From: a virus
Lineage: Duplodnaviria; Heunggongvirae; Uroviricota; Caudoviricetes
Reading direction: 5' to 3' (one strand)
DNA length: 64,000 nt
Virus record (IMG/VR): IMGVR_UViG_3300048574_000421
Part shown: piece by piece, positions 1 to 64,000 of the stretch
Numbering within the stretch: the stretch's first letter is position 1
How the letters are laid out: each line of letters starts with the position of its first letter
Translations under genes and position numbers: made by a program
The notes under the pieces: model-generated
Told to the model about the DNA's origin: nothing
Databases searched by the model: none
The model's input: only the letters and a program-made list of their open reading frames with translations

Positions 1-507
1 TTAATAGACTTTGCCCAAATATTTAGGTTTATGCTCTTTATTGATAAATGCATCTACTTCTCTATCAATCTTGTTTAGTTCTTGTTGTTTTAATAATTTA
101 GAAATTTCGATATCACTATCACTGTAAAAAACTTTGTATTTTTCAGCTTTAAAACGTGTATATTCTTTACCAGAACCATCCACATCAGAGTCGAGAAACG
201 TATCAATATCATCTATTGTGACAGGTACTTCTACTTCTTCAACAGATCCTTCTTTTAAATCTTTAATGATGCTAAAAAAATGATCAAATAACTGATCATT
301 ATCATACTTTTCATTCGTAGATTTGAAATCAATCTCTTTGTCTTCTTGTTTCACTATATCAAAAATTTTATGATCACCAAGGTAGATAGCATTATTTTTG
401 TAAGTGAATGGAACTTTTATGTTTTCAACTTCAAGATTATCTTTTGATGCTTGAGTTAAAATACTTTCAAGTAAAGCTGATTCATTTGGCCTTGCTATTT
501 TTTGCAT
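1..507 (-). CDS. hypothetical protein (acidic, 168 aa)
   Basis: Complete ORF in the track: ATG at 507, stop at 1-3. No recognisable motif. Confidence 0.4.
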   Translation of the reverse strand: MQKIARPNESALLESILTQASKDNLEVENIKVPFTYKNNAIYLGDHKIFDIVKQEDKEIDFKSTNEKYDNDQLFDHFFSIIKDLKEGSVEEVEVPVTIDDIDTFLDSDVDGSGKEYTRFKAEKYKVFYSDSDIEISKLLKQQELNKIDREVDAFINKEHKPKYLGKVY

Positions 508-517
508 AATTCTCCCA

Positions 518-733
518 TTAATCTATATCGATTTTGCTCCAAGCATCTTCAATATCTTTGACAGTTTGTTCTAAATCGTTTCCACTCCTAAAAGAACCCG
601 ATAAATTAATTTCAAATCCTTGTTTGTCTTTTGTTTCTTTAAGTGTACAAACAACACCTGGACCTAAATCAAATCTTTTACTTGCAGCTTCTTTTTCAAA
701 AATAGCAGATGCAATTTTCGCTACTTTACTCAC
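518..733 (-). CDS. small hypothetical protein (71 aa)
   Basis: ORF track only. It is packed tightly against the neighbouring gene. Confidence 0.3.
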   Translation of the reverse strand: MSKVAKIASAIFEKEAASKRFDLGPGVVCTLKETKDKQGFEINLSGSFRSGNDLEQTVKDIEDAWSKIDID

Positions 734-984
734 AAAATTCTCCTTTTTATAAAACTACTCTAGTATGCTCACATTCAACACCTGTGATCGATTAAGGCGT
801 GATTACCACCACAGTGGGCCGCTTGTTTCAGGCTGAGTCTTGTCTCTTCGTCAACCAGAGTAGCTTAATTCAAAGGTATTATAAAAGCTTTGGAAAATAC
901 ATGAGAGCATTACTAACACACAAAAAAATAAACATATAGTTTCCTATGGAATACGTTTTATGATGTGCTAGAGACCTTTCGTTT

Positions 985-1251
985 TCACCCGTAATAAGTA
1001 TAAACTTCAAGGCCCATTTTTTTATAAAAAGCAATAAGGTTTTCTAAACTGATAGAATTTTCTTTAGGTTTTGCTACAATTTTGATCACGTCTTTGTAAC
1101 CAGTTTCTCTTATCTCATTAATTGCTAATTGTATGAGTTCTTTTGCTTTTCCTTGTCTACGGTATTCTGGATAAACAAAAAGATCGTAAATGTGAGTATA
1201 GTCTAGTTCAAAATCATATTGGCAATGACCATATTGAGTTCGAATTAGCAC
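985..1251 (-). CDS. GNAT-family N-acetyltransferase
   Basis: The acetyl-CoA binding motif VYPEYRRQGKAKELI (R/Q-x-x-G-x-A/G) is followed by a C-terminal beta strand typical of the GNAT fold. Size is 88 aa. Confidence 0.55.
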   Translation of the reverse strand: MLIRTQYGHCQYDFELDYTHIYDLFVYPEYRRQGKAKELIQLAINEIRETGYKDVIKIVAKPKENSISLENLIAFYKKMGLEVYTYYG

Positions 1252-2177
1252 TAAATAATTGCTTTCTTTTTCAAACTATGTATGATAGCATCATCTATAG
1301 AAAATTTTGGTTTCCATTTTAATTTTTCAAAAGCTAATGACGAATCTGCAACCAAAAAATCAGGTTCGCCCTCTCTTTTGTTTTCTATAATTACTTGAAT
1401 TTTCTTTTTTGACAAAGTCTCGACTTTATTTACAAGATCTAACACAGTATGACCCGTTTCAGAACCTAAATTATAAATGCCATTATTGTTTAATCCAAGC
1501 ACTATAGCATCACTTATATCTGAAACATGAACATAATCTCTTAAACATGTGCCATCATAAGTCGAGCAATTCATGCCATAAATCCTAAAAGGTTTGTCAT
1601 TTATTACACTTTCTAACAAAGCAATTAAAATTCTTGAACTATTATTAATACCCAGTCCAAGTTCGAGAGATGGATCCGTTCCAACAACATTAAAAAAACG
1701 AAAAATAGAATAAGAAATGTCTGAATTTATTATTGCTTTTTCAGCAATCAATTTTGAAATACCATACGGATTAATAGGCTTTAAGTCTGAGTTTTCTGTT
1801 ATGGGCATAGGTGCATTTCCATACACAGAACAAGAACTTGAAAAAACTATCTTATTTACTTCAAATTCTTTCATGATTTTTAATAAAACAATTGTTCCAG
1901 CTGCATTGTTTCGTAAATATTTTTCTGGGTCTAAAATAGATTCATTTACGAAAGCAAAAGATGCAAGATGAATAACAGCTTTAAAATTGTATTTTGAAAA
2001 TATTGATCTTAAATTTTCTTCATTCAAAATATCACATATTTCAAATGTGCCATATTTTACAACATTTTTATCGCCATTGACTAAACTATCACAACAAACA
2101 TGTCGATAACCAAGACTAGATAGTTTTTTACATACATGACTACCTATATATCCAGCACCACCTGTAACTAAAATCAT
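1251..2177 (-). CDS. galE: UDP-glucose 4-epimerase (short-chain dehydrogenase/reductase, NAD-dependent)
   Basis: N-terminal Rossmann motif ILVTGGAGYIGSHV and catalytic YxxxK (PYGISKLIAEK). The track ORF runs up to 2231, but the conserved start MILVTGGAG corresponds to the ATG at 2177-2175. The upstream extension overlaps a 13-bp terminator hairpin. Confidence 0.8.
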   Translation of the reverse strand: MILVTGGAGYIGSHVCKKLSSLGYRHVCCDSLVNGDKNVVKYGTFEICDILNEENLRSIFSKYNFKAVIHLASFAFVNESILDPEKYLRNNAAGTIVLLKIMKEFEVNKIVFSSSCSVYGNAPMPITENSDLKPINPYGISKLIAEKAIINSDISYSIFRFFNVVGTDPSLELGLGINNSSRILIALLESVINDKPFRIYGMNCSTYDGTCLRDYVHVSDISDAIVLGLNNNGIYNLGSETGHTVLDLVNKVETLSKKKIQVIIENKREGEPDFLVADSSLAFEKLKWKPKFSIDDAIIHSLKKKAII

Positions 2178-2223
2178 ATTGTTTCTCTCATTATTCAAAA
2201 ACATTGCAAAGCAAATACTAAAA

Positions 2224-2253
2224 ATGAGCATATAGGATTTCCTATATGCTCAT
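2224..2253 (-). terminator. rho-independent terminator hairpin downstream of the flotillin gene
   Basis: Perfect 13-bp inverted repeat atgagcatatagg / cctatatgctcat with a 4-nt loop. On the minus strand it is followed by TTTTAGTATTT. Confidence 0.5.
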
Positions 2254-2278
2254 TGTAATATGCTAGTCAATGTCGCTG

Positions 2279-3736
2279 TTATTCTTTTTTTTCATCGACG
2301 CTATCAAAAATACCTTTTGTAGTTACGCCAATTTTACTAAGAAGACCACTAATGTCAAAACCCATTTGACTCATAACTTCTTGAAGCATTCCTAAATTTT
2401 TAGGAACTTGTCCTGCAAACTTTTGCATTCCGCTTTGACCATTTCCTGAGTCGATAATAACAACTTTATCAATAGCAGAAAGAGGTTGTGCAGCTTCTCT
2501 AACAATTGCAGGGAATTTTTCTAAGATACTTGGTAATTTCTCAAGGATCATTTGAAATTGTCCTGCATCATCAAGCATTTTATAAGCTTCAGCTTTTTTC
2601 ATAAGACCTTCAGCTTCACCCATAAGACGTGCTTTGATTGCGGCTCCTTCAGCTTCTCCAATTGCTAAGATTCTTGCAGCTTCTCCTTCACCTTCTAATC
2701 GAAGTTTACTCTTTGCAGCTTCAGCACTTTTAATTGTTGAAGCACGTTCACCTTCAGCTTTGGCAATTTTTGCAGTTGCTTCTTTTTCAGCAGGAACAAC
2801 TTTTTTCGCATGTTCTTCTTTTTCAGCGACAAGAATCATTTGTTCTTGAACCGCAATATTTGCTTTTTGACGAGCTTCTTCAATACCGACTTGCGCTTTT
2901 ATAACTTCTTGCATTGCTTCAGCATCAGATCTTGGTCCTGCTTGCTCTGCACGTGCTCGTTCTGCAGCTACTTGCGCATCAAACATTGCTTTCTTAACAT
3001 CACGTTCTTTAATTGCTTCAAAAGTAAGAGCATCGTTCTGTGCTGCAGCAATATTTCCATCTTTTTGTGCTGATGTTGATTGTTGTTTTGCTTCTTTATC
3101 TGCATTTGCTTGTCCAATTGAAGCATCACGCATAACTTCAGCAGTACGTTTTTTACCAAGGGACTCAATATACCCTGCATCATCAGTGATACTCTGAATA
3201 TTTAAAATGTCAATTCCAACACCAATTTTCCCAAGTTCACCGTCAGCTTCTGATTTTACTTTATTATTAAGAGCTTCACGATCTTTAATTAACTGTTCAA
3301 TAGACATTGTACCAATTACTGAACGTAATTGACCTTCAAGGTTTTCTTGAACTGTAACATGAATATCAGCATCTCTTTTCCCTAAAAATCTTTCGACAGC
3401 TGCATTAAGCGATGCTTGATCGCTTTTAATCTTACATGTTGCAACAGCATCAATATTTACTTTAACACCATCTAAGTTGGGAATTCCTTTTAATGGCATT
3501 TTCAATTGAAAAGCCGCCATATCCATTACTTGATAGTCTTCAATAACAGGCCATTTGAATTTAGCACCGCCAGTTACGACAACAAAACCTTTATCAAGAT
3601 GTTTTCTTCCAAAGAAAACAGCTGCTTTGTTGGGTGGTACTTTGATATAGTTCTTTGCAAGTAATGCGACGACAACTATTAAAGAAATTACAGCACCAAC
3701 TACTACAATTATCGGTAAAAAATCTTTAAATTCCAT
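2279..3736 (-). CDS. flotillin-like SPFH/band-7 domain protein
   Basis: N-terminal TM helix, then the SPFH core (KAAVFFGRKHLDKGFVVVTGGAKFKWPVIEDYQ...). A long A/E/K-rich coiled-coil region carries flotillin-type EA repeats (AEGERASTIKSAEAAKSKLRLEGEGEAARILAIGEAEGAAIKARLMGEAEG). Confidence 0.8.
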   Translation of the reverse strand: MEFKDFLPIIVVVGAVISLIVVVALLAKNYIKVPPNKAAVFFGRKHLDKGFVVVTGGAKFKWPVIEDYQVMDMAAFQLKMPLKGIPNLDGVKVNIDAVATCKIKSDQASLNAAVERFLGKRDADIHVTVQENLEGQLRSVIGTMSIEQLIKDREALNNKVKSEADGELGKIGVGIDILNIQSITDDAGYIESLGKKRTAEVMRDASIGQANADKEAKQQSTSAQKDGNIAAAQNDALTFEAIKERDVKKAMFDAQVAAERARAEQAGPRSDAEAMQEVIKAQVGIEEARQKANIAVQEQMILVAEKEEHAKKVVPAEKEATAKIAKAEGERASTIKSAEAAKSKLRLEGEGEAARILAIGEAEGAAIKARLMGEAEGLMKKAEAYKMLDDAGQFQMILEKLPSILEKFPAIVREAAQPLSAIDKVVIIDSGNGQSGMQKFAGQVPKNLGMLQEVMSQMGFDISGLLSKIGVTTKGIFDSVDEKKE

Positions 3737-3748
3737 TTAATCTCTCCT

Positions 3749-4321
3749 TCATATTATTTTAACAATTCCAACGTTTCCTGAAATTCTAATAATTTCAACG
3801 TTAGTACCTGACACAATTTGACAACCATTCTCTGATTGTACATCTAAAGAACGAACTTGACCTTCAATTTCGATAGTAATTTCTCCTGTTCCTTGTTGAG
3901 GTATACCAACTCTTAAAGGCGCTTTTAAGCCAACAAATTTTTCATTTGTAAAAAGTGATGAAGATTGTTGAGATAGAAAAAATTTGATTATACTCCATGC
4001 ACAAAATCCAATAATTATTCCAGATAACAAACCAAAAACACCATCAATAAAAATTCCCAATCCTATAATTTGACGTTGTTGTATCACCCAACTACTTATC
4101 CAACTGTGTGAAACAATTGCTCCCATCCCAAAACCTACAAGAAAACAAGCCATGACTTTTGCTGAGAAAAAACTTGGGCTAATTGTATTATCAACATCAT
4201 GTCCTGTAAAATCAATATGATGTTCAACATTTAACCCTTCAAACCCAAATAAAAATGATACAATCAAAAAAACAAACCCTGCTAAAAAAACACATAAATA
4301 AACTGTCATCAACATATCCAT
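3749..4321 (-). CDS. NfeD-like membrane protein (SPFH-associated partner)
   Basis: Three to four N-terminal TM helices, then a C-terminal beta-rich OB-like segment (GTGEITIEIEGQVRSLDVQ...GTNVEIIRISGNVGIVKII). It lies immediately upstream of the flotillin gene, which is the conserved NfeD-SPFH operon arrangement. Confidence 0.55.
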   Translation of the reverse strand: MDMLMTVYLCVFLAGFVFLIVSFLFGFEGLNVEHHIDFTGHDVDNTISPSFFSAKVMACFLVGFGMGAIVSHSWISSWVIQQRQIIGLGIFIDGVFGLLSGIIIGFCAWSIIKFFLSQQSSSLFTNEKFVGLKAPLRVGIPQQGTGEITIEIEGQVRSLDVQSENGCQIVSGTNVEIIRISGNVGIVKII

Positions 4322-4323
4322 TT

Positions 4324-4674
4324 TTAACTCTCCTTTATAAACTTAAATTTATTTGACTTTGTCTTATCTCCTACATGAGGTTTTTTGACATCGCCTGTTT
4401 TCTCAAAACAATCTTTACATATATGTTTTATAAGAAATATTGTTTGTGAATGTTTTCCCTCAGTTTTAGTTTGATTAACGTATTTTTCGCCTGGTAAAAT
4501 CGCTTTTTTACATTCAGTACATTTCCATTTTTTTCTTGCTGTAGTTGCTTTTGTAGTATATTTTGTCCCTGCAGCATCATGATAAGCATCAATCAAGTCT
4601 TTTCTTCCTTGATTTATCACATACTCAAAAATCTCTTCTAAAATCTTGTGTTGCTTGTTATATTCATAATACAT
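4324..4674 (-). CDS. hypothetical Cys-rich (zinc-ribbon-like) protein
   Basis: CTECKK...CKDC cysteine pairs. No further homology recognised. Confidence 0.4.
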   Translation of the reverse strand: MYYEYNKQHKILEEIFEYVINQGRKDLIDAYHDAAGTKYTTKATTARKKWKCTECKKAILPGEKYVNQTKTEGKHSQTIFLIKHICKDCFEKTGDVKKPHVGDKTKSNKFKFIKES

Positions 4675-4677
4675 GTT

Positions 4678-4839
4678 TTAATCTTCTAATTCAAGGACAA
4701 TATTTGTATCTAAGAGATTCACAGAAATGATTTTCTTTCCTAAAATTGTTATAGGATCTACAAGTTGCATTTGCTCATTAAAAACTACTTGAGTCCCGCC
4801 CAAATCTGGATGTGATTCATATTCAATCAAAATTTTCAT
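4678..4839 (-). CDS. small hypothetical protein (53 aa), not in the ORF track
   Basis: Hand translation of the minus strand gives MKILIEYESHPDLGGTQVVFNEQMQLVDPITILGKKIISVNLLDTNIVLELED*. It ends 3 nt before the start of the 4324..4674 gene. Confidence 0.3.
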   Translation of the reverse strand: MKILIEYESHPDLGGTQVVFNEQMQLVDPITILGKKIISVNLLDTNIVLELED

Positions 4840-4870
4840 ATTGTTTTATATATTGTATATTTTCGAGATA

Positions 4871-4904
4871 AAACAAAAAAGTCTCTGGCGCAAGTACCAG
4901 AGAC
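4871..4904 (-). terminator. rho-independent terminator downstream of the tmRNA gene
   Basis: Perfect 8-bp stem gtctctgg / ccagagac with an 8-nt loop. On the minus strand it is followed by TTTTTTGTTTT. Confidence 0.55.
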
Positions 4905-4957
4905 TTTAATGAAGAGCTGGGATAGCTCTTTAGACAGGACAGGGATAAAAATTAAAA

Positions 4958-5360
4958 TGGAGGTAAAGGGAATTGAACCCTTGTCCATAGAACAATCCAA
5001 ACAAACTTCTACATGTTTATCTGATTTGTATCTTACATTCTTTTATCTTAAAACCAGAAAACTTTCTAAAAGAACGGCATAAACGTAATTTCGGTCCCCT
5101 TCTCACTTATGCACTTCGGTTTTCCTACGCTGTGTCAATTAGATCTTAAGCTCCACAGTATTGCCTAAGTTCTTCGTTGCTTTTAATTAAGCAACAATTG
5201 TATTCGCCATGCCCAAACGAACATTGTTCGCAAAAGCAAGAGCGAAATTAACTGCAATTTTGTTGACAGTTATATTGTAACCAGATTTTTAACGAGGCCA
5301 ACTGATCATCCTCGGCATGCAATCTGCACTTCATGTTCCATGTCGAAACCTGATACCCCC
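4958..5360 (-). ncRNA. ssrA: tmRNA (transfer-messenger RNA, ssrA)
   Basis: The minus strand 5' end GGGGGUAUCAGGUUUCGACAUGG matches the canonical tmRNA 5' end (E. coli GGGGCUGAUUCUGGAUUCGACGGG). Downstream, GCAUGCCGAGG...GUUGGCCUCGUUAAAAA matches the PK1 region of E. coli ssrA almost base for base. The 3' end GGACAAGGGUUCAAUUCCCUUUACCUCCA is a tRNA-like T-arm plus acceptor. The 5' GGGGGUA pairs with the 3' UACCUCC, giving the G3:U70 alanine identity pair, with discriminator A and CCA not encoded. Length is about 400 nt. The segment is ORF-free in the track. Confidence 0.75.
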
Positions 5361-5435
5361 CCAAAATTTTCAAAGAACTTTATCTAAAAATACAATAAAA
5401 CAAACAAGAATATAAATAATTTTTCAAATAAAAAC

Positions 5436-5666
5436 TCAATTTTTTACAAACCATTCCCATAAGTAATTGGTTTTTTTTCTTTCAGTTTTAATTGAAAAGT
5501 ATTCAATGTCTCTCCATTTAGTCATTATTCCGACTGCATCATTTTCTATAGAATGAATTTTACAAACTTCTCCTTTACTAAACACACAGCCAGGTTCCAT
5601 TATTTCTGGCACATGTGTTTTAGCTATTAAAGAGTCTCCTTCTTTAATCAATTCGAAGTTATTCAT
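5436..5666 (-). CDS. hypothetical protein (76 aa)
   Basis: ORF track only. Confidence 0.35.
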   Translation of the reverse strand: MNNFELIKEGDSLIAKTHVPEIMEPGCVFSKGEVCKIHSIENDAVGIMTKWRDIEYFSIKTERKKTNYLWEWFVKN

Positions 5667-5672
5667 TAAATT

Positions 5673-6878
5673 TCATCCTACAGGTAATCCTGACATGTAT
5701 CCATTAGTTTCACCAACTAAATCTTTCATACCTTTTGCTTTAACTTCTTCAAATTGATTTTGAAAAACAAAAAACAATCTCATGACCGAAGTTGGTTTTT
5801 CATCCCAATCAGAAACTTTCAAAGGATCAATAACAAGTTGTTGATTTATTTCAGCACCTGCACCTACACCTACTTCTTTTACTGGTGTTTCAATTCTTTG
5901 TTGAATAGCTAAATCAACACAAGCTCCACCTGCTACACCTTCAGGTCCATTGAGTCCTTGTACGCCACGTACTCCGGATTCATGATCGACATTGCTATAA
6001 AAAGAAGCACTATCTAAGCAAGCATAACTCTCTGCAGATCCTGTTGCAAGTTTTCGACTATTAGAAAGACTTTCAAAACTAGAATTTGAGCTTTTTACGC
6101 TTCTCAATGCCATTTTAGAATTTGACTTATTTACAGTCAGATTTGCGTCTGGATTACTTTCTCCAAGACCAATGCTCCCTGCTGCATAACATTGAGTAGA
6201 TGTGTGAAAATTACAGCTTTTTGCTAAATAATTTGAAGAGGATATATGGTTTGAATACTTAATTGGTTCATTATAAGTATGCCAGATTGTCTGTTGAATA
6301 ACTGGACGTTCTCTTCTTACTTTAGATCTAAAGAAAGCAAAGCCAAAAGCGGGAACTGTATCTTCTTTACCAATTACTAATTCAGGAATAGATTTTGCAA
6401 GATCTTCTGTAAAAAAGAATTGTCTTACTTTTCCATCACTTGTACGAAAACCATCCCACCATAATCTATTTGGGTGCGATACATAATTTTGCGCAGGCCA
6501 CTTGAAATTACATTTTTCGCAAAACAAACCTTCTTTGAAAGGTTCATCATGTATAGGACACTTGTCAACATATCTTTCAAGTGAAAACCCGTTAGAACGT
6601 TGTCCTGTAATTGGATTCATGCCTTTTATTGACATTAAAACTGCAGTGTTCATTTCATCATTGAGCGTCCAATCAAACCACAATCCCCAATTAGGATCAA
6701 CAGGAATTACATAGTTACCTTGTCCTGGAATCCAAGATGACAAAGGCTCTTTGAAAGAGTCAACTGGATAAACAGGTATTTGACGTCCAGAAGGAAGATC
6801 ATGTACACCTTCACCTGTCAACCTTATTGCTCTCATTATTCGTGCTGAAAACCCATTAAAATTCATTGTATACATCAT
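5673..6878 (-). CDS. hypothetical protein with CPIH-x(n)-CEKC zinc-ribbon module
   Basis: Contains DKCPIHDEPFKEGLFCEKCNF. The same module occurs in the next gene upstream. The C-terminal part is S/N-rich and low-complexity. Confidence 0.45.
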   Translation of the reverse strand: MMYTMNFNGFSARIMRAIRLTGEGVHDLPSGRQIPVYPVDSFKEPLSSWIPGQGNYVIPVDPNWGLWFDWTLNDEMNTAVLMSIKGMNPITGQRSNGFSLERYVDKCPIHDEPFKEGLFCEKCNFKWPAQNYVSHPNRLWWDGFRTSDGKVRQFFFTEDLAKSIPELVIGKEDTVPAFGFAFFRSKVRRERPVIQQTIWHTYNEPIKYSNHISSSNYLAKSCNFHTSTQCYAAGSIGLGESNPDANLTVNKSNSKMALRSVKSSNSSFESLSNSRKLATGSAESYACLDSASFYSNVDHESGVRGVQGLNGPEGVAGGACVDLAIQQRIETPVKEVGVGAGAEINQQLVIDPLKVSDWDEKPTSVMRLFFVFQNQFEEVKAKGMKDLVGETNGYMSGLPVG

Positions 6879-6902
6879 AAAACTACCTCCAAGTGTTTAT
6901 AA

Positions 6903-6937
6903 TAAAAAAATAGGATACACTATTTTTTTAGTGTATC
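6903..6937 (-). terminator. rho-independent terminator
   Basis: 9-bp stem ggatacact / agtgtatcc with a T-rich loop. On the minus strand the stem is followed by TATTTTTTTA, immediately after the stop of 6947..7855. Confidence 0.5.
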
Positions 6938-6946
6938 CACAATAAA

Positions 6947-7855
6947 TTAGTATGTTTTGTGTGAAGAAACTCTAAAAGGATCGTTTTCACGCGACTTTGA
7001 GATTCTTCTTTTTAAACTTGGAAGTTTATCTTCATCTTTTAATTGTTTGAACTTGAGGAATATTTTTGGGAATGTTTGTGAGAGTGTATCAAACTTTAGT
7101 TCTCTATAAAGTCTGGGTGTTTCTGTTGGAATGTTTTCTTTGACAAGTCTGAGAAATGTCAGTCTATCAATATCTTTTGTATCGTATGTTGTACCGCATT
7201 CTTCACAATATCCATCTATTAAAAGAACATTGTTATGTATAGGACATTCAAAAAAGACATCGAGCGGAAATTCACCAACTTTGTAGATCTGTTTCATTTC
7301 ACCACAAATAACAAATGTCGATGGTGTTTCTTGATGCCGTGCTTTCCTTAACATATAAAGAGAATTTTCAACATCAACTTTCCCGTCTTCAAGAAAAACA
7401 ATACAAGGTCTATCCTTACATCGTTTCTTAAGAACATCTTCAACTTCAGGAAGAGAATCTTTACCGTATGCTTCGAGAAGTTCAATATCAGAATAACCTC
7501 CAACAGGTTTAAAAGTTTTAAGAAGTTCAGCTATATTATCTGAAGATGGTTTTGTTGGTGCAGGCTTTTCTTGTTTTTGTTCAGCTAAAGAAGCCCATGC
7601 GAGTTTTAAACGAGGTACAGGAATAGCAGCACCTTCTACATGAACTTTTGCAACTGCTCCATAGAAATCATCAAATGATGTTGTTGGAGAATCTAAGATT
7701 TCTAAGCCAATTTCTGGTTCATCGATTCCCATTTCAAAAAGAATCTTATCGAGTTCGCTTTTTTCAATTTTGAGATATTTTAAAGCAGCTTCAATGCGGG
7801 AATTTAAGACTGTAGCACTTCGTTCTTGAATACGATTTTCAAGGAATTCGTTCAT
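6947..7855 (-). CDS. hypothetical protein with CPIH-x(n)-CEEC zinc-ribbon module
   Basis: Contains CPIHNNVLLIDGYCEECGT, paralogous to the module in 5673..6878. Confidence 0.45.
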   Translation of the reverse strand: MNEFLENRIQERSATVLNSRIEAALKYLKIEKSELDKILFEMGIDEPEIGLEILDSPTTSFDDFYGAVAKVHVEGAAIPVPRLKLAWASLAEQKQEKPAPTKPSSDNIAELLKTFKPVGGYSDIELLEAYGKDSLPEVEDVLKKRCKDRPCIVFLEDGKVDVENSLYMLRKARHQETPSTFVICGEMKQIYKVGEFPLDVFFECPIHNNVLLIDGYCEECGTTYDTKDIDRLTFLRLVKENIPTETPRLYRELKFDTLSQTFPKIFLKFKQLKDEDKLPSLKRRISKSRENDPFRVSSHKTY

Positions 7856-7986
7856 TTTTTTCTCCTGTTTTGAACCTCTTGGTTCTGTTTGTTTTTGCTA
7901 CTCTTGTAGCTTTTCGTAACTTGGTCTCACAGTTACAGTTACCTAAGCATCTCTATTTTAAGTCTTGAGAGCTATAGACTTTGTTT

Positions 7987-8187
7987 TTACTTCTTCATCT
8001 CCTTTCGTTTCTTGTTTATAAGAATATATATAATTGTAAGTGTAATAGGCCAAAAAATCGAATAAAAAATTTTAGGTGTAATTTCTGTTGTCTTCCAAAA
8101 TTTTTCTAGTGTCATATAGATAAAAAATATAAGGCATAAAACTATATAAATTATAATAGGTGCATTAAAATGCATGTAAGCTCTCAC
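7987..8187 (-). CDS. small membrane protein (2 predicted TM helices), holin-like by architecture only
   Basis: 66 aa. Two hydrophobic helices (IIIYIVLCLIFFIYM and IFYSIFWPITLTIIYILI) and a basic C-terminus KKRKEMKK. Confidence 0.35.
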   Translation of the reverse strand: MRAYMHFNAPIIIYIVLCLIFFIYMTLEKFWKTTEITPKIFYSIFWPITLTIIYILINKKRKEMKK

Positions 8188-8693
8188 TTTTGTGTGTGTA
8201 AAATTGCAAATTCTGTTAAAATCGCAGTTGCTAACCCTGCAACAAAACCAAAATAAACTATGTTTTTCTCAAGCCATGTTCGTTCAACTTTCTTATTTAA
8301 TATCTTTATTTCATTTTGATAAACTTTTTCTACATCTAACGATTTGTCGTATAACACAGAATATAATGTATCAACCAATGCTATTTTTTTATCTAAGTAC
8401 ACATTATTGTTTTTATAAAAAATGTATAGAGCTGCTTTTTTTTCGCTAATCAAAATTCCAGGTCTTAACTGTATTGTATCTTTATAGATAGTAATTAATC
8501 TCCCAGAATCGACAGCAAATTGTTTAAAATCGGGTAAAGTAGAATCGACAATATCTTTATTGGGCGGCATTAATAAGTCTATATCAAGCTTTTCTGGAAG
8601 ATAACTATATTTTAAAGGTTGTTCCTGAATATTTGTTTTTGTTGAAGCACATGAAATCAACGTTATGCAAGCAAACAAAATTAGTTTTTTCAT
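8184..8693 (-). CDS. lipoprotein (possible outer-membrane spanin component)
   Basis: Signal peptide with lipobox MKKLILFACITLISC|AS. A hydrophobic C-terminal helix. Confidence 0.45.
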   Translation of the reverse strand: MKKLILFACITLISCASTKTNIQEQPLKYSYLPEKLDIDLLMPPNKDIVDSTLPDFKQFAVDSGRLITIYKDTIQLRPGILISEKKAALYIFYKNNNVYLDKKIALVDTLYSVLYDKSLDVEKVYQNEIKILNKKVERTWLEKNIVYFGFVAGLATAILTEFAILHTQK

Positions 8694-8697
8694 AATT

Positions 8698-9069
8698 TTA
8701 TCCCATTAATTCTGCTAAACGTTTACGACGCTCTCTATTATCTTCAATTTTTTGAGCATCTTTTAGTTCAGTCATCAATTGTTGATTTTCAGTTTTTGCA
8801 ACAGCAGCTTCAATTTTTACTACAGTATTAACTTCTTGCAACTTCTCTTTTATTTCAGACACATGATCTTTAATTTCATCTGAATCATTAGAAGTTGTCG
8901 CAGTTGTTGCTCTAATTGTAGAAATTATTTTCAAAATAAGAATCAAAATAGCAGGGATTAAAATTAAAGCATACTTCCAATATTTTTTCACAAAAGTTGT
9001 TTTTCTAAAAATTATCAAAAAAACAATAGCAATACAACAAATAACTAAAAGAACAAGCTCTGTTGTCAT
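8698..9069 (-). CDS. membrane-anchored coiled-coil protein (possible inner-membrane spanin component)
   Basis: N-terminal TM helices followed by a charged coiled coil (EIKEKLQEVNTVVKIEAAVAKTENQQLMTELKDAQKIEDNRERRKRLAELMG). It lies directly upstream of the lipoprotein gene, in the Rz/Rz1-like order. Confidence 0.4.
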   Translation of the reverse strand: MTTELVLLVICCIAIVFLIIFRKTTFVKKYWKYALILIPAILILILKIISTIRATTATTSNDSDEIKDHVSEIKEKLQEVNTVVKIEAAVAKTENQQLMTELKDAQKIEDNRERRKRLAELMG

Positions 9070-9072
9070 TTT

Positions 9073-9852
9073 TCACTCCTTTGTTTTATCAATTTCAATC
9101 AAATTCAAACGCCCAAACTTGTTAATATTTCCAATAAGACGTTTTTGATACCTTTTTATTAAAGCATCTTTGTCATATCTTATATCCATAACTTTTCGTA
9201 AGACTTTTTGATTATGATAAGATAAAACCCTATTATTTACTGCAGTATGGTGTATATGAAAAACATCAAAATTCATTGTAATATTTTTCATAAATCGTTC
9301 TACTAATACAGACATAACATCATCTTCAACACCCCAAACATTTGGTTCTTCATCCCAACCCTTAACCTTCAAAAAAGCTTGTTTTTTAAAGATACTTATT
9401 GAACTAGCAAAAGTTAATCCACGTCTTTTACTTAAAGAACTTTCTTGCTTTGATATTTTAAAAACATTAGGGTTTAAATCATAAATATCACCTTTAGGAT
9501 TTACAGCATCATATTCACCTATTTTTTTTACGGATTCAATAAGATCACTTATTGAAATCAAAATGTCGCTATCACAAAATACAAAAACATCATATTTTGC
9601 CTTTAATGCTGCAATATTCATTCCCCAAGATTTATTAAAATTACCAGAATTGCCAAGAAAAAAATAACGAATTGGAAATGACACATCTTTAAGAGTAGAA
9701 TGTTCACCTTGTTCAGTAACTATTATTTCAAATTCATATTGTTTTACAAAAGAAGAGTAATAATTAAGTGTCGTTAAAATAGCTTGTCTTCTATCTGAGT
9801 GCGATTCTTTATAAGGTATTATTAACGAAAACTTATTTTCTGAAACTTTCAT
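9073..9852 (-). CDS. family 2 glycosyltransferase
   Basis: GT-A fold signatures: SLIIPYKE...R...L (N-terminal beta-alpha), a DxD-like FCDSD, and C-terminal GWDE...WGVEDDV. Confidence 0.7.
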   Translation of the reverse strand: MKVSENKFSLIIPYKESHSDRRQAILTTLNYYSSFVKQYEFEIIVTEQGEHSTLKDVSFPIRYFFLGNSGNFNKSWGMNIAALKAKYDVFVFCDSDILISISDLIESVKKIGEYDAVNPKGDIYDLNPNVFKISKQESSLSKRRGLTFASSISIFKKQAFLKVKGWDEEPNVWGVEDDVMSVLVERFMKNITMNFDVFHIHHTAVNNRVLSYHNQKVLRKVMDIRYDKDALIKRYQKRLIGNINKFGRLNLIEIDKTKE

Positions 9853-10376
9853 ATTTCTTCTTTTGTAGCAACGTCTAAAGAAAACTTTCTAATAGAAGCA
9901 CTTGCAAATTTTATTAACAAATTATATGATGTTTTTAATTGATCATCATTCATTTCATTAAATAGTTTTGAAAGATCACGTTCAATAGTACTTAACATAA
10001 CGCGAACTTCATCAGGATCTAAATAAAGAATTCCTGCAAGAACTATTTTAATATCGTCAAACTTATTTTCAGTAACGAGTTTTTTGAAATACTCAAAAGA
10101 AAGTTTTCTTTTTTTATCTTGATAATTAAAAATTATTCTTTTACTAATCTTTCGAACAATATAACCATCCCAAGAACCTAACAAATTACTATAATTTTGA
10201 ATTGCTTCTAAACAAAATCTAAAGGCTTCTAGTTCATTGTCTGTTTCAATCAATAAACCATTATTGTCTACAAAATTTGCATTGCGAAACTGTGCACGAG
10301 CTATGTTTAAGAGAACTTTTGTCTCTTTCTTAGGTAAACAATGCCAACCTTCGAATTCGAGCTTTAATTTGTGCAT
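9849..10376 (-). CDS. hypothetical protein
   Basis: ORF track. 4-nt overlap with the GT2 gene. Confidence 0.4.
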   Translation of the reverse strand: MHKLKLEFEGWHCLPKKETKVLLNIARAQFRNANFVDNNGLLIETDNELEAFRFCLEAIQNYSNLLGSWDGYIVRKISKRIIFNYQDKKRKLSFEYFKKLVTENKFDDIKIVLAGILYLDPDEVRVMLSTIERDLSKLFNEMNDDQLKTSYNLLIKFASASIRKFSLDVATKEEI

Positions 10377-10445
10377 TTATCTTCATTTCGTTTAATCTCT
10401 TTATATATTTAATTTATACAGCAAGAATAAGTTAGATTTTACAAC

Positions 10446-11003
10446 TCATTCCTGCTCTTTTTGTTGTTGAATTGCACAATCAATAATTCTTCCCCATAGT
10501 TCACGATCATCATGAATTCTATTATACAATAATTGTATTATTTCAGGTTTTGTCATGCCCCAACTTAATAATTCTTTTACTTGTTCTAGTCTAGATTGTT
10601 TTTCACCAGAATCATCCCAGTATTTTTTATAATCAATTTCAAAATCACCATCAGGTTGCTTTTTTAAATATTGAACATGAGGAAACACACCAGCTATATT
10701 TTGAAAAATATGCATAGTCTCATGTGTTACTGTAGATTTTGCATCTTCTAAATATTTAACAACATCATCTCTTGTTTTTATATTGTTTTTAGCAAAATCT
10801 TTTAAAGGAAGAAAAACCAACTTTTTTTCATGATTTGAAGCACCACGCTCTTCTTGATCTCTAAACTTAATTTTTATTTTGTCTAAAACATCAGTTAAGT
10901 CTTTTTCGCTTGTTGTCGGATAGATTTCTTTCAATCTATCTAAGATATATTCCCTTTTTTTGGGTATATCTTTAAAAGTATAAGTATCAGTTTTAATGCT
11001 CAT
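10446..11003 (-). CDS. hypothetical protein with HExxH motif (possible metallopeptidase)
   Basis: Single motif VTHETMHIF (H-E-x-x-H). Nothing else recognisable. Confidence 0.35.
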   Translation of the reverse strand: MSIKTDTYTFKDIPKKREYILDRLKEIYPTTSEKDLTDVLDKIKIKFRDQEERGASNHEKKLVFLPLKDFAKNNIKTRDDVVKYLEDAKSTVTHETMHIFQNIAGVFPHVQYLKKQPDGDFEIDYKKYWDDSGEKQSRLEQVKELLSWGMTKPEIIQLLYNRIHDDRELWGRIIDCAIQQQKEQE

Positions 11004-11568
11004 TTGTTTGCTCTTTTTTTAACTTTTTAATTGTCTCTTGCATTTCTTGAATAATCAAGTTTTGATGAGATAATTTTTGTTGCATTTCACTAACTACAGT
11101 AGAATTATGTCTCATTACTTTATCTAAATCACGTTGCAACTTTTCTATCATCTGATTTTCGACATTTTTTACTATGTTGTTTAATTCATCCTTGTCGCTT
11201 ATCAACACATATTTGCCTTGATCATCAGTTTTTTTAGTAAGAAGACTGACTCTTCTATTAAAATCTTTTTCAAACAAATTATTTAACTCTTGTTCTTCAG
11301 CTTTATTGAGCGCAATTATATTACGCAACTTTCCACACAAAAACGATTCTGTACCTTGAAACTGTCTATCAATGTACTCTCTGTCAGGCATTAAAGCGAC
11401 TTCTTGCAAAGTCGGTCCCCCAACACAACCTTTAAAAAAATCTGGACAATGTGTACAAGGGACCGGCTTTAATAAACCCAACAAAAATATAGCTTCATTT
11501 TTGTCTATATAAGAAATTGAGAAGTCATTTGCTTCTATAGAATCTCCATCGAATTGCTTTACAAGCAT
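10993..11568 (-). CDS. hypothetical protein, C-terminal coiled coil
   Basis: ORF track. Cys/His cluster CTHCPDFFKGC. Confidence 0.4.
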   Translation of the reverse strand: MLVKQFDGDSIEANDFSISYIDKNEAIFLLGLLKPVPCTHCPDFFKGCVGGPTLQEVALMPDREYIDRQFQGTESFLCGKLRNIIALNKAEEQELNNLFEKDFNRRVSLLTKKTDDQGKYVLISDKDELNNIVKNVENQMIEKLQRDLDKVMRHNSTVVSEMQQKLSHQNLIIQEMQETIKKLKKEQTNEH

Positions 11569-13229
11569 TATTTTTTTCCAAGCACGTCATCAATTATTTT
11601 TGAATTACTTTGATTGTCAAAAATATCGACATTATAGCTATTTGCACTTATAAAACTTTCTTGTGTTTCTACAGTTTCAGTTCTATCTTTACAAGCCTTT
11701 TTACCAATATTCTTCTTTTCTTCATCTAAAGCAGCTTGAATTCCAAGAGTAAATTTAGAAACAAGTTCTAGATTACAATCGCTTTTCAATTGATTTGCAA
11801 ATGTATCAATATGTGTTTTAGGAACAAAAGACGCAGCTTTTTCAAAAACTCTTTTTGCAGCTCTTGGTGAGCGAACTAAAGGATTGTTTGAAATTAACAA
11901 TGCAACCTTCGTGCATGTGCCACAATTGTGTAAACTACAACCAACACATTTTGAATTTGCTTTCAAACTATAAATCAACTTGCTTCCTGCATGTTGAAGT
12001 TTTGAAAAAGCATCAGCCATTTCATCACAATTTGAATATATGTTTGAATCAATAAACAAATAACCAAGTTGACCATAATGTTTTTGAAGTTTGTACTCAT
12101 GCTCAGCTAAAAACAAATTAGTTGCTTCAAGACCAAAATGTTTTTTAAGCGAACTTTTAACAAATTCAAGATCATTTCCTGATGTCATCAAAGCAAAAGC
12201 ATAATTTGTCATTGCTTTTGAATCTATTGATACAGGTTTTGCTTTAGGTTCTATCTCTACACCTTGTAAAGTTGAACTTGCAAAATTTGTATCAAAAGTT
12301 TGACGATTACTAAAACGTTCAAACTTTGTCAATTCATCTTTGTATTTTTCAGAAAAATCTTGAAATTTATCATAACCAAAAGTTCTTGCAAGTTTCTTAC
12401 CAATTTCTGACCTAGAAAGCTTTGAATTAATTCCAAGCTTATATTCATTAAACATTCTTGCAAGTATATTTTGCTTTTCTGTAGAAGAATTCTTTTTTGC
12501 ATTGTTATCAACATCACGAACAGTCAGTTCTTTGTCATCTGTATCTCTTTGAAATGCAACTCTAGCTTCTTTATTCTCGTAATAACTTTGTTTGATTTTA
12601 TCTAGTGAGAATAAAAATTTAGAAGTTACAAACACAGGACGTTTTTGCTCTAACAAACTTTTGTATTCTTTGACAATAGAACTAGTGACATATTCAAGTT
12701 TTGAAAATTTATCAAGAATATCATTAACTGTTGAACGTCGAACTTTAAAATCAACTTTTGATTGTTCTACAAGATTTGCATTTTTTTCTTCAAGACTTTC
12801 AAAACCAAGAAAAGCATATTTGTCTAGAACTAAACGAATCTTTGATTCAAAGTATTTGAACACAAGCTCTTTATCGAACTTAGAAAGCAAAGCAGATTGA
12901 ATCTGTTCAAAACTGTTTTGTTCACGAACCATTGCTTCAACAGCTCTATCTACAGTTTTTATTGCAACATCTTGGGCAACACGTTGAGATTTTTCTTCTG
13001 TGAATCTGTTTTGTCTATTTGATTCTCTAGACCCGTCAGAAGTCAGTTCGTTTGCTCTAGATAAACCCGAATCCTTGTCAAAAGGGATATTAGGTACTTC
13101 TAGTTTAGGAGGCTCGTAATTAATCTCCTGTTCAGCGAGCTTTTCAATATAATCAGGCATTGTTTTACGACTAGACTCTTGTAGTATACCTGAAAAACCT
13201 TGATCAAAAACACCATTTAACTCATCCAT
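11568..13229 (-). CDS. hypothetical protein (553 aa) with C-terminal Cys cluster
   Basis: Contains KCVGCSLHNCGTCTK. Possibly a virion or assembly protein, but not established. Confidence 0.45.
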   Translation of the reverse strand: MDELNGVFDQGFSGILQESSRKTMPDYIEKLAEQEINYEPPKLEVPNIPFDKDSGLSRANELTSDGSRESNRQNRFTEEKSQRVAQDVAIKTVDRAVEAMVREQNSFEQIQSALLSKFDKELVFKYFESKIRLVLDKYAFLGFESLEEKNANLVEQSKVDFKVRRSTVNDILDKFSKLEYVTSSIVKEYKSLLEQKRPVFVTSKFLFSLDKIKQSYYENKEARVAFQRDTDDKELTVRDVDNNAKKNSSTEKQNILARMFNEYKLGINSKLSRSEIGKKLARTFGYDKFQDFSEKYKDELTKFERFSNRQTFDTNFASSTLQGVEIEPKAKPVSIDSKAMTNYAFALMTSGNDLEFVKSSLKKHFGLEATNLFLAEHEYKLQKHYGQLGYLFIDSNIYSNCDEMADAFSKLQHAGSKLIYSLKANSKCVGCSLHNCGTCTKVALLISNNPLVRSPRAAKRVFEKAASFVPKTHIDTFANQLKSDCNLELVSKFTLGIQAALDEEKKNIGKKACKDRTETVETQESFISANSYNVDIFDNQSNSKIIDDVLGKK

Positions 13230-13278
13230 TTTTTCTCCTTTTGCTTCTCCTCTTATTACAAGAGTAGTTATTGAAGCA

Positions 13279-13560
13279 TTAATATTTCGTATCTAACACT
13301 TTTTTCATTTTGAAATAAGCTTCAATTCCACTTTCGAAATTTTTAAGTTCATCAAGACTAGTAGCTTTATGTGTATCATCAAAACCCGATAACCAATTTC
13401 TAAAACCATTTTTTTTGGTAATTTCTTGGATTTTCTTGATCAGAGTTTCTAATTCATTTAGATCATTGTCTAAATTTTCATTATCGTATTGATCAGCAGA
13501 AGACTTATTATGTTGTGTTTTTAAAACTCTACACATAGAACAAGTACAATTTTTCAACAT
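13279..13560 (-). CDS. hypothetical protein (93 aa), N-terminal CxxC
   Basis: ORF track. Contains NCTCSMCR. Confidence 0.35.
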   Translation of the reverse strand: MLKNCTCSMCRVLKTQHNKSSADQYDNENLDNDLNELETLIKKIQEITKKNGFRNWLSGFDDTHKATSLDELKNFESGIEAYFKMKKVLDTKY

Positions 13561-13592
13561 TTACTCTCTCCTTAGTTTGCACTCTACAATAT

Positions 13593-14573
13593 TTATTTAG
13601 CTTTGCCTATCTCGTTAAGCAGTTCATCATAAGCTTGAAGACTGTTTAACAAATCATTACTAGCTACAGAACATTGTGTGTTATAATTTTCGTCTGTAAG
13701 CTTCATGTAATTTTTCCATTTTGTCGTACTGATAATATTCTTAATTTTTCCGACAAGATCTCCGACTTTATCAAGTTCGCTCGTGAAATCAACAGAATCT
13801 TCGAAGTTTTCAGCAGCTGCTTCTTTTGAGTCTTCATCGTCTTTTTTCTTACAAGGACAATCTGGATTGGGTCCTGTACCATCAGGCACACCAGGTTCAA
13901 CACCTGCACTTTTAACTAACTTCACTTCATAGTCACCATATTGATATGTAGTATCATTTACTTTTTTTCCAGGTCGTTTTTTAATTTCTTCTAAAATCTC
14001 AGCTTTAGTTCCTGCTTCACCTGACATTTCAAAAAACGTTGCAACAGCATCGTCAAAAGATTCACCTTCTACAACACCACCATCTCCTGGTGTTTCACCC
14101 ATAATATCATACTGTTGTTTTTTTGCTGCTCTTTTATCAGAAATACCATCTTCATTTTCTTTGAAAAGTCTCATGACATGTTTCTTATCTTCTGATATTT
14201 TCCAAAAATCGCCAGTTTCAAGATCTTCATAAACATCACGACCAGCAACTTTAAAAATCCCAGCTTGTCTATAAGACATTGCTGTCATAATGCTCATCTT
14301 TTGCATATCGTTTCTTTGAGCAACAAGAATCCCAAAAAAATCTTCAACAACAGATTCGGGATTTAGGTCGATTTTTGCTCTTTCTTTAAACGAACTCAAT
14401 GTACTTTTTGAAACATCAGGACTTTTGTCAAAAGCTCTCAAAGCTTTTTCAACATCTTGTGCAGTCAAAATAGCTTCTTTACCATCAGGTAACATAGAAG
14501 CAGCTGTTTTTACAATACCTCTTTTTGAAACAGAAATATTTTCAAGAAAGGTTGATTCTGTATCTCTTTTCAT
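13593..14573 (-). CDS. hypothetical protein (326 aa), acidic
   Basis: ORF track. Candidate scaffold-like protein by composition only. Confidence 0.45.
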   Translation of the reverse strand: MKRDTESTFLENISVSKRGIVKTAASMLPDGKEAILTAQDVEKALRAFDKSPDVSKSTLSSFKERAKIDLNPESVVEDFFGILVAQRNDMQKMSIMTAMSYRQAGIFKVAGRDVYEDLETGDFWKISEDKKHVMRLFKENEDGISDKRAAKKQQYDIMGETPGDGGVVEGESFDDAVATFFEMSGEAGTKAEILEEIKKRPGKKVNDTTYQYGDYEVKLVKSAGVEPGVPDGTGPNPDCPCKKKDDEDSKEAAAENFEDSVDFTSELDKVGDLVGKIKNIISTTKWKNYMKLTDENYNTQCSVASNDLLNSLQAYDELLNEIGKAK

Positions 14574-14582
14574 ATTTTCTCC

Positions 14583-14861
14583 TTATACAACAAGTAGTTT
14601 TTTCTTTATTTGTTTAAGTCTCAACACAAGACTCTTAAAATCATCTTTTGATTCAAGAATACTTGGACTTTTTTTACCACTTAAATCTTCAGTAGCTAAA
14701 TCTACTTCAGCAGATAGACTATTTAGTTTTTCACTCAAAGATGCAGCAAGCTCTAAAGCAGCATCAATTTGATCTTGAGGAACTGAAGTAACCACATCAA
14801 CTGTATCTGATACAGGAGTTTCTTTCTGAAGAATTTCTTTTGCAATCTTTTTAACATCCAT
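14583..14861 (-). CDS. hypothetical protein (92 aa)
   Basis: ORF track. Confidence 0.35.
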   Translation of the reverse strand: MDVKKIAKEILQKETPVSDTVDVVTSVPQDQIDAALELAASLSEKLNSLSAEVDLATEDLSGKKSPSILESKDDFKSLVLRLKQIKKKLLVV

Positions 14862-15053
14862 TTATTGTTCATCTCCTGTTTTTTTTCTCAACAATTTTGT
14901 GCCTTCAACTTTCCAAACATTATCATCAACTCGACCCTCAAAAGGATCTTTTTTAGGAGAACCTAAACTTACTCTCTCAAAATAACTAGCTTTTTTTGTT
15001 TGAGGAAGATCAAGAACTTTTTCTAGAACGTTTGATTCATCAAATCTAAGCAT
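14862..15053 (-). CDS. hypothetical protein (63 aa)
   Basis: ORF track. Abuts its neighbours with no gaps. Confidence 0.3.
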   Translation of the reverse strand: MLRFDESNVLEKVLDLPQTKKASYFERVSLGSPKKDPFEGRVDDNVWKVEGTKLLRKKTGDEQ

Positions 15054-15727
15054 TAGAAAGCTCCTTTGATCTCATAATCTATTTCAGCAACCCCTTTTTC
15101 AACAGAACTAAATTTCACTTGATTCTTAAATATTTCTGGTGTTAGTGCTGCTTTTAAATTTTTAAATTCGCAAGTTAGATATGCAAAAACTTTCCCAAGA
15201 ATATCATCTATTTCATTCTGATTCAAAACCACGCGATTTGCTGTTTTAAAAATACTCATGTTTTGTTTAAAATCAACAATCAAAGTTCCCGACATAATAT
15301 TACTTTTTTTATCGTAATTATATTTTGACCAATCTTCAGAAACTTCTAATTTAGCAAATCTATCAAATGAAGCTTTCTTCTCTGTTGTTTCATCTTGTTT
15401 TTCCATCTCTTGCTCAACAACATTTGGCTCTTCACTTTTGGGTTGATCTTTTTTCTTTACAGTCAATTCATCGTTAACTTCTAACTGGTCAATTTCATCA
15501 GCAAGAAATTTTAAACTATTGTTAAGTGATTCGCCATAAGTACGAAGTGCATCAGGTGCAGCTAAAAGAACACCTTTACTGACTTCTTTTCTTCGAACAA
15601 GATCTAAAACGTCTTCAAGTACTGTGTTGTCTGCATAACCTTTTGTAACAGCATTGATGACAGCATGAACAAAGCTTTTGTTCTCTGATTCTGTCAGTAC
15701 ATTAGTTCTTTCAGCAATTTTGTCCAT
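15053..15727 (-). CDS. hypothetical protein (224 aa)
   Basis: ORF track. Confidence 0.45.
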   Translation of the reverse strand: MDKIAERTNVLTESENKSFVHAVINAVTKGYADNTVLEDVLDLVRRKEVSKGVLLAAPDALRTYGESLNNSLKFLADEIDQLEVNDELTVKKKDQPKSEEPNVVEQEMEKQDETTEKKASFDRFAKLEVSEDWSKYNYDKKSNIMSGTLIVDFKQNMSIFKTANRVVLNQNEIDDILGKVFAYLTCEFKNLKAALTPEIFKNQVKFSSVEKGVAEIDYEIKGAF

Positions 15728-15803
15728 ATTGACCTCTTTTGAATTTTAATACAATAGTTACTAGTTTTATAGTTCAATGGCAAGATAAAAACTATAGAAA
15801 AAT

Positions 15804-16508
15804 TTAGACAGAAATCTCTTTTTGCACAGTTTTCTTTGATTGCGTATGATAGAGAGAGTTGTACTTTTTGAGGAGAGAGAATACTTTGTAATAAATTGCA
15901 GCTTCTCTCGCTAGTGACACACTTGAAGATTTTTTTAAATACTCTAGTCTTTTTAAACCTAACTTAATTCTTGACCCTATAGATTCATAAAGCAAATCAG
16001 GTTTGCCTTCAGCTTTCCCAATTTTTTTTGCTATTCTTCTCAAATCATGATCTTTAAAATATTCTAACATTGCAATTTTTTGTTTTTTAGTCACATGTAC
16101 ATCAAGAAAATCTTCCATTTTTGTAATATCAATATTTCTAAAAAAACAAAGCAAGTTTATACGTTTTAGTGCACGTTTCTTATAATAACATACCATTTCT
16201 TGAGATACTTTTAAAATTCTACCCACAACTTCTTGTTTCTTTTTATAGAAAAACAATAAAAGTATCACATATTTTTCTATTTCTGGTAGCATGTGCTCTA
16301 TAACATAATTTACTTCATTGATTTTCTCTTCATTCTCGAGCTCAATTTGAACGTCTTCAGAAGTATAGAGACTGTCACTATTTGAAAAAAACAACTCTAA
16401 AAGATTATTGTCAATTCTGACTTCACGTTTATATGCACTGATATCTCCACTTGGATCAAAGTGTCTTATAATACTTGACTTACTTAATTTTGGGAGATAA
16501 TCATCCAT
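15804..16508 (-). CDS. hypothetical protein (234 aa), possible HTH at the C-terminus
   Basis: ORF track. The C-terminal KQKIAMLEYFKDHDLRRIAKKIG is weakly HTH-like. Confidence 0.4.
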   Translation of the reverse strand: MDDYLPKLSKSSIIRHFDPSGDISAYKREVRIDNNLLELFFSNSDSLYTSEDVQIELENEEKINEVNYVIEHMLPEIEKYVILLLFFYKKKQEVVGRILKVSQEMVCYYKKRALKRINLLCFFRNIDITKMEDFLDVHVTKKQKIAMLEYFKDHDLRRIAKKIGKAEGKPDLLYESIGSRIKLGLKRLEYLKKSSSVSLAREAAIYYKVFSLLKKYNSLYHTQSKKTVQKEISV

Positions 16509-16511
16509 AAA

Positions 16512-16655
16512 CTATTCTTCTTTCGATGTTTTTTCCTTACAAGAGTCACATATCATACGACCATTTACTAAACTTGTAGCTGGATTTTTACCACATTCTT
16601 CACATAAACCTGAAGCTATTTTAATTGGTTGTGGTGTACCTTGTTTGTGAAACAT
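16512..16655 (-). CDS. small zinc-ribbon protein (47 aa), not in the ORF track
   Basis: Hand translation gives MFHKQGTPQPIKIASGLCEECGKNPATSLVNGRMICDSCKEKTSKEE* with CxxC...CxxC. A strong SD (TAAGGAG) sits 7 nt upstream of the ATG. Confidence 0.45.
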   Translation of the reverse strand: MFHKQGTPQPIKIASGLCEECGKNPATSLVNGRMICDSCKEKTSKEE

Positions 16656-16665
16656 AAAAAACTCC

Positions 16666-17649
16666 TTAGAAATAAATACAGTCTTCTAGCTTTTTATCTT
16701 CTCGTATCTTTATATATCTTGCTTCTTGATATTTATCATCTTTACTATCTTTTTCTGACGCTAACATTTCGAAAACTTTTCCTACTAAAATTTCTTTATT
16801 ATTGTACAATATTGTTCTTGTATCATACCCATGTACTGGTACATTCATTATTTTTGTAAGAACATTATTTCGTAACTGACCACCTTCTAAAGCAACGATC
16901 ATCTTTTTCAATTTTGGATCATCGCTCTCTACAAGTCCCATTACAGTCATAAAATAAGTTTGAGGAATTTTATAAATTCTCCAAGCTGTACTTTGTTTAA
17001 AACTATATTTCGCAGCAAGGTCTTTAAAAACAAAAACCTTTATTTCGTTTCTTAATTGTTCAAAAACACTTTTTTTATTTTTGCAAAAACCTGCTTGAAT
17101 TTTGACTGTTTCATCTTCTTTAAATAATTTATTAAGTATAGTACGTCGATCAAATAAAGGCAAGTTAAAAACATCTTGTCCTGCACTATATATTATGTCA
17201 GTCACGTAAAACTGTGCACTTTTAGCAAGATCATCATCTATCTCACCGAGCTTAAGAAATCTAAAAGCTTTTGACCTGTCATTCTCAAATGTCAAGTAAC
17301 CTTCAAACAAAGTTTGTTCAGGTAAATTATTTGCTTTTAATGAATTTACAATGTTTGTCAGACTATCGATTTTAAATTGTTCTTTATAGTTTTTTTGCTT
17401 TCCATGAAATTTAATTTGACCAGAAGCACATACAAGACCTTGATAGCGAACACCTAAACGTATAGGTTCCATTATCCATTGGTCTGAATACCAAAACTTG
17501 TCTTGGTCACTCTCGTTATCAATAGAACCAACACTCCTTGCTTCCATTAGATTCACAAACTCAACCATTACAATCTCCAAAAACAAATTGAAATCTAGAA
17601 ATCTTTCTTTTAAAAACATCTTTAAAAACAAATTTATTCTCATTTGCAT
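16666..17649 (-). CDS. nucleotidyltransferase (ATP-dependent ligase)-like protein with atypical motif I
   Basis: Ligase motif V-like EIKVFVFKDLAAKYSFKQSTAWRIYK and motif IV-like TDIIY are present. The motif I position reads EPIRLGVR instead of KxDG. Confidence 0.3.
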   Translation of the reverse strand: MQMRINLFLKMFLKERFLDFNLFLEIVMVEFVNLMEARSVGSIDNESDQDKFWYSDQWIMEPIRLGVRYQGLVCASGQIKFHGKQKNYKEQFKIDSLTNIVNSLKANNLPEQTLFEGYLTFENDRSKAFRFLKLGEIDDDLAKSAQFYVTDIIYSAGQDVFNLPLFDRRTILNKLFKEDETVKIQAGFCKNKKSVFEQLRNEIKVFVFKDLAAKYSFKQSTAWRIYKIPQTYFMTVMGLVESDDPKLKKMIVALEGGQLRNNVLTKIMNVPVHGYDTRTILYNNKEILVGKVFEMLASEKDSKDDKYQEARYIKIREDKKLEDCIYF

Positions 17650-17917
17650 AAAAACAAATCATATTAGGTTTGTCTTTAAAAAACATATATGCTCTACCTG
17701 TGTGCAATGCTCCAACACTAGAACATTTTTGTAATAATTGCGTCACTTGGCATTCTATAGATTGCATTGCAATATTATTTATACAAGAAGTTAAATGATT
17801 ATTATAGATATGCACAATTTGATTTGAAAAATCAGGTACTATAGAAGTGTCAATACACATACTTTCATCAAATTCTATTTGCAAATTATCTTCAAATTTG
17901 ACAACTCTTGCACGCAT
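17561..17917 (-). CDS. hypothetical protein (118 aa)
   Basis: ORF track. It overlaps the 5' end of 16666..17649 by about 90 nt, so one of the two starts is probably later than listed. Confidence 0.3.
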   Translation of the reverse strand: MRARVVKFEDNLQIEFDESMCIDTSIVPDFSNQIVHIYNNHLTSCINNIAMQSIECQVTQLLQKCSSVGALHTGRAYMFFKDKPNMICFYANENKFVFKDVFKRKISRFQFVFGDCNG

Positions 17918-18525
17918 TATTTCTTTCCATCAAACATGAAAGATTCATCAATTTCAAAAAATTTTGAAGCAACATTTTTCAACTCTTGTGAAGTAACATT
18001 CTTATTAGCAGAAAAAGAATATACTTCTACTTGAATATTTTGCAACTTTAAATACTCTACTAATGCTACAAAATCACCATCACCCGAGACTAAAACAACA
18101 GTGTCAAGAGCATCTTTCTTAGTGATGATATCTATTGCCATTTCAATATCTAAATTGCCTTTTGCTGACCCATCACTTCTTTTTTTCAAATCTTTTGAAA
18201 CTATATTGTAACCAATCTGTTTTAAAAAACTAACAAAACTTGTATTATCATTATCTCCTTTTACAAGATAAGCATTTGAAACACAAAGTTTTCTACCTTT
18301 AGTAATGCATTCAGTAAGTTTCTTAAAATCTATTTTTTTCTTAAAATTATCCATTGCACCATAATAGACATTTTGAACATCAACAAAAATCCCAACTCTT
18401 TCGTCAGGTGTGTTTCTGTTCTCTACTCTTACTTGAAACAAAAAATCCCCTTTAAGGGAATCAACAGCTTCAAGTAGTTTTTTATAGTTCTGTATTTTAC
18501 TTTCTTTCATTTTTTCCCTTATCAT
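17917..18525 (-). CDS. NYN-domain (LabA-like) putative ribonuclease
   Basis: GIFVDVQNVYYG ... VLVSGDGDFVALVEYLK...G..V.V matches the NYN/PIN-like acidic-residue pattern. Confidence 0.6.
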   Translation of the reverse strand: MIREKMKESKIQNYKKLLEAVDSLKGDFLFQVRVENRNTPDERVGIFVDVQNVYYGAMDNFKKKIDFKKLTECITKGRKLCVSNAYLVKGDNDNTSFVSFLKQIGYNIVSKDLKKRSDGSAKGNLDIEMAIDIITKKDALDTVVLVSGDGDFVALVEYLKLQNIQVEVYSFSANKNVTSQELKNVASKFFEIDESFMFDGKK

Positions 18526-18529
18526 ATTG

Positions 18530-20806
18530 TCATTCTACAGTTACCAAACTTCCTTCTTCTGTCTTATTAACAATAATTTCATTTCCATTAATCAAATCTT
18601 TTAAAGATTCAATATGAGTAATGACAAATACTTGTTTATAGATTTTTGATATTTCTCTAATGACTTCACCAAATTGTAAAATTCCACGAGCATCAAGTTT
18701 AGCAATCTTTTCATCAATTATAAGAGCTTCATGCTTCTTTCCTGCTCTTAATGATAAAAGCTTTGCTAATGATAAAACAATACTGAAAACTATACGGACA
18801 GTTTCACCACCTGAGTACATTTGCAAATCTTTTGGTTCTTTACCTTCTTCTAAAACCAAAATGTCAAGTCCACCACCTTTTTTAAACTCACCATCTTGTT
18901 TTTTAGGGTCTAGATCAAACTTTATTTTTGTTTTTTCAGAATCTTCATTAAATATTTTTAAAAACTCTGTTGTATATTTTTCAAGCATTGGTATAGATTC
19001 TTTTATAATAGATTTTTGAATTCCATCTTTACCAAATATAGTTGAAAGAATTTGATACAACTTTTTTTGTTTCATGTTTTCTTCATTGATTTTTGCAAAA
19101 TGAGCTATATCAGTTTTCATTTTTTCAAATTCATCAATTTTGTTTTTTGTCTCACCAATCTCTTGATTAACATCATCTATTTCGCTTCTATCTGTCTTAA
19201 TTTCATCTTCAAGTTTTTCTATTGCAAGATTTATTGCTTTAAATGCTTGTTGAATTTTAGGGTCGATTTTTTGTTCGAGCTCAATAATATTGTCTTTTTT
19301 AGATTTAATTGTTATTTTAAGCTCTTCAATTTGTTTTGTTAAATCTATTTGTTCTTCTTCAGAAGTTTTCAAATACTCTTCAAAATCTTTTTCTTTTTCT
19401 TTAAATGTATTTTCATTGTTAATAATTGTTTGCAAAGAAAGTTTCGCTCTAGAAAGCTTATCATTTTCTTTCTGCCTAGAAAAAGCTTGTATTTCAAGTT
19501 TTCTCTGTTCTTTTTTTACAACATCTAATGAAAGTATTGCTTCGTTAAGAGTTTTATTTAGACTTTCAATTTTTCCTTGAATCAAATCTAGTTCATTTTG
19601 TTTTGAATCTTTAAACTCGTTCTTGAATTTTTCATCGAGAATTTTACACTCTATTTCAATAATTGGACAAATCTTCCCAAATTTTTCAAGTTTTGTCAAT
19701 GTTGTTTTTATAGCATTCAATTCAGTTTTTAAAACAGCAATATCTTTTTCAATAATTTTTATTTCGTCGTCATGACTTTTGCAAACACCACTTAATTCTT
19801 TTATTTGTTTATCTACAACATCAAGTTCTTCAAGAATCTTTTCTTGATCTTTAATTGTTCGTTCTATTTGAAGTCTTTCTTCTTTTGAATCTTCAATAGA
19901 TTGTTTACGTCTCTTATAAAGCTCAGTTTGCGATTTTACTTCTTCAATAGAAGACAAAATATCGCTTTGAGCGTCTTTGTATGCTCTCTCCAAACTTGTC
20001 AGGTCTCTATTGCCCTGAACAATTTGGGTTTTTATTAAATTTTCTGTCTCTATTAAAACATTAATTCGTTGCTTTTCTTCATTTTGTTGTTTTAACTCAA
20101 TTTCTTTAGACTTCAATTCGCGTTTTGCTTTTTTCAAAACGCTTTCTAAAGTCTTGAAATTTTGTTTCACTTGTTCTTCTTGTTCTAGTTGTTTTTGCTT
20201 ATCTTGAATAAGATTTATATAGACTTGTATTTTTTTATCTAAATCATCAAATTTCTTACTGCATGCTCTTGCTGCTTTTTCATATAACTCAATATTAAGC
20301 AGTTCTCTAAGGATCTCTTTTCTCTCTGAACTTGTTCCTGTAATAATTTGAAGAGATTCACGTTCGTTCAAATAAGTTGTTGAACTATATGTTTTTGCGC
20401 TCAAACCAAGTATTTCTTCGATTGTTTTATCAGTTTTTTTCCAAGTAGCATCTTTCATCTCATTACTTGTTGTATCTAAAAAAATTTCATAAAGAGCAGA
20501 AGAATTTCTTGTTTTTGATCGAATCGATTTAAAACGTTGACCATCGATTTTAAATATGACTTCAAGATACATCTTTGTCATACTGTCATTTATATAGCTA
20601 TCTAGCAAATCAGCTCTTCCTGAGCCTTTTCCAAAAAAATTCACAACTATTGCTTCAAAAAGACTAGACTTTCCAGCACCATTCGACAATTCTGCGTCAT
20701 CATTAATTCTACCAAGAACAAGACAAGCTTGAACATCAGACAAATCAATTTCTTGGCGTTTCCTATAACTTAAAAAACCTTCAAGTATAATCTTCTCAAG
20801 TAACAT
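18530..20806 (-). CDS. sbcC: SbcC/Rad50-like SMC ATPase (recombination nuclease subunit, gp46-like)
   Basis: N-terminal Walker A NGAGKSSLFEAI, a roughly 450-aa coiled coil, and a C-terminal signature/Walker B MYSGGE...ALIIDE. Confidence 0.8.
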   Translation of the reverse strand: MLLEKIILEGFLSYRKRQEIDLSDVQACLVLGRINDDAELSNGAGKSSLFEAIVVNFFGKGSGRADLLDSYINDSMTKMYLEVIFKIDGQRFKSIRSKTRNSSALYEIFLDTTSNEMKDATWKKTDKTIEEILGLSAKTYSSTTYLNERESLQIITGTSSERKEILRELLNIELYEKAARACSKKFDDLDKKIQVYINLIQDKQKQLEQEEQVKQNFKTLESVLKKAKRELKSKEIELKQQNEEKQRINVLIETENLIKTQIVQGNRDLTSLERAYKDAQSDILSSIEEVKSQTELYKRRKQSIEDSKEERLQIERTIKDQEKILEELDVVDKQIKELSGVCKSHDDEIKIIEKDIAVLKTELNAIKTTLTKLEKFGKICPIIEIECKILDEKFKNEFKDSKQNELDLIQGKIESLNKTLNEAILSLDVVKKEQRKLEIQAFSRQKENDKLSRAKLSLQTIINNENTFKEKEKDFEEYLKTSEEEQIDLTKQIEELKITIKSKKDNIIELEQKIDPKIQQAFKAINLAIEKLEDEIKTDRSEIDDVNQEIGETKNKIDEFEKMKTDIAHFAKINEENMKQKKLYQILSTIFGKDGIQKSIIKESIPMLEKYTTEFLKIFNEDSEKTKIKFDLDPKKQDGEFKKGGGLDILVLEEGKEPKDLQMYSGGETVRIVFSIVLSLAKLLSLRAGKKHEALIIDEKIAKLDARGILQFGEVIREISKIYKQVFVITHIESLKDLINGNEIIVNKTEEGSLVTVE

Positions 20807-20874
20807 AAAAATCCTTGTGTAAGTTCTTGTTGTTCCTATAGATTTATACTATAAGAACAACAAGATTGAACAAA

Positions 20875-21186
20875 TTATTTATTCTGCTTTAACTCAGTAA
20901 CAATTTCTAAAATTTTGTCTAATTGTTTTTGCATATCACAAAGAACAGGTTCTATTTTTTTCATAAGCAATTCAGACTGTGTAACTATTGGTTTACAAAT
21001 TTCAGATTTTCTTTGCAAATTTTGCTTATCTAGATCTTGCAAATTTTCAATAAAACCTAATGTTTGTTTGTTCATTTCGCCAGCAATTTTTTTAGCGTTT
21101 TGTAAAAAATCTGCATTAACTGTGTTGATTTTCAATAAAGCTTCTTGTATCTTGTTTTTATCTATCTCTCTGTTTTCTTTATTCAT
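20875..21186 (-). CDS. hypothetical coiled-coil protein (103 aa)
   Basis: ORF track. Heptad-like composition. Confidence 0.35.
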   Translation of the reverse strand: MNKENREIDKNKIQEALLKINTVNADFLQNAKKIAGEMNKQTLGFIENLQDLDKQNLQRKSEICKPIVTQSELLMKKIEPVLCDMQKQLDKILEIVTELKQNK

Positions 21187-21200
21187 ACGTGACTCCTAGT

Positions 21201-23390
21201 TTAATAGCCTACTTTTTCTTCGCCAAGTTCAAAAACACATTTGATACCATCAACAACAAGTTCGCAATTCTCTCTGCTTGTGAATTCTTTAAACCATTTG
21301 CGACCAAGTATGACAGCCATTTTTGTTTTTTGAATATTTGAACGAAGTGATCTCAACTTTTTCTGTTTCTCTCCAATAGTTTTTTCAAACCATGAAGCAA
21401 TTTCAGCTTTATCTTTGAGTGTTGCTTTTGCGTTTTCCCACAATGTGATTCCTGTTTCAATCAATGCTTCTGAAGCTGTTCTTGATTTATTTGAAGCAAT
21501 CTTTTCCATGACTTTTTTGACAGTGGGCAATGTAGCAATACCTGACAATTTAATATCAAAAGTTTTAGCCATGTAAAAATCTACAGGGTCAGCTTTATCT
21601 GTTGGTGGAGAATAAACTCCTCCTCGTTCAACAAGAATACCATTCTCTTTTAAGAACAAAGCTTGTTCCTCAGTAAAATTTGATGGTACTTCTTGCTCAT
21701 CACCAAGAACATCTGACTTTAACCACTTAAGAGCTTTAATCTCACCCTTAAGCTTCTGTTCAGCAAGAACATTTTTGCAAAGTTCTTCACCTGAAATATC
21801 ATCACCAGCAAGAACTCTATTGATTGCAGGAAGTTTTCCAAGATCTATTGCATAAACTTTTGATGTTTTAAAATCATCATCAACAACAATGCCTTCGTTC
21901 TTGAATTTCTTGTATGACTCTTGTGAAGAAGTAAGATAGAACACTTTTGTATGGGTATGACCATCTTTTACGAAAGTATAGTTTCTAAAAACGTAAGTCG
22001 GATATTTGTCAATAAAACCCATTTGAGCTGCAGTTTTACCATTTGCTTCATGAAGGTCTATTGTACCTTTTATTGAAGTTTGAACTGACAAATTAAGACG
22101 ACTTTCATGCCATACTAAAGTATTAAATGGACACTTACTTGTTTTATCTGCATAAAACTTGCTGTATCCGTCTTTTTCAGATGATTTTACACCAATTTTC
22201 TCATACGCAAACTTTTCGTGATACGGGAAAAAAGCACTTTCAGAATCTTCTGTTAACATATTTAATGCATCATACACGCAAAAAGCGTCAGCTTTGGGAA
22301 GATAAGTTGCATCACGTCCACATGTGAATCTTGAACTTACATCATTTACAGACTTGCTTATAAATTCTTCAGTTTCTCCAAACTCTTCAACCATAAAAGC
22401 GTTATTAAGCTTGTCAATGATAGCTTTATCCCCAGCTTTTCCAACAATCTCCATAGCAATATCAGTTTTAGTTTGTTGACTCATTATCAATGCAGCACCA
22501 TAAATTGCTTTTGCTAATGAATCTTGATTTGACCCAAAATCTACTTTCAAGAGATCAACTTTGTCCCAAGACTTTGTGTTTGGTTTCTCTGTTGTAAGAT
22601 AATAGATTTTTACAGGCTTTCCTTTTTCTGGTGCAACATAAATTTTGTCATCATCAAGAGAAAGCGAAACAACACCCTGATCAGTAACAGAAAAAATTGC
22701 TAAAGTATTTGAAAATAAAGGTTCGACTTCTTCTTTAGGTTCGCTTGAACTTGACATATCAACAAGTTTTACAATGTGATTTGTAAATTCTTTGACATTT
22801 GAACTGTGAATCAACATAGCACCAAGTTTTTCAGACATTTGCGCCATCAACTCTTTGTTGTAATAACAACCACAACCTATCAACATTGCTGTATGAATTT
22901 TACCTTTGATTTTTTTGATAGAAGCAAAAATTGTATCTACTTCTTTTTTGTAGTTGCTAACAACAGGATAACCATCAGTAAAAAGACAAAGCGAAAAGGT
23001 TTTTGATAAAACAGACAAATCGTTTACGACAACATCAGTATCAGTGAGAATTTCACTAAAACATGTAGTGCCTCTTGTTGTGTTGTTCTTTTTAATTGCA
23101 GCTTCAAGCGATTTATAATCAGCATTGTCAACAATTCTAAATCCTTTAAAAACCCAATTAAAATCACCTTCGCTGCTAAACCAGCCCAATGACAAAGAAT
23201 CTCCTTTTGGGATCTTCTTTGATAACGTGATAAGTTGATCACAAAGTTCAGTAATCAACCCGTACATTGAACCTGATCTATCATAGATCCAAATATGATT
23301 TACAGGTTCTTTTTTTGCAACAATCTTTTTTGATTTTATTTCTTGTTCAACCAAAACAAGATCATTGTCAAATTTGACATACTTTGGCAT
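21201..23390 (-). CDS. von Willebrand factor A (vWA) domain protein
   Basis: MIDAS motif elements IWIYDRSGSM ... TRGTT ... LFTDGYP at the N-terminus. A long C-terminal region of unknown function. Confidence 0.55.
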   Translation of the reverse strand: MPKYVKFDNDLVLVEQEIKSKKIVAKKEPVNHIWIYDRSGSMYGLITELCDQLITLSKKIPKGDSLSLGWFSSEGDFNWVFKGFRIVDNADYKSLEAAIKKNNTTRGTTCFSEILTDTDVVVNDLSVLSKTFSLCLFTDGYPVVSNYKKEVDTIFASIKKIKGKIHTAMLIGCGCYYNKELMAQMSEKLGAMLIHSSNVKEFTNHIVKLVDMSSSSEPKEEVEPLFSNTLAIFSVTDQGVVSLSLDDDKIYVAPEKGKPVKIYYLTTEKPNTKSWDKVDLLKVDFGSNQDSLAKAIYGAALIMSQQTKTDIAMEIVGKAGDKAIIDKLNNAFMVEEFGETEEFISKSVNDVSSRFTCGRDATYLPKADAFCVYDALNMLTEDSESAFFPYHEKFAYEKIGVKSSEKDGYSKFYADKTSKCPFNTLVWHESRLNLSVQTSIKGTIDLHEANGKTAAQMGFIDKYPTYVFRNYTFVKDGHTHTKVFYLTSSQESYKKFKNEGIVVDDDFKTSKVYAIDLGKLPAINRVLAGDDISGEELCKNVLAEQKLKGEIKALKWLKSDVLGDEQEVPSNFTEEQALFLKENGILVERGGVYSPPTDKADPVDFYMAKTFDIKLSGIATLPTVKKVMEKIASNKSRTASEALIETGITLWENAKATLKDKAEIASWFEKTIGEKQKKLRSLRSNIQKTKMAVILGRKWFKEFTSRENCELVVDGIKCVFELGEEKVGY

Positions 23391-23418
23391 ATTAGTACCT
23401 TTCTGCTCTTACGAGCTC

Positions 23419-24579
23419 CTAAGTGTTTATAATATCAGCTAAAATTTCTTCACCTGCTTTTAGTACTTCTTCTTTAAGATCAATTTCAGATTGTTCTACA
23501 TAACTTCTAAACATTTCAACATAATTAAGTTCTTCATTATGTTTTATTTTTATTTCGCTTTGCTCTTCACGAACTTCTTGAATACTTTTCCCTATGTAAT
23601 TCCAAGACTCTTCTTCAAGAAACTGTTCAAGTCCAGTAAAATTTATCAAACTTTTATCTTTTTCTCTTATGACTGCTTTCAATCTCACAATAGATTTACT
23701 TAAATCCAAGTCTTGAACTGATTCACAAAAGCCTGCCATTTGCTGTCTTGGATCATCAAGAAGATCAACAAACAACGTCTTGAACTCTCTATCTTCTATC
23801 TCAATAAAAGTATCTTCAGCGTCACGAACAAAATAAAAACCTTTTTTCTCACCCTCTTCTCCAAAATCAACTTTAGCAATAGAGCCCACATGTCTACAAA
23901 AAAAGTTCATTTCTTGTTGTTTGTGTATGTCACCCAAATATACTTTAGTCCAAACATTTTTATCGAAAATTGCTAAAGGAAGAACTCTATTACATTTTTC
24001 ATCCATTCCCATATCGAAACTTTGACCTGCTACAGATTTATCTGTAGCATAATGCCCAAAAAAGTACTTAAATTTCTTTTTACTTTGTACAGCTTTTTCA
24101 GTCAAACTCTTAATGTTTGTTATAACATAGTCATGAAACTGTTTTGCTTCAATATTTGCATCAAAAGGATTAACATGAGGCATGAAACAAAAAATCGAAT
24201 CTTCAACTTCTATAGCAGTGGGTTGGTCGATGACATAAAGATTTTCTATTTGTGTACTAAGTTCTACGAGCTCAACAAGATCGTGGCCATGAGATTTTCC
24301 TTGATCATGATTGCCGAGAAGTAAATAGATTTTTATGTGTCTATCTAGCGCCCATTCAATTTTTGAAGAAAGTAATCTTCTAAAAATTTGTGCAGGTCGT
24401 TTTGTATGGTAAAAATCACCCAAAATCATCACTGTACTTATTTTATTTTGATGTGCATAATTTAGTGCTTGTTGAATATTATCTAGAATGTCTTGCGTTC
24501 TAGAGTCATAACCCAAATTATTCATTTTACCATATTTGTAGCGACCTAAATGAATATCTGATAATAATACCATTTCCAT
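23419..24579 (-). CDS. sbcD: SbcD/Mre11-like calcineurin-type phosphoesterase (recombination nuclease subunit, gp47-like)
   Basis: Phosphoesterase motifs LSDIHLG, ILGDFYH, LLGNHD, GHYA. Confidence 0.8.
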   Translation of the reverse strand: MEMVLLSDIHLGRYKYGKMNNLGYDSRTQDILDNIQQALNYAHQNKISTVMILGDFYHTKRPAQIFRRLLSSKIEWALDRHIKIYLLLGNHDQGKSHGHDLVELVELSTQIENLYVIDQPTAIEVEDSIFCFMPHVNPFDANIEAKQFHDYVITNIKSLTEKAVQSKKKFKYFFGHYATDKSVAGQSFDMGMDEKCNRVLPLAIFDKNVWTKVYLGDIHKQQEMNFFCRHVGSIAKVDFGEEGEKKGFYFVRDAEDTFIEIEDREFKTLFVDLLDDPRQQMAGFCESVQDLDLSKSIVRLKAVIREKDKSLINFTGLEQFLEEESWNYIGKSIQEVREEQSEIKIKHNEELNYVEMFRSYVEQSEIDLKEEVLKAGEEILADIINT

Positions 24580-24588
24580 AATAAATCC

Positions 24589-25044
24589 TTATGCTCTAGA
24601 GTTACTAGACTGATCTGTAATAGGTTCGAAATATGCACGCATATTATTCTGTTCTCTATTAGAGATTTTCGGTTGTTCTATTTTTATATCCATTTTTTCA
24701 TGTAAATCACTCGTAACAGCAAGTATTTGATCTAAACACTCAAGTATATATCTATATCGAATCACAATTTCATGCCAAACAAGCCCTTTTTGAGCTTCAG
24801 CGAGTAGCATTTTTTCTTTTAACTGTTGTTTTAACCAAAAAAGACTATGTTGACCGTCAGGCATTCGTAGATCAGATTTACTTAGCAAAACAAGAAAATC
24901 TTGAATGTCTTCATTTGTAGCTTTTGTAATTTGAAGATTTGGTTTATTTAAAACTTGGGAAAGTAACCAATTGACAGAAATTTCATCATCAAAGACAAAA
25001 ACTCCTTCTTGCTCATCATAATGATATTTCTTATCTTGCTTCAT
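24589..25044 (-). CDS. hypothetical protein (151 aa)
   Basis: ORF track. Confidence 0.4.
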   Translation of the reverse strand: MKQDKKYHYDEQEGVFVFDDEISVNWLLSQVLNKPNLQITKATNEDIQDFLVLLSKSDLRMPDGQHSLFWLKQQLKEKMLLAEAQKGLVWHEIVIRYRYILECLDQILAVTSDLHEKMDIKIEQPKISNREQNNMRAYFEPITDQSSNSRA

Positions 25045-25878
25045 TTATTGACAAGATAGACATCTTTTTGCATTATGAGCTTTAGCTACAAAAAGATTAT
25101 TACATTTGATGCATTTTTTTTCATACAACTTGGGATTGTTTTTTTTCGTATCACTAATTTTTTGTTTTGATTTTTCAGTATGAACCTTTCCAAAAAACGA
25201 ATTACCTTTACCTTTTGTCCGAGCACTAATATTCTTTTTTACTTCTTCTGAAAACTTCTTACCCTCAAGACTTTTAGTTATTTTTTGTTTAGACTCTAAA
25301 CTATGTTTTTTGCCAAACATTCCGTTATTTTCACCAGAAGAAGCACGACTTAATTTTCTTTTATGAGATTTAGAAAGAACTCTACCTTTATTTGCATTAC
25401 TTACTTTATCTTTTGCTTCTTGCGTATGTTTTCGTCCATACATACCATTTTTTTCGCCTGCTCCCTTGCCTTTTCTGTTTCTTTTTAACTTTCTAAGCGA
25501 TTTATCAGACAAATTATGTATTCCGTCACCACCATCTGTCAAATTTGTTAAAGGCCCAGTTTTTAAATCTATTCTACCAATTGATTTTATTAACTGTATT
25601 TCAAGTTTAGAAGCATCAACAAAGCTCAAATCTGTTTTTATTTTAATTCTAAAAGCATCTACACCTGTTTCTCTTTTAATCTTACAAATTTTATTTGCTT
25701 TTAATTTATTTGAGTCTTTATGTTTGTAAGCAGACTGTAAGTGGTGATCTATTCTATTTTCTCTTCCTAAACCTATATAAAAGGGTTCAAATGAAAACAA
25801 ATTATCAAAAACAATTGGTTTTCTTGGATCTAAATATGCATAAACATAAAAATCAGTTTTTTGACGATTTAATTTCAT
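25045..25878 (-). mobile_element. free-standing GIY-YIG homing endonuclease with NUMOD3 repeats
   Basis: GIY-YIG core FYVYAYLDP...PFYIGLGRENRIDHH. Three NUMOD3-like DNA-binding repeats (GMYGRKHTQEAKDKVS, GMFGKKHSLESKQKIT, SFFGKVHTEKSKQKIS). A C-terminal CxxC...CxxC. Confidence 0.75.
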
Positions 25879-26506
25879 TAATTGTTGCCAGTGCTATGCC
25901 TATAGAATCTGCAATATCATTGTTGACACCACAATCGCTATAAATATCAGTACTAATTTTTTCATACTGTTTATCAAACTCTTTCAATTTTTTGCTTAAA
26001 TCTTTTTTATTGATCCCTTGTTTTTTCCCATCAAGTTTTATTGAAATCGTATCAGCTTTTATTCTGTTAAAATCTTCTTTGTATTTTATTATTTGCTCTT
26101 GTCTTAAAAAATTAAAACGAGAACAAATCTCTACTTGAACTTCTGCTTTTAATGAACTCCCACTAATTCCTAAATTTTTCTTCCAAGCTGGTGGCTCAAA
26201 AAAAAATGGTTCTTTTTTCTTATATGAATACACTTGAAAAATCGCAACACCCGAAAATCTAGAAAGTACTTTAAGAATTTTAGGCCCTCTCATAAACGCT
26301 ATTTCTTCAATACCAATTTCGTCTGGATTATGTAATTCAATTGTTTTTTTTAATTCATTTCCTAAAAGGTGTAAACGTTGTATTGTACTCATAGTTTTTT
26401 CACCTCGTATTAAACCATAAGCAACAACAGAAATATTGTTATCAATTAATTTTAAAACACTCCAGCCAGTACTTTGTGTTGAAACATCTAGACCCATAAT
26501 TTTCAT
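25853..26506 (-). CDS. ruvC: RuvC-like Holliday junction resolvase
   Basis: N-terminal IMGLDVSTQSTGWSVL (the RuvC motif MxxxGIDPGxxxxGxAV with its catalytic Asp) and an RNase H-like fold length. Confidence 0.65.
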   Translation of the reverse strand: MKIMGLDVSTQSTGWSVLKLIDNNISVVAYGLIRGEKTMSTIQRLHLLGNELKKTIELHNPDEIGIEEIAFMRGPKILKVLSRFSGVAIFQVYSYKKKEPFFFEPPAWKKNLGISGSSLKAEVQVEICSRFNFLRQEQIIKYKEDFNRIKADTISIKLDGKKQGINKKDLSKKLKEFDKQYEKISTDIYSDCGVNNDIADSIGIALATINEIKSSKN

Positions 26507-26583
26507 TTATCACCCCGTAAAAATGTATTATAGACCTAGTTAGCTTTATAAAAAGTTTATAAATTAGCAGAAGTTCACTTTTA

Positions 26584-26618
26584 AACAAAAAGAGCTAGGG
26601 ACTTGTTTGTCCCTAGCT
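26584..26618 (-). terminator. rho-independent terminator downstream of the recA-like gene
   Basis: 10-bp stem agctagggac / gtccctagct with a 6-nt loop. On the minus strand it is followed by CTTTTTGTTT. Confidence 0.5.
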
Positions 26619-26630
26619 TGAGTTACGAAT

Positions 26631-27890
26631 TTACGATTTTGTTTTTCTTTTTATTGTTGTTGTTTCAGTTTTTTCATTACCTGAATCTTCAACAAGTTCA
26701 GCGTTTTTTTCGTCTTCAGCACTCTCTTCATCTGCTTTTTCTTTTTTCACTATAAAACTTTCACTAACATCAGGATTGTCTTCAACAACTTCTTTATCGC
26801 TGTAAAACTTTCCTTCTTTGATGAACTTGTAAATTACTTCTTTTATATGAGGATTACTTTCGATTACGTCTCTGAAATCCTCTTTTTTGAAATGCTCTAT
26901 CGATTCATCAAAAACCTCATCAGTTCCTGGTTTCACAAAATTGTATTGACCTCGTTTGAGCTTTTTTACAAAACCATTTAGTTCTGCTACAGACATCAAT
27001 TCGCCATCTTGGTCAATTCCTGTGCCATCATAACGAATCCTAATGATAATAGGATCAGCAGGTAAACCACCCGCTTTATTTTTGTCAAACTTGATTTTAG
27101 CTTGATGTGCAAAAATCTTTCCTGCTTCATCGCGCTCTTCAGTTTTCCAGATTTTAGACACGCGATATGATATAGTGTTGTAGAAAGGTAAAGCAGTACC
27201 ACCTGTTCTTGATTCAGGGTTTGCACCAAATTTTGCATTAGGATTCATTCTAGTTTGATTGATAAAAATCAAAATAGTTTTAGAATTCGCTGTTACCATT
27301 GCTGATAAAACTTTCTTGAGTCCCTTTGACATCATTGCTGCAACAGAAGCCATACGCTGTGACTCATCCATTCCCTTATGAATCATTTCGAGGGGGACTA
27401 GCTGTGACACAGAATCAACCATAATAATACCAAAATTACCTGGCGTAATGACTTTCTCGACCTCTCCGTCTGAATTTAGCTGAACATCGCCAAGGATTGC
27501 CATCTCAATCATGTCAAAAGCTTCTTCACCAGATATCACAGGCTTTACGTAAAGTTCAGGTACGTTTACACCAAGTTGTTGTGCCCATCTTGACTGATAC
27601 TTAAATTGATTTTCAGCATCAATAATAAGATGATCTCTAGTAGGATTTTTTTTCTGTGATTGAGCTATAGCAAGGTAACCCATAAGAGTTTTTCCTGAGT
27701 GTTGTGGTCCGTAAATTTCAACCACACAACCTTCAGGGTAACCCTTACAGTCACCAATTGCTTCATCCATAAGGAGCGAACCTGTAGAAATAGAAGGAGG
27801 GGGCTTTAAGATACTTGCCCCAGCTTTTTCCCATTTCCCGCCAAATTTCTGTTCAATACGCTCTGCTGCTGAAATAGTTGTTTTAGCCAT
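26631..27890 (-). CDS. recA: RecA/UvsX-family recombinase
   Basis: ISTGSLLMDEAIG...GCVVEIYGPQHSGKTLMGYLAIAQ aligns to the RecA N-terminus and Walker A (RecA: [45 protein letters not shown]). It has an acidic C-terminus. Confidence 0.85.
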   Translation of the reverse strand: MAKTTISAAERIEQKFGGKWEKAGASILKPPPSISTGSLLMDEAIGDCKGYPEGCVVEIYGPQHSGKTLMGYLAIAQSQKKNPTRDHLIIDAENQFKYQSRWAQQLGVNVPELYVKPVISGEEAFDMIEMAILGDVQLNSDGEVEKVITPGNFGIIMVDSVSQLVPLEMIHKGMDESQRMASVAAMMSKGLKKVLSAMVTANSKTILIFINQTRMNPNAKFGANPESRTGGTALPFYNTISYRVSKIWKTEERDEAGKIFAHQAKIKFDKNKAGGLPADPIIIRIRYDGTGIDQDGELMSVAELNGFVKKLKRGQYNFVKPGTDEVFDESIEHFKKEDFRDVIESNPHIKEVIYKFIKEGKFYSDKEVVEDNPDVSESFIVKKEKADEESAEDEKNAELVEDSGNEKTETTTIKRKTKS

Positions 27891-27907
27891 TTTTTACTCC
27901 TTCAAAG

Positions 27908-29083
27908 TTAAAACGGGATTTTTTTTCCTCTTTTGGGAGCTTCAGCAGGAGCTTCAACTTTCTTGACTTCAGCAACAATGTCTTTTGTTGAACGATGAGG
28001 ATCAGTATCAATCTTCAACTGTTTTGCTTTAACATAGAAAGGATGAACTTCTTCACAAGTTGCTTTCACAGGACAATCAGAACACATTTTGTCGTTTTCA
28101 TCAAAGTCACCTTTGCATTCATAAACTTCAATATTGTGTTCGTCATCAAGAGCTTCTTCAGTAGAAGTCTCAGGTTCTTTCACAGTCTCGACCTTTTTTT
28201 CAACAACAGCTTCTTTTTTCACAGTTTCAGTCTTTGTTGCTTCTTCAATTTCTTTTTCTACATCTTCAACAGGATCTTTTTCTTTTTTACTTGTTTTGCG
28301 TGTTGAAGTTGCTGCAGGTTCGTCAGAAACATACTGTAAAATTTCATTGTAAGGAGCTTTTGCGCCTTCAAGAATCTTCTTGATTTCTGATAAAGGTGTA
28401 TTTTTTCTGAGCTCTTTAAGATCATAACCTGTAGCAATAAGTGCCTTTTCTTCAGCAGTAAGAGGAGATGCATCACGATCAGGAAGCGTTCTATATTCGC
28501 GTCTTTCTTTCACACCTGAAGTGATAATTTCAAGATCGTAACCAGTTTCTTCATTTGAAGGACTTCCCCATTTTTTTGCGAAGCCAAAAATTTCTTTATA
28601 AACTGTGCCACCAACGCCCATTCTTTTACAAGCAAGCTGTCTCTCTTTAGTCTCTTCATTCTCTACATAAGCATCTTCACGATGAATGACGTTCATGTCA
28701 TACCTTGTTTTTGCAGAGACTCTACCAACTTTTGCAAGAAGTGCTTCAACTTCAGGGCTCTTGTCAGTCATGTCTTCTTCTTCTTTAAGACGATGAATTT
28801 CATCCCACTGAACTGAAACCCAATCGCAACAAGCACAACGTTCGTCAATACCGTGTGTTATAGGTTTTCCAGTTGTAGATCCATTCTGAGGAATCCAGTG
28901 TTGTTTGTACCCGTGAAATGGAAACTCACCAGCTTTTTTCGAAGGAAGTACACGGACAGTATGTGTAGTATTGTCTGAGAACTTCATGTCGCGAATTTTT
29001 TGCTTCTTGCTTCCGTCATCTTCACCGTAACGGTCACCTTCATCTAACCATGGATTAACTTTTTCTGCCATTATGGCCTCCAT
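27908..29083 (-). CDS. gp32-like single-stranded DNA-binding protein
   Basis: VRVLPSKKAGEFPF matches T4 gp32 IRFLPSKNDEQAPF. A zinc-ligand cluster (CACC...) and an acidic/K-E-rich C-terminal tail. Confidence 0.65.
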   Translation of the reverse strand: MEAIMAEKVNPWLDEGDRYGEDDGSKKQKIRDMKFSDNTTHTVRVLPSKKAGEFPFHGYKQHWIPQNGSTTGKPITHGIDERCACCDWVSVQWDEIHRLKEEEDMTDKSPEVEALLAKVGRVSAKTRYDMNVIHREDAYVENEETKERQLACKRMGVGGTVYKEIFGFAKKWGSPSNEETGYDLEIITSGVKERREYRTLPDRDASPLTAEEKALIATGYDLKELRKNTPLSEIKKILEGAKAPYNEILQYVSDEPAATSTRKTSKKEKDPVEDVEKEIEEATKTETVKKEAVVEKKVETVKEPETSTEEALDDEHNIEVYECKGDFDENDKMCSDCPVKATCEEVHPFYVKAKQLKIDTDPHRSTKDIVAEVKKVEAPAEAPKRGKKIPF

Positions 29084-29146
29084 TTTGTTAAAGATAATAC
29101 ATTCATTTTACAAAAAGTTTCTGTTGTTCTATCAATTCTATTTATA

Positions 29147-29806
29147 TCAAGTGGGCCAACCATCATTCTTTTTTAAATCAAAATCTTCATCTTTATTTTC
29201 ATAGTCTTTCTTGATATGATGATATTCTTTTTTAGGTCCAAAAAACTTGTTTCCACCAAGAGCATCAGCCTCCCACTTGAGCATAGATGCAATATTAACA
29301 ATCTTATCGCCTTTTTCGCCAAGACCATTTGCAATAGCAAAAATATGTTTCATGTTCTTTTTTGACATTGCAATATCATCTGAATAACGTTCAAAATCAG
29401 GATCGACTTTAATCATATCTTCAACCATTTTATCAGTTACACGACCCTTACAAGTTTTCTCAAGTTCTTTTCTATATTCAGCTGATTTCTTAGAATTCCA
29501 CACATCAAATTTTGTTTTTAATACATCATATTCATAAACAGCTTCATTATAGATAACATTCCATCTTGCATGAAGAACTGGATTTTCCGCAAGCATTTTT
29601 AACACCATAGGTAAATTCAGTTTGTCAGCCATAGGAATAGACAATGACTCTTCTAAGTCTTGCTCAATTGTCTTTTCTCCAACTTTGACTAAGACTTTTA
29701 TAAAAAAGTCTTTTTCGTCATTTCTGTCAGGCTCAACGGCCTTTGTCCTTCTTGTAATCATGATTTTTGTCGTACTCTTTTCTTGAAACTTCTCTACTTT
29801 CACCAA
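29147..29806 (-). CDS. hypothetical protein (219 aa)
   Basis: ORF track. It overlaps the next gene by 74 nt. Confidence 0.4.
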   Translation of the reverse strand: MVKVEKFQEKSTTKIMITRRTKAVEPDRNDEKDFFIKVLVKVGEKTIEQDLEESLSIPMADKLNLPMVLKMLAENPVLHARWNVIYNEAVYEYDVLKTKFDVWNSKKSAEYRKELEKTCKGRVTDKMVEDMIKVDPDFERYSDDIAMSKKNMKHIFAIANGLGEKGDKIVNIASMLKWEADALGGNKFFGPKKEYHHIKKDYENKDEDFDLKKNDGWPT

Positions 29807-30425
29807 CTAAATAGAGCATTTGTTGCAATCTTTCATATACAGCGTACTGTTTTGTTTGCTTATTTAATTCTCTAAAAAAAGGATCAGCAAGTACAAAATC
29901 AAAAACAAACATTGGTTTATCATAATTTAATTTCTTTACAATTCCTGTTTGCGCTTTTGTCTCTCGTACTTTTATAACACCAATTCTTGGAATTCTATAT
30001 TCTTTATATTTTCTAATAATTTCAGAAGCTGTTGTTAACCAGAGTTTATATAACATTCTTGTGTCTGTATTTTTTAAACCAAACATTTTTGATACAACTT
30101 TTAGTTGTTCGAACAAAGGTGCGCAAAATTTTACAGGTGTTGTTAAAACACCACGTACACGTTCTCTTAAATCATCAACTGGATAAAAATCTATCAAATG
30201 ATATTTTCGCCCATAAAGTAAATAACTATAAGGTTTAACATAAAACTTACCAACACCCATTATATTTATACTACCATACTCAATAGTTCTTTTTCTAATA
30301 AAAAAAGAAAATGCATCAATTAACAAAGTTATATCAGTACTTTTCAAGCCTGTCTTGTAAGAGATGATATCAAGCATCTCAGCTTTACCAGCATCTAAAG
30401 GTTGTTTTCCAACGATCAAATTCAT
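29733..30425 (-). CDS. hypothetical protein (230 aa)
   Basis: ORF track. Confidence 0.4.
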   Translation of the reverse strand: MNLIVGKQPLDAGKAEMLDIISYKTGLKSTDITLLIDAFSFFIRKRTIEYGSINIMGVGKFYVKPYSYLLYGRKYHLIDFYPVDDLRERVRGVLTTPVKFCAPLFEQLKVVSKMFGLKNTDTRMLYKLWLTTASEIIRKYKEYRIPRIGVIKVRETKAQTGIVKKLNYDKPMFVFDFVLADPFFRELNKQTKQYAVYERLQQMLYLVGESREVSRKEYDKNHDYKKDKGR

Positions 30426-31305
30426 TTAAAAATTGCTCAAATTCTAGTTCTTCAAATTTTTTCTTTACAGCATCAATGTCAGTCTGTTGTTCACTGAAAT
30501 CAGGTTCTACATCAAGATCAGTACATATCTTGACAAGTTTATATGCTATTTTTATGTTTTCTAAATTCTCTTTCACCTTTTGTCTTAATTCGTCTTTAGC
30601 ATAAACAATCTCACCTTTTCTATTTAACATTTTTAAACACTCTGGATTGTAAAGAATATTCTCTAAAGACCCATTTGCTAATATAAGTTTTGCTGCTGTT
30701 TTCTCTCCTACACCTTCAATTCCAGGAATATTATCTGTAGGATCTCCTGTTATTGCCATTGCTTCAGGTAGTCTATCAGGAGCAATTCCATGCTTATCTA
30801 AAACAAATTGCACGTTCTTTATAAGATTGTTTGCTAAAGGATGTAAAACTTCTACATGTCTTGAAATCAACTGTTCAAAATCATGATCTGCACTTATAAT
30901 TAAAACTTTCTTTCCTTTTTTTCTTGACTTAACAGTTAAAGTTCCTATTAAATCATCAGCTTCTACAGCATCAAAATGATATTGTTTCACACCAAATAAA
31001 GAAAGGATATTTCTTAATTCGCTAAGTTGCTCGTAAAAAGCATTTTCAAATTTTTTTCTTCCTGCTTTGTATTCAGGGAAAATCTCTTTTCTTCTATCAT
31101 TTCCACCATCCCAAGTTAAGAAAATTGTAGAATCTGGATCGCTATAATCTCTTATTATTTTTCTAATCGAAATAAGAACACTATAGATTGTTTCAGTTCT
31201 TTTTCCTTTACTTGTCATTAATGGTTCAGCTGATCTTCCTTTACCAGTCATTAATGAAAAATAACATCTACATGCAAGTTGATTTCCGTCAATTATTATT
31301 ACCAT
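30385..31305 (-). CDS. 5'-3' exonuclease / flap endonuclease (T4 RNase H / PolA 5' nuclease family)
   Basis: IIIDGNQLACRCYF (first metal site), EADDLIGTL, ISADHDFEQL, and the helix-hairpin-helix GIPGIEGVGEKTAAKLI. Confidence 0.8.
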   Translation of the reverse strand: MVIIIDGNQLACRCYFSLMTGKGRSAEPLMTSKGKRTETIYSVLISIRKIIRDYSDPDSTIFLTWDGGNDRRKEIFPEYKAGRKKFENAFYEQLSELRNILSLFGVKQYHFDAVEADDLIGTLTVKSRKKGKKVLIISADHDFEQLISRHVEVLHPLANNLIKNVQFVLDKHGIAPDRLPEAMAITGDPTDNIPGIEGVGEKTAAKLILANGSLENILYNPECLKMLNRKGEIVYAKDELRQKVKENLENIKIAYKLVKICTDLDVEPDFSEQQTDIDAVKKKFEELEFEQFLNEFDRWKTTFRCW

Positions 31306-31317
31306 AGTATGTTTTTA

Positions 31318-32874
31318 TCAATTTTTTATTGCATCAACAAAATATTGTGGGAAAAATTTTCTATTTTGTTTAAGAAAGTAATTAAATTGACTATCCATGA
31401 TGTAGATCGTGCAAAAATCTTTTTCATGTCTTACACCACGACCTGCAGCTTGAACAAGCGTCAAAGCTGTTTTCCACTTATACCATTCACTATCAAGCTC
31501 CATACGTTTTTTTATTTGTTTGTCTCCCAAAAACATAAATGGCAACTTAACTATAACAACAAATCTTGCAAGATCGTCTTTTAAATCAACACCTTCTGTC
31601 ATTGAAGGTGTGATCAAAACTTTAGGCTCTTTTGTTTCTAAAAAACCTTTAAGTGCGTTAATTCGAGATTCACTATCATGTAAAATTAATCTTGATTGAT
31701 ACTTAGGATCGACGTTTTCTTTTATGTAATTTGCAATTTTATAAGAATGTGCATGAATCAATCCTTTTTCTGAATCATGAAACTCTAAAATCCTGCCTAT
31801 ATCAAAAGCTATTTTGGGTAAAGATTCTTCAATGTCGTTTTTTCCTAAATTCCCAGACCTTGTTAATATGATTGGTCTTATATCTACAGGAAATGAAGAA
31901 GGAACTTGAATAAACTTTGTCTTCTTAATATCTAAATCTAAATTTTTACAAAAACTATCTTTATCAAGAATTGTCGCTGACATAAATAGTTTTTTTTCAG
32001 CATGCCTAAAAAGTAAATTTTGAGCAAAAAACCCGACAGTTAAAGGTTTGAAAATAATTGTTTTTGACCTTAACTTTTCGTTAGTTGTTATATCAAAGAT
32101 CCACTCTATTTTCCCATAACTCTCCAAAAACATTTTTACACGTTCTTGTTGACTTATTAAGCTCTCAAGCTCTTTTTGAAGGTCAGAAATTATTGCTACA
32201 TCAAGAAATTTGTTTTTCAGTTTTTCTGTAGTTTCTTTTCTTCTTTCTTTTATTTTCTCTTGAAGCATCTTTAACCACTCGACATATTCTTCGAGTTTTT
32301 CATATAAAGGTATTTTTGAAGTTACACCAAGTTTTGAAAGATTGAAAGACGAAAAACTAAACTCAACAAACGACATACACTCATTATCTAAACTATGTGC
32401 TTCATCACATATCAAAAGTTTTCTATCAGGAAAAGTATTTGTGTAATTTGTAATACAAAGAAAGTACTTATAGTTCATTAAAGCAACAAAAGATTCTACA
32501 GCTTGTTGTTTTGCAACTTCATAAAAGCACTCGGGTTTTACAGGACATTGTTTTGTAGAACAATATGAATCTTCACATGTAAAATCAGGAAGCAATTTGC
32601 AAGGATAGTTGTTTCTACCTTTAAGAACTCTAACTCTACCCGAACTATAATCTTTTATGTATTGATCTTGAAGTATTTTTTGCGACGTTAAAAGGAAAGC
32701 AGATTTATAATAAAGTCCCAGACAAATTGCAATAGCGCTTTTACCTGAACCTGTAGGGCTTTCCAAAACAACATTCTCTATTTCTTCAGAATCTAAACTC
32801 TGTTGTATGTCGAGAATTGTTTCTTTTTGAAAAGGTCTGAACGTCGTGTGTGGGAAAAAATCGAGAACGCTCAT
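31318..32874 (-). CDS. XPD/Rad3/DinG-family Fe-S DNA helicase
   Basis: Motif I ESPTGSGKS, DEAH box ICDEAHSL, a Cys cluster between them (YPCKLLPDFTCEDSYCSTKQCPVKPEC), and motif VI QAAGRGVRHEKDF. Confidence 0.7.
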   Translation of the reverse strand: MSVLDFFPHTTFRPFQKETILDIQQSLDSEEIENVVLESPTGSGKSAIAICLGLYYKSAFLLTSQKILQDQYIKDYSSGRVRVLKGRNNYPCKLLPDFTCEDSYCSTKQCPVKPECFYEVAKQQAVESFVALMNYKYFLCITNYTNTFPDRKLLICDEAHSLDNECMSFVEFSFSSFNLSKLGVTSKIPLYEKLEEYVEWLKMLQEKIKERRKETTEKLKNKFLDVAIISDLQKELESLISQQERVKMFLESYGKIEWIFDITTNEKLRSKTIIFKPLTVGFFAQNLLFRHAEKKLFMSATILDKDSFCKNLDLDIKKTKFIQVPSSFPVDIRPIILTRSGNLGKNDIEESLPKIAFDIGRILEFHDSEKGLIHAHSYKIANYIKENVDPKYQSRLILHDSESRINALKGFLETKEPKVLITPSMTEGVDLKDDLARFVVIVKLPFMFLGDKQIKKRMELDSEWYKWKTALTLVQAAGRGVRHEKDFCTIYIMDSQFNYFLKQNRKFFPQYFVDAIKN

Positions 32875-33323
32875 ATATGCTCTATATCTTGTACTTTTGA
32901 TTTTACAATTTTATCGAAATATGAGGGCTTTATTTTCACTACACGCTTTCGTATTTCAACTATAATTCCATCTATATTTGAAAGATCACCTTGTTTTATA
33001 ATTACATGATCCCCTGTTTTAAATAACGAAGGTTTTGTTTGTTTTAATTCTACGTCAGTAACAGATAGCTTTTTAATTTGTGCTGATGTAAATTTTTGCG
33101 GACCTTCTTTTTTCGTCCCAAGAAATTTCAATACACCTTCAAAAACTAAAAAATTACTTACTTGTTGTGGTAAAATAGCAGTAGTAGAACGAATAAAAAT
33201 ATAACCTGAAAGCTCTTCTGAAGTAAACACTTCTTGAAAAGCCAAACTTTTTTGTTTTGAGACTAATTGATCTCTAATATATTGCTCAAAACCTTGGCGG
33301 ACTAAAAGAATATACCAACTCAA
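32871..33323 (-). CDS. NusG-like transcription antitermination protein (NGN + KOW)
   Basis: NGN start WYILLVRQGFEQYI. C-terminal KOW GDHVIIKQGDLSNIDGIIVEI. Confidence 0.6.
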   Translation of the reverse strand: MSWYILLVRQGFEQYIRDQLVSKQKSLAFQEVFTSEELSGYIFIRSTTAILPQQVSNFLVFEGVLKFLGTKKEGPQKFTSAQIKKLSVTDVELKQTKPSLFKTGDHVIIKQGDLSNIDGIIVEIRKRVVKIKPSYFDKIVKSKVQDIEHI

Positions 33324-34558
33324 GTTGACAATCCTTTTAATTTTGTTTTTACTGTAGAGACGATCATTCTTTTCATTTTAATAACATGACCTTTTGATCT
33401 CTTGTATTTTTTTGCTATTTCATCATCACCATTAATGTCATATTTCATATTACGTATTATATCATTATACATTGAATTTCGCAAATTTTCTCTCAAATCT
33501 CTTTCAATATGAAATAGATCATTAACATCAACATTGTATTTTTTTGCTAAGGAATAAAGAGAATTTTGCATCGTAGATTTATCTCGAATTACTTGGAGTA
33601 CCTCCTGTTTTAATTCGTCAGATGCATCAATGGTTTTTAATTGGAACATCATTTGAATATGCTTACACATATCTCTGTTCATAAGATCTTCTTCAAAATT
33701 GCTTTGAGGTATATGTGTTTTTTCACTAGAGATTATTTCATCCCATGAACATTCAGGATCGTCTAATTCTATTTTACAAGCATTTGTTTTTCGTTTTTTT
33801 GTAGATAAAAGTTGAAGAACTCTATTGAAAGCACAATTGATCACATACCAAGCATAAGTAGAAAAACAACCTGATGATTCTATATCAAACCATTTTGCAA
33901 CCTGTTTATGCAATGCAATTACAATATCTTGGTAAAAATCAGTTTCAGTCCTATCTTGAAATTGTGCAAAACGGTGTTTATTGAAACTAACATAATTTCT
34001 AATTATTTGGTCCCAAGTTTTACCATTTACACCACGTTGATATAGAATAGTATTAAAAATTCTATTTTGTTTCTTTTTATCTTCAGTTTCTCTGAATGCT
34101 TTGATTAGATCCTTTTCGTCTCTATCTTGAGGAAGTTGATCAGCTTTAACAACTACCTTTATTTTTCTTTTTTCTTCCTTTTTAATACGCTCTTTTTTAG
34201 TTTTAACTACTATAACTTCATGTTGAGTAACAGAAGGAGTGTAACTATCAGGTATTTTAAAATCAAAGTATTTTGAAAAAAGAGTTAAAAGTTCATGTTC
34301 ACTAAATATACTACCAATACATCTCATTTTGCCAAGATGTTTTTGTTTAGCTTCTTCTTCGGTAATTTTAATGAAGTTAGGTCCAAAATCTGGATTGTAT
34401 TCTAATAGTTGAACTTTTTTTCCAGAAAAGCATGCTTTTTTACCGTTTTCGTGTTTGAAAATCGTAAAATGTTTTGTTACGTCAGGCTTGATGTTAACCG
34501 GTAAAATTGAGAAAAAATCGTTAGACAAATACATAAATCTCTCCCACACTTTCAACAA
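33320..34558 (-). CDS. sigma-70-family-like transcription factor
   Basis: Region 2-like CFSTYAWYVINCAFNRVLQ (compare FSTYATWWIRQAITR). A plausible C-terminal region-4-like helix pair. It overlaps the NusG-like gene by 4 nt. Confidence 0.5.
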   Translation of the reverse strand: MLKVWERFMYLSNDFFSILPVNIKPDVTKHFTIFKHENGKKACFSGKKVQLLEYNPDFGPNFIKITEEEAKQKHLGKMRCIGSIFSEHELLTLFSKYFDFKIPDSYTPSVTQHEVIVVKTKKERIKKEEKRKIKVVVKADQLPQDRDEKDLIKAFRETEDKKKQNRIFNTILYQRGVNGKTWDQIIRNYVSFNKHRFAQFQDRTETDFYQDIVIALHKQVAKWFDIESSGCFSTYAWYVINCAFNRVLQLLSTKKRKTNACKIELDDPECSWDEIISSEKTHIPQSNFEEDLMNRDMCKHIQMMFQLKTIDASDELKQEVLQVIRDKSTMQNSLYSLAKKYNVDVNDLFHIERDLRENLRNSMYNDIIRNMKYDINGDDEIAKKYKRSKGHVIKMKRMIVSTVKTKLKGLST

Positions 34559-34743
34559 TGATGAAGGTAAATTTTTAAGGCGCGAAATAATTAGTGAATG
34601 TTATTATAAGGAAAGATTTTTATTGTAGGTAAGTTAATGATTTTTAATGCAGAATTGTGTGACTTTCTCATACTAAAAACTCCATTTTCGTAGGTGTATC
34701 TCATACATACGACAAATTAATTATCGTACCTTAAAATAATAAT

Positions 34744-35898
34744 TTATTGTAGGGCTAATGTAAATACGTTTTGCATATTTTTTGCATCATTAAGTGATTT
34801 TTCAAATTCATCTTTTGTACAATCATCAGGATCTTTTCCTTCAGGCAATACAAGATTAAAAACTTGAATATCTGTAAGGTACTCATGCATAATCTTTTGT
34901 GCAGCTTCTTGGCCTGGATTTGATTTTTTTCCATTTATATCTATTTTATTATCGTTATCTAATGCTATATAAATTCGTTCAAAATTTTGAACTAACTGTT
35001 TCGTCTTATAAGAGTTTAAATGGCAACTTAAAAGCGCGACAACATTGTATCCAAATTTCATAATTCTTAATGCATCAAAAATACCTTCGCAAATAAAAAC
35101 TTCTTTTTTGTATTTAATTGCTTCATCCCAGTTAAAAAACAACCTACTCATAGGCGTTCCAAAAGGATAAAGTATTTTTTTGTAAAGATATTTATCAATG
35201 ATACGTTGCTTATCTTGTTTTGAAAGATTTTTTGTCTTCATTATAGCTTTTGCTTTTGCCCATATATCTGACTTTCCCGACATATCTCTTGCAGCAAAAG
35301 TAATCAATTTATTTTGTAAATAAACTGGTATTATTAAACGTTCATGAAAAATTCTATCATCAACGCAATACTTCATCCCATATTTTTTAATATCTTCCAT
35401 ACAAACACGTTTTTTTACTATATCGAAATATTTCTCAGCAGGTTCACTTGGGGGCAAAACAACTTCTTTTAATTGTTCATCATCTTCATCTTCTGTATGA
35501 TTTTCATAAAACTGAAATGTAGAATTTTTCACTATTGAAAATACATCAACTGTCTCATCAATTCCCACTTGTCTTCTTGCAAACGCTATTGCTTCTTTTG
35601 TAGAGTTTAGATTTTCTAAGTTTTTTATTAACTTAACAAAATCACCACCTCCGCAAACAAAACAGTTATAAACACCATTTTTTTCTTGAATACCAAAAGA
35701 CGGCGTAGAATCATCATGAAAAGGGCAGAGACACATAAATTCTCTGCCCTTTTTTGTCCTATAAGGCTTATATTCAATATTGTAGTGCTTAAGAACTTTT
35801 TCAAGATTTACTTTTGCGTAAATCTCGTCATAGATTTGTTCATAGTTCTCTATCATTTTTAGCACACGTCTTTTTATACTGACAAAAATAACAATCAC
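34744..35898 (-). CDS. dnaG: DnaG-type DNA primase (zinc finger + TOPRIM)
   Basis: CHC2 zinc finger CLCPFHDDSTPSFGI...CFVCG. TOPRIM motifs CEGIFDALRI and YIALDNDNKIDINGKK...GQEA. Confidence 0.8.
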   Translation of the reverse strand: MIVIFVSIKRRVLKMIENYEQIYDEIYAKVNLEKVLKHYNIEYKPYRTKKGREFMCLCPFHDDSTPSFGIQEKNGVYNCFVCGGGDFVKLIKNLENLNSTKEAIAFARRQVGIDETVDVFSIVKNSTFQFYENHTEDEDDEQLKEVVLPPSEPAEKYFDIVKKRVCMEDIKKYGMKYCVDDRIFHERLIIPVYLQNKLITFAARDMSGKSDIWAKAKAIMKTKNLSKQDKQRIIDKYLYKKILYPFGTPMSRLFFNWDEAIKYKKEVFICEGIFDALRIMKFGYNVVALLSCHLNSYKTKQLVQNFERIYIALDNDNKIDINGKKSNPGQEAAQKIMHEYLTDIQVFNLVLPEGKDPDDCTKDEFEKSLNDAKNMQNVFTLALQ

Positions 35899-36616
35899 CT
35901 AGTCTTGAATTCAATTTAGGTTCTTTTGCAAAATCTTTCTTTGATATTCGTTCAAGCATATTGTTAATTTGTCTAAACAAACTATTAAAATCTTCTTCAG
36001 TTCTTTGTGTAAACAAAATATCTCCATCAATAGGATATGCAAGCGCTCCATGAATTGATTCTAATGGATATTTATATAGTTCTTTAATGAAAAAACTATA
36101 AAAAGTGATTTGTGTATTGTTGTCAATATCTTTCTCTTTGCTTTTTGAAGATTTCCAATCAAGACAAATGATTATTTCATTGTTCTCAAGAATAATATCA
36201 ATCCTACCTGACAAAAAAACATTATCAAGATAAGGATTAATAAAGGGTATCTTACAATATTTTTCTATTTCAACTACTCTAAAACCTTCCCAACGTTTTT
36301 TCATTTTCTTGACATTTCCAATTTGCAATAATCCCTTAACTAAACAATCATCAAGTTCTTTTGCATTAGGAAAATTTAAACCCTTTGCTTCTGTACAAAA
36401 AGCTATAAACAATGCTTTCCAAGATGAAGCAATTTCATCTAAACTCATTCCATACTTGAAATGTAATTCTAAAGCTTTATGTAAGACTGAACCAAAAGTC
36501 GTAAAAATATATGCTTCATCAGCTGGTCTCTCATCAATAAACTGCCATTTGTACATTTGCGAACATTTAAAAAACGAAGACAAAGATGATGAAGAAACTG
36601 TTAAATAATCTCTCAT
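35840..36616 (-). CDS. Cas4/RecB-family PD-(D/E)XK nuclease with Fe-S cysteines
   Basis: N-terminal Cys (FFKCSQMYKWQF) plus a C-terminal CYFCQYKKTCAK triad. Core residues GRIDIILE...LDWKSSKS fit D...E.K. It overlaps the primase gene by 59 nt. Confidence 0.6.
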   Translation of the reverse strand: MRDYLTVSSSSLSSFFKCSQMYKWQFIDERPADEAYIFTTFGSVLHKALELHFKYGMSLDEIASSWKALFIAFCTEAKGLNFPNAKELDDCLVKGLLQIGNVKKMKKRWEGFRVVEIEKYCKIPFINPYLDNVFLSGRIDIILENNEIIICLDWKSSKSKEKDIDNNTQITFYSFFIKELYKYPLESIHGALAYPIDGDILFTQRTEEDFNSLFRQINNMLERISKKDFAKEPKLNSRLGDCYFCQYKKTCAKNDREL

Positions 36617-37959
36617 GATTTCATCTCGTTAAACAAAAACTCTACTGCTTTTTCATTTACTGTACCAATGTACATCGAGTTATAAGGTATTTTATTTTGT
36701 AACAGATCTTGCTTAATTTTTGCCTCTCTATTAGAATCAAATTTTAAAAGATTTGTAATTCTCATTGTATAAGCAACAACTTCATCTTCTGTAGCTTTGA
36801 TATCAAAATCCTTAACAATCTGTTCTATAACAAGTGACGTCTTCACTACTTGAATTGTACGAGGTGTTGTGTTTACGATAAAACTTTCTTTTGTTACTTT
36901 GCTTTCTTTTTCAAGTTGTCCTTCAGTTTTCCCCATACGTCTCAATAAAGCTTCCCACTCATTATCATTTTCTTTATCGATCATCACTTGTGGAATTGGT
37001 GAAATTTCTGATTCATCAACAATTTTTGAAAGAATGACTTTTTTAAACGTATCAATTGATTTCTTTTGTTTTTCATCAAGTAAACGAATTTTCAAATTAT
37101 CTTCATAAGCTTGAATAGAATCAAAACCCTTTGATTTTGCAAAACTGTCATTATAATCAGGTGCGACTTTGTATTTTATTGCATTTAGTTTTACAGTAAA
37201 TATAACTTTTTTACCTGACAATTCTTTACTATGATAATCAACAGGGAAAGTCACATTTACTTGACGTACTTCGTTAATTTTCATTCCGACAAGTTGATCT
37301 TCAAAATTATCAATAAATTGCTTTCTTCCATTGACAAGATCATTTACTCTAATCTGATAGTTCTTTGCTGTTCCACCTTTAAAAGGTGTTGTTTCTCCAT
37401 CAAGAACACCTTCAAAATCTATTAAAGCAATATCAAGATTTTCTAAAATTTCTTTTGTAGAGTCGTGAATTGTTTCGCTTTGTTTGATTTCTGCATCAAT
37501 CTTCTCTTTTAACTCAACATCAGAAATAGTTGTTGCTTCAAGTTTCTCTGTTTCTTTTATCTTATCTAATGAAACAAGTTTGACAGTCGGTTTTACTTCA
37601 GCAACAAACTCTATAGTAAGTGTTGATTTTCTTTTTAAATCTCCAAAGATCTTAAAATCTCTAGTCGAGACAAGACTAGTTTCTAATGTCGCAATGTCTC
37701 TAACAATCTGATCAATCATTGATTTATATAAACGTTCAACGCCAATTTTAGTTTCAGCAACATCTTGAGGTACACAACCTTTTCTAAAACCTGGTACTTC
37801 GATTTCAGACTTTACTCGTTCGTAAGCAGCTTTCTTTCTTTCATTCACATCATCAGCATCAACTGTGACAATGTATTTTACAGGTGTTGGCATTTTTTCT
37901 GTCTTAATGTCCATTATACTACTCCTTGTCTTTCTCGACAACTGTCGAAGATGCTTCAT
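36613..37959 (-). CDS. tig: trigger factor homologue (ribosome-associated chaperone/PPIase)
   Basis: Ribosome-binding signature PGFRKGCVP (TF: GFRKGKVP). FKBP-like domain IDFEGVLDGETTPFKGG...VNVTFPVDYHSKELSGKKVIFTVKLNAIK (E. coli TF: IDFTGSVDGEEFEGG...[27 protein letters not shown]). The overall three-domain length is 448 aa. Confidence 0.75.
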   Translation of the reverse strand: MKHLRQLSRKTRSSIMDIKTEKMPTPVKYIVTVDADDVNERKKAAYERVKSEIEVPGFRKGCVPQDVAETKIGVERLYKSMIDQIVRDIATLETSLVSTRDFKIFGDLKRKSTLTIEFVAEVKPTVKLVSLDKIKETEKLEATTISDVELKEKIDAEIKQSETIHDSTKEILENLDIALIDFEGVLDGETTPFKGGTAKNYQIRVNDLVNGRKQFIDNFEDQLVGMKINEVRQVNVTFPVDYHSKELSGKKVIFTVKLNAIKYKVAPDYNDSFAKSKGFDSIQAYEDNLKIRLLDEKQKKSIDTFKKVILSKIVDESEISPIPQVMIDKENDNEWEALLRRMGKTEGQLEKESKVTKESFIVNTTPRTIQVVKTSLVIEQIVKDFDIKATEDEVVAYTMRITNLLKFDSNREAKIKQDLLQNKIPYNSMYIGTVNEKAVEFLFNEMKS

Positions 37960-39364
37960 CTACTCTTGAGTCATATTCAAATCTCATAATATCGAATTTT
38001 TTTATAAAAAACAGTTTTGAAACACGTGAGTCTCTTGTCTTAGGAAAATCAAGACATGCTGTTTCATCATCTCCTGTGATACCCATCATATTATCTACAT
38101 TGTGTCCAAGTTTATCAGTGAAAGCTGCATCCATAGAATCAACTTCTTTACCGTGTAAATGTCTTTTGTGCGACTCTCTATTAAACTGACTTGCTCCTAT
38201 AATTGGAATACTTCTTGATCTTGCAAGCAATTTTAGATCCCATGAAATTACTCCTACAGGATCGTCTGATTTTCTATCGCTTGGTGTCATTAAATAAATT
38301 GGATCTATAATTAAAAGGTCAACCCTTTTACCCGAAACATTTTCGAAAGCAGTAATTCTTGAGTCGATAAATTGACAATTGCAATTTTGAGGTGCATCAA
38401 TTATCCAGTAAAAATTTGAATGATCTTCTTTGAGCTTCTTCATTTTTCGTTCTATTAATTGTAGCTCTTCATCGCTCATTAAATCTGGTGTCTTAATTTT
38501 ATTGTATGCTACTCTTGTGACTAAGGATGTGAATCTATTTCTTTGTTGCACTAATGGCATTTCAATTGTGACATAAATGATATTGTAACCTGATTTATAT
38601 GCATTATAACCAAAATTCAAAAGCAAAATAGATTTTCCCATACCTGGTCTACCAAGAACCAAAGAGAACTCACCAGGTTGCCAACCACCAGTTGCTTGAT
38701 CTATTTTTTTATAGCCTGTAGTTATTCCTTGGTATTTTTCAGGGTTTTCGCGTTTTTCTTTTAACTGCTCTATATACAAGTCAACGTCTTGAACAACATC
38801 TTCTTCTATAACTCTATATTTTCCATTAGAAAGAAGAACTTTATTTACAGAGTCTTGTATGTTTTGTGCCAAAACCATTGCTTCGTGTTTTTCGTCTACA
38901 AAGTCATGTTTTAACTGTTCATTTATTTTCAAATTAATGTCAAGAAGACTTCTATAAAAAAACTTCTCTTTTAATTTATCATACATTGGTTTAAAAGATT
39001 TGCTCTCAAATCTGTATGAAAAAATCTTCTCTAAAACTACCTTTTTTTGCTCGTACTCTTCTTGTTCTTTGTACTTAGATTTTAGCTCATCAAATAAAAA
39101 ACTTTTAGATACACATTCTGAAAAAGACACAAAATTTTCTTGTAGTTTAGAAAACATCCATTGTTTAAAATCTGATGTGAATACTTCTTTAGGTAAGCCC
39201 AAAAATGTTACGTAAGACAAATTTGAGTTTATCTCGTCAACATCTGTTTTCATATCAAAATCATTATCGAAAACAAGCAGTCTTAAAACTTTACATTCTA
39301 AAACAACATCGACAAATGGTTTTGTATTTTCACTTGGAGCATCAGTTTGTTTTCTTGAAATCAT
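37919..39364 (-). CDS. dnaB: DnaB-family replicative DNA helicase
   Basis: GYKKIDQATGGWQPGEFSLVLGRPGMGKS (Walker A), a Walker B-like LLIIDPIYLM, and the RecA-like C-terminal domain. Confidence 0.85.
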   Translation of the reverse strand: MISRKQTDAPSENTKPFVDVVLECKVLRLLVFDNDFDMKTDVDEINSNLSYVTFLGLPKEVFTSDFKQWMFSKLQENFVSFSECVSKSFLFDELKSKYKEQEEYEQKKVVLEKIFSYRFESKSFKPMYDKLKEKFFYRSLLDINLKINEQLKHDFVDEKHEAMVLAQNIQDSVNKVLLSNGKYRVIEEDVVQDVDLYIEQLKEKRENPEKYQGITTGYKKIDQATGGWQPGEFSLVLGRPGMGKSILLLNFGYNAYKSGYNIIYVTIEMPLVQQRNRFTSLVTRVAYNKIKTPDLMSDEELQLIERKMKKLKEDHSNFYWIIDAPQNCNCQFIDSRITAFENVSGKRVDLLIIDPIYLMTPSDRKSDDPVGVISWDLKLLARSRSIPIIGASQFNRESHKRHLHGKEVDSMDAAFTDKLGHNVDNMMGITGDDETACLDFPKTRDSRVSKLFFIKKFDIMRFEYDSRVDEASSTVVEKDKE

Positions 39365-40119
39365 AATTTATCCAATAAAGATTCACCAATTATATTTCTA
39401 TAGTCTTCGCCTAATAATTTAACTTCAATTAATCTCTCTTTGAAATTTGAATAAAGTGCTTCACCCAGCAAATCTCTATTTGACTCTAGAGGATGATTTG
39501 AAGTAATTATTGTACACAAATTTGCATCATCACGCTTTGTAAATATTTCGTCAATATTTGCACGTTCGCTGTCGTTTATCTGACTAAATAATCTACCTAT
39601 ATCGTCAATAACAAAAAATGTACTGTTATTCACAACATAAGAAAAATAAGCTTTTTTTTCTTCACTTTTCCAACCCGATCTAACAAAATCTATTATTTCT
39701 GAAGATCTGCTAAAAAAAGAAGGGTAATAATGTTCAATTGCAATTTTTAAGATAATGATTGCAATTGCAGTCTTCCCAACACCATGTGAACCAGAAATAT
39801 ACAATCCTATTCCCTCTTTAGCAGCTTTTTCAATCGATGAAATATATTTCTCGATCTTTTTAATTTGTTCGCCATTAGACTCTATAGTTTCAATTTTGTC
39901 GCGTATTGTTGAAAATTGAAACTTAAAATATTTTTCTGGGATATTTGCAAGTAAAAAGTTTTTCTCAAAAAAATTATCAACAGAACTGTAATGACTCAAT
40001 CTTTCAACAATTTTTTCATTTCCAAATCTTGAAATATCTATCATGCGATGAAAATGCGACCAAAATTCATGCTTTAAAGGACTATCTTGTTTTTTTCTTG
40101 TTATCATTGTTGTATCCAA
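39361..40119 (-). CDS. DnaC/IstB-like AAA+ helicase loader
   Basis: Walker A ISGSHGVGKTAIAI. Walker B FFVIDDIG. 4-nt overlap with the dnaB-like gene. Confidence 0.6.
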   Translation of the reverse strand: MDTTMITRKKQDSPLKHEFWSHFHRMIDISRFGNEKIVERLSHYSSVDNFFEKNFLLANIPEKYFKFQFSTIRDKIETIESNGEQIKKIEKYISSIEKAAKEGIGLYISGSHGVGKTAIAIIILKIAIEHYYPSFFSRSSEIIDFVRSGWKSEEKKAYFSYVVNNSTFFVIDDIGRLFSQINDSERANIDEIFTKRDDANLCTIITSNHPLESNRDLLGEALYSNFKERLIEVKLLGEDYRNIIGESLLDKL

Positions 40120-40991
40120 TCATAATCTTTTTTTATCTCTTGCTCGCGTTTTTCTTCTAATAAAGTTTTACAACCTAACAAATACAATCTATTAAGACCC
40201 TTAAAGTCTTTAGTTCTTATGTACGCTTGATATGCTGTGTTACCTTCGATTTGTCCAGAAGCTATTTTAATAGCAAGTTGTTTGTTACTATCTTCAAACT
40301 CTTGTTTGTATTGTTTTAAAGTTAAAGTTTTTAAATCGTCTTTGTCAGCTGTTTTATCTGATCGTTCTTCTTGGATTTTTTTCATTATTCCATGAATATA
40401 TGATGCAGGTTTTTTAGCATAATGACTTGTAATGTAAATATCACAAGTTTTTTCTAAAACAATTTGAGGTACTTCGAAAAAAGCATCAGTCAAAAACTTT
40501 ATATCTTGTAACTCTACTTTTCCTTTTTCGCCATAAAGATACTTAACATGGCCTGAAATAAGTTCAGCAACTTTTTCAGAAAGTCTTGCATTTGAAAAAC
40601 TAGTAACAATTCTATCAATGTATTTGTCTAAATAATCAGACATATTTCGTTTTCTTCGAATTTTTATTGCATCATCAGTCAAAATCAAACGAAATTTTTC
40701 ATCAGAATTTTGAATCATGCCAATATTAAGTTCATAAGTATTCTGCCCGTAAATTCTTTTGACTAAATTCCAATAACTTAATTCGCCCCAAGAGTACTCT
40801 ATTCTCTCTTTATCTTCTGATATAAGTATATGTTTTTGAAAAACAGATGATGGAACAGAGATTTCGTTCCCCTTTTCCTTATTATCAAAATAAAAAAATA
40901 TAAATCGTAATAAAGTACAAAAACTGTCAGGATTAAGCAGTTTTAAATATTGTTCGAGGAACTCTCTTGGGATCACATTTTTATCTTGCAT
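40104..40991 (-). CDS. hypothetical protein, possibly replication-initiation associated
   Basis: Position only: it lies upstream of the loader and helicase genes. No motif recognised. Confidence 0.35.
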   Translation of the reverse strand: MQDKNVIPREFLEQYLKLLNPDSFCTLLRFIFFYFDNKEKGNEISVPSSVFQKHILISEDKERIEYSWGELSYWNLVKRIYGQNTYELNIGMIQNSDEKFRLILTDDAIKIRRKRNMSDYLDKYIDRIVTSFSNARLSEKVAELISGHVKYLYGEKGKVELQDIKFLTDAFFEVPQIVLEKTCDIYITSHYAKKPASYIHGIMKKIQEERSDKTADKDDLKTLTLKQYKQEFEDSNKQLAIKIASGQIEGNTAYQAYIRTKDFKGLNRLYLLGCKTLLEEKREQEIKKDYDWIQQ

Positions 40992-41005
40992 GCCAATTTA
41001 TAACA

Positions 41006-41281
41006 TTAATTTGATTTAAGTTTACTTTTTATGTAATCTCTTAAATCTATTTCTTGAGCACCTAAGACGATAGCTTGTTGTCTTTTTGATTTTACAATAT
41101 CATAATGTGGGAAACTTTTCTTGTTTTGAAACCAATCGCGTCTCAAACCCAATTTTGAAGCAAACTCATGTAGTTCTTGTTCGTTGTCTGAAAACAAATG
41201 ACACCATTGCGCTCCATATTTTCTAGCTAAAGGATCGATTTGTTCTTTGATATAGATTTGAAGCTTATCAACATAGACCAT
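41006..41281 (-). CDS. DUF4031-like small protein
   Basis: WCHLFSDNEQELHEFASKLGLRRDWFQ...HYDI resembles the DUF4031 family pattern. Confidence 0.35.
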   Translation of the reverse strand: MVYVDKLQIYIKEQIDPLARKYGAQWCHLFSDNEQELHEFASKLGLRRDWFQNKKSFPHYDIVKSKRQQAIVLGAQEIDLRDYIKSKLKSN

Positions 41282-41296
41282 AATCTATTAATTTTC

Positions 41297-41731
41297 TTAA
41301 ACTTCTTCTTTAAGAACCTTATCTTTATTAGATTCTATATTTTCTTCAAAAATGCCAAGAAGATTATCTATAGACTCTCTTGCACCTTTGTCAGAACTAT
41401 ATCTTTCACTTCTAACTTCATTAGGAAAAGTTATGAAATTTTCTACATAATCATTAATACAAACTTCAGTTTTGTAAGAAGAAAATATTTTGTTTAATTG
41501 TGCACTAGGTGATATGTGCCAAATTTGCCATTGATTTAGTGCGTTCTTAATAGAAATAACAGATCTTTGAAATAACAAAGTTTTTACCCAAGAGCCATCT
41601 TGATCATTTAAATCAATCTGAAACATTGGTGAAGTTTCATTATCTAACCACGTCTGTACCTGTTTAAAAATATCACTTCTAAGTTCGTCAGGTAAAGAAA
41701 TTTCTTGTTGTTTAAAAGTTCGTACTTCCAT
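41297..41731 (-). CDS. hypothetical protein (144 aa)
   Basis: ORF track. Confidence 0.4.
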   Translation of the reverse strand: MEVRTFKQQEISLPDELRSDIFKQVQTWLDNETSPMFQIDLNDQDGSWVKTLLFQRSVISIKNALNQWQIWHISPSAQLNKIFSSYKTEVCINDYVENFITFPNEVRSERYSSDKGARESIDNLLGIFEENIESNKDKVLKEEV

Positions 41732-41760
41732 GCTTTTTACCTCTTTATCGTAAACACTTT

Positions 41761-41943
41761 TTATTGTTTGTTTTTAAATACTAGAAGTTGAACTGAAGGT
41801 ATGTTGTCTTCTTCAAAAATTTCATATTTTACATTCAAAAACTTAAGTAATTCTTCTATTTTTTCTTGAGCAGATCCCGGGTCAGTGTCATAATCTATTT
41901 GAACTAAATATTCATCTTCTTTTAAATTAGATTTTTTCAACAT
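41761..41943 (-). CDS. small hypothetical protein (60 aa)
   Basis: ORF track. Confidence 0.3.
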   Translation of the reverse strand: MLKKSNLKEDEYLVQIDYDTDPGSAQEKIEELLKFLNVKYEIFEEDNIPSVQLLVFKNKQ

Positions 41944-44900
41944 TTAAAAGTGCTTCTTTACTTTAAACAAAGGTTCAGATTCGTAAATTTTCATTCTTTT
42001 CTTTGAATGACCAGTAAGATATCGAATTCTATCATAAAAATCAACAATAATTGCTTCTTTTTTTTCATTATTTTCAGCTGAAGGGTATGGTCTTAACGTA
42101 CGTCCCACTCTTTGTAAGGACTTAATAAGCGATTTGCCTCCACCTGCCATAATTGCTGAACCTAAAGCAGGTATGTCTACACCTTCGTCAGCAACAGAAC
42201 TTCCTACAAGAACTTGTAATTGTTTTTTACGAACTTTGTTAAGTAAATCTTTTCGCATCTCTCCATCAACTTCACCTTGTATAAAAGCAACAGAGCTAAC
42301 TCCCGCCTTGTCTAGCATTTCACATAACACATCACCATGAGGTAACCTGGTGACAGTAATCAACACAGACTTACCTAACTCGAGTAATCGTAGGCAACTA
42401 TCAACAATCATTTCATTTCGAAGTTTATTGTTAACAATATAATCTTCGTAAATATTCCTAAAAGATTTTTGGACATATTTATATCTTGGATGCTCATTTG
42501 GGTCAAGCATGTAGATGTGAGGTTGTACAAGAAAACCTCGTTCTATAAGAAAAGATGCATCAATGTTACAAATCTGTCTGCCTGAATAAGCATCAAGCAC
42601 TTTATCAATTGATTTGTCTCTATAAGGTGTTGCTGAATTGTGAACAAGTACACCATTTGCGAAAAAATTCTGATTTTCTGGGCCTACATCTTCAATAGTT
42701 AAATCTAAAAGAAAATCTTCATTATTTTCTATTTCGTTTTTTGAAATTAATGTGATTATTGGATCTTCAAACAGTAAAAAACTTAATTTTTGTTTTAGTC
42801 TAAAAGCTTTAAGATCTTCTCTTCTCAAAACTAAGTAATTAAAATTTAATGATTTATAAATTTCATCTTTATAGTAAGGTATTCTATCCATACCATCATA
42901 TTCAAGATAAAAATCTTTTCCTTCATGTTTGACTTTAAAATCAGCAAAACATCTAGTTCCAGGAATGTTGGGATGTATTTCGTGACTTATATTATTCTTG
43001 TAAAGCCAATTATCAAGCATCATTTCACCTTTAGAATCACAAATATGCCCGTCTATAGCTTTAACAGATTTTGCATATCTTTTTACGCCTTCCCTTTTTA
43101 ATCTTGATTGCGAGACAAGACCAGAAATAATCATTGGCGTTATTATTTTTAATCTTTCTTCTTTTGTTTTCTTACTCCAAGCTTTTTTTGATCTTTTACT
43201 AACAAGTTCAGAATCAATAAAATTTGGATGGTGACACATTCTTTCAAATTTTTCAGGTTCTTCTTGTCTTAAGTGCTGCATTGTCTTTTTTTGCCTTGCA
43301 CTCATTTTTTCTCTATCTTTTTTTGTCAAATTCTTAAAAAATTCTTGTGATGCTTTGTTTCCTAGTTTAAGGAAGCTTTTTCGTCTAACCTGTTCATCAT
43401 CAGATAAACTGTCCCACCATTCTTTACGTTTTTTTGTTCTTATTTTATTCGATTCTTTAAGTTTGCATCTATCAGAACAATATTTATGTGGTGCAACAAC
43501 TTCTTTTCCACAAACGCAAAATCTTTTTATTTTCTCTATTGAACTAAACTTATCACCTATAGTCAAATCTATTGCTTTTTTAAAATCATTAATATCATTA
43601 ACATAAAATAAATGTGTTTCAGCACAAATTATTCTTATTTTTTCTTTATTTTCATTTTCAAAAATCAACTCAAATAATCTTTTTCCTTTGGCATCAATCT
43701 TAATAATTCTTGCTTTTTTAGGTTCCAATATTTTTTTAATTAGATTAAAAGTCATAACTTGAATAAATTTATCTTTATTTGCATAATACAAAGGTGATAA
43801 CTGACATTCTCTACCATCAGCAAGTAAGACTTTAGTTTTTTTATGAAGGCATAAACTGTACCGGTAATATGCATTTTGATATAATTTTGCCATCTGAATA
43901 TAAATCTCAGCAGTTGCACGATGACAATTACTTACAAGTATTCCTTCAGCAAAATAATTGTGATTATCTTCAACCTCAATATTATACCTTTTCTCATCTT
44001 TTATTTTCTTTTGCATCCTTACGCTCTTAACAACAGCTTCATCATGATTAAAAACAAAAGTGTTTATTTTTAATTTTGTCTCTTCCCAATTTTCTTCTAT
44101 GTCTTCATTTGTTAAATAAAGACATTTAAAATCTATTGATTCAAAACCCTTTTTTACTCTTTCAATCTCTTCTTTTGTGTGCCAAAAAGTTATATTACCA
44201 ACTTCAATTACTTTTCTTTGGTTTTTAATTTTAAAATCGGGATTTTTACTCCAACATTTTCCATCAGGTTTAGTGCCTATTCTTAACCAAAACTTACCAT
44301 TACCTGTATATCTAATCTCTGGTATTTTCAAATCTAGTATTGCTTGTTCTAAACGTGTTGGCTTTATTTCTTTTCCTTTTATACGTTTAGGTGCATTCAT
44401 AAATCTTTCTCTAACTATAGCCTTTTCTTCTTCTGTTTTATTTTCAAAATTTTTTAACCAGCCCAGTCTCATTCTCTCTCTTATTACAGGATTTTTATTC
44501 ATTTTAGACATTAAGCTTGAACGTACTTTAAAATGCTTCAATTTTGATTGTTCAGAAAATTTTATTTTTTCTCTGTGCACTCTCTCTCTATGTAAACATC
44601 TATGTTTTTTACAATAAAATCTTGGTCTTGACCTATTTGCATTAATTTTTAACACATCACTCTCTAACAAATCTTTTGCTTGAACATAACCCCTATTTTT
44701 TGTCCAAAACTTATGACTTGGTGTACAAAATATTAATTTTTCTTTTCCTTTAAAAACAAAAGTTATAATACACCAAGGTTCAGAAACTTGCGTTATTAAT
44801 CTACGTAATATTCGTTTTTGCTCAAAAATTTGTTTTTCATGATTATAAGATAAAACATGTGTAATTGCATCATTTTCACAAATATCTTTGATGTACATAT

Positions 44901-45675
44901 ATTCATCTAAACTTATATGTACGTGGGTTTCTGCTTGAAAACACTCATCATTTATTACAACATCAGCTTCAAGTACAGCTTTTCTAATATCTTCTTTTCT
45001 TTCAAGAACATGCTTTTGAATTTTTTCTTTAAACATGTTCTCTTCATCAATTGCACTGTATTTCAAATCAAATGCACTATGTAAAGTCTGTACAGTACAA
45101 ATATTTATTTGTTTAATATCGCAATGACCACCACCTATTTTCCCAACTTTTATTTGAAACATCTTTTCGAATTCATCAGCAGTTTGTTCAAGTAAATCTA
45201 TTGAATAAACAATGAAAAGAGTTTTTAAATTCAATCGTGCTACAATTGCAGCAGCAATAACAGTCTTGCCACCACCAGTTGCAACTTTTATTACACCACG
45301 TTCAGCTTCAATAGATTTTTCAACAACTTCATGCTGATAATCTCTTAATTGTTTTGAATGCATTTGCAAAGGTTCACCAATAATTGGAACATTACGTGCA
45401 TCTACAACATTAAAAGATAGACGGCAGTCATTTAATATGCTTTCTAATGTCGAATAAAGTCCTGTAGGATAACGAAGTTGTTCACGTTCAAAAAGTGTTA
45501 TATCAAGTTCTATAGTTTCTTTTCTAAATCTCGAATACTCTTCTCGAGAATAAGACATTTCATGCTCAATACGTCTAACAAGATCAGTATTCAATCTTAT
45601 GTTAGGTTTTAAATGAGTCCAAGTGTTTTCTATAACAATATCAAAATCTGCCATATTACTTTCTAATATAATCAA
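41944..45675 (-). CDS. SF2 DNA helicase (UvsW/XPB-like) precursor interrupted by two inteins
   Basis: Motif I KVATGGGKTVIAAAI. Motif II is reconstituted as VVINDE+CH (a DECH box) when residues 245-583 are removed. Motif III SATPYR follows residues 609-1013. Motifs V and VI are GSSVADEGVDIPALGSAI and QRVGRTLRP. Spliced size is about 499 aa. Confidence 0.8.
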   Translation of the reverse strand: MIILESNMADFDIVIENTWTHLKPNIRLNTDLVRRIEHEMSYSREEYSRFRKETIELDITLFEREQLRYPTGLYSTLESILNDCRLSFNVVDARNVPIIGEPLQMHSKQLRDYQHEVVEKSIEAERGVIKVATGGGKTVIAAAIVARLNLKTLFIVYSIDLLEQTADEFEKMFQIKVGKIGGGHCDIKQINICTVQTLHSAFDLKYSAIDEENMFKEKIQKHVLERKEDIRKAVLEADVVINDECFQAETHVHISLDEYMYIKDICENDAITHVLSYNHEKQIFEQKRILRRLITQVSEPWCIITFVFKGKEKLIFCTPSHKFWTKNRGYVQAKDLLESDVLKINANRSRPRFYCKKHRCLHRERVHREKIKFSEQSKLKHFKVRSSLMSKMNKNPVIRERMRLGWLKNFENKTEEEKAIVRERFMNAPKRIKGKEIKPTRLEQAILDLKIPEIRYTGNGKFWLRIGTKPDGKCWSKNPDFKIKNQRKVIEVGNITFWHTKEEIERVKKGFESIDFKCLYLTNEDIEENWEETKLKINTFVFNHDEAVVKSVRMQKKIKDEKRYNIEVEDNHNYFAEGILVSNCHRATAEIYIQMAKLYQNAYYRYSLCLHKKTKVLLADGRECQLSPLYYANKDKFIQVMTFNLIKKILEPKKARIIKIDAKGKRLFELIFENENKEKIRIICAETHLFYVNDINDFKKAIDLTIGDKFSSIEKIKRFCVCGKEVVAPHKYCSDRCKLKESNKIRTKKRKEWWDSLSDDEQVRRKSFLKLGNKASQEFFKNLTKKDREKMSARQKKTMQHLRQEEPEKFERMCHHPNFIDSELVSKRSKKAWSKKTKEERLKIITPMIISGLVSQSRLKREGVKRYAKSVKAIDGHICDSKGEMMLDNWLYKNNISHEIHPNIPGTRCFADFKVKHEGKDFYLEYDGMDRIPYYKDEIYKSLNFNYLVLRREDLKAFRLKQKLSFLLFEDPIITLISKNEIENNEDFLLDLTIEDVGPENQNFFANGVLVHNSATPYRDKSIDKVLDAYSGRQICNIDASFLIERGFLVQPHIYMLDPNEHPRYKYVQKSFRNIYEDYIVNNKLRNEMIVDSCLRLLELGKSVLITVTRLPHGDVLCEMLDKAGVSSVAFIQGEVDGEMRKDLLNKVRKKQLQVLVGSSVADEGVDIPALGSAIMAGGGKSLIKSLQRVGRTLRPYPSAENNEKKEAIIVDFYDRIRYLTGHSKKRMKIYESEPLFKVKKHF
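42637..43851 (-). mobile_element. intein 2 (405 aa) inserted immediately before helicase motif III
   Basis: Block A is CLHKKTKVLLADGRE. Block B is CAETHLFYV. C-terminal blocks are LLDLTIEDVGPENQNFFANGVLVHN followed by the +1 Ser of SATPYR. The internal zinc ribbon is FCVCGKEVVAPHKYCSDRC. The DUF559/Vsr-like module is LDNWLYKNNISHEIHPNIPGTRCFADFKVKHEGKDFYLEYDG. Confidence 0.7.
43927..44943 (-). mobile_element. intein 1 (339 aa) inserted in helicase motif II
   Basis: Begins with Cys (CFQAETHV...). Block B is CTPSHKFWT. C-terminal blocks are YNIEVEDNHNYFAEGILVSN followed by the +1 Cys. The internal module LEQAILDLKIPEIRYTGNGKFW...PDFKIKNQRKVIEVGNITFWH is DUF559/Vsr-like. Boundary codons were checked against the nucleotide sequence. 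Confidence 0.7.
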
Positions 45676-46505
45676 TTAACAGATTGTTTTAAAGACTTCC
45701 ACCAAGTTTCGTTTTCTTTATACCATTCAATAGTATCTGCAAGACCTACGCTCAAATCTATAACAGGACTCCAACCATACTGCTTATTGAGGCTTTCATA
45801 GTACATTGTTTGGATCTTTTCGTCAGGTTTTGATAACTCTATTGCATCTTTAGGAATCTTTAAATAATCAGCTATAAAAAGTGCTATATCGATGTTTTCA
45901 ATTTTATTACCACCACCAAGCTCATAAACTTTTCCTGCATTACCATAATGCATCAGCGTCTCAATCCCTCTGCAAAAATCTAAAACATTAGTCCAATCTT
46001 TTGTGTTTGGGTCTGGAACAATTAATTTATTTCCTTCAAGTGCATTTGTAATTAATGTAGGTATAAATTCTGTTGGATGTTGAAACAAACCATAATTATT
46101 AGAATGTTTCAAAACTAGCACTGGAATTTTATCGTTGAAAAAATGTGAAAGCGAAATAATGTCAATAGATATTGATTTTGATGAAGATATTTGAAGCAAC
46201 TTTTTTGTTTTGTACTTTTTTATAATTGCAAAAAGTTGTTGGACTTCATTTACACTTTGTCCATCAACAAAATTAACAATAATATCGAAACCAAACCAAA
46301 ATTTAAAAAGCTTCAACAAATCAGTTTGATCTGCATGATAAAAATAAAACTTCTTATTTTGTTCAAATTCTTTTAAATTTTTTATGTTGTCTTCATTTGA
46401 AAGTTTATCAATACACACAACATTATAGTCTGTATATTTGTCTAAAAGTCTCTGGATAAAATTTACTCCAATGAATCCCATGCCACCAACAACTAGAACA
46501 TCCAT
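45672..46505 (-). CDS. NAD-dependent epimerase/dehydratase family protein (RmlB/dTDP-glucose 4,6-dehydratase-like)
   Basis: Rossmann motif VLVVGGMGFIGVNF. It has the RmlB-like SNNYGLFQHPTEFIPTLITNALEGNKL. The catalytic YxxxK is not obvious, so it may be divergent. Confidence 0.55.
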   Translation of the reverse strand: MDVLVVGGMGFIGVNFIQRLLDKYTDYNVVCIDKLSNEDNIKNLKEFEQNKKFYFYHADQTDLLKLFKFWFGFDIIVNFVDGQSVNEVQQLFAIIKKYKTKKLLQISSSKSISIDIISLSHFFNDKIPVLVLKHSNNYGLFQHPTEFIPTLITNALEGNKLIVPDPNTKDWTNVLDFCRGIETLMHYGNAGKVYELGGGNKIENIDIALFIADYLKIPKDAIELSKPDEKIQTMYYESLNKQYGWSPVIDLSVGLADTIEWYKENETWWKSLKQSVN

Positions 46506-46513
46506 TAGAACTC

Positions 46514-49450
46514 CTATTTTGTTACTATTCTTTCTTCAAGATGAAATAAATCAACAAGAATGTTCTCACCAATTTCACCTGTATGTACACCTTTATTACC
46601 TATTTGTACCATAAGATAAAGTTGTCCTGTTGTTTTATTTCTAACCAAAATTGGCATAATAAATTCAGCATAAGTAGAATCAACTAAAGGCTCTTCAAAA
46701 ATAACTTCTAACATTGGTAAACCGAAGAAACCTCTTGGTGCTTGCAATGTTGGCATTGTATAATCTTCTGACCATAATTGTCCTCCACCATGATATCCAT
46801 ATAGATCATATGTTGCAGTTGACCAAAAATCTGAATTATAACGTTTTTTTCCACAACTTGAAATCTCTATTGCAGTTCCATTTCTTAAATGATCATCAAA
46901 TGAACCTGGTAATCTTGGTGAAACAGGAGTGTATGCTTGATTTGAAGTACCGCTTGAACCTGTAACGCTTATAGTTCCTCCACCAGTACCATTATTAAAG
47001 AAAACACCTTTTTCTCTTTTATAAGTTAAAGAAAGTGTTTGACCTCCGACAGAACTACCCTGATAAGGAGTGTATGAATAAATCATTCTTATGTCGGCAC
47101 CATCATGTGGTGCTCCAAGATAGTCGCAATCAATCCACACAGATTGTCTATCAGCCATAGAATTTATATAACTATTATTATATGACTGCGAACAATCAAT
47201 AATATAACCACCAATATCGTACCCATAACCTGCACTTTGTCTGACTTTTATTCTTGTGCCTGCCCATTTGAATTGTGATTCAGTAGCACCTGTAGGAATT
47301 GGCCATATATCACCTGTTTGATTACACAATATTATTCTCGATCCAATAGCAGAACCTGTAACAACTTTATGTTCAAGAACAAAACTTAAAGCAGAACCTT
47401 GATACATATATCCAAGTAATTCGATTTCTGAACCTACACCTGAAGGAATATATTGTAGTGATGACAGTGTTCCAATAAAACTATCTTCTTCTAACAAAAT
47501 TTTGTTTTCAGAAATTATTAAATCAGAAACTTGAAGTCTTGTTACGACTTGTTGCATTGCAATCTCTGTACCACCTGTAGCTGAAGTATAAACACCTCGT
47601 AAATGTTGTAAAGGATATGGTACGTGAACAGTTTTCGCTGTCTTATTAAGAGTCTCAACTTGTAATGTTCGTGTTGTCCCATTTTTTTCTGATGTAGTTT
47701 GAATCAAAGGCGAAATCTTTATTTGTTTACGTTGTTTAACTAGATTAGTCTCCGTAAATGTTTCAGTGTTTGTTTTATTCTCAAATGGATGTTGTAATAA
47801 ATCCTGATAACGCATTGTTTCAGTCTTTATATTTGAACCTCTAACAACTGTTCCACTAGAACCAAATGCAGAAGCATTAAAATACTGAACTCTTAAAAGT
47901 TCATCAGGTGTATAAGTAAGACCTTGATTAACAGGAAATTCAAGATCATAATAGACCCAAATACTATAACTTGTTCCAACCCAGACACCAGGAGGCAAAG
48001 CATAAGTTGCTTGATCTGTATTTAAACCTGCCCAGGCACCTCCTATTATAGGTGTTTTTGCAGTGTCTTCTAAATAAAGACGAGGTGTTGATTTTATAAT
48101 TGTTCCAACAGGTAATCTTGTAGTAGTCTTAAAAACAATTGTATTGCCTATTGCCCAATTTCCTGTACCTGCACCTCTATAAACATCTAAAGCTGTACTA
48201 AAAGTTGTTGTTGTAACTTTAGCAAAAATATCAGACTGTTGTGTGATTGCATCAGACCAATAAATTCTCTTTCCACTTGCTCCAGCATTAGAAAGAAAAT
48301 CATTATAACCAAGAACGTCAGTGTCAGAAATCGAATCATATGCAAGCATTTGTTGCCAATTAGTTCTCAATGTCCCTCTAAAAAGTTTGTCTAAATTTTG
48401 CTCCATTATTTTTTGATAGTCTAATGACAAAGCAATTTTATTTCTAAGATCAACAATATCAGTAGCATCAATTCCATCATTAAATTTTTTATCAGGCCTG
48501 TCAGAAACAAGACTTGAAAGTGGCGTTGAGTTTCCAGCTTGATTATAAGGTACAGATGCTAAATCGCCTGCTGTATCATTATAAGGGTTTGTTCCTCTTC
48601 TACTAATTTTGAACATAGGTATTGCATAAACATAACCGTCAACAGTTTTCAAAGTCGTTTGTGAAGCTTGATTCCCACTTCCTGCACGCCATAAACCTGC
48701 ATCACCAAGTTCTGTAGCCATATTTGTGAAACCATAACCTGTAAGTTGAGGTGAGTTTCCAGCACCTTGAGCTTGAACAGAACTGTTTTCAAAACCTGAA
48801 GAATCAGTGTTTGTAAAAACTACATCAGAAACACAACGTATTCGATATTGTATTTGTACACGTTCAGAAGTTTCTTCATCAAACACAGTATCAATTGAAT
48901 CATCAGGCAAATTTGTTCCTGTAAATTGAACATTTCCAAACTTATACACATATTCACTTGTTGGTTTATTCTGATTATAAGGAACATTATTTTCATCTCT
49001 TGCTCTGAGTTGTGCTCTCCATACTTCTAAAAACACAAAATCAGTACGTCGACTGCTTGGAGCTTCTAAAACTATACAATTCAAAATAGAACTTGTGAAA
49101 TTTGTTCCACCAACAAGAAGCGGCCAACCATTTACTATTGCATTTGGCAATGCTAATTCTTGTTGATTTTCTTGAGCGTAAAACTCTACTGTATTTGAAA
49201 TACCTGAGTTTGTCGAATGTTTATTTTTACCTAAATTTAACCAACCACTTGGTAAAACAGAACGTATTGTGTTAGTGAACATTTCCATTGACAAATCATT
49301 AATCAAATTCCACTCTGAATCTAATGCTGGCTTACCTGTCCTCCAAATGACATTTGTATAAGACTTGTAGTTTGTTTGTATTGTCCTTGAAACTATTTCT
49401 TCAGAAGGTGTCAGTTTTAAAGCATTATAATTATTTGTCCCTAGATTCAT
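46514..49450 (-). CDS. large virion protein, probably tail fibre/tailspike-like (978 aa)
   Basis: G/T/S/N-rich composition and its position next to other fibre genes. No catalytic motif recognised. Confidence 0.45.
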   Translation of the reverse strand: MNLGTNNYNALKLTPSEEIVSRTIQTNYKSYTNVIWRTGKPALDSEWNLINDLSMEMFTNTIRSVLPSGWLNLGKNKHSTNSGISNTVEFYAQENQQELALPNAIVNGWPLLVGGTNFTSSILNCIVLEAPSSRRTDFVFLEVWRAQLRARDENNVPYNQNKPTSEYVYKFGNVQFTGTNLPDDSIDTVFDEETSERVQIQYRIRCVSDVVFTNTDSSGFENSSVQAQGAGNSPQLTGYGFTNMATELGDAGLWRAGSGNQASQTTLKTVDGYVYAIPMFKISRRGTNPYNDTAGDLASVPYNQAGNSTPLSSLVSDRPDKKFNDGIDATDIVDLRNKIALSLDYQKIMEQNLDKLFRGTLRTNWQQMLAYDSISDTDVLGYNDFLSNAGASGKRIYWSDAITQQSDIFAKVTTTTFSTALDVYRGAGTGNWAIGNTIVFKTTTRLPVGTIIKSTPRLYLEDTAKTPIIGGAWAGLNTDQATYALPPGVWVGTSYSIWVYYDLEFPVNQGLTYTPDELLRVQYFNASAFGSSGTVVRGSNIKTETMRYQDLLQHPFENKTNTETFTETNLVKQRKQIKISPLIQTTSEKNGTTRTLQVETLNKTAKTVHVPYPLQHLRGVYTSATGGTEIAMQQVVTRLQVSDLIISENKILLEEDSFIGTLSSLQYIPSGVGSEIELLGYMYQGSALSFVLEHKVVTGSAIGSRIILCNQTGDIWPIPTGATESQFKWAGTRIKVRQSAGYGYDIGGYIIDCSQSYNNSYINSMADRQSVWIDCDYLGAPHDGADIRMIYSYTPYQGSSVGGQTLSLTYKREKGVFFNNGTGGGTISVTGSSGTSNQAYTPVSPRLPGSFDDHLRNGTAIEISSCGKKRYNSDFWSTATYDLYGYHGGGQLWSEDYTMPTLQAPRGFFGLPMLEVIFEEPLVDSTYAEFIMPILVRNKTTGQLYLMVQIGNKGVHTGEIGENILVDLFHLEERIVTK

Positions 49451-49784
49451 TTTTTATCTCCTTAAAATTAGTTGCATTCAAAACAAAAATACTGTCTTTT
49501 TGTTCTTGTATAATTTTTCTTAACTTAATTTCAGCATCTTTGCCATAAAGACTTTTTGCATATTGTACTAACATAAACCAAATATTACTCACTAAACTTT
49601 CAAATTTTTTTTCTTGACTTCTGGTATCAATTCCAATATCTGAAAGTAATCTTTCTAAATCCAAATCAGTGTATCTATAATGACTTCCAACAATTTTAGG
49701 CTCTATACCTTTGTTTTTGCATAATTTATAAAATGTAGGTTTTGAGATTTTTAAAATCTCTAATACATCTTTTGTCGAATACAT
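49431..49784 (-). CDS. excisionase/MerR-like helix-turn-helix DNA-binding protein
   Basis: N-terminal YSTKDVLEILKISKPTFYKLCKNKGIEP is an HTH_17-like motif. Confidence 0.5.
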   Translation of the reverse strand: MYSTKDVLEILKISKPTFYKLCKNKGIEPKIVGSHYRYTDLDLERLLSDIGIDTRSQEKKFESLVSNIWFMLVQYAKSLYGKDAEIKLRKIIQEQKDSIFVLNATNFKEIKNESRDK

Positions 49785-49991
49785 TTATTTACACTCAGTC
49801 TGAATTCTTCTTATTGCATAAACATTCAGCTCTAAAATATCTTTAGATGTGACTTTAGACTCTAGTTTGAGTTTATTTTGAAGCTCTGCAAAAATTTTAT
49901 CTCTCAAATCTGTGCGACTTCTTATTTTTTCAGGTAACTGCTCCCAATTAAATGAAAGCGTTCCATCAGTAAAATATTGAACTAGTTGCAT
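49785..49991 (-). CDS. small hypothetical protein (68 aa)
   Basis: ORF track. Confidence 0.3.
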   Translation of the reverse strand: MQLVQYFTDGTLSFNWEQLPEKIRSRTDLRDKIFAELQNKLKLESKVTSKDILELNVYAIRRIQTECK

Positions 49992-50127
49992 ATTGTTTCC
50001 CGTTTTTACCGTTTTTTACTTGGCATATAATAATAAGTTCATAATAAATGCTGTAGAAAATTTTTTAAATATTGATTTTCTCTTGCTGTTTTTTTTAATA
50101 ATTTATGTAAGTCAAAAGGAGTTTAAG

Positions 50128-50553
50128 ATGAATTTCACAGGTGAAGTCAAAAAATTCAAAAAAGTAATAGAGTTTTTTGAAGAAAAACTGAAATACAAAG
50201 ATTTTTCAGTTCTAAAAGAAATAAAGCTAAATATTGGCTATAGTTTTTATGGTGCTTGTATATACCCATATAAATGCAATAACTTTTATTTAATAAAATG
50301 TAGACTCAAAAAACAATCTTATCCCAATTATTCATCTTTTTATATTCGGAAAAAAGAGTCTTGCTTACTTCTTAAAACAATTATGACTTGTGACAATTAT
50401 TTTGATGATATGATTTGGGTAGTTGGCCATGAACTTTTTCATTATTTAAGAGATACACGTCAAATCGAAGGAAAAAACACTGAAGCACAAGCAAACGAAT
50501 TTGGACTTAAGTGCCTTAAAGAATTTCAACGCAACCATTCTACGACTTTGTAA
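50128..50553 (+). CDS. HEXXH zinc metallopeptidase-like protein (ImmA/IrrE- or SprT-like). It is the only plus-strand gene in the window.
   Basis: Motif VVGHELFHYLRD. The probable start is the ATG at 50128, preceded by AAAGGAG at a spacing of 7 nt. The track ORF starts at 49993 but has no RBS there. A sigma-70-like TTGATT ... TAATAA lies upstream at about 50072-50102. Confidence 0.5.
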   Translation: MNFTGEVKKFKKVIEFFEEKLKYKDFSVLKEIKLNIGYSFYGACIYPYKCNNFYLIKCRLKKQSYPNYSSFYIRKKESCLLLKTIMTCDNYFDDMIWVVGHELFHYLRDTRQIEGKNTEAQANEFGLKCLKEFQRNHSTTL

Positions 50554-50625
50554 GACACATCAGAACGATATGAATATAGAACTATAAAGGCTCTAAAACA
50601 ATGTCTTAAAGCCTTTATAAGTTGA

Positions 50626-51174
50626 TTAAAAAACTAATTTCCACATCAATGTTAATTGTGAAGCAGCTGTTTTGTTCAAAACGGGAAAGTGCTTTGCATT
50701 TACTCTAGTACCATTGTTCTCAAGTAATGCATTAGCACCACCAAAAAGACCCATTTCAACTATAGGTCCATTTGCTTCAGAAAAATCAAATAACGTAGTA
50801 AACTCAATTTTATTTGTTTTTGTCAATACAGGATTTCCATTATTATCAACATATGTTTTGCTTGTAATAGGTTTTCTGTAAAGCTCACTATACAAAAACT
50901 CTAAATCTGATGTTTCTTCAGGTGGATTCTGAATGTCCCAACCACTACCACCTGTGCCTACAGCTAAAGATACAATTCCTGGAATATGTTCTGCAACATT
51001 AACAATTATACTTGTAAAAGCCCATTGAGCAATAAGTTCACTACAAATATCAACAATCAAGTTGTCATCATGTCTGTCTGGGTTTTTAAGAATCTCTTCT
51101 CTTGTCAAATTAACACCGAGTTTCATCCAGACTTCACCTTTAAGACGAACAATCCCGTTTTCTAACAATTCCAT
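50626..51174 (-). CDS. hypothetical phage structural-like protein (182 aa)
   Basis: Strong GGAGG RBS. Gly-rich beta segments (GIVSLAVGTGGSGWD). It sits between fibre genes. Confidence 0.4.
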   Translation of the reverse strand: MELLENGIVRLKGEVWMKLGVNLTREEILKNPDRHDDNLIVDICSELIAQWAFTSIIVNVAEHIPGIVSLAVGTGGSGWDIQNPPEETSDLEFLYSELYRKPITSKTYVDNNGNPVLTKTNKIEFTTLFDFSEANGPIVEMGLFGGANALLENNGTRVNAKHFPVLNKTAASQLTLMWKLVF

Positions 51175-51185
51175 TTAAAACCTCC

Positions 51186-51293
51186 CTAGAGTTTAATTAC
51201 TTTTTTATTCCCGTTTTTATCTACCAAAACGGCAACTACAGATTCTTTTGGTTTTTGAATCTTTTCAGTGTTTTGGTTTTTTTTCTTATCCAT
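51186..51293 (-). CDS. small lysine-rich ORF (35 aa), not in the ORF track
   Basis: Hand translation gives MDKKKNQNTEKIQKPKESVVAVLVDKNGNKKVIKL*. An AAGGA sits 7 nt upstream. It fills the gap between the giant fibre gene stop and the next gene. Confidence 0.3.
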   Translation of the reverse strand: MDKKKNQNTEKIQKPKESVVAVLVDKNGNKKVIKL

Positions 51294-51303
51294 AGTATTT
51301 TCC

Positions 51304-54300
51304 TTAAGACCAAGTTACTGTATAAACATCTTGTATTCTACACATCTTATTTGTGATAGAAACAGCACCTAAACGATATCTTGTATCATTCAAATATGTA
51401 AAATAAATATCTGGTTGCTTCCCTGATTCAATTGAATATTTTTTTACGAACTCTCCTAGAATAAGTGGTTCTCTAAACTCTGAAATCCTGTCAAAATCTT
51501 CAGGAAAATCTGGGTTAGTAATTGTTGGATCTTCTTCAATACTTCCAGGGTATGGTAATCCAATATATGGTTCTCCAACATAAAGTAAAGCTACACCCAA
51601 AGTAGGTTTATCACACACATGAGCATGAGGCATTACTTCGGGTATTTGAATTCTACCAATTATTTCTCTTGTAATAATTGATTTTCTTTTTTCAATAAGC
51701 ATATCAACAGCATTATTTTCAAGATTAAAATCATCACTTGCTGTATCTTCAACATAGAAATATTCACTACCACCACCAAAAACGCTGTCAGGATCGTTAA
51801 GATAAAATGTCACAATTCTATAAATGAAATATTGATTGTACAAGTATGTCACTTCAATAACATCACCCCAAATAGGTACAGTATCAATAACAACAAGTCC
51901 TGTTAAAGGATCAATACTCAAAACAACAACAGGTGAACCATTAATTGTTACTATTATATCATCTGTTGTTGCAACGTGTGTTGAATCACTAAGAACAGGT
52001 ATTCTACTAATATAAAAGAAATTTTCTGATCCAGTAAACTGAGGTGATACATTGTCTGTGTATGTCTCTAATGCAGCCAAACCTTCACTACAATCTTCAC
52101 GCACATCTTCTTCAAAACGACTTACAAAACTATATTTGAATCTGTCACAAATAGCAGTGTCAGATTGTGTCTCAGCAGCTTGATAACCGTCATAAGCAAT
52201 TTGAGGAACTCTATTACCAAACTGATCTATCACATAATTTCCAAACAAATCTTTTTCCCATAAAAGAACGCAGCCAGCTTGAAAATCAAATGAATCTGTC
52301 CAAGAAAAACGTTGTACTACAAAAACATGTGCAGGTTTAACAAGATTAAAAACGTGCGTTAAATTATTACTTAAAGCAACTAAATCAACACCTGTAAATT
52401 TTTCATTTATAATAATATCAGCTGTAAAAACAAATTGATCAGAAATATCAGAACCTTTTGTGAATACAACTTCAATAATTTTCACATCGGTCCCGAGAAA
52501 CAGTGCAACACCTTCTTCAATTGATGACTTCAAAGATCCTTTAAAAAAAATCGATATTAAAGAAAGAAGCAACCTTCTATAATCATCATGAGAAAGACCT
52601 GTCACAGGTTTTGTATCAAGCAAATAACCTAGTTTTTCATAAAGATATAAAGGTCTTAGTGTATCATAATCTCTATCTAAATCGAGGTCATTAAAACTAT
52701 CTTGGTACCTTGAAAGTTCTAACGAAATCGCTTTATGATGCCCATAAAAGTTAGTCGATTTTGAACGAGAATAATTACTTGCAATATTCTGTTGTATATC
52801 ATTTATGTACTCTAATGCAACTCTATTCAGGTAATTCCTTTTTTTCACTGATGTTGTTGCATAAATATGAGGAATGAAAACATAAGAAAAAACATCCATC
52901 ACATTATTAGAATTGTCTGAAGAATAAATTTTAACAGAGACAGGCACTTTATGCTCAAAACTAAAACTTGGACTTGCAAAAACCAAGTAACCTTTTCCTC
53001 TTTCAATAAAAGAGAAGTTCAAGTTTTCTTCTGGCAAATAAAAATCTACAATGTTTTGTTGCTTAATATCTAAACTTCCAACATTCAACAATAACGTACT
53101 TTCAGTTTGTTCAAATCTTGCATCTATAATTTCAGCTGAATAATCAGGTAAACTATTCAAATACAATTCAATCTTTTTAATTGTATTATAGTTTGACTCA
53201 TAAAAGCTTATCGAAATATCTTTTAATGAATCAACATAAGTTGTCAAAGATTTGTTATAAATTTGCAGTGTTGCTGAACTTGCAGAACCTGTATATTGAA
53301 CTTTTAAAATATTTCTAAAATTAATCTTAAAATCTATACTATTTATATTTACTACAACAGTTTTTATGTTTACACCAGACTGACTATCATCTATAAAAGC
53401 AATTACGTTAGAGTTTGTTGAAACATCTTGAACATTAGGTGCAGGATATGTTTCTCTTACCCAAGGACTTGTCAAATCAGGTTTAATTAAATTAAACTCT
53501 AAAGTAGGCGTTACATTGCCAGCAAAATCTGTTATGTTTTTTACTTTTAAAATCTCTACATCTTGAAAATTCAAAAGTTGTGCTATCGGAGAGATAACTA
53601 CTGTATAAAGAGACTGTGTGCCTGTATAAGAAAAATATGAAGAATTTTTTTGTGTTGAATAAACAATTCCATCAACATCAATCTCAATAGAATCAATGTT
53701 CACACCAGATAAAGAATCACTAACTTGGAATGAAATCTGTGTTGTAGAATCTGTTATTATACAATCTACAGGTGAAAAATTCGATACTTCAGATGCTTCA
53801 AGATCAATATTGACAACTTGCGTCTTAATTGTTTCTATATTACCAGCATTGTCTATAGAAAAGAACTTTAATGTATAAGTTCCAGAAGAAGAGAACTCTA
53901 CAAAACTACCAGAAGGTGATGATATATTAGGATCAGTACCATCTGTTGTATAATATGTAGTAGCAACACCTGATCCTGTATCTACAACAACAAAATTAAT
54001 TATAGAATGTGAAGTATAACCCAGTAAAGGTGCATCTGTTGTTGTCTCTGGAGGTGTGATATCATATTTTACAACAGAAACTCTTTCTTGTTCTATGTTG
54101 CCTACATTGTCAGTACTATAATATGTAATTGTTACAGCACCCTCAACAGGCAATAAAAAGGGTACTCCAGTATACTCAATAAATGCTAAATCATCATTTA
54201 TTCTATAAAAAGTTTGATTTGCTCCTGAATAAACATCAATAACAGTAAAACTAATTTCAGGTTGTGTTCTATACCACCAGTTTTCACCATCAGGTGTTGA

Positions 54301-57300
54301 TGGGTCAATATTAATGATGGTAATAGGAGGATCAGCATCTACATTTAAAAGATTTCCACACGACTTTGTAGTTTCTTCATTTCCCGCAATATCAACAGAA
54401 AAATATTGCACGTCGTAGATTCCAGAAGAACCAAGATTTATTGTTGTCCCTTCAGATGAAACTCTTGAAGGGATTAAACCATCAGTAGTAAAGTAAGTCT
54501 TTGAAACACCAGAACCAGGCATTACATCATTTGGTGTTAACAATATTGTAATTGGAGCTTTTATCCAATCTGTAGTCGTAGGTGCATCGTCTGTAGTCAC
54601 AGGTGCAACTCTATCAAGTTTATAAGGTATTGATTTGATTTTGCTTTGTTTTTGTGGTACACCTGTTCCTAAGACAGTGTTGTTATCATAAACTTGAGCA
54701 TAAACTGAGTGCAAACCATCTTGCGAATAAAATTGCTCTAATGTTCTAGAAAAATGAACAAGGTAATTTACTCTATCATTTGACATGTCAACAAATTTAC
54801 TTACATCATTGTATACTTGTACTTCTGTGATTAAACTTGTACTTTCTAAACCTAAAGCTACTTTCTCAATTCCTATATAATGCGTATAATCTACAAGCAC
54901 TTTATCTTTTAAAGAGTAATGTGCTACATAAACTGCACCAGACAATGGACTTAAGATTGTTACAACTCTACTACCATCAAAAACATAATCTGTATCTTGT
55001 ATTAGAGGAATAGAATTTCTTGTGACTACTAAAGTACCTGACATTGGTACATTACTTAGATAATCAGTTGGTAAAGATTGACTGATGTCGAGATTTTGAT
55101 TGACGTCAATAACTAAAGGTATAGAATTTGCTATTGGTCCAGTAACTAAAATTTCATCATAAAATCCGTCAGATCCCTGAAGAATTTCTACACATACAAA
55201 TTGTTTTTTAGAAATTGATGTTTTTACACACTCTACAGTTTTTACAAACTGATTTGCAAGTTTAAACTTATAGTAAGTAGATGAATAGATATGGTTACTT
55301 GTTTTATCAACAGGCAAATAATCAGGGTTTGTACTTCCAAAACCAATAGTATTTCCAATTGATCTTAATTTATTTACACCTGTTGCCCATAATAAATTAA
55401 AATTATTTGTTGGATTTGTTTCTATTTTAAATGAATAACCTTCAGACACAGAACTTTCAGCTAAACTTACTACATAATTAAATGTACCTACATCATTGAG
55501 TCTGTTTTGGATTTCTGTAGCTAATTGTTGACTTGTATAAGTTCCAGCTGTAATAGTTGCAACTAATGGCACGCCAATTACTTCTTCAAAATCTATTGTA
55601 TCGTTTTGTGCAGTTACAACTATGTGTGTATTTGCTTCAACAACATCTTCATCAATTCTGTTTACGCGATCACTTGACCATAGTTCTACGTTTAAATCGA
55701 AATTATACTTGAACCAACCATTTTCTCCATTTTCTAAAGGATCAGTAACAAATTCAAGTTGTAAATCAGGTTCACGTTTGTCTATAGTGACTTCAAATTG
55801 AGCTTTTTTGACAGCTTCAGTATTTCCTGCTGCATCAACAGAATAATAAAAAATCTTATAAGTATCAGACAATGATAATTCTATTACAGTTCCCTCAACC
55901 CAAGTAGCAAGCTCAAAAGCATCTTCAGGTAACAAATTTTCATCATAATCTAACGAGTAATATGTATGTTCTATGTATGACGAAACATCTGTTGGGAACA
56001 AATGAACAACAACATCATAGTCAATAACGTAAGGTTGATATTGAGGATCAATTAGTGAATAATTTACAGAACTTGAAACTTGCGGATCATGTGATATATC
56101 GTAAGCATAAGCAATATCTATAACATCACCAAAAGAAAGAGGTATACCAGAAAATTTGTAATCAACCTCAAGTCTATCACCAAGATCTATCTGTTGTGTT
56201 CCTATAAGCACAAGATTTCCATCTTGTGTTGAAAGATTTCTGTTTATAGAGTAACTGCAACTTTTTGTTTTATTGTAAACCCTTAAAACATCATCAAAAC
56301 TCGAAAGCACTGAACTTCCAAGACCTAAAAGTTGTATATTAAAATCACCAAGTCTTGTAGAGTTTTCGTTTCTTATTATTGGTAAAACTTCAATTTCATC
56401 TTTGTCAACACCTGTAGCTTGAACAAAAACATATTCCTGTGATTTTGTTATGTTAAAAAATCGAGGTACAGCTACAACATTAGGTTTTTTTACTTTTACA
56501 TGATAAGGGTCAATAACAACAGGGTTTTCATCTATAACTTGTTGATGTCCTGAACCCCTTGTTGTAAAGATTATGCCTTGAAAATTTATTGTGTCATCAG
56601 AAGTAACAGGGTTTGTATAATCAAATTTATACAAAATACGTTGATGATCTTCTTCATTTCCTGCATAATCTATTGAATAGATTTCAAGATAATGTTCGCC
56701 TTGATTTGGAATTTGTATCTCAGTACCAACAACATACTCTTGCCAACAAGTCTCGTCCCATCTGTAATAAGTTCTATATACACCTGAAAGATTATCTTCA
56801 GTCGACAGTGTAATTATAGGATTTGTTATATACCAACCATTATTTCCATCAGGTTCGAAACTATTATTTACAGAAGTAACAGGATTTTCTGAGTCAAGTT
56901 TATAACGTTTTGATGCAATTTGACTTTGATTATCGTCATTATCTACTGAATAATATTCGATTTGCCAAAAATTATCAGCAGGAATTGTAAAAGGTACTGT
57001 GTATGGGACAAAAACAACAGTCTCAGTAAATGGAGACAGAAGTAGTGCATTTTGACCAAAAACTTCTTGAGTAGCATCATTACTTAAAACAGGTAAAAAT
57101 CTTATTTCTGAAGTAGAACTACCTGTTCCTGCTGTAGGTGACGTTAAAGTAACATATCCATTTCCAGACAAACCATCAGGGCCTGTCTCAGATGCAATAT
57201 TCTCTCCTGTAATAGAATTTATTGCGCCAATAATTTCTGTGATAGTAGTTTGAAAAGGTATGACACCTCTTAAATCAACTTCAAAAAATTGACCAGATTG

Positions 57301-59298
57301 ATCAATTTCTAGTCTTATAAAATAGTTTTCAGATAAATTAACTGTAGCAGAAATATCTACAGTACTTGTATATTTCGCTGTAGTTGTTACTCCTTCAGGA
57401 TACAACTTATACATTATCTCTTTAATACCAGAAGGATCAGTAGCTGCAATACTTATCTCAGGTGATGTTTTGTACCACCCATTATTTCCATCAATATGAA
57501 AACTTTCATAAATATATGTATCTGGTCCTGCAGTATCAATAAGAATTCTTATATAGTTAGTTTTTACAACTTCAATATTACCTGCAAGATCAACAGAAAA
57601 ATATTTTACTGTGTAAAATCCTGTTTCTGTTATTGTAACAAATGATCCTGAAGTAGAGCTTGTCGTAGGTGTCGTTCCATCTAGTGTATAATAAGTTTTA
57701 TATACGCCAGAAAAAAGATCTGATGTATAAAAATTAATTGTAGTAACACCTTTATGTGTTCCTGGTGTTATATCATCTTGCGTTACAGGTGGTTGTGTAT
57801 CATACTTAAAAAATGAAGTTTGTATATCTTCTATATTTCCAGCAACATCTTCAGAATAATACTGTACTGTATATATTCCTTCACTAGGTAATGAAAACGA
57901 AAAAGGTAAATCACTAACATCAATCTCAATAAAGCTTGCAGAGTTTATTCTATAAAAAGTCTTTAATACACCTGAACAAGGTAGATTATTAGTGCCAAGA
58001 GGATCTGTCGCATTCAAAGTTATTACAGGATTTGATTGATACCAACCATTTTCATTTGGCAAAATGTTAGCAGTACAACTTGTTACAGGTGGTACATCAT
58101 CAAGTCTTAAATAATCTGTTTTTATTTGTTCAATGTTACCATTATTGTCTACAGAGAAAAATTTTATTGGTATTTCGCCCTGTCCAACAAACGGAAATCT
58201 TGTAACATTGTTAGGACGATTTGGACCAAAAGATGATGACGTATTAGGATCAGAGCCATCTATAGTGTAATATGTTCTAAACACACCAGAAGGAGTGTCA
58301 TGTTCTGTATTTGCATAGTCTACAGCAGTAAGTTCAACAATAGCACTTGGACGTCTATTCCAACTTTGACAAAAACTTATGTTACTTGTTGTTACAGGAG
58401 GCGTTGTATCTGTCAAACCTCCTGGAACTTGTACTATTGTTATTGTTATGGGAAGTGATGTTCCTGTTGCACCATGATTATCTGTTGCAACAGCAGTAAG
58501 TATGTGTGTTCCTATTGTCAAACCAGATAAAACAAAGCTATAAGGAGCATATAGATCTTCTCCTATTTTTACTGAATCAACAAAAAACTCTACTTTTTCT
58601 ACTGTACCATCAGAATCTGTCGTATTTGCTCTTACAAGAATATTTGCACCGTAAGCAAATTGAGCACCATCAAAGGGTAAAGTTATTGTGCAAGTTGGAT
58701 CAGAATTTACTATAACATGAACTGGTAATGAAGTTGCTGTTTCATATGCATCATTTGTAGCTACAGCAGTAAGTGTTTTAAATCCACTTGAGACACCTGT
58801 TAAAGTAACAATATAAGGTTCAGATATAGCATAGCCTACGCTCTCAGGTCCTGAACCTTGATCCATAAAAAACTCTACATTTAAAATAGTATGACCTGGC
58901 GTTACTTCAGCTTCAATTGGGAAAGTCGCTGGTACAGTAGTGAAAATTGTACCTTCAGCTGGAGACACTATGTCACATTCAAACACAGCACTTACAACTT
59001 CAACAAAAACAGGTGTTGATGTCGTAATTGCACCAAACTCGTTTGTGACTTTTGCAGTTAAAGCATAAGAGCCTTCTGTCACACTTGGTATGGTCCAAGT
59101 ATAAGGAGCAGTCGGGTCTTCTCCTACTTTCACACCGTCAAGAAAAAACTCTACAAGAGTTACAGTTGCAAATTCTGATGTTGTTTCTACATTTATAGTA
59201 ATATCAGAAGGCGATGTTTGAAAAACATAACCATTTGTAGGCGACGTTATTGTACAATGTGATGCCATCCATTGAAAAATTGGATAAATGTCTGCCAT
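51304..59298 (-). CDS. giant repeat-containing tail fibre/adhesin (2664 aa)
   Basis: Three N-terminal tandem Ig-like repeats (VEFFLDGVKVGEDPTAPY, VEFFMDQGSGPESVGY, VEFFVDSVKIGEDLYAPY). These are followed by about ten repeats with the chitobiase/hexosaminidase C-terminal-domain-like signature (YYTxDG(S/T)DPxxSS ... Y(T/D)VxY(F/Y)S(V/I)DxAGNxE). Confidence 0.8.
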   Translation of the reverse strand: MADIYPIFQWMASHCTITSPTNGYVFQTSPSDITINVETTSEFATVTLVEFFLDGVKVGEDPTAPYTWTIPSVTEGSYALTAKVTNEFGAITTSTPVFVEVVSAVFECDIVSPAEGTIFTTVPATFPIEAEVTPGHTILNVEFFMDQGSGPESVGYAISEPYIVTLTGVSSGFKTLTAVATNDAYETATSLPVHVIVNSDPTCTITLPFDGAQFAYGANILVRANTTDSDGTVEKVEFFVDSVKIGEDLYAPYSFVLSGLTIGTHILTAVATDNHGATGTSLPITITIVQVPGGLTDTTPPVTTSNISFCQSWNRRPSAIVELTAVDYANTEHDTPSGVFRTYYTIDGSDPNTSSSFGPNRPNNVTRFPFVGQGEIPIKFFSVDNNGNIEQIKTDYLRLDDVPPVTSCTANILPNENGWYQSNPVITLNATDPLGTNNLPCSGVLKTFYRINSASFIEIDVSDLPFSFSLPSEGIYTVQYYSEDVAGNIEDIQTSFFKYDTQPPVTQDDITPGTHKGVTTINFYTSDLFSGVYKTYYTLDGTTPTTSSTSGSFVTITETGFYTVKYFSVDLAGNIEVVKTNYIRILIDTAGPDTYIYESFHIDGNNGWYKTSPEISIAATDPSGIKEIMYKLYPEGVTTTAKYTSTVDISATVNLSENYFIRLEIDQSGQFFEVDLRGVIPFQTTITEIIGAINSITGENIASETGPDGLSGNGYVTLTSPTAGTGSSTSEIRFLPVLSNDATQEVFGQNALLLSPFTETVVFVPYTVPFTIPADNFWQIEYYSVDNDDNQSQIASKRYKLDSENPVTSVNNSFEPDGNNGWYITNPIITLSTEDNLSGVYRTYYRWDETCWQEYVVGTEIQIPNQGEHYLEIYSIDYAGNEEDHQRILYKFDYTNPVTSDDTINFQGIIFTTRGSGHQQVIDENPVVIDPYHVKVKKPNVVAVPRFFNITKSQEYVFVQATGVDKDEIEVLPIIRNENSTRLGDFNIQLLGLGSSVLSSFDDVLRVYNKTKSCSYSINRNLSTQDGNLVLIGTQQIDLGDRLEVDYKFSGIPLSFGDVIDIAYAYDISHDPQVSSSVNYSLIDPQYQPYVIDYDVVVHLFPTDVSSYIEHTYYSLDYDENLLPEDAFELATWVEGTVIELSLSDTYKIFYYSVDAAGNTEAVKKAQFEVTIDKREPDLQLEFVTDPLENGENGWFKYNFDLNVELWSSDRVNRIDEDVVEANTHIVVTAQNDTIDFEEVIGVPLVATITAGTYTSQQLATEIQNRLNDVGTFNYVVSLAESSVSEGYSFKIETNPTNNFNLLWATGVNKLRSIGNTIGFGSTNPDYLPVDKTSNHIYSSTYYKFKLANQFVKTVECVKTSISKKQFVCVEILQGSDGFYDEILVTGPIANSIPLVIDVNQNLDISQSLPTDYLSNVPMSGTLVVTRNSIPLIQDTDYVFDGSRVVTILSPLSGAVYVAHYSLKDKVLVDYTHYIGIEKVALGLESTSLITEVQVYNDVSKFVDMSNDRVNYLVHFSRTLEQFYSQDGLHSVYAQVYDNNTVLGTGVPQKQSKIKSIPYKLDRVAPVTTDDAPTTTDWIKAPITILLTPNDVMPGSGVSKTYFTTDGLIPSRVSSEGTTINLGSSGIYDVQYFSVDIAGNEETTKSCGNLLNVDADPPITIINIDPSTPDGENWWYRTQPEISFTVIDVYSGANQTFYRINDDLAFIEYTGVPFLLPVEGAVTITYYSTDNVGNIEQERVSVVKYDITPPETTTDAPLLGYTSHSIINFVVVDTGSGVATTYYTTDGTDPNISSPSGSFVEFSSSGTYTLKFFSIDNAGNIETIKTQVVNIDLEASEVSNFSPVDCIITDSTTQISFQVSDSLSGVNIDSIEIDVDGIVYSTQKNSSYFSYTGTQSLYTVVISPIAQLLNFQDVEILKVKNITDFAGNVTPTLEFNLIKPDLTSPWVRETYPAPNVQDVSTNSNVIAFIDDSQSGVNIKTVVVNINSIDFKINFRNILKVQYTGSASSATLQIYNKSLTTYVDSLKDISISFYESNYNTIKKIELYLNSLPDYSAEIIDARFEQTESTLLLNVGSLDIKQQNIVDFYLPEENLNFSFIERGKGYLVFASPSFSFEHKVPVSVKIYSSDNSNNVMDVFSYVFIPHIYATTSVKKRNYLNRVALEYINDIQQNIASNYSRSKSTNFYGHHKAISLELSRYQDSFNDLDLDRDYDTLRPLYLYEKLGYLLDTKPVTGLSHDDYRRLLLSLISIFFKGSLKSSIEEGVALFLGTDVKIIEVVFTKGSDISDQFVFTADIIINEKFTGVDLVALSNNLTHVFNLVKPAHVFVVQRFSWTDSFDFQAGCVLLWEKDLFGNYVIDQFGNRVPQIAYDGYQAAETQSDTAICDRFKYSFVSRFEEDVREDCSEGLAALETYTDNVSPQFTGSENFFYISRIPVLSDSTHVATTDDIIVTINGSPVVVLSIDPLTGLVVIDTVPIWGDVIEVTYLYNQYFIYRIVTFYLNDPDSVFGGGSEYFYVEDTASDDFNLENNAVDMLIEKRKSIITREIIGRIQIPEVMPHAHVCDKPTLGVALLYVGEPYIGLPYPGSIEEDPTITNPDFPEDFDRISEFREPLILGEFVKKYSIESGKQPDIYFTYLNDTRYRLGAVSITNKMCRIQDVYTVTWS
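53830..58300 (-). repeat. array of about ten CHB_HEX_C-like about 80-aa domain repeats inside the giant fibre (approximate bounds)
   Basis: Recurrent FFSVDNNGNIE / YYSEDVAGNIE / YFSVDLAGNIE / FFSIDNAGNIE strings. The first is located near 58130-58175 and the last near 53835-53861 by matching codons. Confidence 0.5.
58432..59253 (-). repeat. three tandem about 90-aa Ig-like domain repeats at the N-terminus of the giant fibre (coding repeat)
   Basis: Residues about 16-289 repeat the pattern S-P-x-x-G-x-x-F ... VEFFxD ... Y ... T-A-x-A-T-(N/D). Confidence 0.55.
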
Positions 59299-59368
59299 AA
59301 AATTCCCTATTTGTTCGATTACATTTTGTTTCTAATTACAAAACAAGATAAAAACTTTTCAAATTATT

Positions 59369-59767
59369 TTATGATTCTGGTTCGTTCATAAACCAAGTCG
59401 TATTAAAATCCCAGTTTTCAAAAACATCAAGTGTTCCTTTTACTGTCATCACGTTTGTCGTTTTACCAAAACCTTCAACTGAAGTAGAAATACCTGAAGT
59501 TTGTGTATCCCAATAAGATGGGCCCAAACTAATCCATTTTGCATAAAGCGTCAAATCAAATGTTGCAAAAAACGTGCTATACTCGAAATAATCTGTGCCA
59601 GAGCCATCAGGTTGTGTATTCCAGCAATAAAAAAAATAATCATCTTTTACTAAATCACCATGCGGTAAAATAGACACCGATGTTTCTTGCAGATAAGGAC
59701 TATTACTATCTACAGGTGCTGTGCCACTAGTATTACCATTACCTTGATATGTAATTACAATTGCCAT
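59369..59767 (-). CDS. Listeria-Bacteroides repeat domain protein (132 aa)
   Basis: ITYQGNGNTSGTAPVD ... FFYCWNTQPDGSGTDYF ... LTLYAKW fits the about 70-aa Listeria-Bacteroides (InlB B-repeat-like) domain. Confidence 0.55.
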   Translation of the reverse strand: MAIVITYQGNGNTSGTAPVDSNSPYLQETSVSILPHGDLVKDDYFFYCWNTQPDGSGTDYFEYSTFFATFDLTLYAKWISLGPSYWDTQTSGISTSVEGFGKTTNVMTVKGTLDVFENWDFNTTWFMNEPES

Positions 59768-59789
59768 AATTTTCTCTCATTTAATTATT

Positions 59790-61676
59790 TCAACTTATAG
59801 TAGCAACAAGGCCACCATTTATAATACTTGTCCATTTTGCATAAAGTACTATGCTATCATTGCCAACTCTATAATAACTACCTGGGAAAAAATCAATTCC
59901 TGTACCACTTATACTAGTGTTCCATGAGTAAAATACTGCACTTTCTTTTACTAAAGTCCCAGGTGTAAGTATCAAAAAAATGTCCCCTGTAGTGTATTCT
60001 CCTGGGTCGACTGGTACAACACCTCCAGTATTCCCATTGCCTTGATATGTAACTGTGTATAAAGATGTTGCTTCATACGCACCAATACTTGGTGGATTAA
60101 AATAAGGTCTTCCTAAAATATCAAAATTAACACTAGTTTGTAAACCTGAATGATAACATGGACTTGATTGATCTATTGAAAGAGGATCTTGACCAACCCC
60201 TAAAAACAACGGATTTTCAAGGACATTATTTGAGTTTTGAAGATCTGTAATTGCTGATCTAGTAAAATCAATATGTAAATTACTTGGTCCACTTATGAAT
60301 TGAAAAGCATTATTTAAAAAATAAAATTTTTCAAAATCAAGATAAGTATAACTAATTGTTGCACTTGCAATATTATTAAAAGAATTTGCAATCACTGAAC
60401 CTTCAAAAGTTATACTTTCGCCTCCAGTAGTGAATTTCATAATGTCACCACCTGTTACTGCTGCATAAATATCACCATTATAATCTTGACAAACACCAAA
60501 ATAATTTCTTGGGTGTGAATCAATTGCAACATAATCTCCAATACCTTCTAACTGAACATAGACGCCACCACTTTGAACAACAGCAAATATATCGCCATTA
60601 GGAGAAGAATTTATTTGTTTCCATGACCTTGGTGTTTGGTTTAATGGAATGAAAGAAGCTCCATCGTCTTCACTAACATAAATATCACCATTACTAACAC
60701 AAGCGAAGATAATACCATAAGGTGCAACAGTAATTCCACTCCAGTAATTATCAACAATTCCTAAAGAAACAAAAGCTCCAATTCCTCCAGTTTGTTTCCA
60801 TATACCATAAGTTCTAGAACCTTGAGGAAGTTGAACTGAACCATTTGTAAGATACACATCCCCATTAGGAGCCACAGCAATTGCAGATATAGAAATATTA
60901 CTATTAACTACAGCTTGAACTGCGTCAAAATCACCAATTCCATTTGTTTGTTTATAAACACCTGTAGAAGTACAAGCATAAATGTCACCATTAGGTGCAG
61001 CAGCAATTGCACCACTCCAGTTTCTTTGTGTAATAGCTAATGGATTAAAAGTACTTCCACCTGCATCTCTTTTATAAAGATACCCATATGTGGCTATTGA
61101 CACATAAATATTGTTAGATGGATCTACTGCTAATTGTTTCCAGTTTCCTGATGTTTGACCTGTACCTACAAATCTGTCAAGTGGTCCTTCGTCACGTAAA
61201 TAAACAGCATCACCGATAAAGTTTTCAAATGTATTACATGAAACAGAAATGCTTGTTGTTCGACTATTGCAATAGATTGCATTTTGCGTTATATTATTGC
61301 CATTAAATCTACATCTTGAAATATCAAAATTCCCATCACAATAAACAAATAAAGCATCTTCACTATCTGTTAAAAATGAAATATTTTGAATTAACACTCC
61401 ATCAGGGTTTGTACCATAAATAGTACAACTACTCATATTTAATTTATCTGTAAGTGAATCTTGTCCTATCAAACTAGCACCATTAAATGTATACCACATC
61501 CACTCATCAGGTTCGTAAACTTCACCATGGACATAGACAACATCACCAGAAACTAATTCAAAAATAGAATGACCATCTAGTCCAAGAAACAACTCATACA
61601 AAGATATAGCTGCAGTAGCTCTTGAATCGTAAGGATATGTATTTGAGCCTGTTGCTTCTACATAATATGTCGCCAT
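59790..61676 (-). CDS. fibre-associated protein with beta-propeller-like repeats and a C-terminal Listeria-Bacteroides repeat
   Basis: Recurrent (A/S)PNGD(I/V)(Y/F)A blades (APNGDIYACTSTGVYKQ, APNGDVYLTNG, SPNGDIFAVVQSGGVY, DYNGDIYAAVTGGDIMKF). The C-terminus is TVTYQGNGNTGGVVPVD...FYSWNTSISGTGIDFF...VLYAKW. Confidence 0.6.
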   Translation of the reverse strand: MATYYVEATGSNTYPYDSRATAAISLYELFLGLDGHSIFELVSGDVVYVHGEVYEPDEWMWYTFNGASLIGQDSLTDKLNMSSCTIYGTNPDGVLIQNISFLTDSEDALFVYCDGNFDISRCRFNGNNITQNAIYCNSRTTSISVSCNTFENFIGDAVYLRDEGPLDRFVGTGQTSGNWKQLAVDPSNNIYVSIATYGYLYKRDAGGSTFNPLAITQRNWSGAIAAAPNGDIYACTSTGVYKQTNGIGDFDAVQAVVNSNISISAIAVAPNGDVYLTNGSVQLPQGSRTYGIWKQTGGIGAFVSLGIVDNYWSGITVAPYGIIFACVSNGDIYVSEDDGASFIPLNQTPRSWKQINSSPNGDIFAVVQSGGVYVQLEGIGDYVAIDSHPRNYFGVCQDYNGDIYAAVTGGDIMKFTTGGESITFEGSVIANSFNNIASATISYTYLDFEKFYFLNNAFQFISGPSNLHIDFTRSAITDLQNSNNVLENPLFLGVGQDPLSIDQSSPCYHSGLQTSVNFDILGRPYFNPPSIGAYEATSLYTVTYQGNGNTGGVVPVDPGEYTTGDIFLILTPGTLVKESAVFYSWNTSISGTGIDFFPGSYYRVGNDSIVLYAKWTSIINGGLVATIS

Positions 61677-61702
61677 AATTTTTCTACTCTCATATTAGAT
61701 TA

Positions 61703-64000
61703 TTAATCACCTTGTACTTGTATTATCATACCAGAACTATAACATTTATTAACAGGAATTGCAGAATTTTTGCTTCCTGCAAATCCTGCAACAACTATAT
61801 CTTTTTTGGGAGCTTTTATCTCTGCACCTAATCTTGTTATCTGATATTCTGTAGCAATGCTGCCTACTTTGTTACCTGACATACCTAGTTTTGAATAAAT
61901 AGAACTTTCAGTTGGTGAACTTAAATCAAAAGTTGCTAAAATAACATTGTCAACATAGAAGTTCATTTTTACACCAAGTCTCTCACATGTCAAAGAAAAC
62001 TCATGATTTAACATGTTTGCATGACTATAGATAAGTGTCGAAGTTCTTTCGTGCATTGCGTAAATTTCAACTCCACCTGGTAAACTCAAATAATCTTCTC
62101 TATATGACACTACTTTAAAACCTGTAACATCTACTTGTTCATAACTATCAAGTAGAGCACGAGTGACATATGTCAATTCGCTTGCATTACTACCACAATT
62201 TTTTATTGTAAAATCAAAGAACAACTTAAACGTTGTTCTATTCAAAAATAAAACGACACTATCTTGATAATATCTTGGTGGAGCAAAATTTTGTTTCCAC
62301 AAAATATTCATTCCTGAAGTAGAATATGTGGGTGTAAATTCATTTGGATCATGACGTGTTTCTACTTGATTACAAATTATTTCATCTAAAGAACTACAAT
62401 CTGTATCGACAATTAATTTATTTGTTGTTTTGTAAGTTACATTACTTTGAGAGAAACAATTAGTAAAAACACAATAATAAGCTTCTTGAGTAAAACCACT
62501 ACCAGATACACAAAGCACATCACCCAAAGAAAAACATTCTGACATAAAACCGTATAGAAACCCTGCAAAACCACCAACACCTATTGAAGATTCAGCTATT
62601 ACATTACTTAAAGCACCACAACGTTCACAAGTAGACGAGTTAATACTACCCCCAAACCCGCCAATCTGATTACTTACATTATGTACTTCTATGTTACTTC
62701 TTGAGAAACAAAAATCAAAGGTATCATTACTACTTTGACCTATAAACCCACCTACACAACTATAACTTTCATTTACAGATTCGCTTTTTATATCACCAGA
62801 ACTTCGGCAATTAACATAAACACTTGTACTTGAATGTCCGCAAAAACCACCTACCCAAAGACCTCCATTATCAACATCACTTGTCGAATAACAGTTTTCA
62901 AATCTTGATGTAGTGTTTTCACCTACAAAACCTCCTACTCTCGTTCCTCCTCTAAAAATAAAGTCAACATAACTCACCATTCTATTCCATCGACAATCAA
63001 CATTTCCTGTAGAATAACAATTTATTATTGTTGCTGAAATAGAACCTACAAATCCACCAATGTTCTCATTGCCAAGCACACTTCCCGTACTATAACTATC
63101 TCTTAATTCAAAGTTTGAAGAAAAAAAACCAATTAATCCTCCAACATTCAATTCACCTTCGACATTACAAGTAGAATAAAGATTTGAACAGTCGCTTTCA
63201 AGTGAAGAAAAAGAACCTATTAAACCACCTGTCCTATTGTATCCCTTTACAACACCTTGTGAATAACAATTGTTTACTGTTGTGTATAATGAGTTGCCAA
63301 CTAAACCACCTGTATTGTCGCTTCCAGAAATATCTACAGATGTATGACAATTGTTTAAACTTCCATATATGCAATAACCTACAAGACCACCTGCATTAAT
63401 AGGTGAAGAATATAATTGATGTGGCATTATAGTGCATGTTGAATGGCAATTTTCTAATGAAACATCATAACCATAACATGCAAATGTTCCACAATCGACA
63501 TTACTTGTAAGAACAACATCAGCACTACAATTTAAAAAATCCATATGAATACAATTAGTCATATATGCAGATGTCTGAAATGACGATATCACTCCTGAAA
63601 CAAAACAATTGTTAAAAGAACCTCTTTCTGTTGTTCTAACAAGTCTATAACAAGCAATAGCACCTGCATATGAGTAAAAATGTTCATTGCCAGCAGTAAT
63701 ATTTACATCAATCAAATTTATATTAGAGAAATTAGAATTTTCACATATACCAAACAAACCTACATAATACATTGTCTCTCTATCTATATAGAGATTTGTA
63801 ATACTAAATCCGTTTCCATCGTAATTGCCTGCAAAAACATTATGATATGTCGGATTTTCACCTTCTAAAGATGCAATAGGTTTGAATCCTTTTCCTTGAT
63901 CCCAAGTTAAAGTAACAGAAGCATCAATATTTGTTGTTTGAATGTAGTTGTCATGTAAAGCATAGCCAGGAGAACCAATTAATTGTAATTTTTCTATTGA
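61703..64000 (-). CDS. GLUG-motif repeat protein, 5'-partial (the gene continues beyond the right window edge)
   Basis: About ten repeats of about 28 aa (xGG(L/F)(V/I)GxxxxxxxxNCYSxGxVxG). The ORF track starts it at the Met at 63772. Hand translation of 63773-64000 in the same frame has no stop (...SIEKLQLIGSPGYALHDNYIQTTNIDASVTLTWDQGKGFKPIASLEGENPTYHNVFAGNYDGNGFSITNLYIDRETMYYVGLFG...). Confidence 0.65.
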   Translation of the reverse strand, partial: SIEKLQLIGSPGYALHDNYIQTTNIDASVTLTWDQGKGFKPIASLEGENPTYHNVFAGNYDGNGFSITNLYIDRETMYYVGLFGICENSNFSNINLIDVNITAGNEHFYSYAGAIACYRLVRTTERGSFNNCFVSGVISSFQTSAYMTNCIHMDFLNCSADVVLTSNVDCGTFACYGYDVSLENCHSTCTIMPHQLYSSPINAGGLVGYCIYGSLNNCHTSVDISGSDNTGGLVGNSLYTTVNNCYSQGVVKGYNRTGGLIGSFSSLESDCSNLYSTCNVEGELNVGGLIGFFSSNFELRDSYSTGSVLGNENIGGFVGSISATIINCYSTGNVDCRWNRMVSYVDFIFRGGTRVGGFVGENTTSRFENCYSTSDVDNGGLWVGGFCGHSSTSVYVNCRSSGDIKSESVNESYSCVGGFIGQSSNDTFDFCFSRSNIEVHNVSNQIGGFGGSINSSTCERCGALSNVIAESSIGVGGFAGFLYGFMSECFSLGDVLCVSGSGFTQEAYYCVFTNCFSQSNVTYKTTNKLIVDTDCSSLDEIICNQVETRHDPNEFTPTYSTSGMNILWKQNFAPPRYYQDSVVLFLNRTTFKLFFDFTIKNCGSNASELTYVTRALLDSYEQVDVTGFKVVSYREDYLSLPGGVEIYAMHERTSTLIYSHANMLNHEFSLTCERLGVKMNFYVDNVILATFDLSSPTESSIYSKLGMSGNKVGSIATEYQITRLGAEIKAPKKDIVVAGFAGSKNSAIPVNKCYSSGMIIQVQGD
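62540..63690 (-). repeat. GLUG-type tandem coding repeats (approximate bounds)
   Basis: GGLVG / GGLIG / GGFVG / GGFIG / GGFGG / GGFAG recur every 27-30 residues, each followed by NC(Y/H)S. Confidence 0.5.

Follow-up and report, generated by a model that had tools for sequence, protein, structure and literature searches.

To our knowledge, no chaperone other than trigger factor (TF) docks on the bacterial ribosome, and we know of no study of a phage-encoded version. Phages are familiar as carriers of other chaperones, two examples being the co-chaperonin gp31 of T4 and the GroEL-like chaperonin of phage EL. The logic is the same as that considered here, since the phage supplies its own folding helper, but the folds of these proteins are unrelated to TF and they act after translation. 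We are aware of no ribosome-docked co-translational chaperone of phage origin that has been characterised. The natural reference is bacterial Tig (E. coli P0A850, PDB 1w26 and 2vrh; T. maritima, PDB 3gty). The phage protein described below has in common with it the order of N-terminal, FKBP and C-terminal domains, the GFRxGxxP loop, the aromatic residues of the FKBP pocket and the full-length predicted fold. The bacterial gene typically lies in a tig-clpP-clpX neighbourhood, whereas the phage gene is part of a phage-like replication operon.

No discussion of a phage or virus TF was found in the searchable literature, and the only relevant report is a preprint on the 'Hodor' conjugative megaplasmids (PMC12934698). 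These elements exceed 300 kb, come from probable Bacillota and encode a TF as well as giant proteins longer than 2,600 aa, for which, in the authors' proposal, the TF acts as a chaperone. The Hodor TF shares a transcript with a class B sortase beside SecYEG, on a plasmid with Rep_3, ParAB and a type IV secretion system (T4SS) (PMC12934698). Compared by description, both systems combine a TF and giant proteins on a large element, but the TF analysed here is encoded between DnaB and a Cas4-like nuclease. TF-like genes are also present in the supplementary GenBank files of a survey of huge phages, the main text of which does not mention them (Al-Shayeb et al., 2020). The carriers can be grouped into BM_PHAGE_CIR_35_55 with SR-VP_PHAGE_40_16, PPR-W_PHAGE_36_0, and GWD1_PHAGE_CIR_38_79. 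Their TFs are full-length (415-427 aa) and, like ours, are encoded near a Cas4-like nuclease (0-3 genes away) and/or replication enzymes. They differ in that they are only 23-25% identical to our protein, in that the adjoining replication enzyme is DnaE instead of DnaB and primase, and in that the docking motif and/or the peptidyl-prolyl isomerase (PPIase) pocket is degenerate in three of the four, whereas the clade described here keeps both. Existing annotation pipelines already call our protein a trigger factor, and with the TF-like genes lying unremarked in published huge-phage files, the novelty of the present case is moderate.

The stretch of DNA analysed (64,000 nucleotides, hereafter the window) had been examined in a sequence-only reading, which proposed a TF homologue at 36613-37959. 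The minus-strand ORF 36613..37959 (448 aa) contains both strings on which this proposal was built, PGFRKGCVP and VTFPVDYHSKELSGKKVIFTVKLNAIK, and the E. coli string that had been set beside the latter does align opposite VTFPVDYHSKELSGKKVIFTVKLNAIK in a HMMER alignment to PDB 1w26. The ORF is thus borne out, whereas its start at 37959 is not: the ATG at that position lies inside the DnaB gene in a different frame, and the true ATG is found at 37914-37912. The corrected coding sequence, based on the ORF, the Shine-Dalgarno sequence and the junction, occupies 36613..37914 (minus strand, as do all features given with coordinates below) and encodes 433 aa followed by a TGA stop. This start was chosen because an AAGGAG precedes it and because a database twin (P0001) and all relatives begin at the downstream methionine. 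The twin has 433 aa, is 100% identical to the window TF and resides on a contig of 426,911 bp. The AAGGAG (37922..37927) lies within the last DnaB codons, 7 nt before the TF start, and is followed by the TAG stop of DnaB (37921-37919) and then by the TF ATG. With its consensus sequence and 7 nt spacing it is graded as a strong Shine-Dalgarno sequence. Among the related loci, intact TF ORFs of 423-433 aa and Shine-Dalgarno-like cores ahead of the TF start are present in eight out of eight.

The window gene encodes a genuine, complete three-domain trigger factor. All three Pfam domains score above their gathering cutoffs. The ribosome-binding domain Trigger_N (37495..37914, residues 1-140 of 433) matches PF05697 with E=5e-17 over profile positions 1-142 of 144 (62.9 bits, cutoff 22.2), the FKBP-type PPIase domain (37186..37446, residues 157-243) matches PF00254 with E=9e-13 (48.8 bits, cutoff 21.1), and the substrate-cradle domain Trigger_C (36631..37116, residues 267-428) matches PF05698 with E=1e-13 over profile positions 2-161 of 162 (52.2 bits, cutoff 22.7). 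The full-length equivalog model TIGR00115 gives 240.4 bits, above its curated cutoff of 180.2 and at a level far beyond chance (E=3e-71); in the 448 aa ORF the match extends over residues 27-442, which align with profile positions 3-409 of 410. A generic FKBP domain lacking the TF N- and C-domains, the outcome that had been named as evidence against the TF identity, is not what the Pfam search returned. Sequence matches in the PDB are trigger factors only (1t11 at 5e-24, 1w26 at 1e-22). The viral structure library BFVD, by comparison, holds no TF-like match at E<=1e-3.

The sites on which TF function depends in bacteria can be followed residue by residue. The signature GFRKGCVP (37768..37791, residues 42-49) is the predicted docking loop for uL23. 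F43, R44 and G46 do not vary, and G42, K45 and P49 reach at least 90% conservation, whether 23 clade members or a set of 60 sequences including bacteria are compared. In the FKBP pocket, F167, F178, Y186, I201, F204, Y227 and F239 correspond to E. coli F168, F177, F185, I195, F198, Y221 and F233; all seven positions (FFYIFYF) are kept across the clade and are the same in the TF of S. aureus and nearly the same in that of Acinetobacter. Conservation within the clade falls from the PPIase domain to the N-domain, the C-domain and the linker, and bacterial TFs rank alike. In an AlphaFold (AF2) model with a pLDDT of 87.8, GFRKGCVP sits in a coil between helices 20-37 and 50-56 and the Trigger_C region is all-helical. 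Full-length Foldseek matches of this model are 2vrh_A (E=1.6e-21), 1w26_A (1e-20) and 3gty_X (9e-20), that is, the ribosome-bound E. coli TF, E. coli Tig and the T. maritima TF-S7 assembly complex; TM values reach only 0.52-0.61 because the arrangement of TF domains is flexible. Binding to uL23 at the exit tunnel is predicted from the conservation of the motif.

The placement of the gene in a replication module, between a Cas4-like nuclease and DnaB, was likewise confirmed and is kept in every relative examined. The operon runs in the order DnaC, DnaB, TF, Cas4-like nuclease and primase. A DnaC-like helicase loader (39361..40119; IstB_IS21 1e-7, phrog_50 5e-28) lies upstream of the DnaB-type replicative helicase (37919..39364; PF03796, DnaB_C, 6e-31; phrog_19 1e-56), the upstream neighbour of the TF. 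On the other side, the PD-(D/E)XK nuclease of Cas4-like type (35840..36616; PF12705 6e-21, Cas_Cas4 1e-5, PADLOC Cas4 4e-11) is followed by a DnaG-type primase (34744..35898; Zn_ribbon_DnaG 6e-17, Toprim), the listed GTG start of which is probably too far upstream, because the relatives are 372-374 aa long. The TGA stop of the TF and the ATG of the nuclease share an ATGA overlap (36613..36616, read directly from the sequence). Such an arrangement is typical of translational coupling, to which it may point here, and it recurs in five related loci (L004, L007, L008, L012 and L013). In the relatives, DnaB is always directly upstream of the TF and the Cas4-like nuclease always directly downstream, and this synteny is identical even where DnaB identity has dropped to 46-51%. 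Neither in the window nor in six related loci was a ClpP or ClpX homologue detected, so that the typical bacterial tig-clpP-clpX context is absent. A scan for internal promoter-like and terminator-like sites gave no excess over shuffled controls and is uninformative for that reason. Farther upstream in this gene array, ~9-13 kb from the TF, lie the genes of two large proteins of 2,664 aa and 978 aa.

The relatives form a monophyletic clade in a neighbour-joining (NJ) tree (100/100 bootstraps) with a long stem branch of 0.69 substitutions per site. At the protein identities of 38-56% observed, synonymous sites are saturated. An exhaustive search of 1.84 billion representatives shows a drop in bit scores from 238 to 166. 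The nearest cellular TFs are those of Bacillota, at ~28-35% identity, and Proteobacterial TFs (E. coli, Acinetobacter) are 21-25% identical. Between the clade and Bacillota TFs the median identity is 28%, compared to 45% among Bacillota TFs themselves. The clade is also less acidic (median pI 5.7 versus 4.6 in bacterial TFs), which could reflect altered partners, and the window TF differs from bacterial ones by 5-residue insertions at 191-195 and 407-411 and a 5-residue deletion after residue 76. A Tig phylogeny, which had been suggested as a means to find the donor lineage, gave a divided answer: the phage clade is resolved, but its sister group, and hence the donor, is unstable. The donor was probably a Bacillota-like bacterium; this is a lead only, because of that instability and because the motif used to seed the genome scan is one that Bacillota share. 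A single origin of all phage TFs, including those of the published huge phages, is recovered in only 45/100 bootstraps, with long branches.

The element that carries the TF looks viral from its gene content. The window encodes a T4-type UvsX, a gp32-like SSB, SbcCD, a GIY-YIG/NUMOD3 homing endonuclease, an intein-bearing helicase that is closest to that of Bacillus phage G, and a phrog_2426 protein with homologues in 503 phage records, and all of its large genes lie on one strand. The gene order of the window is repeated on independent contigs of JGI, ENA and NCBI samples, five of which, up to 424 kb long (IMGVR_UViG_3300029288_006769), are classified as viral in IMG/VR. A search of IMG/VR seeded with a helicase alignment, and hence independent of the TF, recovered the same five contigs, five of five with a TF; it replaced a search with a single DnaB protein, which needed exact 8-mers and had given one distant locus. 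That the window is instead a piece of a cell's genome, of a megaplasmid or of a chimeric assembly, with the TF as an ordinary host or plasmid gene, would agree with the lack of a capsid, portal or terminase gene within its 64 kb (the contig of the twin measures 427 kb), and the combination of a TF and giant proteins is on record for megaplasmids above 300 kb (PMC12934698). In addition, one relative was deposited in a metagenome-assembled genome labelled Nanoarchaeia. As far as we know, Archaea have neither TF nor tmRNA, and the label is therefore best read as a binning error. Against a non-viral origin stand the phage-type neighbours, the single coding strand and the gene order repeated across independently sampled contigs, as well as the outcome of Pfam and PHROG searches of nearly all window ORFs of at least 120 aa, in which none of the sortase, Sec, Rep_3, Par and T4SS (VirB/VirD) genes that define Hodor was found. 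The missing clpP/clpX neighbours, the identity of at most ~35% to cellular relatives and the gap in bit scores further suggest that the TF is not a host gene, and a non-viral origin is accordingly regarded as highly improbable. The phages have no close isolate, since a megablast of 15 kb around the TF against 50,697 phage records gave no match; a plasmid database returned distant matches only, largely from mislabelled chromosomes.

These data are best accounted for by a genuine three-domain TF of large (~190-430 kb) uncultured phages that was acquired once, in the distant past, has been inherited vertically and works as a ribosome-docked chaperone, a reading to which we assign a probability of about 0.7. 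Its most likely role would be that of a phage-supplied chaperone docked on the ribosome to receive nascent phage proteins. Judging from the gene junctions, the TF would share its transcript with the replication genes, be coupled to them in translation and therefore be produced together with them. Phage replication modules are usually expressed ahead of the late structural genes. The strict conservation of the GFRKGxVP loop suggests docking on host uL23 at the exit tunnel, where the N- and C-domains, according to the predicted fold, would form a cradle around nascent chains to shield them; a further binding site and prolyl isomerase activity could come from the FKBP domain with its conserved pocket. 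In this way the phage TF may supplement or replace the host TF during infection and raise the folding yield of phage proteins. Multidomain proteins of large size, among them the products of 978 aa and 2,664 aa, are named here speculatively as candidate clients. The sequence-only reading had given giant fibre proteins as an example. Giant fibre-like proteins are plausible clients, the one point in their favour being co-occurrence with the TF (2,664 aa in the window, 2,725-3,493 aa in relatives).

A general role in folding leaves the fixed position between DnaB and the nuclease unexplained. One might therefore consider a chaperone that acts independently of the ribosome in the assembly of replication proteins, with DnaB, DnaC, primase, the Cas4-like nuclease and polymerase as clients, which it would hold or assemble as the T. 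maritima TF does ribosomal protein S7; the TF-S7 complex is among the structures matched by the model. The invariant position of the TF within the clade and its coupled junctions would fit such a chaperone, as would the location of TF-like genes in at least three other huge-phage lineages, where a Cas4-like nuclease and/or DnaE lies 0-3 genes away; of the four copies there, three have a decayed docking signature and/or FKBP pocket. From the loss of these features it follows that ribosome docking is not what all phage TFs are kept for. The clade described here, however, strictly retains both the docking motif and the PPIase pocket, neither of which is needed away from the ribosome, and tight packing with overlapping starts and stops is ordinary in phage operons and no proof of a functional link. 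When the genes flanking the TF in the published huge phages were searched against the window, no homologues were detected; the linkage may for this reason reflect a shared expression class rather than a shared function. We consider a replication-linked assembly chaperone unlikely. Rather doubtful as well is a broader scheme, in which TF homologues are a recurrent component of huge-phage replication modules, coupled to the Cas4-like nuclease and the replisome. Here the window clade would dock on ribosomes, and other lineages would have shed the loop and the pocket and kept the cradle for ribosome-independent replisome assembly or nuclease handling.

A phage TF might also serve the takeover of the host, if it were overproduced and competed at uL23 with host TF, SRP and SecA, slowing export or division. 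Overproduction of TF in E. coli slows export and causes filamentation. The intact docking motif would permit such competition, the strong Shine-Dalgarno sequence suggests high expression, and a change in the handling of substrates could agree with the shift in charge away from bacterial TFs. A pure competitor, however, would need neither the C-domain cradle nor the PPIase pocket, both of which are conserved as in bacterial TFs, and the TF matches no anti-phage defence family in PADLOC, a library that excludes phage counter-defence proteins. Such a takeover function thus appears very unlikely, and the chaperone for nascent phage proteins is preferred.

The selective benefit of a phage TF is not obvious, since E. 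coli can do without TF under normal conditions. A full-length protein with intact functional sites, kept at one fixed locus in phages whose replisomes have diverged to ~46% identity, nevertheless argues for a real gain in fitness. With the phage TF lineage, one could ask in a natural setting which proteins depend on TF; in bacteria this is difficult to answer, as the functions of TF and DnaK are redundant. Co-translational folding would join the steps of translation that huge phages supply; a tmRNA is encoded in the same window. In unrelated huge phages, TF-like genes repeatedly lie beside Cas4-like nucleases and replication enzymes, and some have decayed ribosome-binding motifs, which hints at a second use of the fold that is independent of the ribosome.

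Two observations concern existing databases. When the TF was compared with phage records by tblastn, 28 matches of at most 35% identity were obtained, and the three inspected were rejected as phage TFs because tig adjoins bacterial clpP and/or clpX in them; several 'phage' records that contain tig are thus bacterial contamination. PHROG 26774, listed under 'unknown function', is a TF family.

The minus-strand gene that lies between a DnaB helicase and a Cas4-like nuclease encodes a genuine trigger factor (TF), and the interpretation of the sequence-only reading, which had named both the family and this position, is correct. In the Pfam search, Trigger_N (62.9 bits), FKBP_C (48.8) and Trigger_C (52.2) exceeded their gathering scores and each spanned almost the entire profile, so that the protein is more than a generic FKBP domain. 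The NCBIfam equivalog TIGR00115 'tig' was matched at 240.4 bits (cutoff 180.2), and a sequence search of the PDB returned trigger factors only, among them those of V. cholerae (1t11, 5e-24) and E. coli (1w26, 1e-22). Structure prediction agrees: the AlphaFold2 model derived from a 60-sequence alignment (mean pLDDT 87.8) gave full-length Foldseek matches to 2vrh, the E. coli TF in its ribosome-bound form (E=1.6e-21), to 1w26 and to T. maritima TF (3gty), with TM values of 0.52-0.61.

The extent proposed at first, 36613-37959, needs correction at one end. A minus-strand open reading frame of 448 aa with these limits does exist and holds both strings quoted in support of it, but its start is wrong. 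The coding strand across the upstream junction reads ...GACAAGGAGTAGTATAATGGAC..., in which a strong Shine-Dalgarno (SD) sequence, AAGGAG at 37927-37922, is followed by the DnaB stop codon (TAG, 37921-37919) and, 7 nt downstream of the SD, by an ATG at 37914. All TF relatives start at the equivalent methionine, and P0001, a database protein 100% identical to the window's TF, has 433 aa. Taken together, these observations place the true gene at 36613-37914, and the 15 additional N-terminal codons are an artefact of opening the reading frame at its earliest ATG. Stop and start codons are coupled at the 3' end, where the TGA and the ATG of the downstream gene overlap in ATGA.

Both the ribosome-docking signature and the FKBP pocket are intact. 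Within GFRKGxVP, F43, R44 and G46 are invariant in 23 members of the clade formed by this TF and its phage-borne relatives, while G42, K45 and P49 reach a conservation of at least 90%, and the addition of 37 bacterial TFs left this conservation unchanged. The model places the signature in a coil between helices 20-37 and 50-56, as in solved TFs. According to the HMMER alignment to 1w26, the residues that form the FKBP pocket in E. coli TF (F168, F177, F185, I195, F198, Y221 and F233) have as their counterparts F167, F178, Y186, I201, F204, Y227 and F239; the clade keeps all seven, as do the S. aureus and Acinetobacter TFs. Identity within the clade decreases from the PPIase (0.64) through the N (0.49) and C (0.44) domains to the linker (0.32), a ranking identical to that of bacterial TFs (0.67, 0.60, 0.50 and 0.48, respectively). 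Particular to the clade are two insertions of 5 residues (191-195 and 407-411), the loss of 5 residues after residue 76 and several acidic-to-lysine changes; the median pI is 5.7 versus 4.6 in bacterial TFs.

The gene has been retained vertically over a long time. In all eight syntenic loci, drawn from JGI, ENA, NCBI and IMG/VR, the order is o295, DnaC, DnaB, TF, PD-(D/E)XK nuclease, primase, o412, NusG, helicase and exonuclease, with gp32 and UvsX further along, and it persists in the most divergent members, whose DnaB and TF are 46-51% and 38-40% identical. Every one of these loci has an intact TF reading frame (423-433 aa), the GFR(K/Q)GxxP motif and an SD-like sequence upstream. To avoid ascertainment via TF, IMG/VR was also queried with an alignment built on the adjacent helicase: a helicase of at least 54% identity occurred on five contigs, the same five that bear TF, and TF was absent within 10 kb at 77 more distant loci (76 with a helicase at 33-38% and one distant DnaB-seeded locus). 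Within this phage lineage TF has the character of a core gene. Among closer relatives it diverges more quickly than DnaB and DnaC (53-56% versus 71-84% identity), and about as fast as NusG and o412.

A word-seeded search of 5.8 billion proteins recovered 22 relatives at 39-60% identity, the next reaching at most 36%, and among the 13,794 TF homologues found when 1.84 billion representatives were searched exhaustively with HMMER, 14 clusters scored 238-913 bits and the next best 166. In a neighbour-joining tree of the clade and Bacillota TFs with an Acinetobacter outgroup, the clade was monophyletic in 100/100 bootstraps and had a stem branch 0.69 substitutions per site long; its sister group was unstable. 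Clade members share a median identity of 49% with one another, against 28% with Bacillota TFs and 22% with Acinetobacter TFs, while Bacillota TFs reach 45% among themselves. The gap in scores, the long stem and the low identity to bacterial proteins point to an old acquisition. Scanning 185,579 species genomes, with a bias from a seed motif common to the lineages recovered, yielded Bacillota-type TFs only (28-34%, mostly Lachnospiraceae and Clostridia); the donor is Bacillota-like at best, and none can be named among extant lineages.

With the window's TF, a known family gains a new viral member, one that is well conserved. Clade proteins are already labelled 'trigger factor' by the JGI and NCBI pipelines. 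The sole PHROG match, phrog_26774 (E=4e-49, end to end), is a trigger-factor family; in PHROG it carries the label 'unknown function'. One related locus (L005; GCA_028717785.1, JAQUND010000006.1, 91 kb), with replication module and TF, sits in a 'Candidatus Nanoarchaeia archaeon' MAG; as archaea are not known to have TF or tmRNA, it is most likely a mis-binned phage contig. Three phage-labelled records (OR844993.1, CAKLQH020000005.1 and MT835536.1) were inspected and rejected as bacterial chromosomal contamination, since tig is followed by clpP and/or clpX in each; one also carries leuA and a TonB receptor. BFVD held no TF-like viral structure at E<=1e-3.

A full-text literature search found no discussion of a phage TF. 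The main text of the huge-phage study lists tmRNA, SmpB and release factors without TF (Al-Shayeb et al., 2020; PMC7162821), yet 11 of the first 200 supplementary GenBank files contain coding sequences auto-annotated 'Trigger factor', six of them full-length and some fragments or lipoproteins. The genomic context of TF is undiscussed in the searched texts, although the gene is auto-annotated and comparable genes stand in published files. Four of the full-length genes were examined in their genomic setting. In PPR-W_PHAGE_36_0, TF (81415..82698, 427 aa, signature PGFRKGKAP) is the third gene downstream of a Cas4-like nuclease and the third upstream of DnaE; BM_PHAGE_CIR_35_55 (315915..317162) and SR-VP_PHAGE_40_16 (300196..301455) share the order nuclease, TF-like gene, three small genes, DnaE, and in GWD1_PHAGE_CIR_38_79 (128261..129544) the TF-like gene is directly upstream of a split DnaE. 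These four share no more than 23-25% identity with the window's TF, and in three the docking signature and/or FKBP pocket is degenerate, whereas the window's clade keeps both. Homologues of their flanking genes were undetectable in the window, and a common origin of all phage TFs received 45/100 bootstraps.

The window has a GC content of about 30%, and all but two of its reading frames of at least 120 aa lie on the minus strand. Around TF, Pfam and PHROG identified the DnaC-like loader, DnaB, Cas4-like PD-(D/E)XK nuclease and DnaG primase, along with an SF2 helicase (phrog_2488, 2.5e-110), a 5'-3' exonuclease, a gp32-like SSB, a UvsX-like recombinase and SbcCD. SD-like cores precede 42% of genes versus 5% of background positions, and a bona fide minus-strand tmRNA lies at 4955-5360 (Rfam RF00023, full model, 127.2 bits, gathering score 47); both point to an SD-using bacterial host. 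Its ARAGORN tag, VNKIAVNFALAFANNVRLGMANTIVA, is unusual and ends differently from the usual ALAA-type sequence; no SmpB was found in the window. With tmRNA and TF, the phage supplies two parts of ribosome-associated quality control. Also on the minus strand are a 2,664 aa protein (51304-59298) with Big_7, CHB_HEX_C_1 and Fn3_assoc domains, a 978 aa protein without domain matches (46514-49450) and GLUG/Listeria-Bacteroides-repeat proteins (59790-63772). The giant proteins are probably fibres or adhesins, and homologues of 2,725-3,493 aa occupy the equivalent relative position in related contigs.

We consider it probable (about 0.7) that TF is made along with the replication genes, would dock on host uL23 as predicted, and would shield phage chains as they emerge, in addition to or in place of host TF during infection. 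The fibre- or adhesin-like giants are candidate clients; that such multidomain proteins are preferred is speculation, prompted by their co-occurrence with TF and by a parallel in the Hodor conjugative megaplasmids, where TF stands beside sortase B and SecYEG and is proposed to chaperone giant secreted proteins (2026 preprint; PMC12934698).

The main rival, in which TF would act in replisome assembly independently of the ribosome, draws on its invariant position within the replication operon and on the independent linkage of TF, nuclease and replication genes in other huge phages whose docking motifs have decayed, but the strict conservation of docking motif and pocket in the window's clade makes it unlikely. 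More doubtful again is a phage TF acting as a competitor in host takeover. Least credible is a non-viral origin of the TF-bearing element. The lack of capsid, portal and terminase genes in the 64 kb window is a caveat to its viral identity, but the Hodor-defining Rep_3, ParAB, T4SS, sortases and SecYEG are missing from it too; the window's helicase has its nearest relatives, at about 30% identity, in jumbo myoviruses, with Bacillus phage G among them, and 503 phage records contain homologues of a 729 aa protein of phrog_2426. Megablast of 15 kb around TF against 50,697 phage records gave no close isolate; P0001 is encoded on a 426,911 bp contig, and the largest of five related IMG/VR contigs measures 424,144 bp.

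Further minus-strand genes encode transcription and RNA factors of the phage, namely a NusG/KOW-like protein (32871-33323), a protein with sigma-70 region 4 (15804-16508) and an NYN-domain RNase (17917-18525, 2.7e-35). Two nucleotide-sugar epimerase homologues (phrog_540; 1251-2231 and 45672-46505) and a family-2 glycosyltransferase (9073-9852), likewise on the minus strand, may have a role in virion or DNA glycosylation. A GIY-YIG/NUMOD3 homing endonuclease (25045-25878, minus) adjoins a RuvC-like resolvase (25853-26506, minus), and a SNF2/DEAD-type helicase of 1,243 aa (41944-45675, minus) has two Intein_splicing matches; comparison with its intein-free orthologues of 492-505 aa in the related loci L002 and L004 indicates an intein insertion of about 740 aa.

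Follow-up and report, generated by a model that had tools for sequence, protein, structure and literature searches.

The window analyzed here is a stretch of 64,000 nucleotides from a virus of the Caudoviricetes (IMG/VR record IMGVR_UViG_3300048574_000421). An open reading frame on its minus strand, with two long inserts, was read in an earlier note as a helicase gene carrying twin inteins in its catalytic motifs; the limits of the two inserts are exactly those that the note had given (Table 1). Excision of both in silico yields a product of 499 aa with motifs I, II (DECH), III (SAT) and VI. Once the inserts are removed, the Pfam match to ResIII improves from 69 to 96 bits and spans the full model (2-164 of 164), the match to Helicase_C being 46 bits, and profile matches in the PDB include XPB (E = 4e-30), RAD25 (1e-23) and T4 UvsW (3e-19). 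The gene product is on these grounds an XPB/UvsW-like SF2 helicase, in agreement with the note; because the score against the NCBIfam XPB equivalog (66 bits) is far under the cut-off of 610 bits, it is called XPB/UvsW-like and is not regarded as an XPB ortholog. Alignment with an ortholog, P0019, indicates that the ATG at 45654 (Met8) may be the true start codon, rather than the TTG at 45675. Genes for UvsX, gp32 and SbcCD-like proteins are found in the same window.

Table 1. Features of the helicase locus, listed in the direction of translation
Feature	Residues	Nucleotides	Strand	Basis
Precursor ORF (XPB/UvsW-like SF2 helicase plus two inteins)	1243 aa	41944..45675	(-)	
N-extein, ending ...VVINDE, the first half of motif II (DECH)	1-244	44944..45675	(-)	
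Walker A, ATGGGKT, within N-extein		45262-45282	(-)	
Intein 1, inside DE/CH of motif II	245-583 (339 aa)	43927..44943	(-)	Pfam, TIGR01443, ortholog comparison
Intein 1, C2H2-type zinc finger remnant (FYCKKHRCLHRERVH)		44575..44619	(-)	Alignments; shorter than in L086, P0001, P0002
Intein 1, Vsr-like nuclease module	438-545	44041..44364	(-)	
Intein 1, blocks F/G (YNIEVEDNHNYFAEGILVSN)		43927..43986	(-)	TIGR01443; alignment to Spl DnaX mini-intein
Middle extein (CHRATAEIYIQMAKLYQNAYYRYSL), second half of motif II to motif III	584-608	43852..43926	(-)	Colinear with P0019, L109
Intein 2, immediately before SAT of motif III	609-1013 (405 aa)	42637..43851	(-)	Pfam, TIGR01443, ortholog comparison
Intein 2, zinc ribbon (FCVCGKEVVAPHKYCSDRCK)		43462..43521	(-)	Homologous to P0019 ribbons and free-standing P0005
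Intein 2, lysine-rich helical linker (KEWWDSLSDDEQ... repeats)		43090..43461	(-)	
Intein 2, putative Vsr/DUF559/EDxHD-fold nuclease module	863-972	42760..43089	(-)	
Intein 2, blocks F/G (LLDLTIEDVGPENQNFFANGVLVHN)		42637..42711	(-)	TIGR01443; P0019 alignment
C-extein, beginning SATPYRD (motif III), containing Helicase_C	1014-1243	41947..42636	(-)	
Motif VI, QRVGRTLR, within C-extein		42091-42114	(-)	

Intein 1 has the junctions VVINDE/CFQAETH...ILVSN/CHRATAE and intein 2 the junctions YRYSL/CLHKKTK...VLVHN/SATPYR, so that excision restores DECH in the one case and ...S/SATP in the other. Profile searches, of the kind proposed as a check, returned intein matches for both, well beyond what chance would give. 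With Pfam Intein_splicing (PF14890), intein 1 gives E = 9.5e-11 and 42.2 bits, which exceeds the gathering score (35.8); with TIGR01443 (intein_Cterm) it passes the cut-off at 31 bits; it is similar to NrdJ-1 (E = 6e-8) and to DnaX mini-inteins, and is matched by the PDB inteins 8ubs and 7cfv. Taken alone, intein 2 gives E = 8.3e-7 and 29.4 bits with the Pfam model, under the same gathering score, and 19 bits with TIGR01443, above its cut-off.

The description of both sets of ends as canonical holds for the first residue (C245 and C609), the terminal Asn (N583 and N1013), the +1 residue (C584 and S1014) and the TPSH block B of intein 1, which is of class-1 type. It does not extend to block B of intein 2, which reads AETH and not TxxH: the His is present, the Thr is displaced to -1, and the P0019 allele has S-S-E-H. 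Intein 2 has the canonical HN end, whereas the penultimate residue of intein 1 is Ser (SN/C), as it also is in P0003, L003 and L086, and is therefore a family trait. Both departures weigh against the overall explanation given below. Inteins without the block-B Thr or without the penultimate His can still splice.

Comparison with orthologs places the boundaries independently of these profiles. The same helicase is encoded by L109, a close relative with conserved synteny, where neither intein interrupts it; the spliced product is colinear with this protein and 78.8% identical, and the intein-free junctions are of the form ...AATGATGAA/TGTCAT... and ...TTT/TCAGGTACCCC.... A second ortholog, L086, has intein 1 only, at the same site, and a third, P0019/L002, has intein 2 only, at the identical site. 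Presence and absence in these three independent orthologs thus define the inserts to the residue, and the independent spread of the two inteins among them points to two separate invasions. The spliced length is shared by all 80 IMG/VR homologs and by the GenBank phage homologs. That the inserts are artefacts of assembly, or lineage-specific domains fixed permanently in a long helicase, is scarcely conceivable and effectively refuted. The subthreshold Pfam score of intein 2 would fit such an explanation, as would the fact that no exact copy of the 1243-aa protein is on record elsewhere, but the DECH box is broken by one insert and motifs II and III are parted by the inserts, their Hint N- and C-terminal blocks and splicing residues lie exactly at their ends, orthologs lack one or both of them, and the same elements recur in independent assemblies from IMG/VR, Logan, ENA and JGI.

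Between its Hint halves, each intein contains in frame a zinc-finger or zinc-ribbon segment, a helical linker and a nuclease module of ~110 aa, the nuclease assignment resting in both cases on homolog profiles and structure prediction. Module 1 has the conserved residues E443, D480 (NPDFK), E491 (VIEVG), H499 (FWH) and E502, and is aligned by hhalign with Vsr of E. coli (86%, P = 5e-6), PDF and G.FWH being in register. In module 2, all of the family-invariant residues are kept (D875, S881, E884, D888, H898, D912 of ADF, E925 of LEYDG, Y935 and K936). Profile-to-profile comparison of module 1 with the module 2 family gives 85% and P = 6e-6, and earlier, smaller nuclease profiles outscored 150/150 column shuffles. 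On this profile evidence, the two modules are distant homologs of one another that belong to different subfamilies. Candidate catalytic residues of module 1 are E443, D480, H499 and E502; because module 2 has no significant sequence match to Vsr (hhalign P = 0.2) and has ADF without the FWH motif, its catalytic residues can be named only as candidates (E884, D912, E925, H898 and K936).

As the note had stated, the inteins contain no LAGLIDADG or HNH match at E<=1 in Pfam, NCBIfam or PHROG; nor does either match a Pfam NUMOD model. Its further description of the modules as DUF559/Vsr-like stands at the level of the fold class. The Pfam DUF559 (PF04480) and Vsr models match neither insert at E<=1, which makes the modules superfamily relatives and not DUF559 members, and the lysine of PD-(D/E)XK lies outside its canonical position. 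Taken together, the profiles and predicted structures place both modules in the Vsr/DUF559/I-Bth0305I (EDxHD) branch of the restriction-endonuclease fold, the predicted structure of intein 1 being of low confidence (pLDDT 48).

Sequence-profile matches of the modules in the PDB do not exceed marginal significance (E 0.06-0.6). Among them, the nuclease that partners XPB in archaea, Bax1, ranks independently at or near the top for both profiles (E about 0.06); it is also returned by fold searches. Given the XPB-like nature of the host protein, this raises the idea that the modules have been co-opted for the benefit of the phage, with the free intein acting not in mobility but as a Bax1-like partner of the helicase or as a nuclease directed against competing phages. 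We consider this highly improbable. The Bax1 matches reflect the PD...E core shared throughout the fold, and I-Bth0305I, DUF559 and Vsr all score higher structurally. Close orthologs, moreover, do without the modules, and relatives of the latter are mostly free-standing genes with typical homing-endonuclease architecture, carrying NUMOD3, HTH, zinc ribbons or the "homing endonuclease associated repeat" (HNH_repeat). Inteins of hosts unrelated to this one carry the same modules too, namely RNR-type Hint relatives and those of a DinG-like helicase, a Ski2-like helicase and a transglutaminase-like protein.

The layout within each intein appears, by sequence and predicted structure, to be that of a phage homing endonuclease, in which a DNA-binding region is tethered to a nuclease head. 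The zinc ribbon that had been noticed in intein 2 is indeed homologous to the repeated CxxC...CSxxC ribbons of P0005 and P0019. The helical linker that follows, presumed to be a DNA-binding tether, is the least conserved part of this intein, with 32% identity to that of P0019. In intein 1, most of the C2H2 finger of L086, P0001 and P0002 has been lost, and the homologous segment of L088 matches zf-C2H2; this loss could impair target recognition.

Such a loss bears on whether the inteins are still mobile. They might continue to splice with one or both nuclease modules surviving as decaying relics, inheritance now being vertical only, a possibility that we regard as unlikely, though considerably less so than co-option. 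The truncated finger of intein 1 is consistent with decay, as is the GN found in place of the GD of VIEVGD, although P0003 is changed here too. Module 2 is also rare within inteins, with one other intein-embedded copy found and none in viral contigs. Comparison with the host gene gives different answers for the two inteins: intein 1 is 51.1% identical to that of L086 whereas the exteins are 43.5% identical, as expected after horizontal transfer, whereas intein 2 is 41.9% identical to that of P0019 whereas the hosts are 52.7% identical. The faster divergence of intein 2 would fit old vertical inheritance equally as well as homing.

Several observations argue against decay. In both modules, every residue that is invariant in the respective nuclease family is present, and the 744 intein codons are free of frameshifts and stop codons. 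Conservation of the modules (58% in intein 1 and 54.5% in intein 2) is well above that of the linkers (38 and 32%, respectively) and much above that of the N-terminal Hint halves; only the C-terminal Hint blocks are better conserved (64 and 58.5%). Finally, the absence of both inteins from L109, the closest syntenic relative, argues for either their recent gain or their precise loss, which is rare.

The most probable explanation, which we hold with considerable confidence, is that of two class-1-type inteins in a phage helicase, each with an in-frame Vsr-like homing nuclease. The helicase, serving recombination and repair in a large phage, would become functional only after two independent inteins had been spliced out; one splits motif II and the other precedes motif III, and the precursor therefore has no intact ATPase-coupling motifs. 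By analogy with the intein family, splicing would begin with an N-S acyl shift at Cys245 or Cys609 and proceed by trans-(thio)esterification to Cys584 or Ser1014, followed by cyclization of Asn583 or Asn1013 and rearrangement to a peptide bond, so releasing the 499-aa helicase and two free inteins. The nuclease would then cut, close to where the intein inserts, the intein-free helicase allele of a co-infecting relative, and recombinational repair, which the phage's own UvsX, gp32 and SbcCD-like products could carry out, would copy the intein into the cut allele.

Inteins with LAGLIDADG or HNH endonucleases (e.g. those of DnaB at the P-loop) likewise carry their nuclease in frame between Hint halves and lie in those catalytic motifs of DNA-metabolism ATPases that are best conserved. 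Two in a single gene also have a precedent, reportedly, in mycobacterial DnaB. The endonuclease class is different, however, and the host here is an XPB/UvsW-like SF2 helicase invaded at motifs II and III. E. coli Vsr and the Pfam DUF559 proteins (PDB 1CW0, 3HRL), in addition to the missing Pfam match, differ from the present modules in that Vsr has a zinc site and a long H69-D97 insert, which are absent here, and functions in mismatch repair rather than as part of a mobile element.

Another parallel is provided by the EDxHD/Vsr-like homing endonucleases (I-Bth0305I, PDB 3R3P; Dassa et al. 2009 PMC2677866; Taylor et al. 2011 PMC3239194), which are of phage origin and linked to inteins of DNA-metabolism genes. 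Their bipartite build, in which a C-terminal Vsr-like nuclease hangs on a DNA-binding region, appears to be shared by the present inteins. Module 1 keeps the PDF...G.FWH signature of Vsr, and free-standing relatives carry NUMOD3, as in this group, from which module 2 departs in its missing FWH and Vsr match. Known members lie between split-intein halves, in intron ORFs or alone, whereas those described here are in frame inside contiguous inteins. In 2009, Vsr-like endonucleases had been reported only beside split inteins (Dassa et al. 2009 PMC2677866). In 2025, they were described antisense in full-length actinobacteriophage inteins, the authors predicting that indels or inversions could place such a nuclease in the intein frame (bioRxiv 10.1101/2025.01.02.630785). 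That system likewise combines non-split phage inteins with a Vsr-like/EDxHD-type nuclease, but in another host gene and another phage group, and with the nuclease on the opposite strand and outside the intein polypeptide. What appears to be new here is the fusion of a Vsr-type nuclease in frame, on the sense strand, within the intein itself. Plus-strand ORFs antisense to both inteins (43355-43606 and 44177-44617) have low-complexity translations.

The fractured genes of the GOS metagenomes (Dassa 2009) are related through the splicing domain of intein 1, which resembles the NrdJ-1 split intein, whereas both inteins of this window are contiguous. In L003 and L004, the closest relatives of intein 1, the helicase gene is fractured and its two parts overlap by 8 nt at stop and start (ATGGCTAA), comparable to the overlaps of 6-69 bp in the 2009 set (PMC2677866); here the nuclease is not free-standing but continues the N-fragment of the split intein as a fusion. 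In L005 the intein halves flank a free-standing PD-ExK gene, as in the textbook case, and gp221/gp223 of Bacillus phage G form a nuclease-free split intein at the same DE/CH site. By analogy, the contiguous inteins and L003/L004 look like steps IIa and IIIa of the published gene-fracturing model, which had lacked Vsr-like examples (Dassa 2009 PMC2677866). Free-standing NUMOD/HTH genes, nuclease-N-fragment fusions, nuclease-free split inteins and contiguous inteins may thus represent a series of states. If so, the series would make the 2009 model of endonuclease gain and intein splitting directly testable.

Inteins of the intein 1 type are found at DE/CH in two other kinds of helicase, one XPD/DinG-like (L005, L087) and the other Ski2-like (L088), and also within a transglutaminase-like protein (L106). 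To judge from these sequences, what the lineage targets seems to be the DExH box itself, in at least three SF2 helicase families; this suggests that the homing site is recognized as motif-coding sequence and not as one gene. The full reading, in which these are the first recognized contiguous inteins with an in-frame Vsr-like (EDxHD-superfamily) endonuclease, combined with the series of states and DExH-box targeting, is put forward tentatively, its chances being slightly short of even.

Two inteins do interrupt a single SF2 helicase gene in the window, and the interpretation placed on them by the earlier note is supported. Both inserts have the boundaries and junction strings that had been claimed, with intein 1 reading ...VVINDE/CFQAETH...NYFAEGILVSN/CHRATAE... 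and intein 2 reading ...YRYSL/CLHKKTK...NFFANGVLVHN/SATPYR.... The Hint/intein profile matches whose absence had been named as grounds for doubt are present in each: Pfam Intein_splicing matches intein 1 at E = 9.5e-11 and intein 2 at 8.3e-7, and both score above the cut-off of TIGR01443, the model of the intein C-terminal region. The NrdJ-1 and Spl DnaX mini-inteins align with intein 1 through blocks A/B and F/G, and the Ser at its penultimate position is common to its relatives. A canonical block B (TxxH), ascribed to both inserts, does not hold for intein 2, which reads AETH. The flanks match ResIII, DEAD, and Helicase_C, and in silico excision of both inserts leaves a product of 499 aa, in which the ResIII match scores 96 bits, up from 69, and spans profile positions 2-164 of 164. 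The start codon of the helicase may be the ATG at 45654.

Coordinates of the helicase precursor, its two inteins, and the predicted nuclease modules within them
Feature	Residues	Nucleotides	Strand
Precursor helicase ORF	1243 aa	41944-45675	minus
Intein 1	245-583	43927-44943	minus
Module 1 (central part of intein 1)	438-545
Intein 2	609-1013	42637-43851	minus
Module 2 (central part of intein 2)	863-972

The possibility that the precursor length is simply normal for this helicase was weighed against its homologs. Those of GenBank phages span 1.4-1.7 kb, and 80 of 80 IMG/VR relatives gave one uninterrupted match to query residues ~50/110-490, with a span of 1.06-1.43 kb. On the metagenomic contig L109, which is syntenic with the window and has flanking genes 49-80% identical, the helicase is colinear with the spliced product (78.8% identity) and reads ...IIINDECHRCVAS... 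and ...FRFSFSGTPYRDKSID... at the two sites, without insert; the joined exteins of the window match it at 39 of 60 nt at site 1 and at 40 of 60 nt at site 2. A further syntenic contig, L002 (helicase ... DnaB-like ... trigger factor), encodes the ortholog P0019, in which GDECHH is intact and an intein lies exactly at the intein 2 site (...YYKLGM/C...VLVHN/SATPY). The ortholog of contig L086 carries its intein exactly at DE/CH, the intein 1 site, and is uninterrupted at the intein 2 site (...GGLSATPE). Orthologs therefore show all four combinations of presence and absence, with residue-exact boundaries, which refutes 1243 aa as the normal length and shows each element to be gained and lost independently of the other. 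No near relative of the 12-kb region was recovered by megablast, and the assembly index had no exact match to the 1243-aa protein.

Once spliced in silico, the host is recognizable as the UvsW/XPB-like helicase that had been proposed. A profile built from the spliced product and the P0019 extein matched archaeal XPB among solved structures (E = 4e-30), A. fulgidus RAD25/XPB (E = 1e-23), and T4 UvsW (E = 3e-19). The spliced helicase scores far under the NCBIfam XPB equivalog cut-off, so the term "XPB/UvsW-like" describes it at the right level.

The claim of a DUF559/Vsr-like nuclease in each insert stands at the level of the fold and fails as a direct match, since no DUF559 or Vsr model matches either. 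When scanned as single sequences, the two inserts matched no nuclease family in Pfam, NCBIfam, or PHROG, a single-sequence PDB search of intein 2 gave no match, and tblastn of either module against 50,697 GenBank phages yielded nothing useful.

For module 2, the AlphaFold2 model from a 54-sequence alignment (pLDDT 92, pTM 0.83) and its fold-search matches, including a Foldseek match to 3r3p (probability 1.00, TM 0.60/0.66), place the predicted domain in the restriction-endonuclease fold, on its Vsr/DUF559/EDxHD branch. Its sequence does not make it a member of Pfam DUF559 and does not match Vsr significantly. Over 60 aa, it shares 47% identity with the C terminus of P0005, a free-standing protein of 302 aa that contains four zinc ribbons and a "homing endonuclease associated repeat," and an exhaustive HMMER search recovered 1962 cluster representatives at E<=0.001, in most of which the module is the C-terminal domain of proteins of 250-330 aa. 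PF18780 is present in 25 of 48 scanned relatives, and no nuclease family is among the 25 Pfam families most often matched in those 48. All nine of the family-invariant residues are kept in the window. A scan of viral contigs with a 2-sequence alignment found no relatives, and the frequency of the module inside inteins is known only from P0019.

Module 1 found few relatives in word-indexed searches, and a viral-contig scan with this module added 22 further loci. A 21-sequence alignment has invariant N-P-D-F-K, K..E, L, and F, with E6, the W/H of [YF]WH, and C near-invariant. The top PDB sequence matches of its profile are three Vsr entries at E ~0.4, which alone is not significant. With hhalign, module 1 aligned to authentic E. 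coli Vsr at 86% probability (P = 5e-6, 91 columns), with T..E / PDF / G.FWH / (G.xvLivWE) in register, and to the module 2 family at 85% (P = 6e-6); an earlier 10-sequence profile beat 150 of 150 column-shuffled controls in both comparisons. AlphaFold2 modeling of the whole of intein 1 from a 4-sequence alignment was poor (pLDDT 48).

Profiles of 2-10 sequences, used in early PDB searches, matched only Bax1, and only marginally. This nuclease partner of archaeal XPB (PDB 6p4f, 6p66, and 8gy8) is among the best PDB matches of both modules, and a functional link with the XPB-like host was considered as the main reading. It was rejected on two grounds, namely that the modules occur in unrelated hosts and that I-Bth0305I, DUF559, and Vsr are the better structural matches; the pairing of Bax1 matches with an XPB-like host is probably a coincidence, reflecting just the shared PD...E fold core.

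The free-standing relatives of module 1 (L090-L105) are proteins of 256-467 aa, and in all four of those scanned the nuclease follows a DNA-binding module, NUMOD3 or HTH, as in the published architecture of EDxHD enzymes (PMC3239194, PMC3943268). Within inteins, C2H2-type fingers precede the nuclease in L086, L088, P0001, and P0002. Zinc ribbons do so in P0019 and in intein 2, where one had been predicted. K/E-rich helices accompany these fingers and ribbons and have a KxWW..LS..E motif in common. In the window's own intein 1, the C2H2-type finger is largely deleted, a warning sign with regard to the predicted cutting by its nuclease.

Contiguous intein-1-type elements lie at DE/CH of the orthologous helicase of L086, in an XPD/DinG-like helicase (L005/P0003 and L087), and, with several C2H2 fingers, at DE/CH of a Ski2/Hel308-like helicase (L088 2615-5920); another contiguous intein with a module 1-type nuclease, its WH motif lost, is found in a transglutaminase-like protein (L106 2888-4642). 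The window itself has an XPD/DinG-like SF2 helicase (Helicase_C_2; 31318-32874, minus strand) that is intein-free, with CDEAHS as motif II. Since the homologous helicases of L005 and L087 bear the element at DE/CH, this gene is a potential ectopic target in the same genome.

Split forms of the intein 1 family occur in L003 (361-2212) and L004 (767-2534), three residues downstream of the window's intein 1 site, at DEFHH/S. Their first ORF comprises helicase-N, intein-N, and an in-frame Vsr-like nuclease and ends at a real stop; the second, whose start lies inside a conserved ATGGCTAA stop/start overlap, comprises intein-C (VYDIEVEDNHNFLANDILVSN) and the C-extein. Truncation at contig ends was considered for P0001 and P0002 and rejected, as each ends at a real stop codon in its contig and an intein-C ORF that overlaps it comes next. 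The DinG-like helicase of L005 (87-2545) has two inteins, the first contiguous with a Vsr-like module and the second split around a free-standing 83-aa PD-ExK (Phage_endo_I-like) gene. The cultured Bacillus phage G (497 kb; L108, JN638751.1 152904-155536) has a homologous helicase that a split intein fractures at DE/CH, the intein 1 site: gp221 ends ...MFDE/CLSYDSKVL... and gp223 begins ...VEDNHNFFAENTLVHN/CHHLPS.... Between these halves lies gp222, a 73-aa non-nuclease ORF that overlaps gp221 by 8 nt. GenBank names the product of gp223 only as "DNA helicase" and gives no functional name to those of gp221 and gp222. P0004, a 545-aa fragment of an RNR large subunit, has an intein N-part at the classical RNR site and may be another split form, as it stops directly after that part. 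Its block B region (ICTPDHEIYTKNRGYVQAKDLIESDVLKI) is nearly identical to that of intein 1, a likeness suggesting that Hint domains may have been exchanged between host genes.

Both inteins bear signs of mobility and constraint. Intein 1 is 51.1% identical to its L086 counterpart (exteins 43.5%), and intein 2 is 41.9% identical to that of P0019 (exteins 52.7%). The best-conserved parts of both are the nuclease modules (58% in intein 1, 54.5% in intein 2) and the C-terminal Hint blocks (64 and 58.5%), and the worst conserved are the linkers (38 and 32%). The available alleles, at 37-51% amino acid identity, are too divergent for dN/dS. Across the 42500-45000 region, GC content is 0.27-0.28 in intein DNA versus 0.31-0.35 in extein DNA, and GC skew is more strongly negative in intein than in flanking extein DNA. 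Neither site is occupied in the closest relative, L109. These data are compatible with two independently acquired, selectively maintained homing elements that may still be active, and the case for recent horizontal transfer is stronger for intein 1.

The co-evolution model of Dassa et al. allows an endonuclease gene to become in-frame inside a contiguous intein (steps IIa/IIIa; PMC2677866), and the EDxHD family was named by Taylor et al. in 2011 with the characterization of I-Bth0305I (PMC3239194). A 2025 preprint on ~800 actinobacteriophage inteins lists Vsr-like endonucleases in two settings only, split inteins and, newly described there, the antisense strand of full inteins, and notes no further intein-associated reports (bioRxiv 10.1101/2025.01.02.630785). 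Thus, in the literature searched, the Vsr-like enzyme is a free-standing gene between split-intein halves or lies on the opposite strand, whereas in the window it is in frame within a contiguous intein, twice in one gene. Our search, of incomplete coverage, found no description of an in-frame Vsr-like/EDxHD nuclease within an intein, and priority is therefore not asserted. On present evidence, both the splicing element and the nuclease class are of known types, and their combination here was predicted but hitherto undocumented; it is also present, unannotated, in public viral contigs. It fills the state that the model predicts and that was missing for the Vsr-like class, and does so with two different nuclease subfamilies. 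Intein surveys based on domains cannot at present see inteins of this kind, because the modules have no matching Pfam family. The related contigs offer split, half-fused, nuclease-free, and empty alleles of one site for the study of split-intein origin, and the family could yield long-target nucleases as well as new relatives of the fast NrdJ-1 class of inteins, whether split or contiguous.

The window comes from the genome of a large phage and has a T4-like block of recombination/replication genes (UvsX-like, gp32-like SSB, SbcD-like, SbcC-like, DnaB-like, and DinG-like genes), machinery that homing would require. The minus strand carries every gene of 150 aa or more except that at 49993-50553. 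A full trigger-factor homolog (Trigger_N, FKBP_C, Trigger_C; 36613-37959, minus) adjoins the DnaB-like helicase and is kept in the syntenic L002 at 9322-10617; to our knowledge, trigger factor is unusual as a phage gene. This apparent phage genome also holds a complete tmRNA gene (4955-5360, minus; Rfam RF00023, 127 bits), for which ARAGORN gives the tag peptide VNKIAVNFALAFANNVRLGMANTIVA. Also on the minus strand are a 978-aa ORF with no PHROG match (46514-49450), a 2664-aa ORF (51304-59298), an SPFH/flotillin homolog (2279-3736), and a GLUG-motif protein (61703-63772).

Follow-up and report, generated by a model that had tools for sequence, protein, structure and literature searches.

The window (the whole stretch of 64,000 nucleotides analyzed here) carries a T4-like replication module (UvsX, a gp32-like SSB, SbcCD, primase and DnaB), and all of its genes lie on one strand. 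The ORF under study (51304..59298, (-) strand) begins with ATG, ends with a stop codon at 51304-51306 and encodes a protein of 2664 aa. It is directly followed by a conserved Lys-rich ORF of 35 aa (51186..51293, (-)), which measures 35-44 aa in all relatives examined, and by a conserved 182-aa partner (50626..51174, (-)) that matches phrog_5417. The orthologue of this partner in relative L003 gave a weak, sub-threshold match to PF25691, described as 'baseplate wedge 3 tail fiber network component'. Upstream lies a variable cassette (59369..63772, (-)) for Flg_new/Glug-domain proteins of 132, 628 and 689 aa, which are candidates for fibres or receptor binders. No PHROG family was matched by these three immediate neighbours or by the 2664-aa protein searched as a whole.

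In four relatives (L001, L003, L004 and L014) the gene order runs from a gp25-like sheath initiator to Baseplate_J, then to 0-4 variable genes and the orthologue of the 2664-aa protein. The Baseplate_J proteins of these relatives scored 56-64 bits (cut-off 21.1) and belong to phrog_6. In L003 and L014 the orthologue directly follows Baseplate_J, while in L001 and L004 it follows the variable cassette, the Flg_new/Glug genes standing between the two. The Baseplate_J gene corresponding to the present locus lies outside the window, and the context of the window itself was inferred from a relative that is 83% identical. Since the protein thus appears to sit in a phage tail/baseplate gene block, a role in cell-surface contact is plausible. 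Orthologues were found on contigs of up to 424 kb, the length of Ga0265297_10000052, and no similar known phage was detected among 50,697 phage records, either by tblastn of the whole protein or by megablast of 20 kb of the window.

The N-terminal part of the protein (aa 12-292; 58423..59265, (-)) consists of three tandem Big_7 Ig-like domains, located at aa 12-104, 107-199 and 200-291, which form an accessory tip. The Pfam model (PF17957) scored 108.8 bits against a gathering cut-off of 24.1, each copy scored 131-146 bits with an in-house HMM, and self-BLAST matched the copies to each other with E-values down to 2e-17. Their relatives in the PDB include 9kvu_A (E 4e-20), and Big_7 relatives were the only PDB sequences found with the whole protein. 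The three Ig-like repeats proposed in the original prediction were recovered by Pfam, self-BLAST and HMM alike. Self-BLAST of the whole protein returned the identity match alone when run plainly, and the repeat structure was seen with chunked masking.

The second repeat class covers aa 297-1840, corresponding to 4.6 kb. It had been described as about ten chitobiase-like repeats, and CHB_HEX_C_1 (PF13290) indeed scored 50 bits (cut-off 22) in three stretches, so that in the Pfam scan both this family and Big_7 stood above their cut-offs; Fn3_assoc (PF13287) also scored 40.7 bits (cut-off 23). The class fits the NCBIfam model NF047446, an OmpL47-type beta-barrel domain, much better than either Pfam model (276.3 bits, cut-off 40, E 6.7e-84, nine stretches). 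The equivalog model for Leptospira OmpL47 itself, NF047441, was not reached (117.7 bits, cut-off 250), and the two proteins have the domain type alone in common.

An HMM built from the protein identified seven intact units. Three of these (U1-U3; aa 297-399, 400-499 and 500-587; 57538..58410, (-)) follow the Big_7 tip. U4 (aa 588-801; 56896..57537, (-)) is split by a nested, highly conserved insert of about 120 aa (aa 649-768), its two parts (588-648 and 769-801) scoring 36.6 bits once spliced. U5 (aa 802-892; 56623..56895, (-)) is intact, and U6 (aa 893-1172; 55783..56622, (-)) is split by a nested beta insert of about 180 aa (aa 912-1092), with 45.1 bits for the spliced parts (893-911 and 1093-1172). 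The region of U7 (aa 1173-1561; 54616..55782, (-)) surrounds a variable multi-domain insert of about 300 aa (aa 1206-1505); the putative unit assembled from 1173-1205 and 1506-1561 reached only 4.6 bits, the best value after scanning 30 splice combinations, and is doubtful and, if real, degenerate. The last three units (U8-U10; aa 1562-1653, 1654-1745 and 1746-1840; 53779..54615, (-)) are again intact and, like U1-U3, match NF047446. The predicted extent of the array thus held, with seven intact units, two split ones and one doubtful one in place of about ten repeats. Likewise, the YYTxDG signature that was thought to mark the repeats is present in only 4-5 units, and the remaining ones belong to a GWY...FYRxN subtype.

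The array is followed by three further beta-sandwich domains (aa 1841-2148; 52855..53778, (-); AF2 pLDDT about 85-90), of which the first two (aa 1841-1945 and 1946-2040) are mutually related ('SGV' Ig-like type; hhalign probability 95%) and constitute a third tandem domain type. The next segment (aa 2150-2375; 52174..52851, (-)) is a helical module with a KPAH motif at aa 2321, a candidate baseplate-wedge domain of the gp7/gpI/Mup48 class. It continues into a conserved extension (aa 2376-2510; 51769..52173, (-)), which contains a confidently modelled beta domain at aa ~2405-2490 and an invariant R..C at aa 2400-2403. An HAHxC motif (aa 2558-2562; 51613..51627, (-)) is invariant in 23/23 orthologues and specific to this family of giant orthologues. 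This motif could represent a metal site or a processing site controlling the variable, low-confidence C-terminal tail behind it (aa 2563-2664; 51307..51612, (-)). The nested inserts, the third tandem domain type and the non-repeat C-terminal 500 aa had been overlooked in the original prediction. When the three nested inserts and the beta domain near the C-terminus were compared with one another, no relationship was detected.

The gene was originally counted among modular arrays that are recombination-prone and candidates for host-range variation, with units diverged enough at the DNA level for it to appear stable. The divergence was borne out: pairs of repeat units share 43-58% nucleotide identity and no exact repeat in the gene exceeds 17 nt, so that the DNA repeats are too diverged for homologous recombination. 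The variation was not. The layout of the array (three intact units, a split one, one intact, a split one, a gap and three intact) was the same in 23/23 orthologues, which were 2148-3493 aa long and whose identity fell to about 31%. Since the number and order of units are identical in all 23, the ten-unit array is not a copy-number-variable cassette. Gene length does differ among the relatives, but the differences stem from the N-terminal add-on, two of the nested inserts and the tail after HAHxC (73-723 aa), not from the number of units. Most orthologues lack the Big_7 tip and begin directly with U1, at residue 1-6, without an N-terminal anchor; the number of Big_7 copies in the add-on is 0, 2 or 3, and Kelch and Flg_new (Listeria-Bacteroides) modules may be present as well.

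Such strict conservation of the array core in number and order is what would be expected of a part with fixed geometry. It could mean that the protein is a wedge subunit whose array is a packed scaffold enlarging the baseplate periphery, rather than a projecting arm or an adhesin. Conservation of the nested inserts, which reaches 63% identity at aa 701-750 in distant orthologues, fits this explanation, and there is a precedent in phiKZ, where a large outer baseplate network is formed by dedicated scaffold proteins attached to the wedge protein gp128 (PMC13250141). However, the exchangeable distal modules (Big_7, Kelch and Flg_new) are typical of ligand binding or adhesion, and the structural models point to loosely connected domains, making a packed scaffold rather unlikely. 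The AF2 models predict beta domains along the whole of aa 585-2145 (pLDDT 81 and about 85-90) and, starting at aa 2150, a helical region whose helices at aa ~2151-2172 and 2182-2206 were modelled with low confidence (pLDDT 40-60). For the array, the model combined a high pLDDT (81) with a low pTM (0.46), a pattern suggestive of beads that are not packed rigidly against one another. The best structural analogues were likewise extended adhesins and filaments: Foldseek of both AF2 models against the PDB returned only generic monomeric tandem-Ig proteins of these kinds.

The original description as a fibre or adhesin holds in so far as the protein contains adhesin-type beta-sandwich domains within a tail/baseplate gene block; its organization is not that of a classical tail fibre. 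A receptor-binding fibre of that type would be a homotrimer attached at one end, with the number of repeats tuning its reach or host range. A large gene at the end of the baseplate block, rich in Ig-like domains and variable at both termini, would suit such a role, and the BFVD fold search listed some 'tail protein' and 'tail fiber-like' entries. Yet no PHROG tail-fibre family was matched, the AF2 models contained beta-sandwich beads instead of a coiled-coil, beta-helix or triple-helix shaft, and neither the constant unit number in the 23 orthologues nor the missing N-terminal anchor domain in most of them agrees with it. Moreover, the conserved anchor-like module lies near the C-terminus and is homologous to proteins in the wedge position, not to fibres. 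A classical tail fibre is improbable. The typical arrangement of an N-terminal attachment domain, a shaft of coiled-coil, beta-helix or triple beta-spiral type and a distal C-terminal receptor-binding domain, with or without a chaperone, was not found in the protein.

The homology of the C-terminal module was established with phmmer, using aa 1835-2664 as query against 1.84 billion representative proteins. The segment at aa ~2155-2345 (up to 2510) matched residues ~20-230 (up to 400) of many proteins of 260-1500 aa; in a word-indexed protein search the module alone found only two proteins, and an alignment was needed as query. Standalone proteins of 264-423 aa have an N-terminal domain homologous to the region at aa ~2150-2510. 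They are encoded immediately after a protein of 1142-1155 aa, which in the three loci with DNA was homologous to the Baseplate_J neighbour of the present gene (blastp, E 1e-59 to 1e-79). Each of the baseplate loci examined contained a single ORF matched by the module profile. In the relatives, the gene therefore has the placement of the wedge class, downstream of Baseplate_J after a gp25-like gene and in one copy per locus.

Matches to curated families were weaker. The excised domain matched phrog_1160, 'baseplate protein' (E 5.8e-6), as did 5/31 members of the module family (best E 1.1e-12). Pfam Phage_Mu_Gp48 (PF10076) was matched by 5/31 members with a best E of 1.9e-5, the scores of 22-25 bits being below the gathering cut-off of 37.4; the domain itself had no Pfam match and reached no curated gp7/gpI/Mup48 family threshold. 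With hhalign, a nine-member Mu gp48 profile aligned collinearly over 170 columns, including the terminal motifs LLPxG..W and KPxHT.Y, with E 0.0034 but a probability of only 9.5%, and the single Mu gp48 sequence aligned only at the KPAH motif (probability 7%). Single sequences of P2 gpI and T4 gp7 gave no signal with the module family, and the family profile found nothing at E <= 1 among PDB sequences. Against BFVD, Foldseek matched gp189 of phage G together with a pair of entries called 'baseplate wedge', each with low TM; the helical module is poorly modelled.

The clearest link to a known virion is provided by this protein of Bacillus phage G. The module profile matched gp189 at residues 14-395 (E 1.9e-37), and in pairwise blastp gp189 6-231 aligned with aa 2152-2373 (E 5.8e-11). 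The two genes before it encode gp187, which is gp25-like, and gp188, which is Baseplate_J-like (E 1.9e-50). Both gp188 and gp189 have been called P2 gpJ/gpI-like, on the basis of HHpred models of Mu gp47/gp48, and were detected in phage G virions by LC-MS/MS (10.1101/2024.12.16.628780). Homology to a virion protein is thus established, with the location of gp189 in the phage G baseplate being annotation-level rather than structural.

Hoc-type decoration proteins also combine Ig-like arrays with a C-terminal anchoring domain, and surface proteins of bacteria are known to contain OmpL47-type domains. The protein might on these grounds be not a tail part at all, and instead decorate the head or be a secreted cell-surface adhesin carried as cargo. 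Inspection of the sequence by eye revealed no obvious N-terminal signal peptide; the position after the gp25-like and Baseplate_J genes is kept in four relatives, and the protein is homologous to gp189, a virion protein annotated as a baseplate component, all of which renders such a role highly improbable.

Taken together, the phage context, synteny, module homology, single copy per locus, phage G gp189 and family matches lead us to conclude that the gene probably encodes the third baseplate-wedge subunit (T4 gp7/P2 gpI/Mu gp48 class), equipped with an Ig-domain arm, of a huge phage that has a contractile tail and is uncultured. It would be the peripheral third subunit, with a role like that of T4 gp7, P2 gpI, Mu Mup48 or T6SS TssG. 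By analogy with solved baseplates, the helices of its wedge-forming module near the C-terminus (aa ~2150-2510) would hold two molecules of the adjacent Baseplate_J-type protein together as one wedge, which would place six copies of the 2664-aa protein in each virion. Members of this class contribute a helix-turn-helix to the core bundle, have a trifurcation-unit fold and form a 1:2 complex with the gp6-like protein. Gp7-like wedge subunits are located at the periphery, where they dock fibres (PMC9942802, PMC10457771), and have been described as an evolutionary hotspot (PMC8894135). Counting against the assignment, the module is N-terminal in all other family members, and 2150 aa placed in front of helices that should run into the core of the wedge is an unusual topology.

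The added N-terminal ~2150 residues of beta-sandwich (three Big_7 domains, 9-10 units of the OmpL47 type together with their three nested inserts, and three Ig-like domains) would form a monomeric, bead-string arm outside the baseplate. The core of this region is architecturally fixed. The exchangeable parts are the distal tip at the N-terminus, which consists of Big_7, Kelch or Listeria-Bacteroides modules or is absent, and the tail at the C-terminus. The tip most likely gives weak, multivalent binding to cell-surface glycans, and the adjacently encoded Glug/PKD/Flg_new proteins may dock onto the arm. We tentatively suggest, as one possibility, that the wedge subunit and a cell-sensing appendage are a single polypeptide: six monomeric arms of ~22-25 domains with a swappable tip, one covalently attached to each wedge and ~80-100 nm long if extended (from a rough estimate of 3.5-4.5 nm per domain), could relay surface binding to the contraction trigger through one chain, in place of separately docked trimeric fibres.

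To our knowledge, almost none of the huge phages (200-500 kb) has been cultured, and annotation of the machinery with which they adsorb is essentially lacking. The wedge assignment offers an anchor for annotating the baseplate block across a whole metagenomic lineage, and would widen the size range of the gp7 class from about 180-1100 aa to 2150-3500 aa, the addition being N-terminal. The parts that vary, and that probably face the host, are the tip at the N-terminus, the tail behind HAHxC and the adjacent Glug/PKD/Flg_new cassette, and not the fixed ten-unit array. The example also cautions against assuming that tandem domain repeats vary in copy number when they occur in a structural gene of a phage.

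Among known systems, the repeat unit itself is the same as that of bacterial OmpL47-type multi-beta-barrel and CHB_HEX_C_1/Fn3_assoc repeat proteins. These are surface or secreted proteins, whereas the units described here form part of a probable baseplate protein of a phage, with nested domains inserted into two or three of them. The best Foldseek analogues of the array (SiiE, the ice-binding adhesin MpIBP, the GhpA grappling hook and mastigonemes; E 1e-7 to 1e-9) are also strings of beta-sandwich beads, but they resemble it only in fold (7-12% identity, whole-model TM below 0.2), and these non-viral proteins use other anchoring systems.

The small wedge subunits Mu Mup48 (180 aa), P2 gpI (176 aa), Vibrio phage XM1 gp17 (242 aa) and Pam3 gp23 are encoded immediately after Baseplate_J and are close in size to the standalone module homologues (264-278 aa). 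The LLPxG..W and KPxHT.Y motifs of Mu gp48 align collinearly with the module, although the similarity to the small subunits stays under every confidence threshold and these lack the domain array. T4 gp7 (1032 aa), the wedge initiator, is an enlarged member of the third-subunit class that has gained additional domains at the periphery; together with gp6 it makes up the (gp6)2-gp7 heterotrimer, and the peripheral proteins dock onto it (PMC10457771, PMC6300606). It has no detectable sequence similarity to the present protein (hhalign probability 0.2%), is shorter by a factor of 2.6 and lacks a tandem array of OmpL47 or Big_7 domains. Phage G gp189 (1109 aa), the last gene product of the tail block in a huge myophage, shares the wedge module and the order of a gp25-like gene, a Baseplate_J-like gene and then the module protein. 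The module stands at the N-terminus of gp189, with about 700 aa behind it, whereas here it comes after about 2150 aa of Ig-like and OmpL47-type domains and is followed by HAHxC and a short variable tail. The array-bearing protein most likely belongs to a known class of wedge subunits, from which it differs by its domain-array arm.

The target ORF (51304..59298 (-), 2664 codons) begins with ATG and lies in a window with 30% G+C, in which almost all ORFs are on the minus strand. In a Pfam scan, Big_7 matched its N-terminus with 108.8 bits (cut-off 24.1), and the three copies (aa 12-104, 107-199 and 200-291) correspond to the three Ig-like repeats of the original prediction. Past Big_7, CHB_HEX_C_1 (50 bits, three stretches) and Fn3_assoc (40.7 bits) were detected, but the second repeat class is described much better by the NCBIfam model of an OmpL47-type beta-barrel domain, NF047446 (276 bits, E 6.7e-84, nine stretches). 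The expected repeat structure was also recovered by chunked self-BLAST with the query region masked, which gave 58 off-diagonal matches within the target (E down to 2e-17), a self-similarity far above chance.

An HMM built from the repeats inside the target itself detected seven intact units of ~90-100 aa each (aa 297-399, 400-499, 500-587, 802-892, 1562-1653, 1654-1745 and 1746-1840). Two split units (aa 588-648+769-801 and 893-911+1093-1172) scored 36.6 and 45.1 bits, respectively, with full model coverage once their inserts were spliced out. A tenth candidate, which flanks a 300-aa insert, reached 4.6 bits only and is doubtful. Of the two unit subtypes, type A has the signature of the original prediction (YYTxDG..P) and type B has GWY...FYRxN. 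In a third tandem domain type, absent from the original prediction, aa 1841-1945 were related to aa 1946-2040 (hhalign probability 95%). The units share 43-58% nucleotide identity and the longest exact repeat within the gene is 17 nt; the earlier remark that the gene appears stable was therefore correct as regards homologous recombination.

In a large protein database, target orthologues were found at 44-92% identity (P0001-P0013) and at 31-34% identity (P0016-P0025), all of them metagenomic, on contigs up to 424 kb. Their lengths range from 2148 to 3493 aa, but these differences do not come from the number of array units. When the unit HMM was run over 23 orthologues, the same layout was found in every one (three intact units and a split one, a further intact unit followed by another split one, then a long gap and a final three intact units), and it was kept down to ~31% identity. 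The segment ahead of unit 1 differs in length: most orthologues have ~0-6 aa there, P0025 has 87 aa, P0004 210 aa, the target and each of its three closest relatives 296 aa, P0005 838 aa and P0006 1203 aa. It contains zero, two or three Big_7 copies, and in the two longest cases (P0005 and P0006) Listeria-Bacteroides (Flg_new) and Kelch modules. At the other end, the tail past the HAHxC motif measures 73-723 aa. Since the layout is the same in all 23 orthologues, the suggestion that a recombination-prone array underlies host-range variation fails for the ten-unit array and survives only for the termini. Among the nested inserts, the second and third are gap-rich and weakly conserved across orthologues, whereas the first is among the best-conserved stretches of the target (aa 701-750 are 63% identical in distant orthologues).

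The HAHxC motif (aa 2558-2562, window 51613-51627 (-)) is invariant and occurs once in each of the 23 orthologues, at the point where the conserved core gives way to the hypervariable tail. The standalone homologues of the C-terminal module lack it, and it matched no known motif family; it could bind metal or be a site of processing. Also invariant in the same 23 proteins are an R..C pair (aa 2400-2403) and a small number of further residues.

In AlphaFold2 models made with the orthologue alignment, beta domains follow one another along aa 585-1565 (mean pLDDT 81, pTM 0.46), and aa 1835-2145 form three confident beta-sandwich domains. From ~aa 2150 a helical region of low confidence follows, and a confident beta domain (aa ~2405-2490) precedes a disordered tail. 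Foldseek against the PDB returned solely generic monomeric bead-string matches (SiiE, ice-binding adhesin, GhpA, mastigonemes and macroglobulin domains).

When aa 1835-2664 were searched exhaustively with phmmer against 1.84 billion representatives, aa ~2155-2345 (in some matches to ~2510) aligned with residues ~20-230 (up to 400) in many proteins that are 260-1500 aa long, which places the domain, as judged from these alignments, at the N-terminus everywhere outside the target family. An alignment-based search identified a standalone family, mostly of ~270 aa, on phage contigs up to 398 kb. Four standalone homologues (264-423 aa) lie directly downstream of a 1142-1155 aa protein. In the three of these loci that have DNA sequence, the 1142-1155 aa protein is a homologue of the Baseplate_J neighbour of the target (blastp E 1e-59 to 1e-79) with a gp25-like gene ahead of it, and two of the three have an annotated fibre-like gene (collagen or laminin-G) downstream. 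The domain-family profile matched exactly one ORF per baseplate locus, namely a standalone gene or, in the giant, its C-terminal part.

Gene order could be read from four orthologue loci: L001 (424 kb), L003 (398 kb), L004 (149 kb; target orthologue 83% identical) and L014 (151 kb; distant clade). Their shared order is an Ig-rich giant protein (1546-1882 aa), a protein of 154-170 aa, a ~496-aa protein with a gp25-like C-terminus (Sheath_initiator E 1.4e-4; phrog_975 and phrog_43, 'baseplate'), a Baseplate_J protein of 1063-1178 aa (56-64 bits, cut-off 21.1; phrog_6, 'baseplate wedge subunit'), zero to four variable Glug/PKD/Flg_new proteins, the target, a Lys-rich ORF of 35-44 aa, a ~180-aa protein and the replication genes. 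Baseplate_J directly precedes the target orthologue in L003 and L014. Three window ORFs upstream of the target (132, 628 and 689 aa; Flg_new and Glug domains) belong to the variable cassette, and the window's own Baseplate_J gene would lie past base 64000. Given this setting, a role for the target outside the tail is very improbable.

The cassette (59369-63772 (-)), between Baseplate_J and target, differs even from that of L004, and Flg_new modules are shuffled among its adjacent genes. Its 689-aa Glug protein has a 1170-aa counterpart in L004, with which the alignment is limited to the C-terminal 690 aa of the latter; the shorter protein may thus be truncated or split near 63772. The second giant of the relatives is rich in HYDIN/ASH/Cep192-type Ig domains and lies a short distance upstream of the genes for the gp25-like protein and Baseplate_J (L001 1-496, L003 1-4610, L014 1-3449; outside the window); the tail block of this lineage therefore has at least two very large Ig-array proteins.

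Downstream, a 35-aa Lys-rich ORF (51186-51293 (-), MDKKKNQNTEKIQKPKESVVAVLVDKNGNKKVIKL) begins 10 nt past the target stop codon and has homologues of 35-44 aa at the same position in all four loci; it looks like a conserved micro-protein. The 182-aa protein that follows (50626-51174 (-); phrog_5417) has a conserved orthologue downstream of the target in every relative (57-94% identity), and that of L003 matched PF25691, 'baseplate wedge 3 tail fiber network component', below cut-off (E 8e-4); it may be a further baseplate part working with the target. A 186-aa ORF with a TTG start (49993-50553 (+)) is the sole sizeable plus-strand ORF there without minus-strand ORF overlap. The corresponding place in L004 is taken by a 142-aa gene on the opposite strand, so the tail and replication blocks may be separated by a conserved gene with divergent transcription.

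PHROG scans detected a T4-like replication/recombination module elsewhere in the window (UvsX, gp32-like SSB, SbcC/SbcD, primase, DnaB-like and other helicases, a ligase-like protein and a homing endonuclease), and neither the target protein nor 20 kb of window DNA had a match among 50,697 deposited phage genomes. Together with the metagenomic origin and contig sizes of the orthologues, this content identifies the source, on genomic grounds, as an uncultured huge phage. The homing-endonuclease-like ORF (25045-25878 (-); phrog_314, E 5e-23) lies between the SbcD-like and UvsX-like genes. In a 1243-aa helicase (41944-45675 (-)), the helicase halves (aa ~26-254 and ~1014-1227) are ~750 aa apart. 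Its orthologues in L001 and L004 (980-984 aa) carry Intein_splicing, with a faint LAGLIDADG match also in L001, so the window helicase probably contains an intein, with a larger or double insertion.

In Bacillus phage G, the domain-family profile matched residues 14-395 of gp189 (1109 aa; E 1.9e-37), and blastp aligned gp189 6-231 with target 2152-2373 (E 5.8e-11). The same protein was recovered independently by BFVD Foldseek (24% identity, 200 columns). Its neighbours gp188 (Baseplate_J-like, E 1.9e-50) and gp187 (gp25-like) lie, as does gp189, downstream of the tape measure gene. A multi-omics preprint named gp188/gp189 'P2 gpJ/I-like', cited HHpred models of Mu gp47/gp48 for them, and found both in the virion proteome (10.1101/2024.12.16.628780). 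Direct tests against the classical wedge families were weakly consistent with this: Phage_Mu_Gp48 was matched sub-threshold by 5 of 31 family members (best E 1.9e-5), phrog_1160 'baseplate protein' by the target domain (E 5.8e-6; best family member 1.1e-12), and a nine-member Mu gp48 profile was collinear over 170 columns in hhalign, with both terminal motifs matched, at only E 0.0034 and probability 9.5%. No signal was obtained between the domain family and P2 gpI or T4 gp7.

In solved contractile baseplates, the wedge comprises two gp6/gpJ/Mup47-type subunits and one gp7/gpI/Mup48-type subunit, the latter peripheral and bearing fibre docking sites (PMC9942802, PMC10457771, PMC6300606), and the peripheral part of this subunit has been called a hotspot of evolutionary re-engineering (PMC8894135). 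The C-terminal module of the target stands at the place of this subunit in the gene order, is a member of a family with one copy per locus, and has homology to a virion protein assigned to this class by annotation; the target is therefore probably the third wedge subunit of a huge myophage, with a projecting arm. About 2150 residues of beta-sandwich domains would have been added N-terminal to the wedge module, and the protein would presumably be present in six copies per virion. The high pLDDT and low pTM, together with the structural analogues, suggest that the string is an extended or flexible arm, whose exchangeable distal tip could serve in adhesion or in docking of the adjacent Glug/PKD/Flg_new proteins. 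The main rival to this role of the array is a wedge subunit with the array as packed scaffold, like the phiKZ outer baseplate (PMC13250141), which is less likely; a classical trimeric fibre is improbable. For the projecting-arm wedge subunit, the class itself is well known and the repeat domains belong to already known families. What is new, in an unannotated lineage of huge phages, is the architecture: a member of 2150-3500 aa with the wedge module near its C-terminus, an array of ten units that is deeply conserved and includes nested domains, tips that can be exchanged, and a HAHxC motif specific to the family.
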